Part shown: positions 1 to 64,000 of the stretch, piece after piece
How positions within the stretch are numbered: position 1 is the first letter of the stretch
How the letters are laid out: every line of letters begins with the position of its first letter
Notes under the pieces: generated by a model
What the model saw: the letters and a program-made list of their open reading frames with translations, nothing else
What the model was told of the DNA's origin: nothing
Databases searched by the model: none
NCBI GenBank assembly: GCA_016748015.1
Contig: JAAOMT010000352.1
Span: 310,001 to 374,000 of the forward strand
Origin: Geosiphon pyriformis uo1
Taxonomy: Eukaryota; Fungi; Glomeromycota
Length of the DNA: 64,000 bases
Reading direction: 5' to 3'
Position numbers and translations under genes: made by a program

Positions 1-1565
1 CAATATTCATGGAGAGTATAGAAAACATTTTGAATGTTTTGATTCAGAAATAATTGTTCATGTCAATTAAAGATACCTCTGTTTTGGGAATGGTGCATTT
101 ATTTATACTTAATTTTTGCTGATTATTTGGATCAGTATTACTATAATAGGCAATCAATCAAGTTATTTATAATATTTCTTGAGTTGTGTACTATAAACAA
201 GATGATCATTAAAGATTGTTCTATATTGATCTTAAAGAATATAAGAATTATTGTTCAAAACTTTGTTGACTATAAAAAGTTCTTTCCATTGGTTAGAAAA
301 TTTATTATTATAGACATTGTCTTTGTTTAAATGGTATTTTAATATCAAGTCACCAATACTTAAAGAAAATGTTTTATAGGTTTTTTTTTCTTAAGCTTTT
401 TTTGGAACTGTTTTATCTTTTCAAAAGCAATTATTTGTGTTTCTACCAAGAAGTTAAAAATAGTACCAAGTTTTTTTTGCAAAATGTCTTTGTAATTTTC
501 TATTGTAATTTTTTCAAAAGATATTGTCTTAATGTCAATATTTATTAGTAGTGTTGCCATGTATTCATAGAACAAATAAAAAAGTTCATAACTTGTTATG
601 TCATAATTTACAGTTCTATAAGCAAACAAAGCTGAAAACAGTACTTTGTCTTATATATTTGTTTTTTTACTGGTTTTGGCTAAAGTTTCACATAGTGTTT
701 TATTGAAAAGATAATGTATTCTTATTTTTCTACAAAGTATTTTAACCAGTGTACTGATAAAAGCTTTTTCTCTATCAAATAAATTGTTCTTTGGGACAGC
801 CATGATAGCAGATGATATCTTTATAAATAAAATTGGCTATTGAGACTGCTGTTTGGTTTGGAGTGGTTCTTGTTTCTACCCACTTTGTAAGATAGTTGGT
901 AGCTGTGATAATATATCTGTTGCCATCAGGAGTTATTGTTAAAAGTCCAACAACATCTATACCAATTCTGTCAAATGGTTAACCAACAGAGATTGGATGG
1001 TATTACTGGAGGTTTTTGGTCTCTTTTCTTGAATGTTGTTAATGCTGATTTGCTGTAAATTCACATTCTCAGGAAGTAGTTGGACCTCCAGTAACTGAAT
1101 TTATCTTCAAATTATTTCCTATAATTTGAACTACTGGACTTATAAGTGGAATGGCCAGTTATTTTATGTAGTTACGTTGTAGTAAATATCAACTTTTTTC
1201 CAGGAATTGCTTATCTGGAAGCTTACTAAAATGTGTAGTTACTTTGCTGTAAAAGTCAACTCTTCTACAGGAATTTCATCTGTAGACTACTCTAATAATT
1301 ATAATAAGAAAAGAAAGAAAAATAAAAGAAATGTAAAAGAAATAGAATTCTAACAAGGGAAACATTTTCTATCCAGGCCTGGAATTACTAACAAATTACT
1401 GAAATTGGTAGCTAATCAATTTCGAAATGTTAGTTGTGTTAAAAGAATTTCAAGTGCAATAATCAAAGAATTTGGTTTTCGAATATTTAATTTTTATTTG
1501 AATGTGTAAAAGATGATTTGTTTCAATTAAGATATCTAAAGTAAAGTACTATGATAAGATACTAT

Positions 1566-2233
1566 TGTTATGATTGAAACCTATACTTCTTATTAATTAT
1601 CATATATATTAGTCATTGATATCACATAAATTAGCCACTCTATTTTTAGAAAATAATCATTGATCTGATCATTGACCTAGTCATTAATCTGATCATTGAT
1701 CACTTTTGACAGCTATATAAGCAATGAATCTTTTAATTGTAAAAAACATTAAAAAATCAAGAAAATCAAATAAATAAAATAACAACTTTCATTTTAATCT
1801 TTCTCTTATCACTAATTTCCCTTTCCTTACCTTCAAGTATCTGAACATCTTAAAAGATAAAAGATTATTTGTTGACATTTACCTACACTTTTTCTGAAAT
1901 ATATAAGTGTAGCATTTAAAGATTATTGAATAAAATGTGACTAAAGAGCACATCTGATACTTGATATTGAATTCTAAGAGTGCCAACATGAGACATAGAA
2001 TTATACCAAGTGTGATTATTTGTTAACAGTATGAACTATCCTTTTACCTTCAGATTCTCTGGTTACCCTTTGAAAAGAATAGTGACTAAAATATTTTATG
2101 AGACTAATCTCACACATTGAATCCATACTTATTCAATTTGCTCTTTGAAGTTGAATTCCCTTTAATTATTTCCATCACTCTACAATCTTGTTCTCCCTTG
2201 CTATCCATTAGCTTGTTACTTCAACCTATAACA
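1566..2233 (+). repeat. 5' LTR of A1 (668 bp)
   Basis: Direct repeat of 9356-10024; 12-bp repeat array at ~1656-1702; TATATAA at 1714-1720. Confidence 0.95.
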
Positions 2234-2239
2234 TAAAAG

Positions 2240-2256
2240 TGGTGCTCCCTGTGAGG
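2240..2256 (+). promoter_or_regulatory. Primer-binding site TGGTGCTCCCTGTGAGG (tRNA-Ile(UAU)-like)
   Basis: Lies 6 nt after the LTR and starts with TGG. Resembles the complement of eukaryotic tRNA-Ile(UAU) 3' ends (...CCUCACNNGGAGCACCA). Confidence 0.75.
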
Positions 2257-2285
2257 TTATCAAATTCCACTTTGTTTCCTATTGT

Positions 2286-3838
2286 ATAAGTGATTATTCA
2301 TACCTGCCACAACAATCAAAAGAACATTTTGAAGCATACAACAAAAACAATCTAAACTTTATTGAACTTAATCCTTTGCCCTCCTGCTTGATTTGCTTCC
2401 CCATTGAAAAACAATCCAGCAGACAATTCCAAGACTTTTAGAACTGGTTCCTGAATGAGCATTCAGCTGAAACTTATACAGCTTATACAATCTATTACTT
2501 TGACCAAGCTTATTTTGAAGACAATGTTAAAGAAAGAAACAACAATATTAATCAGCTCTTATATTCTACAACCTTTAAACAACAGTCTCCTAATTTCGAA
2601 TATCTGAATCATTAAATCCACATTTGGATTGCTGCCCATCAATCAACTAAAACTCTTCTTGAAACAGAAGAAAAAAGTTATCAAACCACTTTTGTTTTTG
2701 ATCTTTTTTCAAGTAAATCAGAACACTCCACACAAACAGTTATATCTGAACCAATGACTTAAGATCCCCTGCAACAAAACATTCTGATCGCTCTCCAAAG
2801 TATACAGACTGCTTTAGGGCAAAGAAACAACACCTCATTACCATTATTCAGAAATGATGCCTAAGATCCAATTGAATGATTGGATGATTTTGAGAGAGCT
2901 GTCACAGAAACCAATATGATAATGAATACAAGTTCCAAATTGTTGGTGGCTACCTCCAAGGCTCTTCTGTCACTTGGTTTTTACAAAAAACCAATGCCAA
3001 TGCTCAGCAAAAAATTATTAGATAGGCACCAGCAAATGCTGAAGAAGACAACATCTCTTTTACTATCCAGTTTGAAATAAAATTTAGAACTCCTATCTTA
3101 ATATCCAAATGGCATATGGAATTAGAAAGAAGAACTCAAGACTCTGGTGAGGTTGTGACAGAATATGCCAAAGCAATAAAAAAACTCATTAAACAGATAA
3201 ACTTTGGAAAAAATTAGACAGAAAAACAGAAAATACATTCTTTCATAAAAGGACTAAGAATTAATCTATCATATGTTTTTTGGCCCCTCCTGGCCCTAAA
3301 AGATAATTTCACAATGGATATGGCCATTAAACTTGCCCAGAGAATAGAAGACAACCAAAGAATACATCTAGGATTTACTCTTTTAGTTTTTGCTCCTGCT
3401 CTTGCCATGGCTCCAGCTTCACAAATAGCTGCTGCCTCTTTTGTCACTTACACTTAAGATCCCAATGAACAATTAATAGACAGACTTACTACTAACCTTG
3501 CTCGGCTATTAAAACCATTAGCCCAAGCAGTTAGAGACAACCAGCAATCCCAAAGACCCAGATTTGAACTCCGCTTTAATTAGCACCAACAACCACCATA
3601 TCAAAGACAACAAAATCATGGTCCATCTGTGTATTATCATTGTGGACTAACTGAACACTTTTCCAGAGACTGCAACAATCCTCCATTGCCCTCTTCAGTT
3701 CTTAGAAATCATGATACCCAGAATAACAGATCCAACAATAATAATGTTCCTAATCAAAGATCCAATCATGCCAACATTAATTTCTTTGAAGAGGATCCCC
3801 TAGTTGAAGCCACTGTTTATCAGCCTTTAAACTGGTAA
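2286..3838 (+). pseudogene. A1 gag (N-terminal domain, capsid, CCHC knuckle)
   Basis: Capsid-like WLDDFERA...; knuckle (C>Y)YHCGLTEHFSRDC at ~3630; many stops consistent with C>T/G>A changes. Confidence 0.85.
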
Positions 3839-3865
3839 GCGCACCTTCAAAGGGTGAGAGTGCAA
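3826..3865 (+). promoter_or_regulatory. -1 programmed ribosomal frameshift signal T_TTA_AAC plus downstream hairpin
   Basis: Heptamer in the correct gag phase, one codon before the gag stop. The -1 frame reads LVSAPSKGESASQ into pol. Conserved in A0 (~23396-23402) and A00 (~27633-27639). Confidence 0.8.
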
Positions 3866-6512
3866 GCCAATCAGAAGAAAACCTCTTTTATGTTTTTAAC
3901 CTAACTGATGATAATCATAATATAAATGAACTAGCAATCAACACCTCTAAATTAACCAGAAAAAAAAAAAAGCCAAGGTTGATTTCGTCTTGGACTCAAA
4001 CAAAGCATCCAAATCAATTGCTGATAACAATGAGCCACCAAAGGCCAAAGTTTTCAAGAATCCTCCAAAGTTGGAACCCCCAGAAATAGTACAAAAATTC
4101 GGCCCTTATTCTGTTGTCAAAGATCTCATAGAAACTCCAGTTCACATTACTTTTGGCTAATTAATGACCCATCCTCAATTCAGAAAAGACCTCCACAAAT
4201 TACTAATTCCAAAGAAAAAAACACCAAAGACCAACAAGTGTCCACACCAAGCTGAACTTGCTGACAACAGTAATGTTATCTCTCTCATCTGTAAAGCCCA
4301 AGTGGCTGGTTACTTTATTGATCTGATCCTGGACAGTGGATCATTTGTTAGCATCATTGCCAAACACTTTTTAGAAGCAATTGGCAAAAAAATTGATGAA
4401 CCTTCTACACAATTAATGACCAATATACATGGTAATAAAAAAAAAGGTTTGGGCATAGCCAAAGCCATTCCTGTTTGCATTAATGGCATCAGTATTAAAA
4501 CAAATATGGAAGTTTCTGAAGCTAAAGAATACCATCATAGTTGACAATAAGTGGCTTAAGAAAGCCAAAGCACTACTTGACTATGAACTTTGTAAGTTAA
4601 CCATTAGATGTGGTGAAAAATCCATTGTGGTTAAATGTCATTATTGGACAACTCCTCCAGTAACCAAACAGAACCAAGAAGAAGAACAATCAAATGAATC
4701 AGATGATGATGAGAGTGATGATAAAAATCAAAAAGAACAAGAAGAAACTGCTGAACTTGCTTATACTATTTTTACCAGCAATAGCAAGCCACTAGACAAC
4801 GTTAAAGCTAACAAAGAAAAAATCATAATAAATGGCAAGCTGATCTGCTGGCCCTACTATGATATCTTCAAAAGAACCTTTGACAAAAAACCTGGCAAGA
4901 AAGCAAAATACAGTTATTGGTGGCATGGCCCTTGTGCCAGATGCTGGTGCAACAAACTTTTTATTCCCTTAGTGATAAAGGCAAGTCCTGCCTAATCTAT
5001 TACAAAGATTGGGAACCAATTAGCTTGATACTTCAAGAAGAACTTAAAGAAGTACAAAAGTCCTTTGAGAATGAACCACCTGAAATCCAATCACTAGCTA
5101 TAGAACAAAGAAAACCTTCTTCTGAAGAAAGAAAAGTGGACATCAAAAATCTATTGGCTAGAAATAGCCCAGTTATCTCAAAAGAAAGTAACACCTCTAG
5201 ATGAACTCATATGATACAACACACTATTACCATCAAAGAAACTCACTCCATCCATTTGAAGCCTTATCAATCCAATTAATGCAATGATGAGTTTATCAAA
5301 AAAGAGAAAAACCAGATGAAAGATCTTGGATTCATACAAGAAACCAAGAGTGAATAGACTTTTCCAGTCGTAGTGCTATCCAAGAAAAGTAGAACTCTAG
5401 ACTTCTGTGTTAACTACCACTAATTAAATGCCATCACTATAAGAGACATGTATCTACTTCTCAAGATTGATGCAATGCTAGATAAATTCAATAGTGCTGC
5501 TTTCTTCTCAACCATCAACTTAACTGCTGGATTCTGGCAAGTAGAGATGGATCCAGAAAGCAGAAAAAAAACTGCCTTCATTACCAAATATGGCACCTAT
5601 GAATTCACAGTCATGTCTTTTGGTCTTACCAATGCTCCTTTCACTTTTTAATGCCTAATGGATAAAGTGTTTAAATCAGTAAAAAAAAACTTTGTTCTGG
5701 TTTACTTGGATAACATAATAGTATATTCAAAAACATAGGATGAACACCTTGAACATTTACAGAAGGTTTTTGACCTGCTCAAAAATGCTGATCTTAAAAT
5801 CAACCCAATTAAATCTTTCTTTGGAAGCCAATCCACCCAGTTCCTTGGTCATCTTATTACAAAAAATGGAATCTTCTCTGACCCAGCTAAAGTTGAAAAA
5901 GTTCAGAACATTAGACAACCAATAAATATTCCTAAACTATGCTCTTTTCTTGGTTTGGCCTCTTACTATTGCAAATTCATCAAAAATCTCTCTAAAATCG
6001 CCTTTCCTCTCAATCAGCTACTCAGGAAAAATGTCAATTATCACTGGGGCACTCATCAACAAAAAGCTTTCGAAATTCTAAAGAAAAAACTTGTTACTGA
6101 ACCAATTCTCAAGCAACCTGATTTGGACCAATCTTTCATCCTCCACACTGATACATCTGGCTATGGACTTGGTGCTGTCCTTTTACAGAAAGATGAAAAT
6201 GGCAGAAAACATGTCATAGCATATGCCAGTAGATCCTTTACACCAGCAGAAAAGAACTATTCAGTTACTGAACAGGAATGCTTAGCAGTAGTTTGGGTTA
6301 CTAGTTACTGGAATCAATATCTTCTTGGTGCAAAATTCTTAATGATAACAGATCATCAAGTCTTGGTTTGGCTGTGCAATAAAAAGAATCTGGAACACAA
6401 ACAAATAACTTACTGGATACTCTATTTGAATAAATTCGACTATGATATTCAACACCACAAAGGAGCAAATTATCAAAATGCTGACACTCTTTCTAGACTT
6501 ACCATTCAGTGA
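3832..6512 (+). pseudogene. A1 pol: protease, small Cys motif, RT, RNase H (ends TGA TAG)
   Basis: LILDSGS protease; VYLDNI (YLDD) RT; FILHTDTSGYGLGAVL...NYSVTEQECLAVV RNase H; NADTLSR end. Confidence 0.9.
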
Positions 6513-6570
6513 TAGTACAACTTTCCAAACCAAACCAACTTAATTATTAGTAACTCCTTCACAACCAAAC

Positions 6571-7890
6571 ATGATAATGGACTTGGACAACTACTCTGCC
6601 TTAATAGAATTTTTGGGTAAAGGACAATACCCACCAGAATACACTTGACAGCAAAGAGAACATTTGCACAAGCAATCAAATTTCTATTTGATTTGCTAGA
6701 ACCAATTATATAAAAGAAACAAAAAAGATCTTGACTGCCCTCAGAGAGTCATCAAATTTAAAGAAAGAAAAATTGTGATATACAACATGCACACAGACCC
6801 TTTAGCTGGACACTTTGGAAAAACAAAAACAATTCAGAAAACTTTAGCTCACTATTATTAGCCTACCTTGAAAAAAGACATTGCTTTGTACATAAAAACC
6901 TGTGATATCTGCCAAAGAAGAGGAAAACCCAATTGTAAAGAAGATATCCATCCAATCTCTGTTGGTCAACCATTTGACAGAATTGATATAGATGTTGTTA
7001 GACCCTTAACAATAATTCCTGATGGCAACAGATACATTATCACAGCTATTGACTATCTTACAAAGTGGGTAGAAGTAAAAGCCACTCCAGACCAAAAAGC
7101 AGTCTCAATAGCTAATTTTATTTATGAAAATATCATCTGCCATCATGGCTGTCCCAAAAAACTCTTATCTAATAGAGAAAGAGCTTTTTTCAGTACACTG
7201 GTTGAAGAACTTTGTAGAAAAATGGGAATACATTATAAATTTTTCTCTCTTTATTACCCCTAAACAAATGGTCTAGTGGAATATTTCAATAAAACACTAT
7301 GTAAAACTCTAGCCAAAACCAGTAAAAAAACAAACTTATGAGACAAAATACTGCCTTCAGCTTTGTTTGCTTATAGAACTGTGAATCATAACATAACAAG
7401 TTATGAACCTTTTTATCTGCTCTATGAATGCATAGCAACACTACCAATAGAAACTAATATTGAAACAATACTCTTTAAAGAGATTACAATAGGAAATTAC
7501 AAAGACATTTTGCAAAAAAAACTTGGTACTATTCTTAACTCCTTGGTAGAAGCATAAATAATTGCTTTTGAAAAGATAAAACAGTTCCAAGAAAAGCTTA
7601 AGAGAAAGAAAACCTATAAAACACTTTTTTTAAGTGTTGGTAACTTGGTACTAAAATACTGTTCAGACAGAGACAATGTTTATAATGATAAATTTTTTAG
7701 TTGATGGAAAAGATCTTTTATAGTCAACAAAGTTTTAAACAATGGTTCTTATATTTTTCAAGATCAATTCAGAACAATTTTCAATGATTGTCCTATCCAT
7801 GGTACACGACTCAAAAAATATTATAAACGACCTGATTGGCTGTTTGTTGTGATAATACTAACCCAAATGATCAGCAAAAATCAAGTGTAA
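6571..7890 (+). pseudogene. A1 integrase, separate ORF with its own ATG
   Basis: H-H-C-C zinc finger (MHTDPLAGHFG...TCDICQR); DDE core PFDRIDIDVV / AIDYLTKWVE; GPF-like C-terminus; no chromodomain; no net frameshift from ATG 6577 to TAA 7888-7890. Confidence 0.88.
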
Positions 7891-7931
7891 ATAAATGCAC
7901 TATTCTCAAAACAGAGATATCTTCAATTGAC

Positions 7932-9355
7932 ATAAACAATTATTTTCTGAATCAAAACATTCAAAATGCCTTCTATACTCTCCATGAGTATTGGATCAAA
8001 AACTATCCAAATGTTACTTTGACCATTGGAAAACAAACCACCATAACTAATAACAGTGGAATACATACTGTTATTAGACCAAAGAAAACTACTACCAGAA
8101 GAGAAAAAATTGGTAGCAAAATGAATAAATATCTATTGAAAAGTATAACAGCAGCTATACTCCTACCTTCCAATACAATTGGAAAAACACTCCAGAAAAT
8201 TTTATCCATAGACAAAAACTTGTTATATGGAAGGCAATTAAAGCTTTATGGTGTTACGTTGTAGTAAACATCAACTCTTTCCCAGGAATTGTTCATCTGG
8301 AAGCTCACTAAAAATGTGTAGTTATTTTGTTGTGAAAGTCAACTCTTCTACAGGAATCTTGTTTGTAGGCTACCCTAATGATTGTAATAAGAAAATAAAA
8401 GAAAAATAAAAGAAATATAAAAGAAATAAAATTTCTGTCAAGGGAACGTTTTCTATCCAGGCCTGGAGTCACTAACAGTTTACTGAAATTGGTAGCTAAT
8501 CAATTTCAAACTGTTTAGTAGGAATTAGTTAATTTCAAAAGTGAAATAATTCAGGATTTGATTTTTCGAATTATTTGATATTTATTTCATTTTTGTGTGT
8601 AAAGGATGATTCTAATTGTTAAAATCTAAAGTAAGATATATTTTCTTGAAGAAAAAAGCTCTTCTTTTATCCAACTTGTCGTAACACTATTCTATGAACT
8701 TGAACTTTGCTATTTTCTACAATTTTGCTGAACTAAAGATACATTTTGATGAACTACAAGTTATTTCTGCAAACTATTAAATATTTCGGTGAACTATCAA
8801 TTATTTTGGCGAATTTCTATAAATTTCGGTGAACTTTTAAATGTTACATAGTTCGGGATATTGCATGATTGATCATCGCAATTAGGTTACATTTGTGTTG
8901 TGTACAATTTGGGTTATTAATTAAATGATAATTTCGGACATTTTTTGCTAATGTAATAAGTGATAATTTGAAACGATGCTAATTAATAATAGGAATTATA
9001 AGATAATTTTATGCTAAATAATATCTCTAATTTCATTTGGTAACAATGGTTACCTTGATAAAATCATAGAGGATATGAAACTTATGAAGAAAACAACTTT
9101 AAAGATACAGGCAGAAATTTTGGGCATTATATGGTTAAATGTTTTAAGAGTTTTAATTATTGCTAAAAAAGCCAAAACTCTAATACAAAAATTTGGTCTC
9201 TTGAATACAAAACTCATTTTGCCTCAAGTGTTATATATCTTATCCACAAAAGACTTTAACAAACTAGTTAGCTTTGAGTTAGATAAAACTTTTCCAATAG
9301 ATTACACAATAAATAGCTTGATTTTGCTGGAGCTCAATCTCTTTGGAGAGGATAA
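7932..9355 (+). pseudogene. A1 ORF3 (non-env accessory ORF), interrupted by a solo LTR
   Basis: The frame continues across the solo LTR (..QLKLYG|YLDKIIEDMKL..). Start is ATA here but ATG in A0 (complement at 59-61). Confidence 0.7.
8252..9045 (-). mobile_element. Solo LTR of family B, U5-shortened variant
   Basis: Homologous to B LTRs; TGTTAC...GGTAACA ends; perfect TSD ATGG at 8248-8251 and 9046-9049; lacks ~165 bp at one end. Confidence 0.9.
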
Positions 9356-10024
9356 TGTTACAGTTGAAATCTATACTTTTTATTAATTATTACATTTATT
9401 AGCCATTGATGTCACATAAATTAGTCACTCTATTTTTAGAAATTGATCATTGACTTGATCAATGATCTGACTGTTAACCTGATCATTAATCACTTTTGAC
9501 AATTATATAAGCAATGAATCTCTTAGCTGTAGAAAAGCATGAAGAAATCAAGAAAATCAAATAAATAAAATAACAACTTTCATTTCAATTTTTCTTTTAT
9601 TGCTAATTTTCCTTTCCTTACCTTTAAGTATCTGAACATCTTAAAAAATAAAAGATTACTTGTTGGCATTTATCTACTCTTTTCCTGAAATGTATAAGTA
9701 TAGCATTTGAAGATTATTGAATAAAACGTGACTGAAGAGCACATCTGATACTTGATATTAAATTCTAAGAGTGTCAATATGAGACATACAATTATACCAA
9801 GTGTAATCATTTGTTGACAGTACAAACTATTTCTCTACCTTCAGATTCCCCAGTTACCCTTTGAAAAAAATAGTAACTAAGATATTTTATGAGATTGATT
9901 TCACACATTGAATCTATACTTATTCAATTCACTCTTTGAAGTTGAATTCCTTTTGATTATTTCCATTACCTTACAATCCTGTTCTCTCTTGCTATCCATT
10001 AGCTTGTTACTCCAACTCGTAACA
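9356..10024 (+). repeat. 3' LTR of A1
   Basis: Direct repeat of 1566-2233, preceded by the PPT. Confidence 0.95.
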
Positions 10025-10431
10025 CTATGAAAAGATATATTTTCTTAAAAAAAGAAGCTCTTCTTTTATACAACTTGTTGTAATACTAGTCTTTAAACTT
10101 GTACTTTTCTCTTTGCTACAATTTGGATGAACTAAAAATACATTTCAGCAAACTACAAGTTATTTCACTAAACTATTGATTATTTCGACCAATTTTTATT
10201 AATTTCAGTGAATTTTGATTATGTTAAATGGTTCAGAGTATTGTGTAATTTGATCATCTTAATTTTTAGAATACAAATCGGATTATTGATTGAGTAATAA
10301 TATTTGATAATTTGATTAAATAATAAGTGATAATCGAAATAATAATAATATATGCTAATTAATAATAGGAATTATGAGGGTAATTTTATGCTAATTGATA
10401 GCTAATTTCTACTAATAACATAATCTCCTCC

Positions 10432-11109
10432 TTAAAACTGAGTTTCATCAAAGTTCAAATACTATCTGTGATGTTAAGATAGTAATTCAAGATAATTGAA
10501 ATAATTTGGTCTGAAAATTGTTGAAATTTCAGTTCTGTGAGTTTTCCAATATATTGAATTTTTATTGGGTGGAGTATTGGATTTTGTAAGACGTTTTTAC
10601 AAGTATTAAATAAATCATAGAGTCTAGATGCTGCTCTAAGTTTGTAATGAGTGTTTTGTTGGTCTGGCTGTTGTCTTGAATTCATTGTGAATTTGTTTTT
10701 GTATAGTCTTAGGAGTAATGTTGGTTGCTTTAAGTTCCAGTTTTTGTTCATAAAGTGTTTTTCCAATATGAAAATATCTATATATAAGAGTATGTTTATT
10801 GTTTTGTTTATTAAGAAATAGTAGAAGTTTTTGTTGAATTGTGGTATTTGGTAGAATGTTAATAGAGGCAATTAAAAAGTTTTCTTTTAGTGCTTGCTTC
10901 AAAAGTTCTGGTAACCTATTTTCAGAGTAACTTCTTGTTTTTTTTCTATAAGGGTAATAGTTCTGAGAATTATTTACTATTGGGGCTGTGGTTTTTTTCT
11001 GAATGTAATTAATTTGACTTCTACTAATTGTTATGGATAAGTCAGGAAGTGTTTTCAAAGCTAACATTAATTTTTAGAATATTTGTTGAATATTTCGGAG
11101 AATAATCAT
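10432..11109 (-). pseudogene. B1 ORF3 (non-env accessory ORF)
   Basis: MIILRNIQQIF*KLMLALKTLPDLSITI... joined by a frameshift to ...LRAASRLYDLF...IGKLTELKFQQF; ends beside the PPT. Confidence 0.7.
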
Positions 11110-11243
11110 AATAAAAAAAGACTAACTAAATAATAAAAGAAAATAAAAAAAATTATTTTTTGGGTGTGGGGCTTTTATTTGTAATTATTTACTATTTTTG
11201 TTTTTGTGTGTTATTAAAAGGATTATTGTAATATTATGTTGAA

Positions 11244-12629
11244 TTAAGTGTTTAAGTTTGGTTGTTGTTCTATTATGATTATTGGTTCTAAATTTCAGAG
11301 AATATCTTCAGGATTAATTAAAGGAGAATATGTACCAATTTGTAGAATTAATGGTTCAAAATTGTTTCTGGAATAATAGTGTTTCAATCTATCTTCATTT
11401 GCAACTTTTGCTAGTATTTTGTTATCAAGTCTTAACTTGTATAATCTATTGTCTAGAATTTCGTGAATATAAAATAGTTCATCTCATTTGTTTTCAAATT
11501 TTCTACTTCATTGTTTTTCAGCCTTAGTTCTGTGTAAGAGAACCTAATTCCCAATTTTAAATTCATTGGTAATTGGTGGCAGTTTGTTGTCATGTCTTTC
11601 TTTTTGTAGAGCTTGAAAGTGTTCAATGTGAGTGGCTACTATGTGTCTCTTTCCTTTCAATGTACTAAGAAAAGTATAGACTCTTCTTTGGAGTATTTCT
11701 TGAAAGTTTTCTTCATTAATTTGTTGTACTGAATATGTTTCCACTGTAAAATTAATTGGTAGTGTTGCTGTTCTTTCATAAGTAAGATCAAATGATGTGT
11801 GTTTTGTAGTATCTTGTTTTAGTGTTCTGTATGCTAATAATACTGATGGAATAAAGATATCCCATTTCTGCTCAAAATCTGTTGAGACTTTGGCTAAAAA
11901 TTTACACAATGTTTTGTTGAAACATTTTACAAATCCATTTGTTTGAGAGTAATAAGGTGATAATAAAGGTCTTTTAACATTGAATTGTTCACAAATTTCT
12001 TGTATCAAGTTGTTCACAAAATGTGTTTCTTGATCTAATAAAAGTTTAATTGAGCATCCATGTCTACAAATAATGTCTTCATAGATGAAATTTATTACTG
12101 ATTTTGCATTTGCTTTTTGGATGGCTCTAGCTTCAGACCATTTGGTAAGATAATCTACTGCAACTGCAACATAATGATTTCTTTGGGTTGTGATAAATAA
12201 TGATCCAACTAAATCAATTCTAACTCTGTTAAAAGGTTGTCCAACTTTAATTGGATTTAAAAGTTCTGTAGAGTGAATTTCTTCTCTTCTTTGACAACTA
12301 TTACAAGATTCTACATATTGTCAAATGTTTTTTTGCATGTAAGGCCAAAAATAATGTTCAAAGATTCTTTGGATTGTTCTATCTTTTTCCAAGTGTGTTG
12401 AAGATAGATCTGTGTGCATGTTGTACAGAATTGTTTCTTTTTCATTTTTCTGTACTAATCTGAGTGGTTGGTTTGGGTTTTTACGATTTTTGTAATAAAT
12501 TTTGTTGTGGTGTATGAAATATTGTTTGAATTGGTATTGTAATCAATGTTTTTCACTTGGAAACCAATTTTCTACCATGGTAAGAGTCTCCAAATAGTTC
12601 TTAAGATTGTTGTAATTTCTGGTATCTAT
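11244..12629 (-). pseudogene. B1 integrase, separate ORF (start ATG apparently mutated to ATA)
   Basis: ILYNMHTD...; SPYYSQTNGFVKCFNKTL; WDIFIPSVLLAYRT motifs. Confidence 0.85.
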
Positions 12630-12684
12630 TGTTGTTTTGTTGTTTTGTTGGTAGTGATAAGTTGTAGTGAAATTGTTAGTGGTA

Positions 12685-15600
12685 TTAATCTTGTCTCATT
12701 TTTGAAAGACTATCAACATTGGTGTGTAGTTTTTCTAGTTTGTAATGTACAATATATTTGTAGTCTGTTAAGAAATCATTCTATTGAGACTGTTTGGCAC
12801 TTTGTTTAGTTTTTTTTTTATTGAGCCATTTGAGACCAATATTGTCAGTTATAATGTCAAATTTTTTTTCATTTTTCAGGTATTGTTGAAAATGTTTAAT
12901 AACCCAAATGACTGCAGCAGCTTCCAATTCAGTTGAGCCATATTTGAGTTCTGTTGGTTTGAGTGTCCTACTGGCATAAGCAATGATTTGTTCTTGGCCA
13001 TTTTTATCTAATTGTGATAAGATGGCACCAAAAGCTATGTGTAAAACATTAGTAGCTAGTTAAAACCATTTGTTGAAGTCTGAATAAGCAAGAACTAAGG
13101 CTGTTGTTAATTTTGTTTTGAGGGTTTTAAAAACTTTTTGTTGTTCTTCTGTCCATTGGTATAGCACGTTTTTGTTGGTAAGATAATTGAGTGGTTTGGC
13201 AATCTCTGAGAATTCTTTTATGAATTTTTGATAGTAGGAGGCTAATTCTACAAATTCTTGTAGTTCTGTAGTATTTCTGAGTGTTTGAAAGTTCTTAACA
13301 GCACTAATTGTTCTAGGATTTGGTTTGACTCCATCTTTGCTAACAATGTGTCCAAGAAAGATTAAATTTGTTTTTTCAAAGTGACATTTCTCAATGTTCA
13401 ACTTTAATCCTGCTTTCCATAATCATTGAAAAACTTCTCGCAGATGGATGAGATAAGCTTCAAAGCTTGATAAGTACACATCAGTGTCATCAAGATAGAC
13501 AACTACTAATTGCTATAAGAGTCTTTTATATATTACATCTATAAGTTGCTGAAATGTTGCTGGTACATTGTAGAATTCAAAAGACATAACATTGAACTCA
13601 TAGTTTCTTTCTTAAGTAGTGAATGCTGTTTTGGGTCGATTTTTTGGGTTCATTTTGACTTGTCAGTATTCACTTTCCAAGTCTAAAGTTAAGAAAAACT
13701 TGGTTTTTCTTAAGGCATTCAGCATATCATCAATTCTTGGAAGAAGGTAGGCATTTCCAATTGTCATGTTGTTGAGCTGATGATAATTTATACAGAATCT
13801 GATTTTTCTGTTTTTCTTTTTAACAAGAACTATTGGTGAGGCCCAAAGACTTTTTGATGGTTAAATTAATCTATTATTGAGCATTCTCTGCACTTTTTTC
13901 TTAATGAATTGGTGGCTGGCAAGTGGTATTTGATAAGCTTGTTGACATTTTGGTGGAGCATTTCCTGTGTGGATCTGATGTTGAACAATATCAGTTTTTC
14001 CAAAGTCATTGTTGTTTTTTGCAAATATGTTAGCGAATTCAGTTATCAGTTGTTTTAATTGTCTTTGTTGTTGGGGTTCTAAGGAACTCATGTTAATTCA
14101 AGAGAGTTTTTCTTCCAACAGGTGGTAGTTTTCAGTAGTAGAAATAATGTTTGGATTTGGAAATAGTGTATGTCTTATAATTTTGATGAAATTTAAGACA
14201 ATTTGAGAGTTTTCATCTTGGAAGATATTGCTGTGTATGATTTTAATCTCTAATTTATTCAATAAGACAATAGGGTAATTATTGGGGTTGTAGAATATAA
14301 CTCAAAATTTTTTCATTCCATTGAGGATATAAACATTTGAGATTGAGATTTCATGCTTTAAACAGATTCATTCATTGGATTCAAAGATTTGTTGGGTAGT
14401 GGTGGGTGTAAATTTCATGATATTTTCCAAAAGATAAAATAGTAATTGGTTGAAGAAGTTGAAAAATCTGGTAAGATTCATTCTGTGTATTGAGAGCTAT
14501 GTTTACTGGCACTGTAAATCATCCAATTAAACCAAAATCTTGAGTTTTTCTTTTACTTTTTCCCAATTGTTCTCTGTTTTTAACTGATTGTAAACCCGAA
14601 ATATTGATTAAGGGTAAGTAAATTGCTTGGGCAATTTTTTCAGCATGTTCAATTTTTAATGGTTTGTCCGTTTTATTCTGTAGCATAATAGTAATGTTTC
14701 CAATATATCCTGCATCTATAATTTCTTTTTTAATGTTGATTTCTTTGCTTGCCAATGATAATCTGGATGCAATTTGAACCATTGCTCTAGGTGGAATTTC
14801 AAGAGCAATTTTAAAATTGATTTTTGTCAAGAACTTTGGTTGGAAAACCAAAGTATCTTTTTTTGAATATCTTAGATCATATTCAGCATCAATTTTGTGT
14901 GCTTTTTCTGGTCTGATTCCTTGGCCATAGTTGTCAAAATATTTAAGTTGTAGAGGTGGTTGATTTTTAAGAAAATAAATAGGGGTGGTTGGTAGTTTTT
15001 TTACCAGTTTAGATACTCCAAATTCGATTTCATTTTCATTATTCTTATCTGGCAAGAGAATGCTAAGAGCATAGCATTCTAAACACTATTGGTCATCACA
15101 AAGCATAACACATTCTTCACATAATTGAATGTTTATTTGCTCTAATCATTAAATTTGAGCTTCTTTGGTTGGATATGTATAAGGTTTTTACTTCATCTTT
15201 ATAATCAAATCCAGCTAATTCTATGGTATACTCAATGTATTTAGCTTCTTTCATTTGGCAGACATCTTCTTGGGTGGCTCTATTGATTAATGCTATTGTT
15301 AAATTAAAAATCATTTCAGCATTATGAAGGTAATGATAGAGTTTATTGAGAGCACTGTTATATGCTATATCAAATGGTGTTCCTCTTCTGACTTTTTTCG
15401 AAATTGATAGAGCATATTAACAGGTTTGATTACATACTTCTCCTCTCATTGCAACATCAATTCAGTTGTATTCTTTTAGTAGCATATCTCCACATGTAAG
15501 ACAAGATGTGTTGTCCTATTTTCCACTTCTTTTTGGAGATTCAAATCGTTTTCTATGGCATGCTTTGCAGAAATAGCAGGTGCAAGTTTCATATTCCTCT

Positions 15601-18279
15601 TCTGAAAAAATACAGGCTCTCATAGATGAAAGCTTCTTTTTGCAATCCTTGCATTTTAGTAAAATGTATAGTGGTTCTTTTTGTGGTTCTGGTGTGAAAT
15701 ACTGAATCTTCTTTCATCCTTTGGTTTCTTCAAAAATTTTTTGTTCTGTTTCTTCAGCCCAATTGGATGTTAATTCAAAAGCCATGTAGATTTCAGTAAG
15801 TGGCATTTTTTTTTTCATCAAATTTGAATACTGGGGCTTTTTTTGAACATTTGTTGAAAGTACTACAAGTAGCAAGTACTATGGTGTATTGTTCTTGGTA
15901 TGAGATTTTTAGTTCCTGAGTTTTTCAGTCTAAGTTTGCATTGGCCTTAAGAAGCCAATCATTTTTAACAAAAGCTTAGTATTAGGGTGCATCCATAACT
16001 AGAACTTTAACTGGAATGGTGATTTCATCAATAGTGAATAGGAAGTTGTCAATTTCTTCTACTGGTGTCTTTTTTATACTATCTGCTGTAACAATTACTG
16101 TTTGGACTGGTCTGTCAACATTTTAATTGAGTTGTTGCATTAATTAGTAAGTGATGATACTTCCAGTGAATTTACTGTCTAGAATTAATCAGATTGGTTT
16201 TCCTTCTATTGTAGTTTTAGTGTACATAGCAATAATAGCTTTTTGCTCATTAATTGCTGCATTGCTAAGCAAGAATGGTAATTCATTTGCTTCAAATTCG
16301 AATGGAAATATATCTGAAAGGTTGGTATTTTGGACAATTTGGGCTGGTGAAATAGTATTGTTAGAAGGATTTGATTTTGGTGCTGTAACTTCACCTTCAG
16401 AAAGTGCAGTTTATTAAAAATCCGGTTCTTCTTGCATTGTTAAATAACTGGGTTGAGTGTAAAACTGAGTGGGTCTTTGTTGAACAGAATTTCAAGGAAC
16501 TAGTTAATTATTGTGATTAAATCTGTTGTTATTTGTTAGAAAACGGTTTTGTGGTGTGAATTGGTTTTGTTGGACCAATCTTCTGGCTGGTATTTGATAT
16601 TATTAAGTGGGTGGTGTTTGATATTGCTGAATTGGTAAAGGTTGCTAATATTGTTGCTGAATTGGTTGTGGAGCTGGTTAATAGTAACTGTTTTGATTTT
16701 GTGATCTTGGTGAATAATAAGTTGATAGTAGAGGTTGATAATAAGATTGTTGTGGTAAAAAGTAACATTGATTACTCCTGTTTTGTTGGTTTCTTTGCAA
16801 TTTCCTGCAATCTCGTTTCCAGTGTTCTGAGATTCCACAATAATAACAATTTTGAGATTGGTTGTTGGATGGTGATCCAAAATTGTTTTGGTTGCATTAT
16901 TGTGATGGTTGATATCTTTGTGGTTGCTGCTGTTGTTGTTATTGGTTTGTAAAGTAGTTTTCAACCTTTTTTGTGAATTGGTCTATTTTTTTTTCAGCTG
17001 CTGAGCTGGTTTCTCCAATAGCTAGGTTGACAAGTTTGGTGTGGTTTGCTTTTTCTATTGCTATTTCATAGTTTTTTGCATGTTTAATGGCTGTAGTTAG
17101 GTTTTCTGGAGCATGTGGACAAATTTTTTTAATGAGTTTGTCTTTTAATTCTGCTATGAATTAATCTAGAATTTGGGCATTGGAATAGTATTCATTGGTT
17201 TCCAATTTTTAAATTTGTTGAAGAAGTTTGTTTAATCTTCTAAGATAGGTTATAACAGTTTCAGATGTTTCTTGCTTGATATTGTGAAAGCAATTTCAGA
17301 AAGTGATAGAGGTGTTGTTGTTAGTGAATTGTTGTAAGAAAGCATCTTTGAATGCTTGCCAGTTTTCAAATGGTTTTTCTAAGTTTTCAAACCATTCTCC
17401 TGTAGTTCTTTGGAGAAAGTATGAGATTGCTTTAAGCATTCTTGCTGCATTCCAATCATTTGCATCTCCTGCTTTCTGGATTTTGTCAAGCAATTCTTGA
17501 GGGCTGGTATTATTATCTTTACTAATGAATTTTAAAATCTTTGCAATATAAGCAGTTGCTATTTTTTCTTTGTTTTCTGTAGTTTTTTTTTGTTTTGATT
17601 CAGTTTCTTTATTTTCCAAGTTTTTTGAATGATTACTTTCATTTTCTTGTAAATAATCAATAATATTGGTGCTTGTTAATATGGGTTTCTGCTGTTGAGT
17701 AGAATTTCTAGGTAACTGATAATCTTCTGGTCTGAAGAAATGGTTAAGTGGTGAATTTGATGTTTGTGATAGAGCAAGTGAAATTGGAAATAATGTAATA
17801 GAAAGTGGTAATTTGATACTGGTTTCTTGTTCAGGTGTTTGTAAGTGTTTAGTAGTTGTCTTTAGTGTTTTTGGAGTATTTGAAGTGGTATTTGAGTGTT
17901 GTTTCAGTTTTTGTTTGCCTTTGTTGCTTGTTTTTGTCTCTAATTCAAAGTCAATAGAGTATTTAAACTGTACTGGATATGTTTTTTCACAATACTTGAT
18001 AATGTTAAAATTAAGTTCTTGGAAGTAAGTGGCAAGTGTTTTACTGTTAAAATTTTCAGTTCCCAACTGTGAATAATGTACTAAATTATTGTAAAGATTG
18101 CTTTTAACTTCTGAAATGTTGTAATCTCCAAGAAGATAATTGTTAATGCAGTTTTCAATATACTGGTAAAATGTTTTCTTAACAATTTCAATTCCGTTTA
18201 GAATGTTGAATCTTTGTTTACAGTGGGTGTAAATTGATTGATAATACTCTAGAGTTGTTGTGTCTAGTATGGTCGCCAC
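12685..18279 (-). pseudogene. B1 gag-pol (gag, CCHC, PR, Cys-rich domain, dUTPase, RT, RNase H)
   Basis: Capsid WNAARMLKAISYFLQ; knuckle CYYCGISEHWKRDC; LILDS protease; VYLDDTD RT; ends NVDSLSKMRQD-TAA. Confidence 0.88.
14522..14953 (-). other. dUTPase domain within B1 pol
   Basis: Degenerate trimeric dUTPase motifs: DAEYDL, ASRLSLA, IIDAGYIGNI, KIAQAI, RKTQDFG. Confidence 0.9.
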
Positions 18280-18323
18280 TTTGAAGTTGTTATTGCTGTG
18301 TTATTCTATAGAAGAGCACTAAA

Positions 18324-19281
18324 TATTACTGGAGGTTTTTGGTCTCTTTTTTTGAATGTTGTTAATGCTGATTTGCTGTGAATTTACGTTCTCAGGAAGT
18401 AGTTGAACCTCCAGTAACTGAATTTATCTTCAAATTATCTTTTATAATTTGAACCACTGGGCTTATAAGTAGAATGACCAATTCCTTGCCAATTATTTTA
18501 TGTGGTTATGTTGTAGTAAACATCAACTTTTTTCCAGTGATTGTTTGTCTGGAAGCTCACTAAAATGTGTAATTACTTTGCTGTGAAAGTCAACTCTTCT
18601 ACAGAGATCTTGTCTATAGGCTACCCTAATGATTATGATAAAAAAAGAAAAAAAATAAAAGAAATGTAAAATTCTAACAAGGAAAACGTTTTCTATCCAG
18701 GCTTGAAGTCACTAACAGATTACTGAAATTGGTAGTTAATCAATTTAAAAATGTTAGTTGTGTTGAGAGAATTTCAAGTGCAATAATCAAAGGATTTGGT
18801 TTTTGAATATTTAATTTTTATTTAAATGTGTAAAAGATAATTTGTTCTAATTAAGATATCTAAAATAAAGTACTATGATAAGATACTATGAGAAGATATA
18901 TTTTCTTGAAGAGAGAAGCTTTTCTTTTATATAACTTGTTGTAGTACTAGTCTTTAAACTTGCACTTTTCTTTTTGCTACAATTTGGGTGAACTAAAGAT
19001 ACATTTTGGCAAACTACAAGTTATTTTACTGAACTATTGATTATTTCGCCCAATTTTTATTAATTTCGGCGAATTTTGACTATGTTAAATGGTTCAGAGT
19101 ATTGTGTAATTTGATCATCTTAATTTCTAGAGTACAAATTGGATTATTGATTAAGTAATAATATTTGATAATTTGAATAAATAATAAGTGATAATTGAAA
19201 TAATAATAATATATACTAATTAATAATAGGAATTATAAGAGTAATTTCATGCTAATTGATAGCTAATTTCTACTAATAACA
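18324..19281 (-). repeat. 5' LTR of B1 (958 bp)
   Basis: Matches the split 3' LTR; adjacent to the PBS remnant. Confidence 0.92.
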
Positions 19282-21998
19282 ATAGATATTTTCTTTGTGA
19301 TTGGGGGGTTTTTTTTTTAGTAGATGTTACAGGTTTTAATGTATTCAGCAATGTTCTTTTCCAAAGTAGGCCAATAATAACAAGCTAAAAGTTTTCTGAA
19401 TTGTCTTTGTTTTTCCAAAGTGTTCAGCTAATGGGTCAGTATACATATTGTATATTACAATTTCTCTTTTTTCAAATCTGATAACTTTATGGGAACAGTC
19501 AAGATTTTTTCTGTTTCTTTTATATAATTGGTTCTGGCAAATCAAATTTCTATTTGATTGTTTGTACAAATGTTCTCTTTGCTGTTGAGTGTATTTTGGT
19601 GGGTATTGTCTTTTACCCAAAAATTCTATTAAGACAGAATAGTTGTTCAAGTCCATTATTGTGTTTGTTTATGAAGGAGTTATTAATAATTAAGTTGGTT
19701 TGATTTGAGAGGTTATACTATCACTGAATGGTAAATTTAAAGAGAGCATTAGCATTTTGATGATTTGTTTCTTTATGGTGTTGAATATCATAGTCAAATT
19801 CATTCAAGTGGAATATCCAACAAGTTATTTGTTTGTGTTCTAGCTTCTTTTTATTGCACAGTCAAACCAAGGCTTGATGATTTGTTACTACTAGGAATTT
19901 CACACCAAGAAGATATTGATCCCAATAACTAGTAGCCCAAACTACTACCAAACATTCTTTGTTTAGTAACTGAATAGTTTTTTTCTGCTGGTATAAGAGA
20001 TCTATTAGCATATACTATAGCATGTTTTCTGTCATTTTTATCTTTCTGTGAAAAGACAGCACCAAGTCTATAGCCAAATGTATTAGTGTGAAGAATAAAA
20101 GATTGGTTCAGATCAGATTGCTTAAGGATTGGTTTAGTAACAAGTTTTTTCTTTAGAATTTCAAAAGCTTTTTGTTGATGAGTGCCCCAGTAGTAGTTGA
20201 CATTTTTTCTGAGTAGCTGATTGAAAAGAAAAGTGATTTTGGAGAAATTCTTGATAAATTTACAATAGTAAGAAGCCAAACCAAGAAAAAAGCATAGTTC
20301 AGAAACATTTATTGGTTGTCTAATATTTTGGACTTTTTTAATCTTAGCTGAATTAGGGAAGATTCCATCTTTTGTAATAAAATGACCAAAGAACTGGGTG
20401 GATTGACATCCAAAAAAAGATTTGATTAGGTTGATCTTAAGGCCAGCATTTCTGAGCAGATCAAAAACCTTCTGTAAATGTTTAAGGTATTTATTCCAGA
20501 TTTTTGAGTAGACTATTATGTTATCTAAGTAGACTAAACAAAGTTTTCTTTTACTGATTTAAACACTTTGTCTATTAGGCATTAAAAGATGGGAGGGACA
20601 TTAGTAAGACCAAAAAACATAACTGTGAATTCATAAGTGCCATACTTGATAATAAAAGCAGTTTTTTTTCTGCTTTTTGAATTCATTTTTACTTGCTAGA
20701 ATCTAGCAGTTAAGTCAATAATTGAAAAGAAAGCAGCACCATTGAATTTATCTAGCATTGCATCAATTTTGGAAAGTAGATACATGTTTCTTATAGTAAT
20801 GGCATTTAGTTGGCAGTAGTCAACACAAAAGCATAGGGTTCTACCTTTCTTGAATACTACTACAATTGGGAAAGCCTATTTACTTTTGGTTTTTTGTATG
20901 AATCTAAGATCTTTTATCCAGTTTATTTTTTTTTTAATGAATTCATTATTGTGTTAATTAGATTGATAAGGCTTCAAATAGATGGGACAAGTTTCTTTGG
21001 TGGTGATAGTGTGTTATATTACATGAGTTCATTCAGAAGTATTATCTTCTTTTGAGATAATGGGCTATTTTTAGCCAACAGATTTTCAATGTCCATTTTT
21101 TTTCTTTAGAGGAAGATTTTCTTTGTTCTACAACTAGTAATTGGATTTTAGGTGGTTCATTCTTAAAAGACTTTTATACTTCTTTTAGTTCTTTTCTGGG
21201 TATTAAACTAATTGGCTCTTAATTTTTGTAATAGATCAGACAGAACTTGCATTTATCACTAGGAGAATACAAAGATTTATTGCACCAATATCTGGCACAA
21301 AAACCATGTTATTAATAACTGTATTTTGCTTTCTTGTCAGATTTTCTATCAAAAGTTTTTCTGAAAATATCATAGTAAGGCCAGCAAATTAGCTTGTTAT
21401 TTATCATAATTTCTTCTTTGTTAGCTTTAATATTGTCTAGTGGCTTGTCATTGCTGGTAAAAATAGTATAAGTGAGTTCAGCAGTTTTTTTTGTTCTTCT
21501 TGATTTTCTTTTTTATTGCTCTTATCATCATTTGATTCATTTGATTGTTTTTTTTTTTGGTTTTGCTTGGGTACTGGAGGAGTTGTCCAATAATAGCATT
21601 TAACCACAATGGGCTTTTCACCACATCTGATGGTTAGCTCACAAAGTTCATAGTCAAGTAATGCTTTGGCTTTCTTGAGCCACTTATTGCCAACAATTAT
21701 GGTGTACTCTTTTGTTTTAAATACTTTCATGTCAGTTTTAATGCTGATGCCATTGATGTGAACAGAAACAGCTTTGGCTATGCTCAGGTTTTTCTTTTTG
21801 TCATCATGTACATTGGTTATAGACTGAATAGAAGGTTTATTAATCTTTTTTCTAATGGCTTCTAGAAAGTGTTTGGCAATTACACTGACAGATGATCTAC
21901 TGTCTAGGATCAAATCAATAAAGTAACTAGCCACTTGGACTTTGCAAATCAGAAGAGTGACATTGCTGTTGTCAGCAAGTTTAGCTTAGTAAGGATGT

Positions 21999-22986
21999 TG
22001 TTACCAGACAAAATTAGAGATATCATTTAGCATGAAACTATCTTATAATTCCTATCATTAATTAGCATATATTATCGTTTCAAATTATCACTTACTACAT
22101 TAGCAAAAATGTCCAAAATTATCATTTAATTAATAACCCAAATTGTACACAACACAAATGTAACCTAATTGCGATGATCAATCATGTAATACCCCAAACT
22201 ATGTAACATTCAAAAGTTCGCTGAAATTTATAGAAATTCGCTAAAATAATTGATAGTTCACTGAAATATCTAATAGTTCGCAGAAATAACTTGTAGTTCG
22301 CCGAAATGTATTTTGAGTTCAGCAAAATTGTAGAAAATAGCAAAGTTCAAGTTTATAGAATAGTGTTACGACAAGTTGTATAAAAAAAGAGCTTCTCTCT
22401 TCGAAAAAATGTATCTTACCTTAGATTTATCACTTAGAACCATTCCTACATACACAAAAGAAATAAATATCAAATAATTCAAAAAACCAAATTCTTTAAT
22501 TATTACACTTGAAAAATCCCCAAAACTTAACTAACGTTTTGAAATTGATTAGCTACCAATTTCAATAAACTGTTAGTGACTCCAGACCTGAATTGAAAAT
22601 GTTTCTCTTGATAAAATCCTATTTCTTTTACATTTCTTTTATTTTTCTTTTTTTTTTCTTTTCTTATTACAATCATTAGGGTAGCCTACAGACAAGATTC
22701 CTGTAGAAGAGTTGACTTTCACAGCAAAGTAACTACACATATTTTTAGTGAGCTTCCAGACAAGCAATTCTTGAGAAAGAGTTGACGTTTACTACAATGT
22801 AATTACATAAAATAACTGGCAAGGAATTGGCCATTCCACTTATAAGCCCAGCAGTTCAAATTATAAAAGATAATTTGAAATTAAAATTCAGTTACTGGAG
22901 ATTCAACCACATCCAGAAAACGTGAATTTACAGCAAACAAGTATTAACAACATTACAAAAAAGAGACCAAAAAACCTCCGGTAACA
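21999..22986 (+). mobile_element. Solo LTR of family B (988 bp)
   Basis: TGTTACC...CGGTAACA; TSD ATGT at 21995-21998 and 22987-22990, inside A0. Confidence 0.93.
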
Positions 22987-24995
22987 ATGTTTATTGGTTT
23001 TTGGTGTCTTTTTTTTTGGAATCAATAATTTGCAAAGATTTTTTCTGAACTGTAGATAAGTCATTAGTTGGCCAAATATAATGTGTACTGGGGTTTTTAT
23101 GAGATTTTTAAAAACAGAATAAGAACCAGATTTTTGTACTATCTCTGAAGGTTCCAACTTTGGAAGATTTTTAAAAACCTTAGCCCTTGATGGCTCATTG
23201 TTATTAACAGTTGATGTGAATGCTTTTTTGGATCTAGAACAAAATCAACCTTGGCTTTCTTCTTTTTTTTTGTTGATTCAGAAGTGTTGATTACTAGTTT
23301 ATTTATGTTATGGTCATTATCAGTTAGGTTAAAAATGTAAAAGAAGTTTTCTTCTGGTTGGTTTGCACTCTTACTCTTTGGAAGTGTGCCTACCAGTTTA
23401 AAAGCTAATAAATAGTGGCTTTAATTAAGAGATTCTTTCCAAAGAAATTGATGTTGGCATAATTGGGTTTTTGATTGGGGATATTGTTGTTGATAGTTCT
23501 GTTGTTTTGATTATTATTGTTTTTAAGAACTGGAAGTGGCAAAGGAGGATTGTTGCAATCTCTTGAGAAATGTCCAGTTAATCCACAGTGGTAGCACACA
23601 AATAGGCTTCAATTTTGCTGTCTTTGATAAAGGGGCTGCTGAGGCTGATTGAAATGTAATTCAAATTTAGATTTTTGTGGTTGCTGGTTGTTTATAACTG
23701 CTTGGGCTAATGGTTCTAATAGCCAAGCAAGATTTGCTGTAAGTCTATCTATTAACTGTTCATTTGGGTCTTGAGTTTGGGTGGCAAAAGAGATAGCAGC
23801 CATTTGTGGAGCAGGAGCCATAACAAGAGCAAGAGCAAAAACTGAAAAAATAGATTCCAAATGCATCTTTTGGTTATCTTCTATTCTCTGGGCAAGTTCA
23901 ATAACAATATTCATTGTGGGATTGTCTTTTAGTGTTAGGGGAGGCCAAAGAGCATAGGAAAGATCAGTTCTTAATCCTTTTGTAAAAGAATGAATCTTTT
24001 GCTTTTCTGTCTAGTTTCTTCCAGAGTCTACTCTTTTAATTAACTTTTTGATGGCTTTGGCATATTCAATTACCACTTCACCAGGACCTTGGGTTTTTTT
24101 TTCTAGTACCATACACCATTTAGAGATTAAAATAGGAGTTCTAAATTTAGTTTCAAACCAGGTTGTGAAAGAGATGTTTTCTTCTTTAGCATTTGTTGGT
24201 GCCCATTTAATGATTTTTTGGTAAGTACCAGCATCAGTTTCTTGTAAGAACCAAGTAGTAGGAGAGCCTTGAAGGTAGCCACCAACAATTTGGAACTTGT
24301 ATTTATTATAATATTGGTTGCCTGTAGCAGTTTTTTTAAAGTCATCCAACCATTTAATTAGATCTTGTGCATTACTTCTAAACAAGGGTAATAGAGTGTT
24401 GTTTCTTTGCTCTAAAGCAATTTGTATGCCTTAAAGGGCAATTAGAATGTTTTGTTACATAGAATTATTAGTTATTAGTTTAAGAGTAGCTGTTTGTGTA
24501 GAATATTCTGATTCATTTGAAAAGAGATTAAAAACAAGAATGATTTAATAGCTTTCTTTTTCTGTTTTAAAGGGTGTTTTAGCTAGCTGATGGGCAGCAA
24601 TCTAAATGTAAATTTGGTGATTTAGGTATTTAAAATCAGAAGACTGTTGTTCAAAAGTTGTAGAATATAAAAGCTGATTAATATTGTTGTTTTTTTCTTC
24701 AAAGTTGTCTTTAAAATAAGCTTGGTCAAAGTAATAAGTTGTATAAACTGTATAGGTTTTAGCTAAATGCTTGTTTAAGAACCAGTTCCAAAAGTTTTGG
24801 AATTGTCTACTAGATTGTTTTTTAATGAGAAAGCAAATCAAACAGAAGGACAAAGAATTAAGTTCAATAAAATCTAGATTGTTTTTGTTGTGTGCTTTAA
24901 AGTGTTTTTCTAATTGTTGTGGCAAATATGAATAATCATCCATATAATAGAAAACAAAGTGGATTTTGACAACCTTACAGAGAGCATCACTTTTA

Positions 24996-25745
24996 TGTTA
25001 TGGATTGAAATAACAAGCTAATGGATAGCAAGAGAGAATAGGATTGTAGGATAATAAAAAGAATCAAAGGAAATTCAACTTCAAAGAGTGAATTAAATGA
25101 GTATAGATTCAATGTGTGAAATCAGTCTTATAAAATATCTTAGTCACTATACTTTTCAAAAAATAACCGAAAAATTTGAAGATAGAGAGATAGTTCATAT
25201 TGTCAACAAATAATCACATATTAGTATAATTCTATGCCTCATGTTGGCACTTTTAAAATTCAATATTAGATATCAGATGTACTCTTTAGTCATGTTTTAT
25301 TCAATAATCTTCAAATGCTACAATTACATGTTTCAGAAAAAAACTAGAGAATAACCAACAAGTAGTCTTTTATTCCAAGATGTTTAGATACTTGAAAATA
25401 GAGAAAGAGAAATTAGTAAGAAGAAAAGGATTGAGATAAAGTTGTTATTTTATTTTATTTTTTTCTTTGATTTTTACATACTTTTCTACAGCTAAAAAAT
25501 TCATCACTTATATAGCTATCAAAAGTAGTCAATAATCAGGTCAACAACTAGGTCAATAATTAGGTCAATAATCAGATTAATGATCAGGTTATTAATTAGA
25601 TCAATAATCAGGTCAATAATCAGATTAATAGTCAGGTTATTGAATAGGTTAATAATCACTATCTAAAAATAGAGTGGCTAATTATATGACATTAGTGGCT
25701 AATACATGTGATAATTAATAAAAAGTGTAGGTTTCAACCATAACA
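24996..25745 (-). repeat. 5' LTR of A0 with an expanded 12-bp array (~11 units)
   Basis: Reverse match to 1566-2233; array at ~25528-25659. Confidence 0.92.
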
Positions 25746-28700
25746 ATACTATTATGTTATTCAAATAGACCAAAACAAAGTTTTTTTTACTGATTCAAAT
25801 ACTTTGTTCATTAGGCATTAAAAGATAAAAGAAGCATTGGTGAGACCAAAAGGCATAACTGTGAATTCATAAATGTCATATTTGGTAGTAAAAACAGTTT
25901 TTTTTCTACTTTCTGAATTTATTTTTATTTGCTAGAATTCAACAGTTAAGTCAATGATTAAAAAAAAAGCAGCACCATTGAATTTGTCTAATATTGTATA
26001 AATTTTGAAGAGTAAGTACTTGTCTCTTATAGTAATGATATTTAATTGATAATAGTTAATAGAAAAGTGTAGGGTTTTATCTTTCTTGGATACCACCACA
26101 ACTGGGAAAGCCAATTTATTTTTGGTTTCCAAGGTTTTTTATCTGGTTTATTTCTTTCTTAATAAACTTATTATTGTATTAATTGGATTGATAAAGCTTC
26201 AAATAAATGGAACAAGTTTCTTTAGTGGTAATAGTGTATTGTATTACATAGATTTGTTCAAAGATATTATTTTTTTTTAAGATAACTGAGCTATTTATAG
26301 CCAACAGTTTTTTAATGTCTACTTTTTTTTCTTCAAAGAAGAGTTTTCTTTGTTTTATTGTAAGTAATTAAATTTCAGGTGGTTCACTTTCAAAAAACTT
26401 TTGTACTTCTCTTAATTTTTCTCTTGGTATTAGGTTAATGGATTCCCAATCTTTATAGTAGATTAGACAGAATTTGCATTTATTACTAAGAGAATATAAA
26501 AGTTTATTACACCAGTACTGAACACAAGAGCCATATCATCAATAACTGTATTTTGCTTTCTTACCAGGCTTTTTATCAAAAATTTTTCTGAGGATATTAT
26601 AGTAAGATCAGCAGATCAGCTTGTTATTTACAATAATTTTTTCTTTGTTAGCTTTGATATTATCTAGTGACTTGTTATTGCTGGTAAAAATGGTATAGAC
26701 AAGTTCAACAGTTTTCTTTTATTCTTTTTAATCTTCTTTTTTATTGCTCTCATTATTATCTGATTTATCTAATTGCTTATCTTCTTGATTTTGCTTGGGT
26801 ACTGGAAAAACTGTCCAATAATAGCACTTAACCACAATGGACTTCTCATCATATCTGATGGTTAGTTTACAAAGTTTATAGTGAAATAATGCTTTGGCTT
26901 TCTTGAGTCACTTATTGCCAACAATTATAGTGTACTTTTTTGCTTTAGATACTTCTATGTCAGTTTTAATGCTGATGCCATTGATGCAAACAGGAACAGC
27001 TTTGGCTATGTCCAAGTCTTTTTTCTTGTCACCATGTACATTGGTTATAGGCCAGATAGAAAGTTCATCAATCTTTCTTCTAATGGCTTCCAGAAAGTGT
27101 TTGGCAATTACACTAACAGATGATTTACTGTCTAAGATCAAATCAATAAAATAACCAGCCACTTGGGCTTTGCAAATAAGAGGGATAATATTGCTGTTGT
27201 TAGCAAGTTCAGCTTAGTGAAAGTGCTTGTTGGTTTTTGGTGTTTTTTTCTTTGGAATTAATGATTTGTGAAAATTTTTTCTGAACTGTGAATGAGTTAT
27301 TAGTTGGCCAAATGTAATGTGTACTGGAGTTTCCATGAGATCTTTAATAATAGAATAGAAACCAGATTTTTGTACTATTTCTGGGAGTTTCAACTTTAGA
27401 AAAGTTTTAAAAACTTTAGTTTTTGGTGGTTTATTGTTATTAACAGTTGATATGAATGCTTTGTTTGGGTCCAGAACGAAATCAACATTGGTTTTTTTTT
27501 TTTTTCTTGTTAATTCAGAGATATTGATTGCTAGTTTATCCATATTATAGTCATCATTAGTTAGATTAAAAGTATAAAATGGGTTTTCTTTTGGTTGGCT
27601 TGTACTTTTATCCTTTGGAGGTGTGTTTACCAGTTTAAAGACTGATAAACAATAGCTTTAACTAGGGGATTCTTTCCAAAGAAATTAATGTTAATATAAT
27701 TAAGTCTTTGATTGGGAGCATTGTTGTTGTTAGTTTTGTTGTTTTGGTTATTATTATTTCTAAAAGCTGGAAGAGACAAAAGAAAATTGTTGTAATCTTT
27801 GGAAAAATGTCTAATTAGTCCACAGTGATAATACACAGGTGGACCATAATTTTGTTGTCTTTGATAAGAGAATTGCTGAGACTGATTAAAATGGAGTTCA
27901 AATCTGAGTTTTTGGGGTTGTTGCTTCTCTCTAATTGCTTGGGCTAAGAGTTTTAGTAACCAAACAAGATTAGCTGTAAGTCTATCTATCAACTATTGGG
28001 TTTTGAGTTTGAACAGCAAAAAAAGTAGCAGCCATTTGGAGAGCAGGAACCATAACAGAAGCAGGAGCAAAAACTAAAAGTGTGGATTTTAGGTGCATTC
28101 TTTGATTGTCTTTTATTCTCTAAACAAGTTCAATAGTTATATTCATTGTGGAATTGTCTTTTAGGACCAGAAAAGACCAAAAAGCATATAAAAAATCAGT
28201 TTTCAATTCTTTTGTAAAAGAGTAAATTTTCTGCTCTTCTGTTTAGTTTCTTTCAGAGTTTACTCACTTGATTAACTTTTTGATTGCTTTCTAATTCCAT
28301 GTGCTATTTGGATATCAAGATAAGAGTTCTAAATTTCATTTTAAACTGAATAGTAAAAAAGATGTTTTTTCCAGTATTTGCTGGTGTTCATTTAATAATT
28401 TTATGTTAAGTATTGGCATTGTTTTTTGTGAGAACCAAGTAGCAGAAGAGTCTTGAAGATAATCACAAATAATTTAAAACTTGTATTCATTATCATATTA
28501 GTTAACTGTGGTAGCTCTTTCAAAGTTATCCAACTATTCAATTAGATCTTGTGCATTACTTCTAAATAATAGTAATAAGGTATTGTTTCTTTACTTCAAA
28601 GCAGTTTGTATGTCTTGAAAGGTAATCTGCATAGAGTCATTAGCCATTGGTTCAGAAATAACTATTTGTGTAGAATGTTCTGATTTACTTGAAAAAAAAT

Positions 28701-29877
28701 CAAAAACAAGAGTGGTTTAATAACTTTTTTCTTCTGTTTCAAAAAGTGTTTTAGCTAGTTAATAAACAGCAATTCAAATATAAACTTGGTGATTTAGGTA
28801 TTTAAAATTAAGAGGCTGTTGTTTAAATGTTGTGAAATATAAAAGCTAATTGATGCTATTGTTTCTTTCTTCAAAGTTGTCTTTAAAATAAGCTTGGTCA
28901 AAATAATAAGTTGTATAGTCTGTGTAAGTTTTAGCTAAATGTTCATTCAAGAACCAGTTCCAAAAGTCTTGGAATTGTTTATTAGATTGTTTTTCAATGG
29001 GAAAGCAAATCAAGCAGAAGAGCAAAGAATTAAGTTTAATAAAATCTAGATTGTTTTTGTTGTGTGCTTCAAAGTATTCTTCTAATTATTATGACAGATA
29101 TGAATAATCACCCATACAATAAGAAACAAAGTGAATTTTAACAATCTCACAGGGAGTACTACTTTTATGTTATGAGTTAAAGTAACAAGTTAATGGATAG
29201 TAAAGGAGAACAGAATTGTAGAGTGATAAAAGGAACCAAAGAGAATTCAACTTCAAAAAGCGAATTGAATAAGTATGGATTCAATATGTGAGATCAGTTT
29301 CATAAAATATCTTAGTTGCTATACTTTTCAAAAGATAACCAGAGAATCTGAAGATAGAAAGATAATTCATACTGTTAACAAATAATTACACACTGGTATA
29401 ATTCTATGTCTTACATTGGCATTCTTAGAATTCAATATCAGATATTAGATATTAAATATATTCTTTAGTCATGTTTTATTTAATAATCTTCAAATGCTAC
29501 AATTACATGTTTCAGGAAAAGGTAGGAAATAACCAACAAAAAATCTTTTATCTTAAGATGTTTGAATACTTAAAAGTAAAAAAAAGAAAATTAGCAATAA
29601 GAAAAAGATTGAGATGAAAGTTGTTATTTTATTTATTTTATTTTCTTGATTTTTGACATGTATTTTTACAGTTAAGAGATTTATTGCTTATATAGTTATC
29701 AAAAGTACTCAATGATCAGATTAACAACTAAGTCAATAATCAAATCAATAATCAGATCAATGATCAGGTCATTGATCAAGTCAATAATTACTATCTAAAA
29801 ATAGAGTGGCTAATTATTTAATATTAGTAACTAATACATGTAATAATTAATAAAAAAAATAAATTTTAACTATAACA
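25746..29877 (-). mobile_element. Family A copy A00, 5' half (LTR, PBS, gag, PR, RT N-terminus); host of A0
   Basis: RT breaks just after the YLDD-equivalent at 25746; LTR 29168-29877; PBS ~29143-29167. Confidence 0.88.
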
Positions 29878-30019
29878 ATAGTAATTAGATCTTAAATAGT
29901 TTGTTTTTAAAGAACTTTTGTACTTTTTTGATTTTTTTTTTGGGTATTAGACTAATAGATTTTCAATTCTTGTAATAGATTAGACAGAATTTGCATTTAT
30001 TACTGAAAAAATACAATGG
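29878..30019 (-). mobile_element. Fragment of an older family A copy (A000), PR-RT spacer; host of A00
   Basis: Aligns to 21131-21270 and to the complement of ~4960-5100. Confidence 0.75.
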
Positions 30020-32004
30020 CTTAAATTGCTACTACATAATTTACTATGTCTCAAATTTGGAAAATAAGTTTTTTGCAAAGACACTTTTAATTATAATAAA
30101 TTACTATTATTACAACAAACTTAAAAGTATCTAATATTAATACCAACAGTAAAATAACAACAGTTATGCAAAGAAGTACAAATAAAAAAACTATTAACTG
30201 TAAAAACCAAGTAGAGGGAAACATAACTTCCATTACAAGAAAAGAAGTAAATATTACAATTATACAAAATTTAACAACAATAGAAACTATAAAACCTATT
30301 ACACTTACATTTAGATTTAAAACTATTAATAGACTGTTTAGAAATATAAACACAAGTAATAGAGACAACACACCTTTTAAAATAGTTAACACATCAAAAA
30401 AAACAGCTCTACATAGGCAAACAGCAGACTTTTCTTCAATAATAGCCAACAGACTAAAAAAAAAACCAACAAAAAATACAGACACATTGGAAGAATAAGT
30501 GTAAAAAACTTAACTGAGAAATTTAACCAAGTAATTGAAAAAAACTTATCTAAAAACACAACTAATCAAACCAACAACTTTGTTTTGTAATCAATGTTTA
30601 ACAAAAAAAAAAATAGTAATAAATTCCAAATAAAACCATTTCTATGATCCACCAAAAAACTCTTTCTCTCCTATTTTTTATGACCACAACAAGAGCTAAG
30701 AGTAAAAAAGTTGCAAATATTATTTTTCCTATAGTAACTAATAAAGTTTCAACATGAAAAAGTTTTTCTGTTATTAAAGCAGCTAAACAAAACATTCTGG
30801 ATATATTTTCTTTAAAAAACATTAATGAAAAGCTGTCTTTAGTGACTTCTGGTTCATTCTCTTTACCTTTGGCTAAAAGTTCTTTTTCTGTCAAAGTTTT
30901 TTCAAAAAAACACACTCAGATTAGTTCCAGTATTGTCTCCATTACTTTAAAAAGCCCAAAGATTTTTAATAACAAACCAGTCAACAAGTTGGTTTTTTCT
31001 GCTCTCACTACTCTCACTACTATTACTACTACTACTACTATTACTTTACAAATGGCTTAAAAAGCCAAAAAGTCCAAAAAATAGCAGCAGGCACTCACAA
31101 CTGCTTTGGTAACACCAAATCCCAGATGAGATTTTGGAAAAAAATTTTTATAGCAGCAGTTAGCCTGCTTCCTAATATGAATAATAACAGTAACAGCACA
31201 TTATTTAAAATGAAACAAGATCATCCACTGGCTGTGTTGCCTAATGTGATATTTTCTGACAGATCATTATCTGTCATAAAAGCAAAACAATTCATTATTT
31301 TAGATGATTTCAAAGATTGGGCTGATCAGATGGAAATGAAATTAACTGCTCTTCTTCTAGTTTTTGGTACTGCTGATAATAATGCTTGGATAAATCTGAA
31401 TTGTCATTAAAAATTCTTTGAATAGATGGCTTTTACTTTAATGTTTGGTGCAATATGTAAAATCAAAATGGCTTTGCTTAGTTTTTTGTTTCAGTTACTG
31501 CCTAGTTGCATTGGGCTTAAGTCTGTTTCACGAGATGCTGTCAAGTTGTTCTGTGTGAAATTTGCATCTCAGAAGAGTCTAAATAGTGTCATCAAAGTGG
31601 CTATTAATAATGAAGTTTTTTTAACCACTCTTAAAATTGCACAGTCTTCTGGTGTAGTCTTTGTTTCTTCTCCCTCTTTGTTATTTGCATTTTGTAATAT
31701 ATCTTTGGGTACTTTTTCTGATGACATCAAAGCTGTTCTTGGCATTTTTAGTATTATCACTTTTGTTAAGTTGAAGCCTGCTAGTCTATGGCAATATGTT
31801 GTGGTTCAATTCAAAAATATTTTTTCTGCTGCTCTTACTTACTGGTCTGTTCTGGTTAAGAAAGACAATATTAAAATTCTTTTTGTTGTCAACCAAAATG
31901 AAGTTATTTCTATAAGAAATGTTTTTAAAACTAAGTTGATCAATCTTTTTTTTGGCTGTACTGCCTTTGAAATAAGTAATTTGGTTTTTCAAGTTGGTAG
32001 CCAT

Positions 32005-32780
32005 TGTTACTTATAAAATATAGAAAATATATTAATATATAAATTAGCCAATCAGAAGTAAGCATAGTAAATGTGGAATTCCAGGATTCTCATATAAAGA
32101 ATTACAGAATTTCAAGATTCCAGAATTTCTGGTGTGAAGAATTGAAGAATTGAGGAATCTTAATTATATATATAACAGTAGTATTAAAAGCAGAAAAAAA
32201 AATTCCTTAGTTAGAGATCTTTCAGTTTAGATTTGATCTAAACAATCTTTCACATTACAATTATTAATAAATAACTATTTGTTATCTTAATCTACTCTCC
32301 ACTATTAACACTACATGTTGATAATAATTGCTACTTAACTACACTAGAACAATAGTTCTTGATTATGGCTATTGATGGGATACTAATTTACAAAATGCCT
32401 TGGCTTATTTTATTTTTTTTATTTTTTTTATTTTTTTTTTATTTTTTTGTTGTGTTTACTAATTGATTAAAGATTAAGTACTGAATTACTAATGTCAAAG
32501 ATTGTCTGGTAAAAGACTCCTACAAATGGGTAGAACACATAAAAAGAATTACGGATTACTTACCAGAGGATTGCTGGCCATTATGCTGAGAAAAGAATTA
32601 ACAGAATTGTGATTCTGGGAAGCTATGGATAACAACTATTAAATCTTTGTCTATTATATAAAAGACTCCACCAAAACCTTCAGAGTTATAACACTTCCAG
32701 CAACCAATATTAATTAAGTCATTGAGCACCAGATTACAGATTTGTATTTGATTTGAAATTCCAAATAATCACTTGTAACA
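32005..32780 (+). repeat. 5' LTR of C (776 bp)
   Basis: TGTTAC...GTAACA; GGAATTCC-type repeats at ~32071-32160; TATA at ~32165. Confidence 0.95.
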
Positions 32781-32801
32781 TTTGGTGCTCTCTGTGAGGT
32801 A

Positions 32802-35800
32802 TAATCCTACAGAGAACCAGCATCAACAGCAATCATCCAAAAGTGGCAGAACTAGAAAACATAGAAGCAAACCATTTAGGATTCACCAAATTCTTGTTTT
32901 AACAGTACAGCCAACAATTAGGATTAAACAATAACCATTTTCCAGTGGAATTAGCCTTCAACTTCTATATCAATAATAAAATCACAGACTGCTTAGGAGG
33001 AACAGTTAATATTGAATCAGCAAGAAAAAACTTTTATACAGAATTATTTCAACACATCAGCTTACCAAGAAACTACAGTTTCGCACCAATCATCAAAGAA
33101 ATCAACCAAATCATTAAAAGATACACTCAACAACAATTCCCTATTACCTATGCAGACAAAAGCAAAGGAAGGTTACAAACACCAGCAGTAATGCTTAAAG
33201 AAATACAACTACCAACTTGGAAGAAAACAAGAATAAAATCACCAACAAATCCATCATACCATTATACATCAAGAAGTGCCATCAACATTACATCAACAAG
33301 TGCATTCACAACAACTATGACATCAATATTTGGATGATTCTCATTTCAGAGTAAACAAAAAAAGAAGATCTTCTAGAACCATATGGCATGTATTTTGAAG
33401 AATTTAAGTCACAATTGCCAATCCTATCAGGACTTTAATCCCCACCACCCCAACCAGATTTCGGAACCACAAATCCTTGGGAAATAATGGAATTGAAAAG
33501 AAAACAGAAAAAAGAGGAAAAAAAATTTGAAGATCAAGAATTTACTTACCAGAACCTAATTTCCAAAAACCCAGAAGTTAAAATTCCGAACCTTCAAACT
33601 TAGCAAAATCTAAACTTGGAAAATTTGGAAATCGAAACTCCGAATATTCAAGCACTACCAAATTAGGACAATCCAAATCCCGAGTTAATTAATCAGCAAA
33701 ACTTACCTTCAGTAATTGTCATTGATCAGCCACCAGTTGAACTGATTCAACAGTAGCAAATTTAGCAACCACAAGTACCACTTTAGCAGCAGCCATTTCA
33801 ACAGCCACAACAACAGCCCAAATTAGATCCAATGGGTTACTCACTAATTGTAAAACTTGAGAAATTTACTGGCGAAGAGGACAACACCCAAGTATGGCTC
33901 AATGACATAGAAAAAGCTATCGCAGCCAATGGATAGAATAATGCCAGAGTCATGCAAGCCATTCCATACTTTCTTTAAGATACTGCCAACTCATGGTATC
34001 AAAGCTTGATTAACAAACCAGTTACCTTCGATGCATTCAAAACAGAGTTTTTGAGATACTTTAGCAACAATAATAGTATCAATTATCTGGCCAATACATT
34101 CACCACCATAAAACAAAAGGAAACTGAAGCAGTCACTACATACCTAGGATGCTTCCATAGAAATCTGTGCCAAATTCAGGCAATTCAAGCTGATTATTTT
34201 ACAGTGCCACAGATTCTAAATCAATTTATTAGAGGTTTGCACAGTAGTATTCTCCAATGCATATGTCCATTATATCCAGCAAACCTTTAAGCCATAGTTA
34301 CCAATGCCAAAAATTTTGAAGCAGCAGAATTAGAAGCCAACCATGTTCAAGTCATTAACCTAGTGATAAATGGATCATCTGAATTGGATTCCAAATTAAA
34401 GCAATTTAGTGATTCAATCAATCAGAAATTAGAGAGATATTTAGCTGACAATCACACAATTTATCAATCACCACAACAATGCAATGAATCAGGAAAATCA
34501 ATACAGAAACCCCAATTGCAGATTTCAGATTCTGAACCATTACCCAAATCAAGATCAATATCAACTCACTTATCTGCCAATGATGCAGCAGCCAATCTAT
34601 CAACCACCAGTATATCAAACTCCAATTTATCAGCCATAGCCACAAGTAATATATCAACTACAGCCACCAGTAATCTATCAACCCCAACAAATTTAAACAC
34701 CACCTCAAAACTTACCTCAAAATGGAACTTACAGGCCAAGAATAACATAGCAAAGCTGGAGATTGGTGATGGTAGTTCACCAACTGATCCCCAGTTCATT
34801 AAACCAGCCATCAAGATTATGCCAACAGAGTTCAGAGACTGGGTATACCCAAAACCCAAGTTCTCAGAACTATTTAAGTCTTCTAGTTACTCCAGAAGAT
34901 GCTGTATCTAATAACGTAGAGACCAACCAAACACAGCCACTTATCAGCAACATTCCACCAGCCACCAATACCAAAGACAAATCACTAGCCACTATATTTC
35001 CTTTTGATCTCAACAAAATTATGCCAGTTCTATTATTTAGTGGAGCCATTCTTGACACCAAACTTATTACCACCATGTATACTGACACAAAAGTTAATGG
35101 TTAACTTATTAAGCTTATTCTTGATAATGAGTCTGCAGGCAGCATAATCACATGACAACTCATAGACCAATTAGGTTGCCGAGTTGATTGTGCTGTCAGC
35201 ACCAAGATTATTATGGCTGATGGAGCTACAAAAACTCCCATTGGTGAAATCGATGACTTTTTTTTGAAGTCAATGGCATTACTGTACCAATTAAAGTCCT
35301 AGTAATAAAAGCCACTCAATACCAGGCACTTGTTGGTAATAATTGGTTGTTCAAAACAAATGCAATCCTTGATTGGACCACACAGGAGCTCTAACTAAGC
35401 CAAAACAGTTAATACACACATGTACCAGCCATATGTGATCACTTCAAAATAACTACCATGCCAGTACCACTAATTGAGCTTGAAGAAGAAAAGGAAAAAC
35501 CTATCTGGGAAGCATATCAAGTTTTGTGGACCAACAATAAGCACAACAAATTACCACTAGTGTCTTCATGAGATAACCAAGGAAAGGGAAAGCAAAGAAA
35601 AAAACCTACCTGAAATAACAATTAAACTTGAAGAACCAACAATAATCAGAACAAACTATCAACAATCTGGAAATGAAAAAAGGATAATATTAAAAAGAAA
35701 AGGAAAGAGAAAAAAGAAAATTCAATACCAACCTCCACTTACTATACATATACATACATACTACCACAACCAAACTATTGTTGATCAAAGCTTATATGCA

Positions 35801-38800
35801 TCAATTGTAGCAAGAAATTGTTGTTAATGAGCACATGCTGTGATGACAATAAGGAATACCAAATGACAACCAAGTTTTACTGTCACCCATGTATCATAAA
35901 ACATTTTGGAAGACCAAAACAAATAGGAAAATAGGATAATAAATCCTGCTTGGCTTGTAGAGAAACTCTTCTAAACAAAGAAATGTGAAATGACATTCCT
36001 GGATGAAGAAAAACATGCAACAAATCATATTAGTACATGATTCTCATAAGTAACTGAATTAGAAAAGGAACACCTATAGATGTTGTTTGGAGACAAGCAG
36101 TCAAATACTTGGATAGATGTTCCCATGATGACGATGAAATTTGGTGAATGGCTCTTGCCAAAATTGAAAGAGCATCACCAAAAAAAATAAAAAAAATAAA
36201 AAACAATCTACCAGAATCTATAGAGCTTAACTGGAACTCAGAACCAGTCATAAATCTACTGGATCTAGAACAATTTCACGAACATTATTAGGAATTAGCA
36301 TCCACTAGAGAAGAACAAAAGCAATGGTTGGAAAAAATCAACACTCGACTATGTAACCATTGTTTGATTCCTTGTGACTTTTAATATTGTAATGAATATG
36401 ATCTCATTTACAATCCACCACTATACATGATTTACACAATTCCAGAGGAAAACAAACCAATCAGCCACTGTACATCAGAATCGGGATCAACTTTCAATCC
36501 TAATTCAAACTCTGACCATGATGACAATAAAAACAACAGTTCCAGCTCTGTGCAAAATAGCAATGAAAACAACAATGATTTGAACTCCAATTCAAATCCC
36601 AAAATATATATCATGCTTTCTGATCTCACCAAGAAGCAAGTACAGAAATGGTTTAGTAATAATAACAAAAATATCATGTCTGAATGCACACATGATACTG
36701 ATGCAAGATTTGATTTAAGATATCCAGAAAAAGATGCCATCAAATTGGAACCACATTCATGCACATATATTGATCTCAAAGTAGCACTGGAAATCTCAGC
36801 AACAATAATGGTTCAATTAGCATTTAGAAATAGCTTAGCAAAAAAGGGAATCAACATCAGAAAAAGAATAATTGACACAGGATATGTAGGAAATATCATT
36901 GCTATGTTACAAAATGACTCTAAAAAAGCCTATATTATAGAACCAAATAAAAAGATAGCACAGGCAATATTTCTGCCTTTGGTAAAAATAGCTCAGTTAG
37001 TTTCAGTGGAAAATAGGAAGGAATTAGGGATTATAGCTAAAGGGATATAAGGATTTAGATCTATAGATAGAATAGATATAACAGTCAATATGGAAGAAAA
37101 AAAAATTGTTGACAAAAAAAAAATTATCTCAATTCATCAAACAATTTCTATTTCACCATATGACCAATATATGTTAGCCATAAAAAAGAAAGTAAAGAAT
37201 CAAGCTCAGTTGTTTGAAGCAAAAGCCACCATTTGTGAATCAGAAGAGATTGGACTCATTAATCTTTACATATCAGCCAAAAGCCCCAAAAACATCAAAA
37301 TTCTCATCTACAACAACACAGGAAGAGTCATAGACTTACCAAAGGAACCATTATTGAATATCTAAGCACAGAAGTAGAAAACCAACCACCAAACTCTATT
37401 TCAGACTTTTTACAGCTTTGTGGATATGTCAACATCACATCACAAACAATTTACGAATAAAGTGAATGTTATTTGCTCCAACCAAAACAATTAAAACAAA
37501 TGAATATAAGAAACTTAGATTCACTTCAATAGATACAACTCAAGATGTTACTCAACAAATTCAATAATATCTTTGTCAGCAAAAATGAATTTGGCAGAAC
37601 TGACATCATCCAGCATTAGATTAAAACTGAAGATGCAATGTCAATTAAACAAAAAGCATATAAAGTACCACCAGCCAGCCATGAGATCATTTGTCAAGAA
37701 ATCAATCAAATGCTTGACAACAGATTAATTTAACTATCAATGAATCTATGGTCATCACCAGTGGTACTAGTCCATAAGAAGAATAAAAAAATCCACTTTT
37801 GTGTGGATTACTGGAAATTGAATGAAGTGACCAAAAAAGATAGCTATCCAACACCAAAGATTCAAGAGCTGTTTGATGCTTTTGGAGAAAAGAAATGGTT
37901 CTTAACTTTAGACTTAGATAGCAGTTACTGGCAAGTAGCCATGAAACCAGAAGATAAAGAGAAGACAGCTTTTACAATACAGGAAGGAAATTTTGAGTTT
38001 AAAGTCATGCTATTTGGCTTGATGAATGCTCCAGCAACATTTCAATGACTTATGAAAATCATTTATACTAGACTACTGTGGAAATCAGTAGTTGTTTACT
38101 TAGACAACACCAATGTGTTCTCCAAAACATTCAATGATCATTTACATTATCTCTAACAAGTATTTAAAAAACTCAGAAAAGCAGGATTGAAATTAAATGC
38201 AAACAAGTGTTTCTTTGGAAAAATGGAACTTAAGTTTTTGGGACATGTTGTAAGCAAAAATGGTATCAAAACAGATTCAAATAAGATTGAGATTGTTAAG
38301 AACTTTTCAGTACCAAATAATCTCACAGAATTAAGAGCATCCTTGGAATTTGTTGGATACTATTACTGCTTTATCAAAGACTTTTCCAAAATAGCTTAGT
38401 CACTACACCAACTCCAAACAAAGAACACCAAATATGAATAAACTGAAACTCAACAAGAAGCTTTTAATACATTAAAAAAAAGCTTATTAAAGCCTCAGTA
38501 TTAATCTATCCAGATTATAGCAAGCCATTCATAATCACAACTGACATATCTAGTTAAGCATTAGGAGCAGTACTATCACAAAAAAGTCCAGATGGAAGAA
38601 AACATCCAATAGCATATGCCAGCCGAAGTTTGAGTCCAGCTGAAAAAAACTATGGAACATCAGCACTAGAACACTTAGCAATCTATTGGGCTGTTATCAA
38701 ATGGAAAGAATACTTGAATCAGAAGTTTGATGTATATACTGATCACAAAGAATTAACTTCAATCCAGAAGCAAGAATTCAGAGATGATTACTATGTCAAA

Positions 38801-38898
38801 TAGAAAATAGAACTTTTACCATTTAATTATACAGTACATTATAAAAAAAGAAAAAAAAAGGAAATGCTAATAGATTGTTACAAATGAGACAAATTTAA
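32802..38898 (+). pseudogene. C gag-pol (gag, PR, Cys-rich domain, dUTPase, RT, RNase H)
   Basis: KLEKFTGEEDNTQVWLND capsid; LILDNESAGS protease; WSSPVVLV..FCVDY..LN and VYLDNT RT; HPIAYASRSL RNase H; TAA at 38896-38898. Confidence 0.9.
36637..37072 (+). other. dUTPase domain within C pol
   Basis: DARFDL, AFRNSLAKKG, IIDTGYVGNI, KIAQAIF and GI*GFRS motifs. Confidence 0.9.
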
Positions 38899-38930
38899 AA
38901 ACATTTCAAACTCAAAAATATAACAAAAAG

Positions 38931-40306
38931 ATGAATATACAAAAATACCACCAACTACAATATTATATAAATACCTAATTGTTCAAGAAAAAATTATCTC
39001 AAAAAGAACAAAAAAACATAAAACAACAATCAAAATATTTCATCAACCATCAAAATATACTTTACCAGAAGAACAGAAGAAATCCAGATCACTCAACCAG
39101 AGTAATTACAGAACCAAAGAAAAAGACAATATTATTCAACATACACTCAAATCCAACAGCAAGACATTTTCATAAAAAAGCAACCATAAAAAGAACCAGA
39201 GAAAGATATTATTAGCCATCAATGTATTCAGACATCATTCAATATGTTCAAAATTGTGATACTTGTCAGAAAAGAGGAAAAACAAAACTCAGTGAACCAT
39301 TAAGACCAATCAAAATAAAACAACCATTCAATCATATTGGAATTGACTTAGTCGAATCATTAACAATTACCAGCAGAGGCAACAGATTTATTGCAGTAGC
39401 CATGGATTATCTTACTAAATGGCCAAAAGCAAAAGCCATTCAAAGAGCAGATGCAAAATCTGTTGCCAAATTTGTTCATCAAGATTTGATCTGTCAACAT
39501 AGATGTTCAAAAAAATTATTATCTGATCAAGAAACTCACTTTCTGAACAGAATACTAACAGAATTAAGCCAAAGATTTGGAATCAAAAGACCATTATCAT
39601 CACCATATTATCCACAAACCAATGAATTAGTAGAAAGATTCAATAGAACACTGTGTGAAGCAATTGCCAAGATCAGTTAAGAAAACCAGGAAAAATGAGA
39701 TTTGTTTATATCATCAGTATTATTGGCTTATCAAACAATAAAACAAGATACTACACAAACAACACCATTTAAATTAGTATACAGTAGAACAGCAATCTTA
39801 CCAGTTGAGATAAAGGTCAACACATATTCAACTGAACCAATAACAGAAGAGAATTTCCAAGAAACTTTGTTGAGAAAAATATATGACTTAATGAAAATTC
39901 TAGAAAACAAACAATAAAAAACAGCTAATAACATACAACAGTCACAAGAAAAACAGAAAAAAAGACATGACAACCAACTACCAAATAAACCAGTTGAATT
40001 TAGAATTGAAGACAAAGTACTTCTACATCATGCCAAAATAGAAAAACAATGGAGTGGAAAATTTGACCCCAAATGGGATGAACCATTTTACATAAAAAAA
40101 TTCTAGGAAATGGAGCTTATAAATTAAGATGGAACAACAAAATCTTAGCCAAAGCAGCACATAGTAATTGATTGAAACCATATCACCAGATAGCATCATC
40201 ATCTACCAATAATATTCCACAACTGGGAGTACAGTGAATACTAGTCCAACCAGATGAGATTCCATGAGATTTGGAACCAACCATAATCATCAGACCAAAC
40301 ATGTAA
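38931..40306 (+). pseudogene. C integrase, separate ORF with its own ATG
   Basis: MNIQKYHQL... start; IHSNPTARHFH...CDTCQKRG; PFNHIGIDLV; MDYLTKWP; YPQTNELVERFNRTL. Confidence 0.88.
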
Positions 40307-40365
40307 AATAAACAATAAGAAGAGTATATAAAGACATGGTAGATGTAACAGAAAACATCAGAAAA

Positions 40366-40992
40366 ATGGAAATTACTGACAACATTCACTCACTAGCACA
40401 ACAATTCTTCTAATTGATCCAACAACAAGAAATGAAAATCACAATCAATCAACAAACTATCAGATACATTAACACCAAAAAAAGACCACAGAATAAAGTA
40501 CAGAGAAAAACAGAAGACATGATTGACAAAATAATTGCAAAAGTAAAACAGACAATAGAAACACAACTCAAAGTCACCCAATATTAAGAGTTGACTATAG
40601 AAATCTGGAATGGTGGATACAACAATTTCCAAGAAACTTTTGTTACTTTTACTTGGGACAACACATAAATATTTAGAATCTATACATGGATAAAACAAAA
40701 CAATTATTTAATACAACAATTGGAACAATTTGTGGGAAAAAACAATTTAACTACACAAGCAAAAGCCATTTATTGACTACATACCAGATTTCAAGATTGA
40801 CCAGAAATCTTGCTTAACACTGAAATGGACATTGTTACTGTTAACCAAATGAGAAAAATAACCAACACCCAATTTGAAGAATTACAGAACAAGATAACAC
40901 AAATAATTCTCAAAAAAGAAGTTCAAGAACTATTCAAGAATGGAGAATTAGAGCTAAGAGATTTGGGAAATCTCGATGAAGCTCAATATTAA
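40366..40992 (+). pseudogene. C ORF3 (non-env accessory ORF, ~208 codons, single frame with several internal stops)
   Basis: MEITDNIHSLAQQFF...KITNTQFEEL...LDEAQY*; TATATAAA at 40325-40332; ends at the PPT. Confidence 0.75.
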
Positions 40993-41005
40993 AAGGAGAG
41001 AAAAA

Positions 41006-41823
41006 TGTTACTCATAGAATATAGGAAATATATTAGTATATAAATTAGCCAATTAGAAATAGGCATAGTAAATGTAGAATTTTAGGATTCTTATATGAGG
41101 AACCACAGGATTCCAGAATTCCAGGATTTCTCTTAAAGAAATTACAGAATTCCAGGAATCCCAAGATTTCTGGTGTGAAGAATTGAAGAATTAAGGAATC
41201 TCAATTATGTATATATAACAGTAGTGTTAAAAGCAGAAAAAAAGAATTTCTTAGTTAGAGACCTCTCAGTTTAGATTTGATCTAAACAATCTTTCACATT
41301 ACAATTATCAATAAATAACTATTTGTTATCTTAATCTACTCTCCACTATTAACACTACATATTGATAGTAATTGCTATTTAACCATACTGGAGCAATAAC
41401 TCTTAATCATGGCTATTAGTAAGATATTAACTTACAAAATGTCTTGGATTATTTCTTTTTTTTATTTTTTTTATTTTTCTTCTCTTTTTTTGTTGTGTTT
41501 ACTAATTGATTAAGGATTAAGTACTGAATTACTAACATCAAGAATTGCCTGGTAAAAGACTTCTGTAAGTGGATAGAACATGTAAAAAGAATTATGGATT
41601 ACTTACCAGAGGATTGCTGGTTATCACACTGAGAAAAAAATTGACAGAATTGCAATTCTGGGAAGCTACAAATAACAACTATTAAATCTCTGTTTATTAT
41701 ACAAAAGACTTCACCAAAATCTTCAGAGTCATAACACTTCCAGCAACCAATATCAATCAAGTCATTAAGCACCAGATTATGAGTTTGTATTTAATTTGAG
41801 ATCCCAAATAATCATTCATAACA
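41006..41823 (+). repeat. 3' LTR of C (818 bp)
   Basis: Direct repeat of 32005-32780 with an extra block of the GAATTCCAG array. Confidence 0.95.
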
Positions 41824-42894
41824 TCATACATGTTTCATTTCTTGCTCTTCTGAATCATATTAATGTCAATGCTTTGCTGTAATTATTTTTGATTCTTTGA
41901 AATCTCTGGATATTGCTGTGTTAAAAACTAATATCTTGTATGGTTGCCATATCTGGTGGAAAACTCCTGGATGTTATCATTGCTACAAGTATTAAGACTT
42001 AAATCAGTTGGCTGTGGACTGTAAGAAGTTATTTTCTCTCTTTCCCAAACTTTCTTCCAACTCTTTTAATGGCCCCAAAGTTTTCAAACTTTTATTTGTT
42101 GGATCTAAATATTATGCCAAAGCTGCTGTCTTTGTGGTTTCTTCTATTGTTGCTGCTGCTAATATGGATTTGGCTCTTGGTGGCTTTCCAAAGCTACAAC
42201 ATCCATGTTGTCTATTGTTCTTTTCACTTTCAATAATACTATTGAATCTGGATTGGCTTCTTTGGAATTCCATCTTAATAAACTTTCTTTGTTGATAAAA
42301 TCTTTAATTAAACCTGTTGGCTCTCTGATTGTATTAGTTACTAAATTGCTGTCTACTTTATCTGCTGTAGATAGGTCAGTAAAAAAAAGTGTGGCTGGAT
42401 TGGCTAAACAAATTAAAAGCTTTGCTGCTGTAACTTCCATAATACAGAAAAGAATAGCAAATCTTAAAAAAAAGTGTGAATAAGTCTGCTTAGAAGATGT
42501 ATTAAATAATGATAACATGGATGATAATAATAATAATAATAATAATGTTAAAAATTATTCTGTTTATAACAATATCTTTAATCTTATAATAAATTTATAA
42601 GAAAATCAATCTTTCAGTATCAAATTCAATTTTGATCAGACTGTTAAATAGATGAGTGATATGGTTAAGAATAGTTATAAGCTTGTTAGCATTATGAATA
42701 AGATATATAAATTAGATATGTTTAATCTATTAGATAGCAAAGATAGTATTAGTATGTAGTTAGGGCTTTTTACTTGTAATTAGTTATATCTTGTGATTTT
42801 TGTATTATTGGATAAGCTGGCTTTATAAAAGCACCACAATTTTGTAGACATAATTAATAAACAACCAGCATGGCTACATGTTAACAAAAAAAAA

Positions 42895-44421
42895 GTATGA
42901 ATTTAATATACAAGATCAGTTTCATAAAATATCTTAATTGCTATTTTTTTTAAAAAATAACTGAAAAATTTGAAGATAGAGAAATAATTTATACTGTTGT
43001 TACCAGTAGAATTTTAGCTATTAATTAGCATGAAATTACCCTTATAATTCCTATTATTAATTAGTATACATTATTATTAATTCGATTATCACTTATTATT
43101 TAATCAAATTATCAAATATCATTACTCAATTAATAATCCAATTTGTACTCTAGAAATTAAGATAATCAAATTACACAATACCCTGAACCATTTAACATAG
43201 TCAAAATTCGCCGAAATTAATGAAAATTCGCCGAAATAATCAAATAGTTTAGTGAAATAACTTGTAGTTTGCCGAAATGTATCTTTAGTTCACCCAAATT
43301 ATAGAAAAGAGAAAAGTACAAGTTCAAAGACTAGTACTACAACAAGTTGTATAAAAGAAGAGCTTCTCTCTTCAAGAAAATGTATCTTCTCCTAGTATCT
43401 TAACATAGCATCCTACTTTAGATATCTTAATTGAAACAAATTACCTTTTACATATTCAAATAAAAATCAAATATTCAAAAACCAAATCCTTAAATTATTA
43501 CACTTAAAATTCCCTCAACACAACTAACGTTTTTGAAATTGATTAGCTACCAATTTCAGTAATCTGTTAGTGACTCCAGGTCTGGATAGAAAACGTTTCC
43601 CTTGATAAAATTCTATTTCTTTTACATTTTTTTTATTTTCTTTTATTTTTTATTATAATCATTAGGGTAACCTACAGACGAGATTCTTATAGAAGAGTTG
43701 ACTTTTACAGCAAAGTAACTACACATTTTTAGTGAGCTTCCAGATGAGCAATTTCTGGGAAAGAGTTGACGTTTACTACAACATAACTACACAAAGCAAC
43801 TGGCACGGAATTGGCCATTCCACTTATAAGCCCAGCAGTTCAAATTATAGGAGATAATTTGAAAATAAATTCAGTTACTGGAGGTCCAACTACTTCCTAG
43901 AAACGTGAATTCACAGCAAAACAACATTAACAACATTCAAAAAAAGAGACCAAAAACCTTTGGTAACACTGTTAACAAATGATAATACATTAGTATAATT
44001 CTATGTCTTATATTGGTATTTATAGAATTTAATATTAAATATCAGATATATTCTTTAGTCACATTTTATTCAATAATCTTTAAATATTACAATTATACAA
44101 GTCAGAAAAAAGATAGATAAATGCCAACAAGTAATTTTTTATCTCAAGATATTCAGATACTTGAAAGTAAGAAAAGAAAAATTAGCAAAAAGAGAAGAAT
44201 TAAGATAAAGTTATTATTTTATTTTTTTGATTTGTATATGCTTTTTTACAGTTAAGAAATTCATTATTTATATAGCTATTGAAAGTAGTCAATAACCAGA
44301 TCAATGACTAAGCCAATAATTAAGTCAATAATTACTATCTAAAAATAGAGTGGCTAATTATATAACATTAGTGGCTAATACATATAATAACTAATAAAAG
44401 ATATAAGTTTTAATTGTAACA
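42895..44421 (-). repeat. Truncated family A LTR (possibly the 5' LTR of A000), split by a solo B LTR
   Basis: 42895-42997 plus 43973-44421 match 29273-29877; ends GTAACA at 44421. Confidence 0.85.
42998..43968 (+). mobile_element. Solo LTR of family B (971 bp)
   Basis: TGTTACC...GGTAACA; TSD CTGT at 42994-42997 and 43969-43972. Confidence 0.93.
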
Positions 44422-45257
44422 ACAATATAGCACAATAATAATTTTAGAAAAGTAATAATTAACATAGTAGCAAGTACTATTTTACAATAATAACAAGTAC
44501 CAGTTTGTAATAGTGGTCAATATTAACTGGTAATAGCAGCAAACACCAAGTTAAAATATTAAAAAAAAAGTATTATAATATGTTTTCTCATAAAACTACA
44601 AACATATATATAGATAGCAGCTTTAATATTGAGAAAAACAATAAATCATAAAACAAGTCATAAAAAAAATCATAAAAACAAATTATTAAACAATTTATTC
44701 AACAGTTCCACTTTAATTATCTTTTAGTTTTTATTTTTAAAATAAATATTCACAAAAATTTTTAATCAAAAAAAAATAAAAAAATTGTTGAAACTAAATT
44801 ATCATAATTTAAAGTATTAAGAAACTTATTTGTATTATTTATTGAATAAAACTATTATTTATCAGCTGAATTTCTTAAAAGAATAATCTTTAATCAAGAT
44901 TATTTATGTTGTTACTAATTGATAAAAGCTTTATTGTAAGAATTAAAAAAAGTATTAAAAACCATTAACATTTTTGTTTCTAAATTAGAGAAATACATTA
45001 AGCAATTGCAAAGATAATCTTAGAAAAAACCTCAAACAATAGGTAGATTTCAGTTTAGTCTTTAAAAAAAGTATATAAATATAAACAACAATTAGAATTA
45101 AGAAATAACTTATATTATGACATTAAAAAAAAGCCTTCAGTATAAATATTAACATTATTACACAAATAGAATTGAGGAATTCACAAGAGACTAATTGCAA
45201 TTAAAATGGAATATTAATATTTAATATATCAAGAAAATCATCCCATAACAATAACAA

Positions 45258-45738
45258 TTTACCTAGTTTTTTGGTCATCTTATTACAAAAGATAAAATCT
45301 TTTCTAATTCAGTCAAGATTAAAAAAAGTTCAAATTATTAAACAACTAATAAATATTTATGAATTATGCTCTTTTCTTGGTTTAATATCTTATTATTAAA
45401 AGTTTGTTAAAAATTTCTCCAAAATCACTTTTTTGCTTAATTAACTATTCAAAAAAACTGTCAATTATTACTAAAGCATATATTAGCAAAAAATTTTTAA
45501 AACTCTAAAATAAAAACTAGTTACTAAACTAATTCTTATGTAATCTGATTTAAATCAATTTTTTATTCTTTATATTAATGTATTTAGCTTAAGACTTGGT
45601 GTTGTTTTCTCTTAAAAAGATAAAAATAACAAAGAGCATATTATAGCTTATACCAGCTGATTATTTTTCTTAGCAGAACAAAACTACTTAATTACTAAAC
45701 AGGAATGTTTAACAGTAGTATAGACTATTAATTATTAA
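45258..45738 (+). mobile_element. Heavily decayed family A RT/RNase H fragment
   Basis: Colinear with ~5834-6310, with pervasive C>T/G>A changes. Confidence 0.75.
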
Positions 45739-46304
45739 GAGTATATAATATAAAATAAAATAAATAAAATAAAAAAAAAAAAAATTAGTATTATATTAAT
45801 AGCTATAAATAAAAGCTGTTAGTTTAGTATAATTAAGTAGTAGATGTTATTAACATAAGTTGCTAATGAAATTAGAGAATAATAATTTTAATTTAATAAA
45901 AAAAATAACATAAATTAGATAATAAAACAATACTTTTATTTGATATTTGGATAATTTTACTTTAAGATATAGAAAACTATTTTTTAAAGAAAGAAATATG
46001 TCAGAAATATTTATTGTTAACTAGTTAAAAACTTGTTTAAGTTTTTTTTACTTTTAATACTATTGCTATATATATATATTTTTTGTTATACAAGATCTTA
46101 TACATTTTTATTTTTTTTTATGCTATTTTCTAAAACTGTTTATTTTTGAGCAAGTTGCCATAATTTTTTGGAAATATGTTCAATTTTTATAAATGTGCAC
46201 ATTTCTGAAAATATGCTTACATATTGAGTATTATTTTTTTATTAATTTATTCTTATAATTTATCTTTTTATTTTTTTCTTGTATTCTTTTTTTATAAATA
46301 ATAC

Positions 46305-48590
46305 TATCTATTAGACTGTAATAAAATAGAAAAAATACTTGAGTCAAAAATTTGATATATATATAAACTACAAAGAATTAACATTAATTTAGAAGCAAAA
46401 ATTTGAAAATAATTATTATACAAAATAAAATAGAATTATCATAATTTAATTATACAGTATATTATAAAAAGAAAAAAAAATAGAAATACCAATAGTTTAT
46501 TCAAAATGAAACAAATTTAAGAACATTTTAACACCAAAAATAAGTTAAAAGATAAATATACAAAAATATTAACAACTTTAATATTATATTAATATTTAAC
46601 TGTTTAAGAAAAATTATTTTAGAATAAACAAAACAATATAAAACAATATAAAACAATTAAAATATTTTATTACTTATTAAAATATACTATATTAAAAAAA
46701 TAGAAAAGAACCAAACTAATTACTTAAAGTAGTTACAAAACCAGAAAAGAATACAATACTATTTAATATATATTTAAAGCTAACAACAGAATATTTTTAT
46801 AAAAAATCACAATTAAAAGAACTAAAAAACAATATTATTAGTTATTAATATATTTAGACATTATTTAATATGTTTAAAATTGTAATGTTTATTAAAAAAA
46901 AAAGAAACAAAATCTAGTAAACTATTAAGACCAATTAAAGTAAAACAATTATTTAATTAGATTAGGATTAATTTAATAAAACTACTAACAATTATTAATA
47001 AAAACAATAAATATATAGCTATAGCAATAGACTATTTTATTAAATAGCCAGAAGTTAAAGTCATTCAAAGAACCAATACAGAAATAATAGCAGAATTTAT
47101 GTATAAAAAACTAATTTGTTATTATAAATGTCTAAAAAAATTATTATTAGACCAAAAAACTTATTTTGTAAATAAAACATTAATAAAATTAAGTCAAAAA
47201 TTTGGAATTATTATTATATTATCTACAAATAAATAACTTAGTTAAAAAGTTTAATAAAACATTATATAAAACAATTACCAAAATCAGTTAGAAAAATCAA
47301 GAGGAATAGAACTTATTTATGCTATTAATATTATTTGCTTATTAAACAATAAAACAAAATATAACTTAGACAATACTATTTGAATTGTTCTATAATAAAA
47401 CAGTAATACTATTAGTTAAAATAAATATTCAAACATATTTAACTAAACCAATAATAAAAGCTATCTTTTAAACAATATTGTTATAAAAAACATAATTTAA
47501 TAAAAACACTAAAAAATAAATAAAAAAAGCAGCCAATAATATTTAAAAGTCACAAAAAAGATAACATAATAACTAGTTATTAGATAAACCAGTTAAATTC
47601 AAGATTGGAAACAAAGTATTTTTATATTATACTAAAACAAAAAAATAATAGAATAAAAAGTTTGATTTCAAATAGAATAGTTTATTTTATATTAAAGAAA
47701 TTTTAGAAAATAAAACATACAAATTAAGATAGGACAATAAAATTTTAGCCAAAGCAATATATAGTAATTAACTTAAATTATATTACAACAGAATATTATT
47801 AATTATTAATAATATTCTACAATTAGAAGTACAAAAAATACCAATTAAACCATATAAAATTCCACAAAATTTGAAACTAATTATAATTATTAAAGCAAAT
47901 ATATATATTAAATCAGATATAAAGACCCAATACATATAACAAAAAAAAACCAAAAAAAAAATAAAAATTACTGATAATATTTACTTTATTATACAACTAA
48001 ACATAAAAATTACAATTAATAAATAAATTATCTAATATAAAAACACAAAAAAAAACAAGAGCTTTAAAATAATTAACAATACTAAGTACATCTATTATCT
48101 AAAAATATAGTAAATAAAATAATAAAAAAAGTAAAAACAGTGTTGAAAAATCTAATAATGACTATAGCATATTAGAAAATAACCAAAAAAAATTGAAATC
48201 AATAAACATAATAATTTGCTAAAAACTTTTGTTATTACCACTTAGGAAAACAATTAAATATTTAAAACTTATATATAAATAAAACCAAATAAATATTCAA
48301 TCTAATCATATTACAATAGATAAAACAATTTGTAAAAAAAATAGCTTAATTACATATACAAGAGCAATTTACTGCTTACAAATAGAATTTTAAAATTATT
48401 TAAAAATATTGCTATATTTAATAATATATACAATAACAATTAACCAATAATAAAAAATTATTAATGTTCAGTTTAAAAAATTACAAACCAGAATTGACAA
48501 TGTAATTCTAAAAAAAAAGTAATAAAGTTAATTTAAGAAAAAAACTTAAAAGATTTTAACAGAGCTTAATATTAAAAAAAAATATTATTA
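46305..48590 (+). mobile_element. Heavily decayed C-like RNase H end, integrase and ORF3
   Basis: Colinear with ~38680-41005; extremely AT-rich. Confidence 0.75.
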
Positions 48591-48950
48591 TCTATGTAAT
48601 AATAGAAAAAGATAAAAGAAATAAATAAAACTACTATTAATAAAACTATGTATAACCATTAATTTACAAACAGGTTTATATTTTGTAAAATGTTGAAAAG
48701 TTTGAAAAACAAAAAACATTTTTTTCTTAAAACATTTTTTTCTTTTTAAAGAATTTTGAACATAAGTTTTTTTTTCAGTTATAAAAATCAATTAATAAGA
48801 TTAAAAACTATTAACAGTATTTTAAACATATAATTCGAGATCTTAATACTTTTAGTTTCACAATTATAATTATAATTTAATGGTAACAATTTTAATTTTA
48901 TATTTGCGCAAAAAGCTACAAAAAGATTAAATTAACAATTTGACGGGTTG

Positions 48951-51393
48951 CTATTTTTCTGCTAAAATTTCCTCTTCTTCGTCCAAATCTTCAGCATCAT
49001 CGAGCCCACCTTCTTCCTCCATTTCAAAAGAGCTCGGAGGAACAGAGTATAATCTAACAACAGGCTATTTAATCATCAGAAGTTAATAAAATTTAATTAA
49101 AAGCTACGGAAAGAAAAATAGTCTAGAAAATCCTTAATGTGTCTAACCTTGTTAGGATCTTTCAATAAAATATATTTACCCTCAGGCAGTTTCATACATA
49201 AATCAACAATTGTTCTCACAATACCCCAGCCATTGGATACAGAGAAATTCATTTGACCTGCAAAATCACGTGGTTTATAGTATTGAGCACCGAGAATAAC
49301 ATGACGTGTTTGATCTTTTGGATTAGCTCGAGAAACGTAACTTTGGAATAAGTAAAAATTTAAATATAATTTTAATAGTAACTCAGAATTGACAACCGAT
49401 AATCCATTTGAACTATTTGTAGATGGAATACATAAACTTTTGATACATACCCAAGTTTCATTTGATCAGCCCCAGCCAAGATACTTTGTACAGCCCACCT
49501 TGCTAATTTACAGCTATTATTTTTCATTTCGGTTGCTACTACTGCACCACGCTGAGTATCCAATCTTTGTCGCCAATCTAAAGCTCCTCCAGCACCTTGG
49601 GCACGTGAATCAAATTCATTCAAAGCTTTAATTGTAATAAATGTGTCATCACCTGTTGCCGTTTTGACAACTGAATCAAGCTGTGTGCGTACAATAAGTG
49701 TTAAGTTTTCCTCTTCATTGACGCTGAGGTCAAATCGTCGATAACGATAAGCACAAGAAGCTAGATAGTCAAATTCTTCAGGTGAATTCGTTAATGGATT
49801 TGGTTTGTCGAATTCATATTTTTCCCCCTATTATTTTTATAAATAAGAAGGTTTAACAACTTTCGCAACTGTAGAAAGTATGATCATTAATTTAGCACAC
49901 CTCATTCACAACTTGGGTAGCAAAAAAGTGGTTAATAAGGGTAGCTTCTAAAGCTAAAGCACTGGGAGAATTAATGTTATCTTTGTCCCCTGTCTCAATC
50001 GGAGGATCAGCCGCGTTTTCATTCACAGTTATGTAATCTAAAAAAGCTTGAAATTACTATTTTACCAAGTTATAAAAATTTAGCACAACTTATTGCTTAC
50101 CATATACACCATTGTTTCTTTTGTCAAATAATAGCTTATTTCCAAAACGATGAATCACCATGTCCCAGGGGTAGACCGTTCGGGGTGCGCACATTAGAAG
50201 ACTAAGCACAGTATCAGTGGCAAAAACAACTGCGGAATCTTCTTTTACGAGCTAATAATATTTATAAAACTTCAATTGTTTCTCCCAATTTTGTAATATT
50301 TGAAAAAAATGATGCAATCAATTTTTAATTACAAATTACTTGTTCAATAATTGGATCTTTTGCAGTTCCAGTAAAATGTCGAACACGTTCAATTTGCTGT
50401 AGTGGTTTTTCTGTTTTAGTTGATATGGCATTATATGACTTTTCATAATAAAACAATGTCCCGTGTGACGATCTAAAATGGAAAGGAGTGTATTATATTA
50501 AAAATAAAATAAAAACAAAATAAAATATCTTCATTTTGATTACTTGCATATCCTCGCCATCATCAACATCCAAATTTAGTTTTGATAGTCGACTAAACTC
50601 TATTTCTTCGAGAACTTTCCATTCTGGCCCAACAGTTACAGAGGCATCACGGGTACGTTGGGGCTTAATGCCTAGGTAATTAGTGAAATAATTTTCTGAC
50701 TCCTCAAACGTCCTAATACTGACATACCTTATCATAATCTTTCCATCCAAAACGTCTACGGACTACGGCAGTAACGTTCTTACCTCCAAATAGATTCCTC
50801 CCAGGCATCCCCATCCGATTGAATTGACCATTTCTAACATTACGATTTTGTTGACCTCCTCTACCTCCTTGTCTAATCTATGAAAGTTGAAAATATCATT
50901 CAAAATTAATATTTGCCCGATTTTGATTGAAACATTTATATCCATCTAAAGAAATGTCAACCTTAGGTCCTCCAGCAGTGCGATATTGTGATGCCTTCTT
51001 CTGGGCAGTGGTCCTGTTATCCACAACAGAAAAAGAAGCTTCATCTTCGTCATGTGTATATGTGAAGGCGCTTGAAACTCCACTACCATAGGCAGTGTAT
51101 TGATCTAAGGGTGGCATAATGAAAGAAGTTTAGATCGAGCTTGACCATTTTACACAAATATCTATAATCATAAAGGTACCTCGATAGTTTCGATAATTGA
51201 CTCGTTGTCGACCGGTCCCCTCCTTTTCTTTTTGTTCAGGTGTAGACCAATCCGCGATCCTGCCTAGCTTGTCAGCTTTACTATATGGTGCGTACGGTAT
51301 ATCTCTGAACTTTTCGGGAAACATATCAGGAGAAGGACCCCAGCCATTTTCGTTGTCAATAATTTTTGGTAATTTAAAGATAGGGTCAGTCAT
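48951..51393 (-). CDS. EIF3D: Eukaryotic translation initiation factor 3 subunit D (multi-exon)
   Basis: GWGPS...[21 protein letters not shown]; [10 protein letters not shown]; [29 protein letters not shown]; acidic tail; GT-AG introns; stop TAG at 48953-48951. Confidence 0.95.
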
Positions 51394-51564
51394 TATAATT
51401 TTACAGAAAAATAAGCTCTGTTATTCAGAAAATTATTGAAAAAAAAGGGTTTGTTTGTTTGTTAGAATCTGACATGGATAAATTATGCATAATTCATTGT
51501 CCACGCAAATCTTCATTCAATTTAAATTAACTGCCTAAAAGGTTTGAAGACCAGTTTCATAGGT

Positions 51565-52963
51565 ATGAGTTCCTTGGAAGGGCATCAATCTGAACGAAAA
51601 ACCGATACTAAGGAAGCAGCCGCAAACTTTTGGCAAGGTTTTCAAAAGGAACGAGAAGGTTACGCCTTTAATGTTTTTCATTATCAAGAAAAGCTTATGA
51701 AAACTGTTCACATAGACCACATATTTGTTACACGATAAAATTAGCGATTCAACAAGCCCTCGCCTCACTCTATACCAAGCCAAAATCTTCAATTACTTTC
51801 ATTTGTGATAAAATATTGGAAAGAATCAATGACTTGGAAAAAAAGTTAACCGAGGCTACAATATACCTGCCGCCATATGATCAACGGCAATTGTCTTTGG
51901 TAAACTATAAAATTTATCTTTGATATTGCTTTTTGGAGGTGGGTTACTGCCTTTTTATGTATTAATCACTCGGTGATGAATCAAGCAAATAAAGTTTTTG
52001 ATTGACGAACTGAATACACAGCGAGCATCATTAGCCCCAAAGAGCAAATTTTCTTTCAAATCTCGAAAAACAAGTGGGATTTCTGGGGCTACTATTGCTA
52101 GTGGTAATATTCCCGAGACGAAGAAAAGTCAAGAGAAAACAGCAACTATAATCAAAGCCCCTGTTACTACCACCATAAATGCTACAACAGATCCTAACAT
52201 TCGAATAATAACATTGGATAATAGGCAGAATTCCTTACTTTTTATTAATTCTTATATACCATTATCAATGAAATTGGACGATGTTAAGAAAACTGGGGGA
52301 ATTTTAGATTTTCAACTTTCCAATTTATCAAATTGTATTGTAAATTTGGTGAGTCCCAAAGTGATTATTGGTGCCATACAAATCAAGGGATTAAAAAATA
52401 CTTTAGTGGTGGCTGGACCAGTTGCGAGCTCGATATTGATTCATGATTGTGAGCAGTGCGTATTTGTTGTTGGGTGTCATCAGGTAAATAAATTTTCTAA
52501 ATATACTTGAAATCAAATAAAATTTTTCATTCTATTTCATCTTATTTCATTCCAGTTTCGAATGCATGCCTCCAAAAAAATAACCATTTATTTACATGTG
52601 ACAAGTCATCCAATTATTGAAGATTGTCACGAAATTCAATTCGCTCCTTATACATTATTGCTTGATGGTTTGGAGAGTATGTTTAAGGTAAATGAGTGTG
52701 ATAAAAATGATTAAATTATTTCTTAAAAACTGAATTTGAAAAAATTTTAGGCTGCAAAACTGGACCCGAAAGTAAATAAATATGAAAAAGTGGAAGATTT
52801 TAATTGGCTCCGACAACAAGCTTCTCCCAATTGGAGTCTGGTCCCAGAGGAAAAATTACGTAAACAATGGCCAGCGTTGGTGGCTTCTGAAAATATTGAT
52901 CAAGAATCCAAGATAGTGACAGAAGACATTGTAGCTGAGATCCTCACAGACATTTTGGGGTGA
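51565..52963 (+). CDS. TBCC: Tubulin-specific chaperone C (tubulin-binding cofactor C, multi-exon)
   Basis: YLPPYDQRQ; LAPKSKFSFK; GPVASSILIHDCEQCVFVVGCHQ|FRMH; HPIIEDC; VEDFNWLRQQASPNW. Confidence 0.92.
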
Positions 52964-53297
52964 TATGTTTGAATTGGCTTTTTCAAAGGCTCTTTTTAAT
53001 TTTGGAGTCTTCTAGACAAAGCGATAAATATGTTTTATCATGCGACAACTTTATTACCTCTATAATTTTACAAACCAATATCAAATATTCGTTGACGGGC
53101 TTTCCTATTTCTAAACAAAAGTTGGACACTATGCTCTAATCTTTGACCCAATAAATTTGGGATCTATGCAGCCTCGATTAGGTGACCAAATAATACTCCA
53201 ATTCGGGAAATGCAAAAAAAAAAAAGATTGAAATATTGCTAATAAATCGAGACTAGACCTTTCCGCACTTCAAAATTCTCGAAAATTTTTATTTCCT

Positions 53298-55489
53298 ATG
53301 ACCTCCCTTAATGCTAAGACATATCCAGCAAACGTAGGGATATTAGCCCTCGAAATTTATTTCCCAAAAAGAGTAGGCAGCCCATTCTCAAGGACAAAAT
53401 GGATTCCTTCACAGTCTATTAAACTGATTCTGTTACTTACATTTAAACCCCAAGTGTGTCGTTCAAGCCGAACTCGAAAAACATGACGGGGTATCTACAG
53501 GAAAATATACTGTTGGCTTAGGACAAACAAAAATGGGTGTTTGTGATGATCGTGAAGGTGGTCTATTCTTTAAAAGAAAACCAATATTTTTTCTTATTTT
53601 TGAAAAAATTAAAATTTCAAAATCTCCATTACAATTATAGATATTAATTCCATCGCTTTGACAGGTGTGATCCTTTTAATAGGATGTTCTTTAATCAGTT
53701 CTACCTTATAAGCTAATAGCTAATAAAATCTTTACTATTTAAATGAATTGTAGCGGTACAAAATCTTGTTGAAAAATATAACATATCTTATAATGATATT
53801 GGTCGTGTGGAAGTTGGGACTGAAACAATTGGTAATTACTGTTATTTTAGCATCTCCGTTTTCTTCATTGGCCCTTTTTCAATTGTTTTATTTAGTTGAT
53901 AAATCGAAGGCTGTCAAAACTGTTTTGATGCAATTGTTCGCCGAATCTGGCAATACTGATGTCACAGGAATTGACACTACCAATGCCTGTTATGGAGGTA
54001 AATTAATTAGTGTTTATAAAAACATGAAGATCCTCATATATACAAATTTAATATTTCTCGATACCTTTGCTTCAGGTACGGCGGCTCTTTTTAATGCCGT
54101 CCACTGGATAGAGTCATCATGGTGGGATGGAAGATATGCACTTGTTGTTGCCGGAGATATTGCTGTATACGCGTCAGGACCGGCTCGTCCAACTGGTGGT
54201 GCTGGCTGTGTTGCATTACTTATTGGTGAAAATGCACCGATTTTATTTGAACGAGGTTATTTTCAATTTCATTTTAGAATCTCAAGGTTATTAGAAATTT
54301 GTGAGGTACTAGTTTAATAAATTTTCCAACTACATGACTCTCGAAATCTATATTAAAATTTCACGCAGGTCTTCGTGGAACCCATATGGAACATGTTTGG
54401 GATTTTTGTAAGATTCGCGTTAGCCTTATTCCGGTAAATTTTTGAGTTAATTGTTTAGTTAATGTGTGCATCTCATTTCACTTTGATTAGACAAGCCAGA
54501 TTTAAGCTCGGAATTTCCAGAGGTTGATGGGCATGTCAGTAATTCATGCTACCTGAAAGCACTAGATATTTGTTATAGTCGATATTGGGACAAACTCATC
54601 GCTAAAGTAATCCTTCATTTTCCTTATTAATCAAAATTATAATTTTGCTTCATCAGACAAATTAATTCCTTTTTGATTTTCTAGGGCCAATCTATTCTAC
54701 CAAAGCTTGATCATTTTGATTATATTCTATTTCACGCACCTTATTGTAAATTGGTTCAAAAGGCTTTTGGGCGTTTGTATTATAACGATTTTATTCGTCA
54801 TCCAGATCATGAAAAATATCAAAGTGTTTCGCAATATAAGGTAGACGCATTATTGGTAATTTTTCATCTCGATTTTTGCAAATAATTCTAATTTTAAGTA
54901 TTTCAGGACATCGAACCTGAGGTGTCTTTAAACTCAAAAGAACTTGAAAAGGCATTTGTTGCTCTTTCTGAAAGCGAATATACTAAAATGGTATTACCTA
55001 CATTACTACTTGCCACTCAAAATGGTAATATGTATACTGCCTCTTTATATGGCGCTCTTATATCGCTTTTGGCTACCGTGCCTTCTGATGATCTGGTTTG
55101 TATTATAAAATTTACCTATTATTTTATGCTCCAATAGTTACTGAAATCACACTATTCTTTAGATAGGAAAGCGTGTTGGGCTTTTTTCTTATGGATCAGG
55201 CTTGGCCGCAACATTTTTTTCTTTACAAATTATATCACCCATCACAAACATTGTTGAGCAACTTGATCTTCACAATCGCCTTGACTTGCGCGTTGAGTTA
55301 ACACCCGAACAATTTCAAGAAATAATGCGTTTGAGAGAGATGACTCATTCCAAAAAGGATTTCTCTCCGGTGGGTGACGGAACCCCTTTAAATGAAGCCT
55401 TCTTCGAGGGCTCCTACTATCTCGATCATATTGATGACAAATGGCGGCGTTCTTACAAACGAACGGGCAAAACTGTTATCGCCAGCTAA
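53298..55489 (+). CDS. ERG13: Hydroxymethylglutaryl-CoA synthase (multi-exon, includes a 24-nt exon at 53641-53664)
   Basis: [12 protein letters not shown]; GKYTVGLGQ; EVGTETI; catalytic NACYGGT; ARPTGGAG; [11 protein letters not shown]; [10 protein letters not shown]; FSYGSG. Confidence 0.96.
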
Positions 55490-55804
55490 GGGTAATATAC
55501 ATTTTTTTAAATTTAACCCAATTTTGAGGTTAGACGTTAAATAATGTTACGATATTATGTATTATATTTATCCCTCGAAATTTATCAAGAGGCCATTTGT
55601 ATAAAAAAGCTTCATTCGACCCAAAATTCCCAACCCCGATATTCACACTATCCTCGACAAGCAACCATTTGGGATCTTGAAAATACAATCAATTTTTTCG
55701 TTCTTTCGTTATATGAATAGGACAATCTAATTATTGTCAATGAATTTTGGCCAATGAAAATTCTATTTAACAAATTTTATAAATTGAAATACAATTACAA
55801 TAAA

Positions 55805-58687
55805 TTAACCAAAACCGTTTGTCTGAACTGGCATATCGAGAACTTTACGGCTCAAGGCCTTCCAATTTTCGTAAAGTTGTTGTGAAAATTTAAGTTGTTC
55901 TTGGGCAAAATTTTGATAAAGGAGTGAAATAAACATGGAACTTTTATGATATAATGATAGTTCGGCGTTTAAGCAATGGCGAACAAAGATTCTTCGTTTT
56001 TGTTGAAGATCAATATCTTCCTTATCCTTAAACCGTAGGAAGGTGCATGATAATGAAAAAATGATGTTGGCATGATTGTTCAAATGTCGAATGGGAAAAG
56101 ACCATTTGTGAAAATACCTTTTGTATGGCAGCTGATAATTTATCGACATCTTCCTTCCCTGATAAAGGCAATTTTGCCTCATTAGATGCTATTCGAGTGT
56201 TTAAGGTTGCAGTGGTATCCGTGGCGATCCTATCTCTTCTTTCTAACGTTTCCTAAAGGTAATGAATAAGAAATTTATAGCATTTAAAAAACCTTATGAA
56301 ACAAGAGTGCCATATCTTACCCGAAATGAAACTAATAAATCTCGGTGTCGTTTCAAATTCTCCAATACGTTTTCAAGAGTTGAAACAGCCTATATGACGG
56401 TTCAATTAATTATTGTGCGCGCGTTGTCCATCAAAAACTTGAATTAGTTTGTGTTTGCATACTTCTTCCTCTATAATTGCGCTAGCCCTTTGAACATGAG
56501 TAGAAACCTCTGTTAAACCGCTCACAACTTGTGAACAATTCGAGCCATCTTCGATGTCACATCCCTTTTCACTTTCAATCAACGAGCTAAGTTAAAAGAA
56601 AATTTGAAATGATTCAATATGGTATATTTAAACTATTTTGAATATATTGGAACTTACTTTAGTGCAAGTCCATAGCGCATATAATCAGTTGAGGTGCCTT
56701 ATTGTATTGTTAGATCAGTTTGGAAATGAGGATATCGAAAAAATTGTTAGGCGTGATTTAAGAACAATGATAATATACCTTCACGTCTGCGAGCAATTCG
56801 TTCCATTATATGGCACATGTTACGATAATGTTCGATAGCGCCAGTCAATTGAATTTTTAAAATTTTAAGCCTTTCATCCAAGTCATGAGGTATACGCCTT
56901 TCTATCTCAATTGGAATATGCTTCTTTAGGAATTCTTCCTCCAAATCGGGTGTATTTGTTTTACGCCATAAAGCTATTTCCTAGTTTTTGTCAACTTCAA
57001 ATAAACATTAATTGACACGGGATAAAAGATTAAAGGTGGTTTTTGGTAGAAAGGAATATCGTACTTGTTGCTCGGTTAAAAACATTGAAAATAGCTCATC
57101 ATCTTTTAAAACAGGATGCCTCGCGATAAAATTCAAAAAACGCGTAAGTCCTTTTCGGCGTTTCTCAAGAAATGATTCGTCGACTGTGAAATAAAATCCG
57201 TTGACTATTTTAGGATGAATTTTCATGTAGATGTTAACGTGCAGATTTGCAAAATAAACTGGTTACTGGAATATATGAAAATTTTACCGCCAATTTTTTT
57301 CGGCGGTAAGGAAGGTAAAATTCGAAACGGGTACTTTTTTACGAGACATTCCATCAACCACCAGAAATCGCTATAGCGCCTCAGAGCTTTTACACCATGT
57401 ACCTTTCAATAATGGTTTTTTGATTTTATAAAGAAGTAATTGTTTGATAAAAAAGAAAGCTGAAATATAAACTTATTTACCTGTGATTCTACTATATAAT
57501 TGACATGTTTGAAAAGGAAACCTTCTCTTTCAGGTGCAAATTTTACAGATATTGAATCCATATCTAGGCACCATTGAAATTCTCCCTTGTGTGCATAACT
57601 TCCTTTAAAAGTTATCTCTGTAGCAGCACTACTAGATTCCGGATATGGGGTAGTTTCATCTGAGATTCTCAAAGTTGGGACCGATGGTATTGGATTGGTT
57701 GATATTGATGTTGATGTTGAAGGCATAGCCCAAGGATCGGCTTCGAGTGGTGCTGAAGTAGGTGGTGAGATGGAAGGGACAGCAAGATTCCCGAAACTCG
57801 CTGACCGAAAATTAATGTTTTCCAAATTTGGAAGTATAGGTTCTGGTAAGTCTACATAAATAAAAGAATTTAAAAAGTGTATATTTTTAATTCAAAGCGT
57901 CCAACAGTTTAAAAATTTAAGAGATAGATTAGTTCAAGTAATTTTACCTTCTTTCCGCGATATTAGATTTTCGATAGACACATCTATAAATGAATATTTC
58001 ATTGTTTGTTAGATATTTTTAATGCCTGGAACAGAAAAGGAAATGGTTTAATAAGAGCATCAGGTCTTAATGAATGTGTACCCATATGCTTTTGGGCTAA
58101 TGCGACCAAGGCTAGAGCGGTATTAAATTCCCCTTGATTTACCCTTGTACTACTGGGTACGGTGAGATTCACTATCTGGGATAGTTATGATATCATCAAG
58201 CATATCCGATTAGAATTGAAAGTCAAAATGATACATAATAAATAATAAAAGACGTTCACCTTTTCTACTATATTATGTGGTTGCCCACTCACACCCAAAA
58301 TTTTATTTAAAGCAGAAATTGGGATCCTTCCAGCACTCGGGTGAGCAAGATTGAAAGCAGTTGAATATATTTCAGGTAAAACCACGTCGGCTATTCAAGC
58401 AATAACATTAAGTGAGGCAACTTTGAAAAAGTACAGGCTAGAAAAAAATTGAGGAAGTAGGGTTTTCGAGATAAAAAGCGAGGAATAAGGAATCTCACAC
58501 CTAAGATGTTGGAAGTTTCTGCCCCCTTAAGGGTTGAAGGTGGATCCCAAGGGTTTCCAATATTAAGGTTATCAACAAGAAAAGATCCCGATAAAGGAGG
58601 GTTAACATCAACAAGGTCGTTAACCGAGGTTGGCGTCGTTGTTCCAAAAAATGAAGTGGACAATTCGTCGTCGTCCATAATATCCAT
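55805..58687 (-). CDS. MVP1: Sorting nexin Mvp1/SNX8 (EH-like N-terminus, PX, BAR; multi-exon)
   Basis: [14 protein letters not shown]; [25 protein letters not shown]; [22 protein letters not shown]; helical C-terminus. Confidence 0.9.
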
Positions 58688-59832
58688 TTGAAAAATTAGT
58701 CTCTTTCGATAGGTTATTAGTAGTTCGACTAGACAATTCCCACCGTCAAAAAAGATAACTAATAAAAGTTTTATTTGTAGTCATTTGAAAACATGATATT
58801 TAAAATTGTATAATTTTATAAAATTACTGTCGTACAATTCGGTTATCTTTCTGAATACTGCTAGTAATGTGAGAAGGGTAAAGACTTACGTTAGTAAGAT
58901 GAATTACCCCTTCCCCTTGCTTGTGTTGCTACAGGTTTTACGAATTATCAACTATGTAGTGACAGTAGATTCTGCAGTTTTCTTTGAGACCTCCCATAAC
59001 TTCCAAAAGTAGTATCGAGAACAGGATTGGCATTGAATCAAAAATTTTTGTCCCAAAAAAATATTTTGTGATGATATCATTGAGGAAAAGGGTTCTTGCT
59101 GCATACCTATAGTCCTGCCAGCTACAAGAAACAAACAAAATCAGTTTATTATTGTGCACTGCATGCATTTGATGTTAAATGAGCTTGAAAATGTAACTTT
59201 TGCTGGGATAGATGGAAATTTTGAAATAGAAACTTGTGATTATTCCATGATTTCTTTGTTTTCAATTTTGCGATGCTCCAAATTCAAAAAATTTCTATTC
59301 GAAATTCTCATGCAAATGTGCCATTAATGGACTTTTCGAGGCTTATTAATTTTAAAAAAGTGATCTGTTTTCCTTGCATTACCCATTTATTGACGGTTTA
59401 TGTGTTCAGTAACTATTTAATTCGTAAACAAAAGAAACTTCTCAAATTTTGACTTGGTATTGGGGTAAACCTGAATAAAATCTATAATGACGATCACCTT
59501 GAATGTCAGAAAATCACTTAAATTTTATTTACATTGCCTAAAACTATTCATAATTCAAATTTAAGCCTTCATTAGCATTTATAACTCTACTTATCCGTGA
59601 AGAAATCAGTTCTTAAGATCTTGAAAAAAACTCATCTATATCAAAAAGTATGCAAAAGCTCACTTGTCAATCGTTATCATTCATTAATATATACATGGTA
59701 AATATCAACATGCGTGATGTTAAAGTTTGGAAAGGAATATTGACCAATAATAAAATTTTGCATACTTCATTTTACATTCTAACCAGGATCCTTGTTTCAA
59801 TGTATGATTCCCAGGCTGGCTTTTTTTCTTTC

Positions 59833-62413
59833 TTAAATATAAAATCCTTCAGGGTTACTAAGGAATGTCTGATCGCCGCCATAATTGATTCTTGGGGGTG
59901 TAGCGATAATCGGAGAATGAACTGCTTGTTGTACAGTATTTATCTGACTCCCAACACCATTAATTTCATTAATGTTCGAATTATTATTGTGATTTGTCCG
60001 TCGTGGACTATTATATGATAATTATCCAAATATAAAAAATTTGTTATTTTTGATTTTGATGAAATTTTACAATTTCTTTTAATTATTCAAATCATAACAG
60101 TTTTTAATACCTTGTAGGATCTACCACCACCTGATGCTTCTTCAAATAATTATTAGAAAAAAGAATTATGATTAATCAACATAAATTTTGTCTTGAATTA
60201 AATATATTGAGTTTATATTATATTTTTATTTACCTCGCTTGCTCCTCCTCCTCCTCCTCCTCCTCCTCCTCCTTCTACTACTGGTTTATCAATTCGTACG
60301 TACCAGCTAGGTGCCCATCCACGTACTCCATTAATTTCACAAAACAACCAATAATTTTCCATTTTATAAATTCGAAGATGATCTTCCTTTTTCATACTAA
60401 CTTCACCCACTCCCCTTCTAGGATAATCAACTAATGCAACACCTCTACCAACAAATGGACTATCACCATCCATCATATCACCTCCATTAACACTAGTTTC
60501 CAATAAACAATTTTGAGGTACCCAACCTTCTTGTCCATCTTTTACCACATAACACCAATCTCCAGATTTTCGTATAATATTAAAAACATCTCCAACAAAA
60601 ATTTGTAATTCATCTTCAAGTGATGGTGTATATGGATAGATTGCGACCGCTGTAACATTTCCTTCAACGACTGTCACCTCCATTTGATCATCTTCCATAA
60701 TATCTCCATATAATCCTGATGACCGAGCTGAGATCGAAGTCCCAGTTCCCGATCCTTCATGTGGTGCCGGTGGTAATTCTTTATTTAAAAGTGTTGTTCT
60801 TCTTTTGGCTTTAATCGCTTTCAAAGAGTTGATAATTTCTTGTGCTGTTGCAAAAGGAGATTTAATCTCCTTGATATTTTTCAACATGAAAACAGGATTT
60901 AAATTCTGTTCCTTCAATTTTTGAAATAATAATAAAGGTTTTTCTTCGTAGCTTAAACATTTTTCTAAAAAAAATCCAAAAAGTAAATTTTTTAAAAGAA
61001 TTCAAAATTAAAGCCTATATTTAAGCCACACAATACCTTCTTTTCCATAGCAAATAAATAATGCAAACTGTCGCCAATCATCAGTGAGTTTATATTTTTT
61101 TAAAGCTGCCAGTAAAACTTTATAGCAAGGGTCTTCGATTGATACACGAAAGGCTTTAAAGGTTTCTCCTTCTCGTCCCGTGTTTTGATTTCCCATAAAT
61201 TTGATGGCACCTGAATGATCGTTTAGTGTAATTTGAGATCCAAGGGTGCTAGTAGAACTATTTTTTGACTTTAAAAATAATTTTATTGATCAGTTTCATC
61301 TTTTATAGCAAAAAATATTAACCTTAAAATACCTCGGTAAAGTATTCATTATTATGTTGACGATTACGAGTCACTCCACCATCACGCGGTGAACGTGGAG
61401 AAGGTGGAGCACTTATGCCTTCATTTTGATAGGTGGTAGTGGGAGATCTCGAGTAGCTTGAAACGTTGGTGCCAGGGACTTGAACGGAAAGATTTCTCGA
61501 AGGATTTGTAAGTTTAGCTTTACCATTTTGCCAATCAGGATCCGGCAGCGGCTACGAAGTGGATAATTCGGGCGAGTTAGCCTAAGATCTTTTAAGCAAT
61601 ACCTCTTATCAGTATAACTTTAATATTGAAATTTAGAAACAAAATTGAAAAAACCTTATTTTCTTTAGCTACAAATTTGAAAACAGGTTGTAGGTCTTCG
61701 CGTAATTTTGCTAGATCATTTGTGAGTTTATTTACTTCTCTTCTTAACTGGGCTATCACTGCATCTGATGGTTGAATAAAAGTATTAAAAGAGAAAAAAC
61801 CAATCCGTAAAAAATCATCTTGGAAATTACTTACCCCTTTCTAACAAAGCGTTTTCAAATTTACGAAGGTCAGGAACTCCATTAACCATATTCATTTCCT
61901 AGTTTGAAGATCGGTCAAAAATGAAGGAAAACAGCTGGAGTTTATATCAAAATAATGGTGCAAGAGAAATTGCAATTACATTTTCAAATTCCTCAGCTAG
62001 AATAAAATTCGACAAGAATTGATTATTATCAATTGGAGCGTAATAAAATAACACTGGCTTTGAAAAATTTGAAAACACTCACAAGGTGGCACATAGTCTC
62101 CTAATTCGACAGGGACGTTGTGTTGAAGTTTAAGCTTGTAGATTGCTTTCAATATCGATACTCTTTGCCCCACAGATCGAACCCCAATGTCTTTAAGTGC
62201 TTCGTGGTCAAGTCGTACCAGTATTGCTCCGCTGATGCCGTTTTCTAAGAGTTAAAGTAGTGGATTAATTAGAATTTTCAGCGGAAAAAAACCTCAAAAA
62301 GTTTTATTCAAACCTTTTATCTGAGACTCGTAGGAAGGATAACCGATGGTCGCAAGCCATGTGTGTACTTTATTGACATCCCAATCGTTTACAGACTCCT
62401 GTATTCGCTCCAT
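59833..62413 (-). CDS. STE50: Ste50/Ubc2-type MAPK adaptor (SAM, coiled coil, RA, two SH3; multi-exon)
   Basis: SAM WDVNKVHTWL...LDHEALKDIGVRSVGQR; RA FKAFRVSIEDPCYKVLLAALKKY; SH3 AIYPY..DEL..GWVP and ALVDY..GWAPSWYV. The 3' exons (60112-60131 and the last exon ending at 59833) are inferred from splice signals. Confidence 0.85.
60243..60272 (-). repeat. (GGA)10 coding microsatellite, poly-Gly
   Basis: TCC x10 on the + strand; G10 after the second SH3. Confidence 0.95.
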
Positions 62414-62637
62414 GTAAGAATTGGGTGGATGGAAGAGTGAACTAGAGGTGAGTTTCGACAGTTAATTAGAAAATCATAATATAAGCGACCTGCGGCTATT
62501 GAGAAACCCCTGAATACAATCCTGGTAACAATGTTTGTTGGCTTTGAAAACCGGGATCACAGAAGTCTCCAGTAATTGGTTAAATCTTACTGTATATAAA
62601 TTTTTTATTATAAAACTTTTAATCTTTTCTTTTCTAC

Positions 62638-64000
62638 GTGTCTACCCTTGACTTTTCCCAAACAGATACAACAATGGAATTCTTTAGAAAGTCTGCTGTT
62701 GATGACTGGATTTGCCAAGGAAATTTTGGATTGGATAACAGCCATAAATGGTGCTTATCAAGTGGTAAGATAGTTGAGGATGCCATGTATGAGTTCGGGT
62801 GTCCATGCACACATGAACAGTAAGTCATATCATTGATTATATGGTATGCTCGTTTCAAATATTATGGGCATTTCTCATATTTTATTTTATAAGCTTATGT
62901 CACAGCTTTGTGCTGGATCCCCAAGACACCACCTATGAGATTGAAGGCATCTTCACAAAGGCTGAGTTATGAGATCTTCGCGTACAAGAAATGTGACTTA
63001 CCGAACATGCCTTCAGATCTTCCAGAATACTTAATGACATTCGCGAAGGTATGTACTTATGAATTTAATTTACGTGGTAAATCCTCCGTATTTCTTATGC
63101 TAATTAACGATAAACAGAGCACCATCCACGAGCTTCGGCGGCCTTGGAGACGCCAATAGGATCAGCCGACGGTTTCTTTCTTCGTGAGGTGCATCATGAC
63201 TTCGATTGGTTGCATCAAGCGATCCATTCTCTGTGAGTAACAATGAATAAGATCAGATCTGCATCTTCAATTCTTGACATTTGAATACTGCTTGTTACCA
63301 ACCATAGTGTACGGGAATACGAGAGTGGCGCCTTGAATGATGATCACCATGAGCAATGGTTCAATGTGCACGTTTGGGATCCAATCGTCGACCAGTGTTT
63401 TTCGGAGGCCAAAAAGGAGATATAATCTTACGAACAACAGAGTTTAGAGGCGCTGAGGCAGGAAGGTTTTACAAGTCAGAACAGGGGACGAAGTGGATGG
63501 TAGAGAGTAGCCTCAAACTCCCCAAAATGCTGAAAGACATGTTGATGCAGTTGGGGAGCGAGGTTGGCTGGTCGTGCGCAATTCTTCGGGAGTTGAAAAC
63601 AGTCGGATTTATACATGGTGGTAAGCTCTTTAACAGTGGCTACGATTACTGTTTTTTTTTGTCTGTTTACATAAGTTCTACCTTATCCTAAGGTCGTAAC
63701 CAGATGGTAGTAGAATTAGATTGCCCAAAGGGATATGTCTGTCGTGTGCGCTGAGGGAACATCTACAAAGTTGCGAACAGTGCGATCAGGCACATGAATC
63801 AGACGTTACCACTGTTGGCTGTTACGTGGAAAGTGAAGGTATTTCTATGTGAAATAGTCATGTCTATGTTGATGCCATTACTTTATAACATAGGCTTGGA
63901 ATGTTCCAACAGGCGGCTGTCAAGGAATGTATCCAGAAGGTGTTAATGCATGTTAGCAATGAAGAAGCTACAGGTGAAGTTCTCAAGTTAGCGATGAATG
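62638..64000 (+). pseudogene. Intron-containing pseudogene of a Mucoromycota-type expanded family with a putative PD-(D/E)XK-like nuclease fold
   Basis: KW.LSSGK.VED; LCHSFVLDP; EQWF..HVW; KGDIILR..EF.GAEAG; LKLPKMLKDML; LDCPKGYVCR. Frameshifts at ~62968, ~63138 and ~63400; in-frame TGA at ~63752. Confidence 0.6.

Follow-up and report, generated by a model that had tools for sequence, protein, structure and literature searches.

Integrase as a stand-alone gene in a Ty3/gypsy-type LTR retrotransposon lineage of Geosiphon pyriformis

Introduction

LTR retrotransposons and retroviruses are generally taken to deliver their integrase as the tail of Pol. Canonical Ty3/gypsy elements (Metaviridae, including Ty3, DGLT-A and the fungal elements of PMC2864245) carry LTRs, gag and the order PR-RT-RNase H-integrase, with integrase ending the Pol polyprotein; in the excerpted text of PMC6101501 and PMC2864245, Ty3 Pol is cleaved between RT/RNase H and integrase, and DGLT-A is one frame. 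Foamy viruses make Pol apart from Gag by splicing and package it through RNA or protein contacts, the whole of Pol being spliced off and its precursor packaged with integrase attached (PMC7828637, in part). Stop-restart translation, in which a second long frame follows a stop on one RNA, is described in portions of PMC5972666 and PMC10275272 for SART1, victorivirus and hypovirus, alongside LINE-1 with its 63-nt spacer between frames; these non-LTR elements and RNA viruses couple a Gag-like or capsid frame to a polymerase. Integrases of about 400 aa whose zinc finger is preceded by an N-terminal extension are found in the YPYY-motif Gypsy group (Athila/Tat, DGLT-A, Gypsy-1_RO) and in Ginger1, the latter with terminal inverted repeats, an OTU or Ulp1 tail and no RT or LTR (PMC2836005, in part).

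Here we describe element A, found in a 64,000-nt stretch of Geosiphon pyriformis DNA (the window). It shares the LTRs, gag and gene order of canonical Ty3/gypsy elements, whereas its pol stops and its integrase has its own ATG. No description of such a split layout was found in the literature searched, which did not extend to Repbase, GyDB, most subscription journals or any supplements.

Results

Element A is a dead copy from a Ty3/gypsy-type LTR retrotransposon lineage in which the pol frame closes behind RNase H and a gene of its own, opened by an ATG, encodes integrase. Its parts are as follows.

1566..2233, + strand: 5' LTR, TGTTA...TAACA; LTR-LTR match 584/672 columns
2240..2256, + strand: candidate primer-binding-site-like stretch, starting TGG, 6 nt past the 5' LTR
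2954..3838, + strand: decayed gag, ending TTTAAAC-TGG-TAA (Retrotrans_gag, E 3.5e-5; start site not placed)
3826..5207, + strand: decayed protease region and acidic linker, with a DSG motif near 4330
5208..6509, + strand: reverse transcriptase and RNase H, ending NADTLSRLTIQ (RVT_1, E 1.2e-28; RT_RNaseH, E 1e-37)
6510..6515, + strand: tandem stops TGA TAG closing pol
6516..6576, + strand: intercistronic spacer, 61 nt, G-poor, A/C-rich and unstructured (fold -0.2 kcal/mol)
6577..7890, + strand: integrase as a gene apart, opened by its own ATG (N-terminal extension, H2C2, core and C-terminal domain; 7 decay stops)
7891..9352, + strand: decayed region 3' of integrase, ending in a short purine tract (9345-9352)
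9356..10024, + strand: 3' LTR, paired with the 5' LTR

The element has TG...CA LTR ends and is flanked by a 4-bp target duplication, CTAT (1562-1565 and 10025-10028), as in Ty3/gypsy elements. The stretch at 2240 and the purine run at 9345-9352 are candidates for the tRNA primer-binding site and the polypurine tract of such elements; a search of the 64-kb window for tRNA genes found none. The heptamer TTTAAAC at 3826-3832, which also stands at the gag end of the intact relatives L006 and L021, is by its sequence a candidate site for a -1 frameshift from gag into pol. Pfam gave no match for the decayed protease region of element A, and the corresponding frame of L006 matches aspartyl protease families; the order gag, then PR-RT-RNase H-integrase thus has Pfam support for the protease only in intact relatives. 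The integrase has the H2C2, DDE core and C-terminal domain of Gypsy-type enzymes. Since it lies outside the Pol polyprotein, where canonical members carry it, we file element A as a variant Ty3/gypsy-like lineage and not as an ordinary member. The genome from which this DNA comes is heavily C-to-T mutated.

The frame from ATG 6577 opens MDLDNYSALIEFL... and encodes an integrase, with matches to Integrase_H2C2 (E 1e-15) and rve (E 8.5e-6), that is 52-59% identical to intact proteins of 434-438 aa starting at the same Met. Across 74 aligned integrases, a set picked as full-length, Met1 is invariant, and helix 1 begins next to it, at residue 3. Among 120 integrase matches, 89 start with M[DEN] and none has an RNase H end in front. 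The best solved match of the integrase profile is Ty3 (7q5b, E 8e-54), and a structure model of the L006 integrase matches that of Ty3 with a TM of 0.70; canonical Ty3 and foamy virus integrases are the nearest likeness. The integrases of this lineage resemble those of the YPYY group and of Ginger1 in their length of about 400 aa and in carrying an N-terminal extension ahead of the zinc finger; read by eye, this extension would correspond to the YPYY motif.

The junction is as an earlier note on this DNA had described it. The frame 5739-6512 reads ...NADTLSRLTIQ and is closed by TGA (6510-6512) and TAG (6513-6515); integrase starts at ATG GAC, 6577, in the +1 frame and 67 nt from the first base of TGA; and the spacer is indeed C/A-rich (42% A, 27% C, 5% G). 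The same spacing recurs in a second copy, A0, on the minus strand (TGA TAG at 19723-19718, ATG at 19656, again 67 nt), and two further families of the window, B and C, are split too.

19654..19723, - strand: A0 junction, TGA TAG, 61 nt, ATG; same layout as A
12627..12687, - strand: family B split junction; pol stop 12687, integrase start 58 nt on, reading ATA
38896..38933, + strand: family C split junction; pol stop near 38896, integrase ATG 38931; decayed, frame uncertain

The ATA of family B is probably a decayed ATG. In element A a further in-frame ATG stands at 6571, a position that reads ACA in A0, and both would be compatible with CpG decay of a single codon.

That two copies agree had been taken to make decay an unlikely cause. 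The rejection of decay holds, on the strength of intact relatives, and the two-copy argument itself is weak, because A and A0, 84% identical, have decay stops inside RT in common: 3 of 8 premature stops within RT-RNase H are common to both (5277, 5355, 5649), two of them also present in a third copy. These three stops, together with the heavy C-to-T mutation, would favour the view that A received its stops and frame change, as decay, from a master copy that was already defective. The contigs of run X1 bear on the junction as follows: the two tandem stops are also read in loose-end groups of 7, 9 and 6 contigs; no insertion or deletion in the spacer interior is listed at 3% among 670 aligned contigs; in the comparison over 6490-6595, differences are listed only at 6521-6565, which leaves the stops and the ATG outside and does not bear on whether the stops are fixed; and in the wider comparison the junction is absent from the 40 difference rows listed of 1636. 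Runs X2 and X3 gave almost no coverage. Against a defective master copy, unbroken relatives show the identical layout, the closest integrases (P0002, P0003, P0004 and P0362) all start at the same Met, and families B and C are likewise split, so that we regard this explanation as extremely improbable.

Relatives, whose named hosts are Rhizophagus, Cetraspora, Paraglomus and Entrophospora, were split in 20 of the 38 junctions examined. Related families in Rhizophagus irregularis are those of the P0268 and P0308 clusters. A pol stop followed by an integrase restart was present in all 14 metagenome loci with an integrase identity of at least 40% and a visible junction. Two more loci scored as split, L066 and L067, were excluded from the 20, as they look like broken fused elements, with no ATG and a frameshift inside integrase. 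An unbroken integrase frame of 399-542 aa is found in 13 of the 20, and 85 of the 120 closest RT-RNase H proteins end at most 30 residues from the RNase H end motif. The proposal that this lineage makes integrase separately is therefore supported by 20 related loci, by intact frames and by families B and C, and we conclude that the split is a feature of the lineage and not the result of decay.

The intact split relatives and the protein ends also argue against a fixed frameshift, readthrough or a fusing intron, by any of which a fused Pol would be restored. Spacers run from -8 to 730 nt, and the junctions of the 20 loci fall in frames 0, +1 and +2 (4, 6 and 10 loci), which makes recoding unlikely; a continuous RNase H-integrase frame was found in none of the close relatives; and an in-frame GT-AG fusion removing the stop is impossible in 15 of the 20 junctions, A included. 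The lineage seems to recode elsewhere, and gene models of Cetraspora and Rhizophagus clarus (P0122, P0123, P0244, P0247) do join RNase H to integrase. However, the RNase H end motif and some of the integrase start are missing from all of these, a pattern expected of predicted introns dodging a stop, and Met1 of integrase is kept. A fused Pol is thus largely refuted and, in our judgement, very unlikely.

In a FastTree phylogeny the split elements form one clade with a support of 98, although three fused rows branch at its base and L048 falls elsewhere, and in careful trees of 11 split rows a single clade is neither shown nor rejected (p-AU 0.32, 0.33). The integrase tree, where split integrases group with four fused proteins and adjoin the integrase-OTU protein P0127, rejects a grouping with the RT neighbours P0128/P0227 (p-AU 0.004); the RT tree does not reject the integrase-tree grouping (p-AU 0.2), a result that bears on capture of integrase from a different element versus fission. 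The RT trees were built without named reference elements, and their deep branches are without resolution. An identity as a Ginger1 DNA transposon is ruled out for element A by its LTRs, its RT and the Pfam families on the A and L006 integrases, which are integrase only, with no OTU or Ulp1 tail. Element A is likewise not an integrase-first gypsy element, its integrase following RNase H; integrase-first loci, which we take to be Gmr1-like, form a group separate from the split elements.

Discussion

Of the four routes to a separate integrase named in the earlier note (subgenomic RNA, spliced RNA, reinitiation and recoding), recoding is unlikely, and reinitiation and a subgenomic RNA both stand. 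We tentatively propose, from sequence features, that integrase is translated by termination-reinitiation on a polycistronic full-length RNA after the pol stop. Gag and Gag-PR-RT-RNase H would be made first, via the candidate -1 frameshift at TTTAAAC; some 40S subunits would remain on the RNA after TGA TAG, cross the unstructured 61-nt spacer and initiate at ATG 6577; in other families, the restart would occur where the integrase start overlaps the pol stop. As integrase made apart from the polyprotein would need another route into the replication particle, free integrase might join the particle or the cDNA through an N-terminal extension that binds RNase H, by analogy with the integrase extension of Dictyostelium DGLT-A (PMC6101501, in part), or through binding of RNA. 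The arrangement resembles that of LINE-1, SART1, victorivirus and hypovirus in that, on one RNA, a stop is followed by a further long frame, with a spacer of 67 nt here against 63 nt in LINE-1 and with UAAUG and AUGA overlaps in relatives of element A (PMC5972666 and PMC10275272, in part). It differs in that the break lies inside pol of an LTR element and that the mechanism is proposed from sequence.

Several observations are consistent with reinitiation. In 8 of 30 loci the integrase ATG lies -8 to +8 nt from an upstream stop, including TAATG and ATGA; four of these are the pol stop. Two of the eight overlaps (L033 and L035) use short frames and are possibly chance, and L006 shows such a chance match. 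Pol tails ending in [NDHY][GE], the trace of ATG-R under the stop, number 13/78 compared with 6/452 inner positions (p 8e-8, a value that is too small since pol tails are related), and within clusters the tail sequence varies while tail length and the [NDHY][GE] end are kept. L022 has pol, two small frames and integrase in a chain whose last two joins overlap, and in L005 and L009 the integrase stop overlaps the ATG of the next gene. A purine at -3 is found at 25/30 integrase starts versus 108/177 inner ATGs (p 0.02). The stop/start overlaps could also stem from genome compaction. Other findings count against reinitiation: stop and start do not overlap in element A, and 16 of the 20 pol-integrase spacers are at least 30 nt long. 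Short spacers are slightly depleted of AUGs (6 seen, 11.4 expected), and in L026 and L060 an AUG in another frame directly precedes the integrase start. Should frameshifting be the only way into pol, very little integrase would come from reinitiation. A calicivirus-type (TURBS) start, within a few tens of nucleotides, is seen in 4/20 pol junctions of relatives and not in A (67 nt). The calicivirus-type UGGGA was present upstream of the restart in 1/30 windows against 46/253 background windows, and no k-mer upstream of the integrase ATG was widely common beyond AT-rich words.

The spacers of L010, L020 and L022 (368-730 nt) hold 7-12 AUGs, normal numbers, and plain rescanning cannot cross them. 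They would be accounted for if integrase came from its own subgenomic mRNA, made from an internal promoter, by splicing of the env or foamy-pol type from near the 5' LTR, or by processing of the full-length RNA. Such an origin would also explain why spacers vary freely in length and frame and why the start context is good. Foamy viruses make Pol by splicing, though there the whole of Pol is made separately and here integrase alone (PMC7828637, in part), and the spacer of A has a branch-point-like TTAAT followed by TAG (6540-6550). However, A0 has TAA where A has this TAG, pyrimidine-AG is absent from the spacers of L001, L004, L016, L026, L052 and L060, the last AG in L004 and L021 is followed by an AUG ahead of the integrase ATG, and no universal splice acceptor was found in split-locus spacers. 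Repeated exact stop/start overlaps are not predicted by a subgenomic mRNA either, and we consider it possible, if rather doubtful.

A covarying RNA structure of about 40 nt with two helices lies just upstream of the integrase frame in nine loci of one subclade, 3-15 nt before the ATG in seven seed loci. Of its 13 pairs, 10 change on both sides, and 94.9% of cells pair, which 0/500 shuffles reach; in L013 it fills the entire 65-nt spacer. It might act as an IRES-like local element that brings ribosomes to the integrase ATG whether or not the upstream frame is translated, the structure and the A/C-rich leaders being two solutions to one task. Yet the structure is absent from the window and from most split loci (present in 9/82 sources), seven of the nine loci built the model and the loci are related, and a role in reinitiation, RNA processing or packaging is just as conceivable; we hold this explanation to be distinctly unlikely. 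The structure matched no Rfam family, nor did its exact pattern occur in viral and prokaryote genome collections.

A large lineage that has dropped Pol-tail delivery would show that integrase need not be made and recruited as part of Pol. For the study of reinitiation behind very long fungal frames it provides naturally occurring tests, as its spacers range from overlaps to hundreds of bases and it includes a new candidate RNA element. It also explains a mis-annotation: in gene models of mycorrhizal fungi, apparent false introns span the break. Stand-alone integrases might moreover be counted as DNA transposases.

In a still wider reading, which we think unlikely to hold, these would be polycistronic LTR retroelements in which a single RNA encodes gag, PR-RT-RNase H, integrase and also a small fourth protein whose fold has no match, in which the ~40-nt structure or A/C-rich leaders start integrase, and free integrase, derived from or the source of Ginger1-type transposases, meets the cDNA outside the polyprotein route. 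The downstream protein of the relatives has no Pfam family, no solved-sequence match and no Atlas match, Foldseek searches of viral and PDB libraries gave nothing at E 0.001, and the downstream region of element A does not match this protein family. That region has received a solo LTR of another family (8252-9045), and a possible further frame of 101 stop-free codons runs from 9048 to 9350.

Junction and setting of element A

In element A, a Ty3/gypsy-type LTR retrotransposon of family A, the pol frame ends in NADTLSRLTIQ followed by TGA TAG at 6510-6515, and integrase begins at an ATG at 6577, in the +1 frame and 67 nt from the first pol stop, opening a 437-codon frame with seven decay stops inside. 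The minus-strand copy A0 has the identical junction layout (19723 and 19656), and the junction coordinates of the earlier note were correct for both copies on re-reading of the sequence.

1566-10024, + strand: element A, flanked by a 4-bp target duplication; its LTRs read TGTTA...TAACA, and it has a primer-site-like stretch and a short purine tract

Element A is inserted in a family B LTR, and that family B element lies in turn inside the integrase of A0, all within nested, CpG-depleted LTR elements at 1-48000; host genes, among them eIF3d, tubulin cofactor C and HMG-CoA synthase, follow past 48 kb. The CpG observed/expected ratio changes abruptly, from 0-0.3 in the repeats (1-48000) to 0.7-1.1 in the genes (48001-64000), and 44000-48000 is extremely AT-rich (GC 16-19%). 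At all three insertions checked (997-1000, 1562-1565, 8248-8251), the element ends read TGTTA...TAACA and the target duplication is 4 bp long (ATGG or CTAT). Families B and C of the window are split as well. Between protease and RT, the pol of family B contains a dUTPase-like stretch, recognised by eye (14519-15085, minus strand); the related database proteins P0317, P0333 and P0339 carry PF00692, and other relatives a NUDIX domain (PF00293).

The split in intact relatives

The RNase H end upstream of integrase was visible in 38 of 81 related metagenome loci. Sixteen of these are fused, every one at 39% integrase identity to the element A query or less, and 22 are split, of which 20 were retained after two (L066 and L067) that resemble broken fused copies were dropped. 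A continuous RNase H-integrase frame, which the earlier note had set against a genuine split, was absent at 40% identity or above, where all 14 loci are split. Integrase frames are unbroken in 13 of the 20 split loci (399-542 aa) and pol frames are open in several (480-1479 codons), with stop-to-ATG distances of -8 to 730 nt and integrase in frame 0, +1 or +2 relative to pol in 4, 6 and 10 loci, respectively.

Database proteins show the same boundary. The RNase H end motif is missing from 17 of the 120 closest RT-RNase H proteins; of the others, 85 end within 30 residues of it and 18 continue further, 12 of them into integrase. Proteins of one cluster share their end position. In a search confined to 238-758 aa, 89 of 120 integrase matches start with M followed by D, E or N, and RNase H precedes integrase in none of the 120. 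A search for longer forms gave as its best matches three gene models from Cetraspora and R. clarus, two joining RNase H and one gag to integrase. None of the three retains the RNase H end or the start of integrase, and the same holds for other R. clarus models; in our reading these models would reflect predicted introns that avoid the stop. Close relatives with a named host belong to Rhizophagus, Cetraspora, Paraglomus and Entrophospora, and most of the top Atlas clusters are of Mucoromycota, which makes an arbuscular mycorrhizal fungus the probable host of the window's elements. Judged by comparison of sequences, the split is a real, conserved feature of a Ty3/gypsy-like lineage that occurs in mycorrhizal fungi and encodes integrase as a separate gene. 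Our literature search found no paper describing this layout; Repbase or GyDB, outside that search, may annotate it.

The earlier note had considered random decay unlikely given the match in A0. That two-copy argument is weak by itself, because three of eight premature stops in the RT-RNase H region are common to A and A0 (84% identity), two of the three also occurring in a third copy, and about a quarter of the copies read T where any of three copies retains C, more so at CpG, so that shared stops do arise by decay here. Decay nevertheless remains an improbable cause, since intact relatives show the same layout. In sequencing run X1, family A is present in many copies (57,317 contigs aligned); at the junction no indel reached 3% among 670 contigs within 6521-6565, the stretch for which differences were listed, and three loose-end groups (7, 9 and 6 contigs) read two tandem stops.

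Recoding, introns and the integrase start

Subgenomic or spliced RNA, reinitiation and recoding had been proposed as routes to a separate integrase. Recoding by a single programmed frameshift or readthrough is disfavoured, as the spacers vary freely in length and occupy three frames. Nor could an in-frame GT-AG intron of at least 40 nt join integrase to a complete RNase H end in 15 of the 20 junctions, A included (donors near the stop only for L013 and L020). The predicted integrase structure of locus L006 (pLDDT 92) is folded from residue 3 onward and matches the integrases of foamy virus and Ty3, so that on this model its Met is the natural protein start.

Elsewhere in pol, TGA CTA, a readthrough-signal context, separates a protease or gag-protease frame from an in-frame RT (L010:870-875, L020:3358-3363, L029:1585-1590), and L029 has an additional in-frame TGA after gag. 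L006 also has a stop and short gap between protease and RT (1864-1900), its four frames being gag, protease, RT-RNase H and integrase.

Translation of integrase

We tentatively favour reinitiation, in which ribosomes would terminate at the pol stop and restart at the integrase ATG of the same RNA, because stop/start coupling recurs. In 8 of 30 cases the integrase ATG lies no more than 8 nt from an upstream stop, four involving the pol stop; pol tails end in dipeptides forced by an overlapping ATG in 13 of 78 cases versus 6 of 452 inner positions. Small frames are chained up to integrase in L022, and in L005 and L009 the integrase frame runs into the gene that follows. The 61-base, unstructured spacer of element A resembles that of LINE-1, which is 63 nt long (PMC5972666). 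Since this spacer, translated in the pol frame, reads D-N-G where it reaches the ATG, as the overlapping pol tails of relatives do, element A may derive from an overlap junction whose stop has since shifted upstream. However, most junctions have spacers, three of them long and rich in AUG, AUG depletion is slight (6 versus 11.4 expected), and UGGGA was seen in 1 of 30 windows upstream of integrase starts, against 46 of 253 background windows. The binomial p-values for start context rest on an assumed uniform null. Long spacers would fit a subgenomic integrase RNA, which we consider less likely than reinitiation, but six short spacers lack a pyrimidine-AG; internal ribosome entry at integrase seems more doubtful still. 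The mechanism may differ between families.

A motif of about 40 nt lies 3-15 nt upstream of the integrase ATG in seven loci of one integrase subclade.

L013:4458-4506: two-helix covarying RNA motif, shortly before the integrase ATG

A covariance model search of 82 sources added L038 and, more weakly, L007, with nothing else below E 0.5; the other loci are L003, L005, L009, L023, L024 and L036. In an alignment fitted to the structure and composed of kin, both sides changed in 10 of 13 pairs and 94.9% of cells pair, which none of 500 shuffles reached (slid controls, 23-47%). The motif has no Rfam match and is absent from the window; on this alignment evidence, it is a candidate for a new RNA element.

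Packaging and accompanying proteins

A free integrase might be packaged through RNase H contact via an N-terminal extension, as described for DGLT-A (two-hybrid and pull-down, PMC6101501), which is among the elements with a YPYY extension (PMC2836005), or through RNA, as is foamy virus Pol, also made separately (PMC7828637). By analogy, either route would serve.

Many relatives encode a further protein of about 145 aa (477 clusters at 50% identity).

L003:1915-2364 and relatives: downstream helical protein, after integrase

Its predicted model is confident (pLDDT 95), and searches of Pfam, of solved sequences and, at E 0.001, of viral and PDB structure libraries gave no family or fold match. 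Fourteen loci match its profile, as does family B weakly (10700-10491, minus strand, E 0.002); element A has no match. Acidic extensions of 300-590 aa lie between RNase H and the pol stop in L013:3497-4441 (no Pfam match) and L020:4945-6705. Long Gag N-terminal extensions with a common CxxC stretch (L020:460-1500, L021:460-2200, L013:6801-7436) have no Pfam match beyond gag domains.

Phylogeny

In an RT-RNase H FastTree (251 rows), a single group (support 98) takes in 103 of the 104 rows that stop after RNase H and has three fused rows at its base, a clustering favoured by sampling around the split query. The integrase FastTree unites 55 rows of split, stand-alone and gene-model type, with no fused row among them (support 80). 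Careful trees (34-35 rows) neither support nor reject a single split clade. Locus L048 (1075-1356) has a split junction and an RT on a long branch outside the main split group, possibly a second origin of the split.

Follow-up and report, generated by a model that had tools for sequence, protein, structure and literature searches.

A fast-diverging accessory ORF downstream of integrase in Ty3/Gypsy LTR retrotransposons of Geosiphon pyriformis

Introduction

What is encoded between the integrase gene and the 3' LTR of the retrotransposons at this locus of Geosiphon pyriformis, and what might the product do? LTR sequence makes up 41.2% of the genome of this fungus according to the accessible text of PMC11952901, and PMC7264820, in its accessible part, describes it as an open question what the extra ORFs of LTR retrotransposons do. 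The window, i.e., the whole stretch of 64,000 nucleotides that was analysed (contig JAAOMT010000352.1, positions 310,001 to 374,000), carries three elements, designated A, B and C, each of which had been annotated with an ORF of ca. 210 codons 3' of integrase.

Results and Discussion

Host elements

The window consists of an AT-rich nest of LTR elements and, after it, host genes; A, B and C were defined by self-comparison of the window and inspection of the ends. All three have LTR ends of the TG...CA type and a target duplication of 4 bp, as well as a primer-binding-like site and a polypurine tract (PPT); Pfam scans gave the pol order RVT_1, RT_RNaseH, Integrase_H2C2, rve (Ty3/Gypsy order), and Gag was seen in C upstream of pol (Retrotrans_gag and Ty3_capsid). 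By paired LTRs, duplications, primer-binding site, PPT and domain order, A, B and C are Ty3/Gypsy LTR retrotransposons. Pfam scans of the integrase ends of A, B, C and the metagenomic contig L001 (see below) returned no chromo family, and membership in the chromoviruses was rejected on this ground.

Element A (+ strand) has its 5' LTR at 1566–2233 (CTAT duplication; repeats of 12-bp period at 1654–1699), paired with the 3' LTR at 9356–10024, and its PPT at 9345–9352. Element B (− strand) has its 5' LTR at 18324–19281 (self-comparison, end inspection), its PPT at 10433–10424 and a 3' LTR split in two (10420–10025 and 1565–1001) by element A, which sits inserted inside it. Element C (+ strand) begins with a 5' LTR at 32005–32780 (primer-binding-like site at 32783; duplication CCAT/TCAT) and ends with the PPT at 40993–41005, directly before the 3' LTR at 41006–41823 (TG...CA; short repeats at 41110–41171). 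A dUTPase domain was found upstream of RT in C (36385–37050, + strand; Pfam E 2e-12) and in B (14519–15085, − strand; Pfam E 2e-14).

Several further features of the nest were recorded. B-type solo LTRs lie at 8252–9045 (ATGG duplication; within the accessory ORF of A), 21998–22984 and 42994–43959; the nesting is mutual and repeated, with a B-type solo LTR inside A and A inside the 3' LTR of B. On one strand, each of the 4-bp duplications at 1562–1565, 32001–32004, 8248–8251 and 19282–19285 is either CTAT or CCAT, which suggests a target-site preference. The primer-binding-like sequence TGGTGCTC is common to positions 2240, 32783 and ~18321 and is not of the initiator-methionine type; the primer may be a threonine tRNA. 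Element remnants at 45255–48519 have a GC content of only 16–19%, far more AT-shifted than the adjacent copies, and judged by composition this looks like heavy C-to-T decay; RIP was reported as undetected in related fungi in the accessible part of 10.1101/2021.03.30.436303. Host gene exons adjoining the nest (51980–61001) encode a tubulin-binding cofactor C domain, HMG-CoA synthase and an SH3-domain protein.

Integrase frame and accessory ORF

A stop codon directly after RNase H was observed in 5/5 junctions, i.e., at 6510–6512 in A, ~12690 in B, ~38895 in C, ~46430 in a second C-like copy and 772–774 in L001, and the integrase frame of A, C and L001 has an ATG of its own. From the arrangement of the frames, integrase thus appears to be a separate ORF in these elements, which is unusual for Ty3/Gypsy elements. 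In C it occupies 38931–40237 (+ strand; Pfam Integrase_H2C2 and rve; tblastn 38946–40192), and its 3' end may reach ~40300. The first-pass annotation had counted the accessory gene as a third ORF; an extra ORF after integrase is indeed present, but the count is too low by the integrase frame.

The ORFs, 210–240 codons long, were confirmed at the expected places in A, B and C, in sense orientation and 3' of integrase, and all copies in the window are broken. The C ORF (40336–40992, + strand, ~215 codons) has an ATG at 40336, a second ATG at 40366 and its stop at 40992; it is decayed, the family frame being broken by five stops, and it has two frameshifts, with a middle segment of ~35 codons in another frame. 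In the B ORF (11109–10401, − strand), a member of the 221/239-aa family, there are two stops, and the frame shifts once, near 10656. The A ORF (7932–9386, + strand) starts with ATA and is interrupted by the B-type solo LTR at 8252–9045; tblastn of the A member P0242 matched its 5' part (7932–8251, family residues 1–107) with 80% identity and its 3' part (9048–9386, residues 107–218) with 79%. A second C-like ORF, heavily decayed, follows its own integrase remnant (46910–47786) at 47946–48519 (+ strand). The position between integrase and PPT, as originally proposed for all three, holds exactly for C alone; the frames of A, B and L001 extend past the PPT and enter the 3' LTR, which in B starts at 10420.

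The modal length of the A members is 218 aa (20/99), and modal lengths of 221 aa (26) and 239 aa (16) were found among the 120 B members listed; at 30% GC, an open frame as long as 210 codons is expected by chance with p ~3e-8. On both counts the frames are not due to chance. A pol piece lies upstream of the ORF in 35 of the 36 gene models that hold both (391 models examined). As to the models themselves, many from G. pyriformis (P0006–P0299) are chimeric, with integrase or unrelated sequence spliced onto the accessory ORF, and some skip its stops via false introns.

Homology among the elements

Alignment of the B and C profiles gave hhalign E 8.2e-6 and probability 83.6 over 184 columns, with z 10–17 over shuffles, and by these profiles the B and C accessory ORFs are homologous; DNA similarity between them is absent beyond short words. 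A search of 1.84 billion representatives with the B+C profile returned 112 matches at E 0.001, including further subfamilies 26–46% identical to B or C. The origin of 10 matches was checked: 8 are from G. pyriformis, and 2 (P0332 and P0335) are metagenomic, with intact frames and from unrelated lineages. The named homologs are all from G. pyriformis (C 75/75; A 99/99; B 120 listed of 141), and at least 294 'hypothetical proteins' of this species are copies or chimeras of the accessory ORF. The contig L001, which carries P0335, shows RT-RNase H, stop, integrase, 316 bases, the intact ORF, PPT and, from position 3116, the LTR in this order; its integrase is 52–53% identical to those of B and C and 40% to that of A (tblastn), and it represents a separate lineage with the same layout as the window elements.

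The first-pass annotation had claimed homology in all three elements. This is established for B and C, whereas A is a probable member whose direct profile tests were not significant; the N- and C-terminal patterns quoted in its favour do line up at matching positions when the sequences are aligned. That the A ORF is unrelated and merely occupies the same slot is unlikely, although a number of results point that way: the local profile tests of A vs B/C gave hhalign E 0.24–0.37, HMM scoring placed the 20 full-length A members at −1.3 to 2.9 bits, inside the shuffle range, there are 0 A members among the 112 profile matches, 9/20 A copies fail to beat 99% of shuffles, and the link depends mainly on one lineage, P0335/P0396, against which another A member, P0242, gave nothing. 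On the other side, P0335 aligns with the A member P0214 end to end, at 24% identity across 216 aa and with E 2e-4 (this pair was the top one of 25 tried), and 11/20 A members beat at least 198/200 shuffles, whether or not the last 25 residues were included; A members score 34–85, and 222 real control windows reach at most 40. The global profile alignment of A is collinear and stands at z ~4 at two of three score shifts, the signal being gone at the lowest, 0.25; its score was exceeded by 0/300 shuffles and is above 86/86 real-protein windows (partly overlapping), also without the PPT-coded tail. The integrase of A is likewise an outlier (38–40% identity vs 52–54% among the others). Because of the end-to-end alignment with the metagenomic P0335, the A ORF is, on sequence grounds, quite probably homologous to those of B and C.

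Divergence and selection

The description as fast-evolving was upheld: identity of the ORF is 14–30% between lineages where that of integrase is 38–54%, which indicates a protein that is constrained but changes fast. A dN/dS test had also been suggested, and purifying selection was detected on one DNA pair only, C vs its decayed copy at 47946–48519. For this pair dN/dS was 0.33 over 168 codons (integrase 0.36); since the +1 shifted frame also gave 0.42, a consequence of the strong AT shift of the copy, the value is in part due to mutational bias. Transversion-only counting, which avoids most of this bias, found changes at 6/15 fourfold sites vs 20/185 second positions (p 0.006; small sample), and the same test in two shifted frames gave p 0.68 and 1.

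Composition and predicted structure

The non-env character of the protein was supported by hydropathy and size in 8 representatives. The best 19-residue hydropathy was 0.27–1.33 (single mutated A copies up to 1.79), and by this measure no transmembrane helix was found in the 8 representatives; nor was a signal peptide (the highest 12-mer value within residues 1–30 was −0.44 to 1.30). The same representatives have 0–2 cysteines and 200–239 aa. No viral fusion protein was listed at E 0.001 in BFVD or PDB, and none was found in Pfam.

An AlphaFold2 model of the B/C family (45 diverse rows) was obtained with pLDDT 80 and pTM 0.65, with low confidence at residues 41–51; an earlier model from B rows only was poor (pLDDT 44). 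In the predicted layout a small alpha-beta-beta head is joined by a basic linker, modelled as disordered, to a helical body whose final helix is long. The most basic 15-mer falls at residues 33–63 in 8/8 representatives; as whole proteins, P0335 (pI 5.4) and P0332 (pI 5.9) are acidic. The motif basic-X2-5-PY, the consensus of the PY-type nuclear import signal, occurs in 14/42 B members and in 7/9 members of other subfamilies, and in 0/20 A and 0/19 C members.

No family member scored above any cut-off in Pfam, PHROGs or NCBIfam. The best E in a PDB sequence search was 0.23 for B/C, with none for A; ESM Atlas gave low-recognition leads only for B and nothing for A; tblastn gave no match in phages, and viral contigs no match for P0332. 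Foldseek returned no match at E 0.001, the N-terminal head being hardly covered by the fold searches. Structural scores are to be read against the noise level of the tool, which extends up to Z 8 and, for helical proteins, to ca. 13; the best hit, a designed protein, had Z 4.7, which is below it. ParB-family DNA-binding domains aligned with model residues 78–207 at Z 3.3–4.3 (rmsd 3.2–5.2, 59–96 aligned), likewise under noise, among them Spo0J 1vz0 (Z 4.3, rmsd 5.2, 92 aligned) and KorB 1r71 (Z 3.5, rmsd 5.1, 96 of 114 aligned), both against the helical body; with a second, low-confidence model Orc6 came top at Z 6.9 (under the noise level), and ParB was absent among 50 rows. The resemblance of the modelled helical body to the ParB family is accordingly kept as a lead.

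Two candidate identities found no support in profile comparisons. A ParB/KorB helix-turn-helix gave hhalign E 0.38–0.54 to HTH_ParB/KorB profiles and z −0.9 to 1.2 vs shuffles (positive control ParB vs KorB, z 7–12), and DUF1016_N (PF17761) reached 13 bits vs a cut-off of 32.8 bits (E 0.11, 1/14 members; hhalign E 0.19); the profiles were built from 29 ParB, 4–5 KorB and 74 DUF1016 segments.

Proposed function

The accessory protein is tentatively regarded as a nuclear factor, likely binding the DNA of its own LTR, a reading to which we give somewhat less than an even chance. The product would be a soluble protein of predicted helical build that enters the nucleus, imported presumably through the basic linker, and whose helical body may bind DNA; occupancy of the element's own LTR would raise transcription or hold off host silencing, with LTR targets that are probably specific to each family. 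We infer DNA binding from the basic linker of the model together with the sub-threshold fold resemblances. Family-specific LTR targets would explain why the protein drifts far more than integrase despite kept length and layout, and an LTR-directed factor would agree with a soluble helical protein that has a basic linker, with rapid drift alongside lineage-specific LTRs and with silencing pressure. Short repeats, differing by family, are present in the 5' part of the LTRs of A, C and L001; such repeats are common in LTRs generally. In a 7-mer test they were not significant (10/200 shuffles at best), and the B LTR shows none. Transposon methylation and small RNAs are present in a related fungus, as described in the accessible part of 10.1101/2021.03.30.436303. 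The nuclear-factor, integrase-adaptor, RNA-binding and host-protein readings can overlap.

In the main rival reading, which is somewhat unlikely, the protein would act as a partner of integrase, bringing the separate enzyme into particles or the nucleus, or standing in for a chromodomain as its tether to chromatin. With the RNase H/integrase stop in 5/5 junctions integrase probably does not travel as a Pol component, the integrase ends (A, B, C, L001) are devoid of a chromodomain, and the accessory gene is the next one 3' of integrase; on the other hand, the accessory protein diverges much faster than integrase. When P0335 and the C-terminal half of the integrase of the same element were modelled as a complex, folded without an alignment, the score was 0.40 vs 0.00 for the best control (runs 0.41, 0.00 and 0.40; contacts agreed to at least 23%, and the pLDDT of the partner was no lower than 63), which lends the idea weak support. 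The mark applied was reached by 51/78 solved and 2/108 mismatched pairs, and 7/44 blind neighbours passed; passes with scores up to 0.60 comprised 5/78 solved pairs and all 4 passing mismatches (of 180), so that by this calibration a pass at such a score is more often wrong than right.

Binding of element RNA in the manner of Rev, with a role in export, packaging or translational control of the integrase frame, is quite unlikely; the disordered basic linker and helical body of the model would suit it, and the polycistronic layout needs translational or splicing control, but no RNA-binding fold rose above noise, the best being the NS1 RNA-binding domain (Z 5.4, low-confidence model). Slightly less likely still is an action on host proteins (the silencing machinery, or inter-nuclear movement in the shared hyphal cytoplasm) that involves no nucleic acid binding. 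Fast divergence suits such targeting, and accessory transposon proteins of Arabidopsis are described in the accessible part of PMC13547354 as having a higher dN/dS than the core enzymes and a larger number of predicted contacts with the host; however, no host partner was suggested by any analysis here. That the ORFs are env-like genes or non-functional leftovers is highly improbable, for although the slot is that of env and the window copies are all broken, hydropathy, the 0–2 cysteines and the size of 200–239 aa speak against env, and the selection signal on the C pair and the intact frames of P0332 and P0335 in unrelated lineages speak against leftovers.

The nuclear factor directed to its own LTR stays the preferred reading. 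A more far-reaching combination may be formulated, in which a Ty3/Gypsy lineage of an early-diverging fungus would have turned into a complex retroelement with integrase expressed apart from Pol, and would use an ancient accessory protein of new fold as a dedicated DNA-binding cofactor of integrase that carries the enzyme both into the nucleus and onto its targets and drives the LTR expansion of this genome; taken as a whole it is quite improbable.

Comparison with known systems

The family offers several diverged, naturally intact proteins (P0335, P0332, and B and A members) and a confident model, and its candidate partners are at hand (own LTR, own integrase); the function of an extra ORF is therefore directly testable. 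For annotation, it follows that the 'hypothetical proteins' of G. pyriformis counted above are transposon gene copies or chimeras.

Small, fast-evolving accessory genes in the 3' region, sometimes overlapping the LTR, are known from foamy viruses (Tas/Bel) and lentiviruses (Nef, Tat, Rev). The Geosiphon ORF resembles these in its 3' place and fast change, as a functional analogy only, no link in sequence or fold having turned up; the same applies to VANC of the VANDAL transposons, a fast-evolving accessory protein covered in the accessible part of PMC13547354.

Bdelloid rotifer LTR elements carry a sense, non-env ORF3 after pol in dUTPase-bearing lineages; as far as the available text of PMC5408684 goes, these ORF3s are GDSL esterases or DEDDy nucleases common to unrelated retroelements, whereas the Geosiphon protein appears to track the integrase lineage. 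An enzymatic ORF3 of this type was rejected for Geosiphon, with no GDSL or DEDDy match in Pfam and a helical model. Parallels within fungi are the dUTPase-bearing Gypsy elements for which an 'add. ORF' is given in a figure legend of PMC2864245; the likeness extends to the fungal Gypsy host element, the dUTPase in pol (B and C) and the extra ORF, but those elements bear a chromodomain and come from other fungi, and the likeness of the extra ORFs is one of description.

The accessory ORF was not found described in the literature, and the G. pyriformis genome paper, Repbase, Dfam or supplements may hold it. In plant Ty3/Gypsy elements, additional ORFs occupy the stretch from pol to the 3' LTR, such as Grande gene23, Retand TRP28 and the env-like ORF of Athila (PMC7264820, PMC11963269). 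By the accessible text of these sources, the Geosiphon ORF is like them in being family-wide, in the same slot, with no clear database match and with a nuclear or DNA-binding role proposed; it is unlike them in being fungal, sense, devoid of a transmembrane helix and overlapping PPT and LTR in several lineages. The Retand type (antisense, TRP28) was rejected, the Geosiphon ORF being sense and matching neither PF04195 nor any other Pfam family. Taken together, the ORFs in this window represent a real and apparently undescribed accessory-protein family, of a kind known from plants, rotifers and some fungi.
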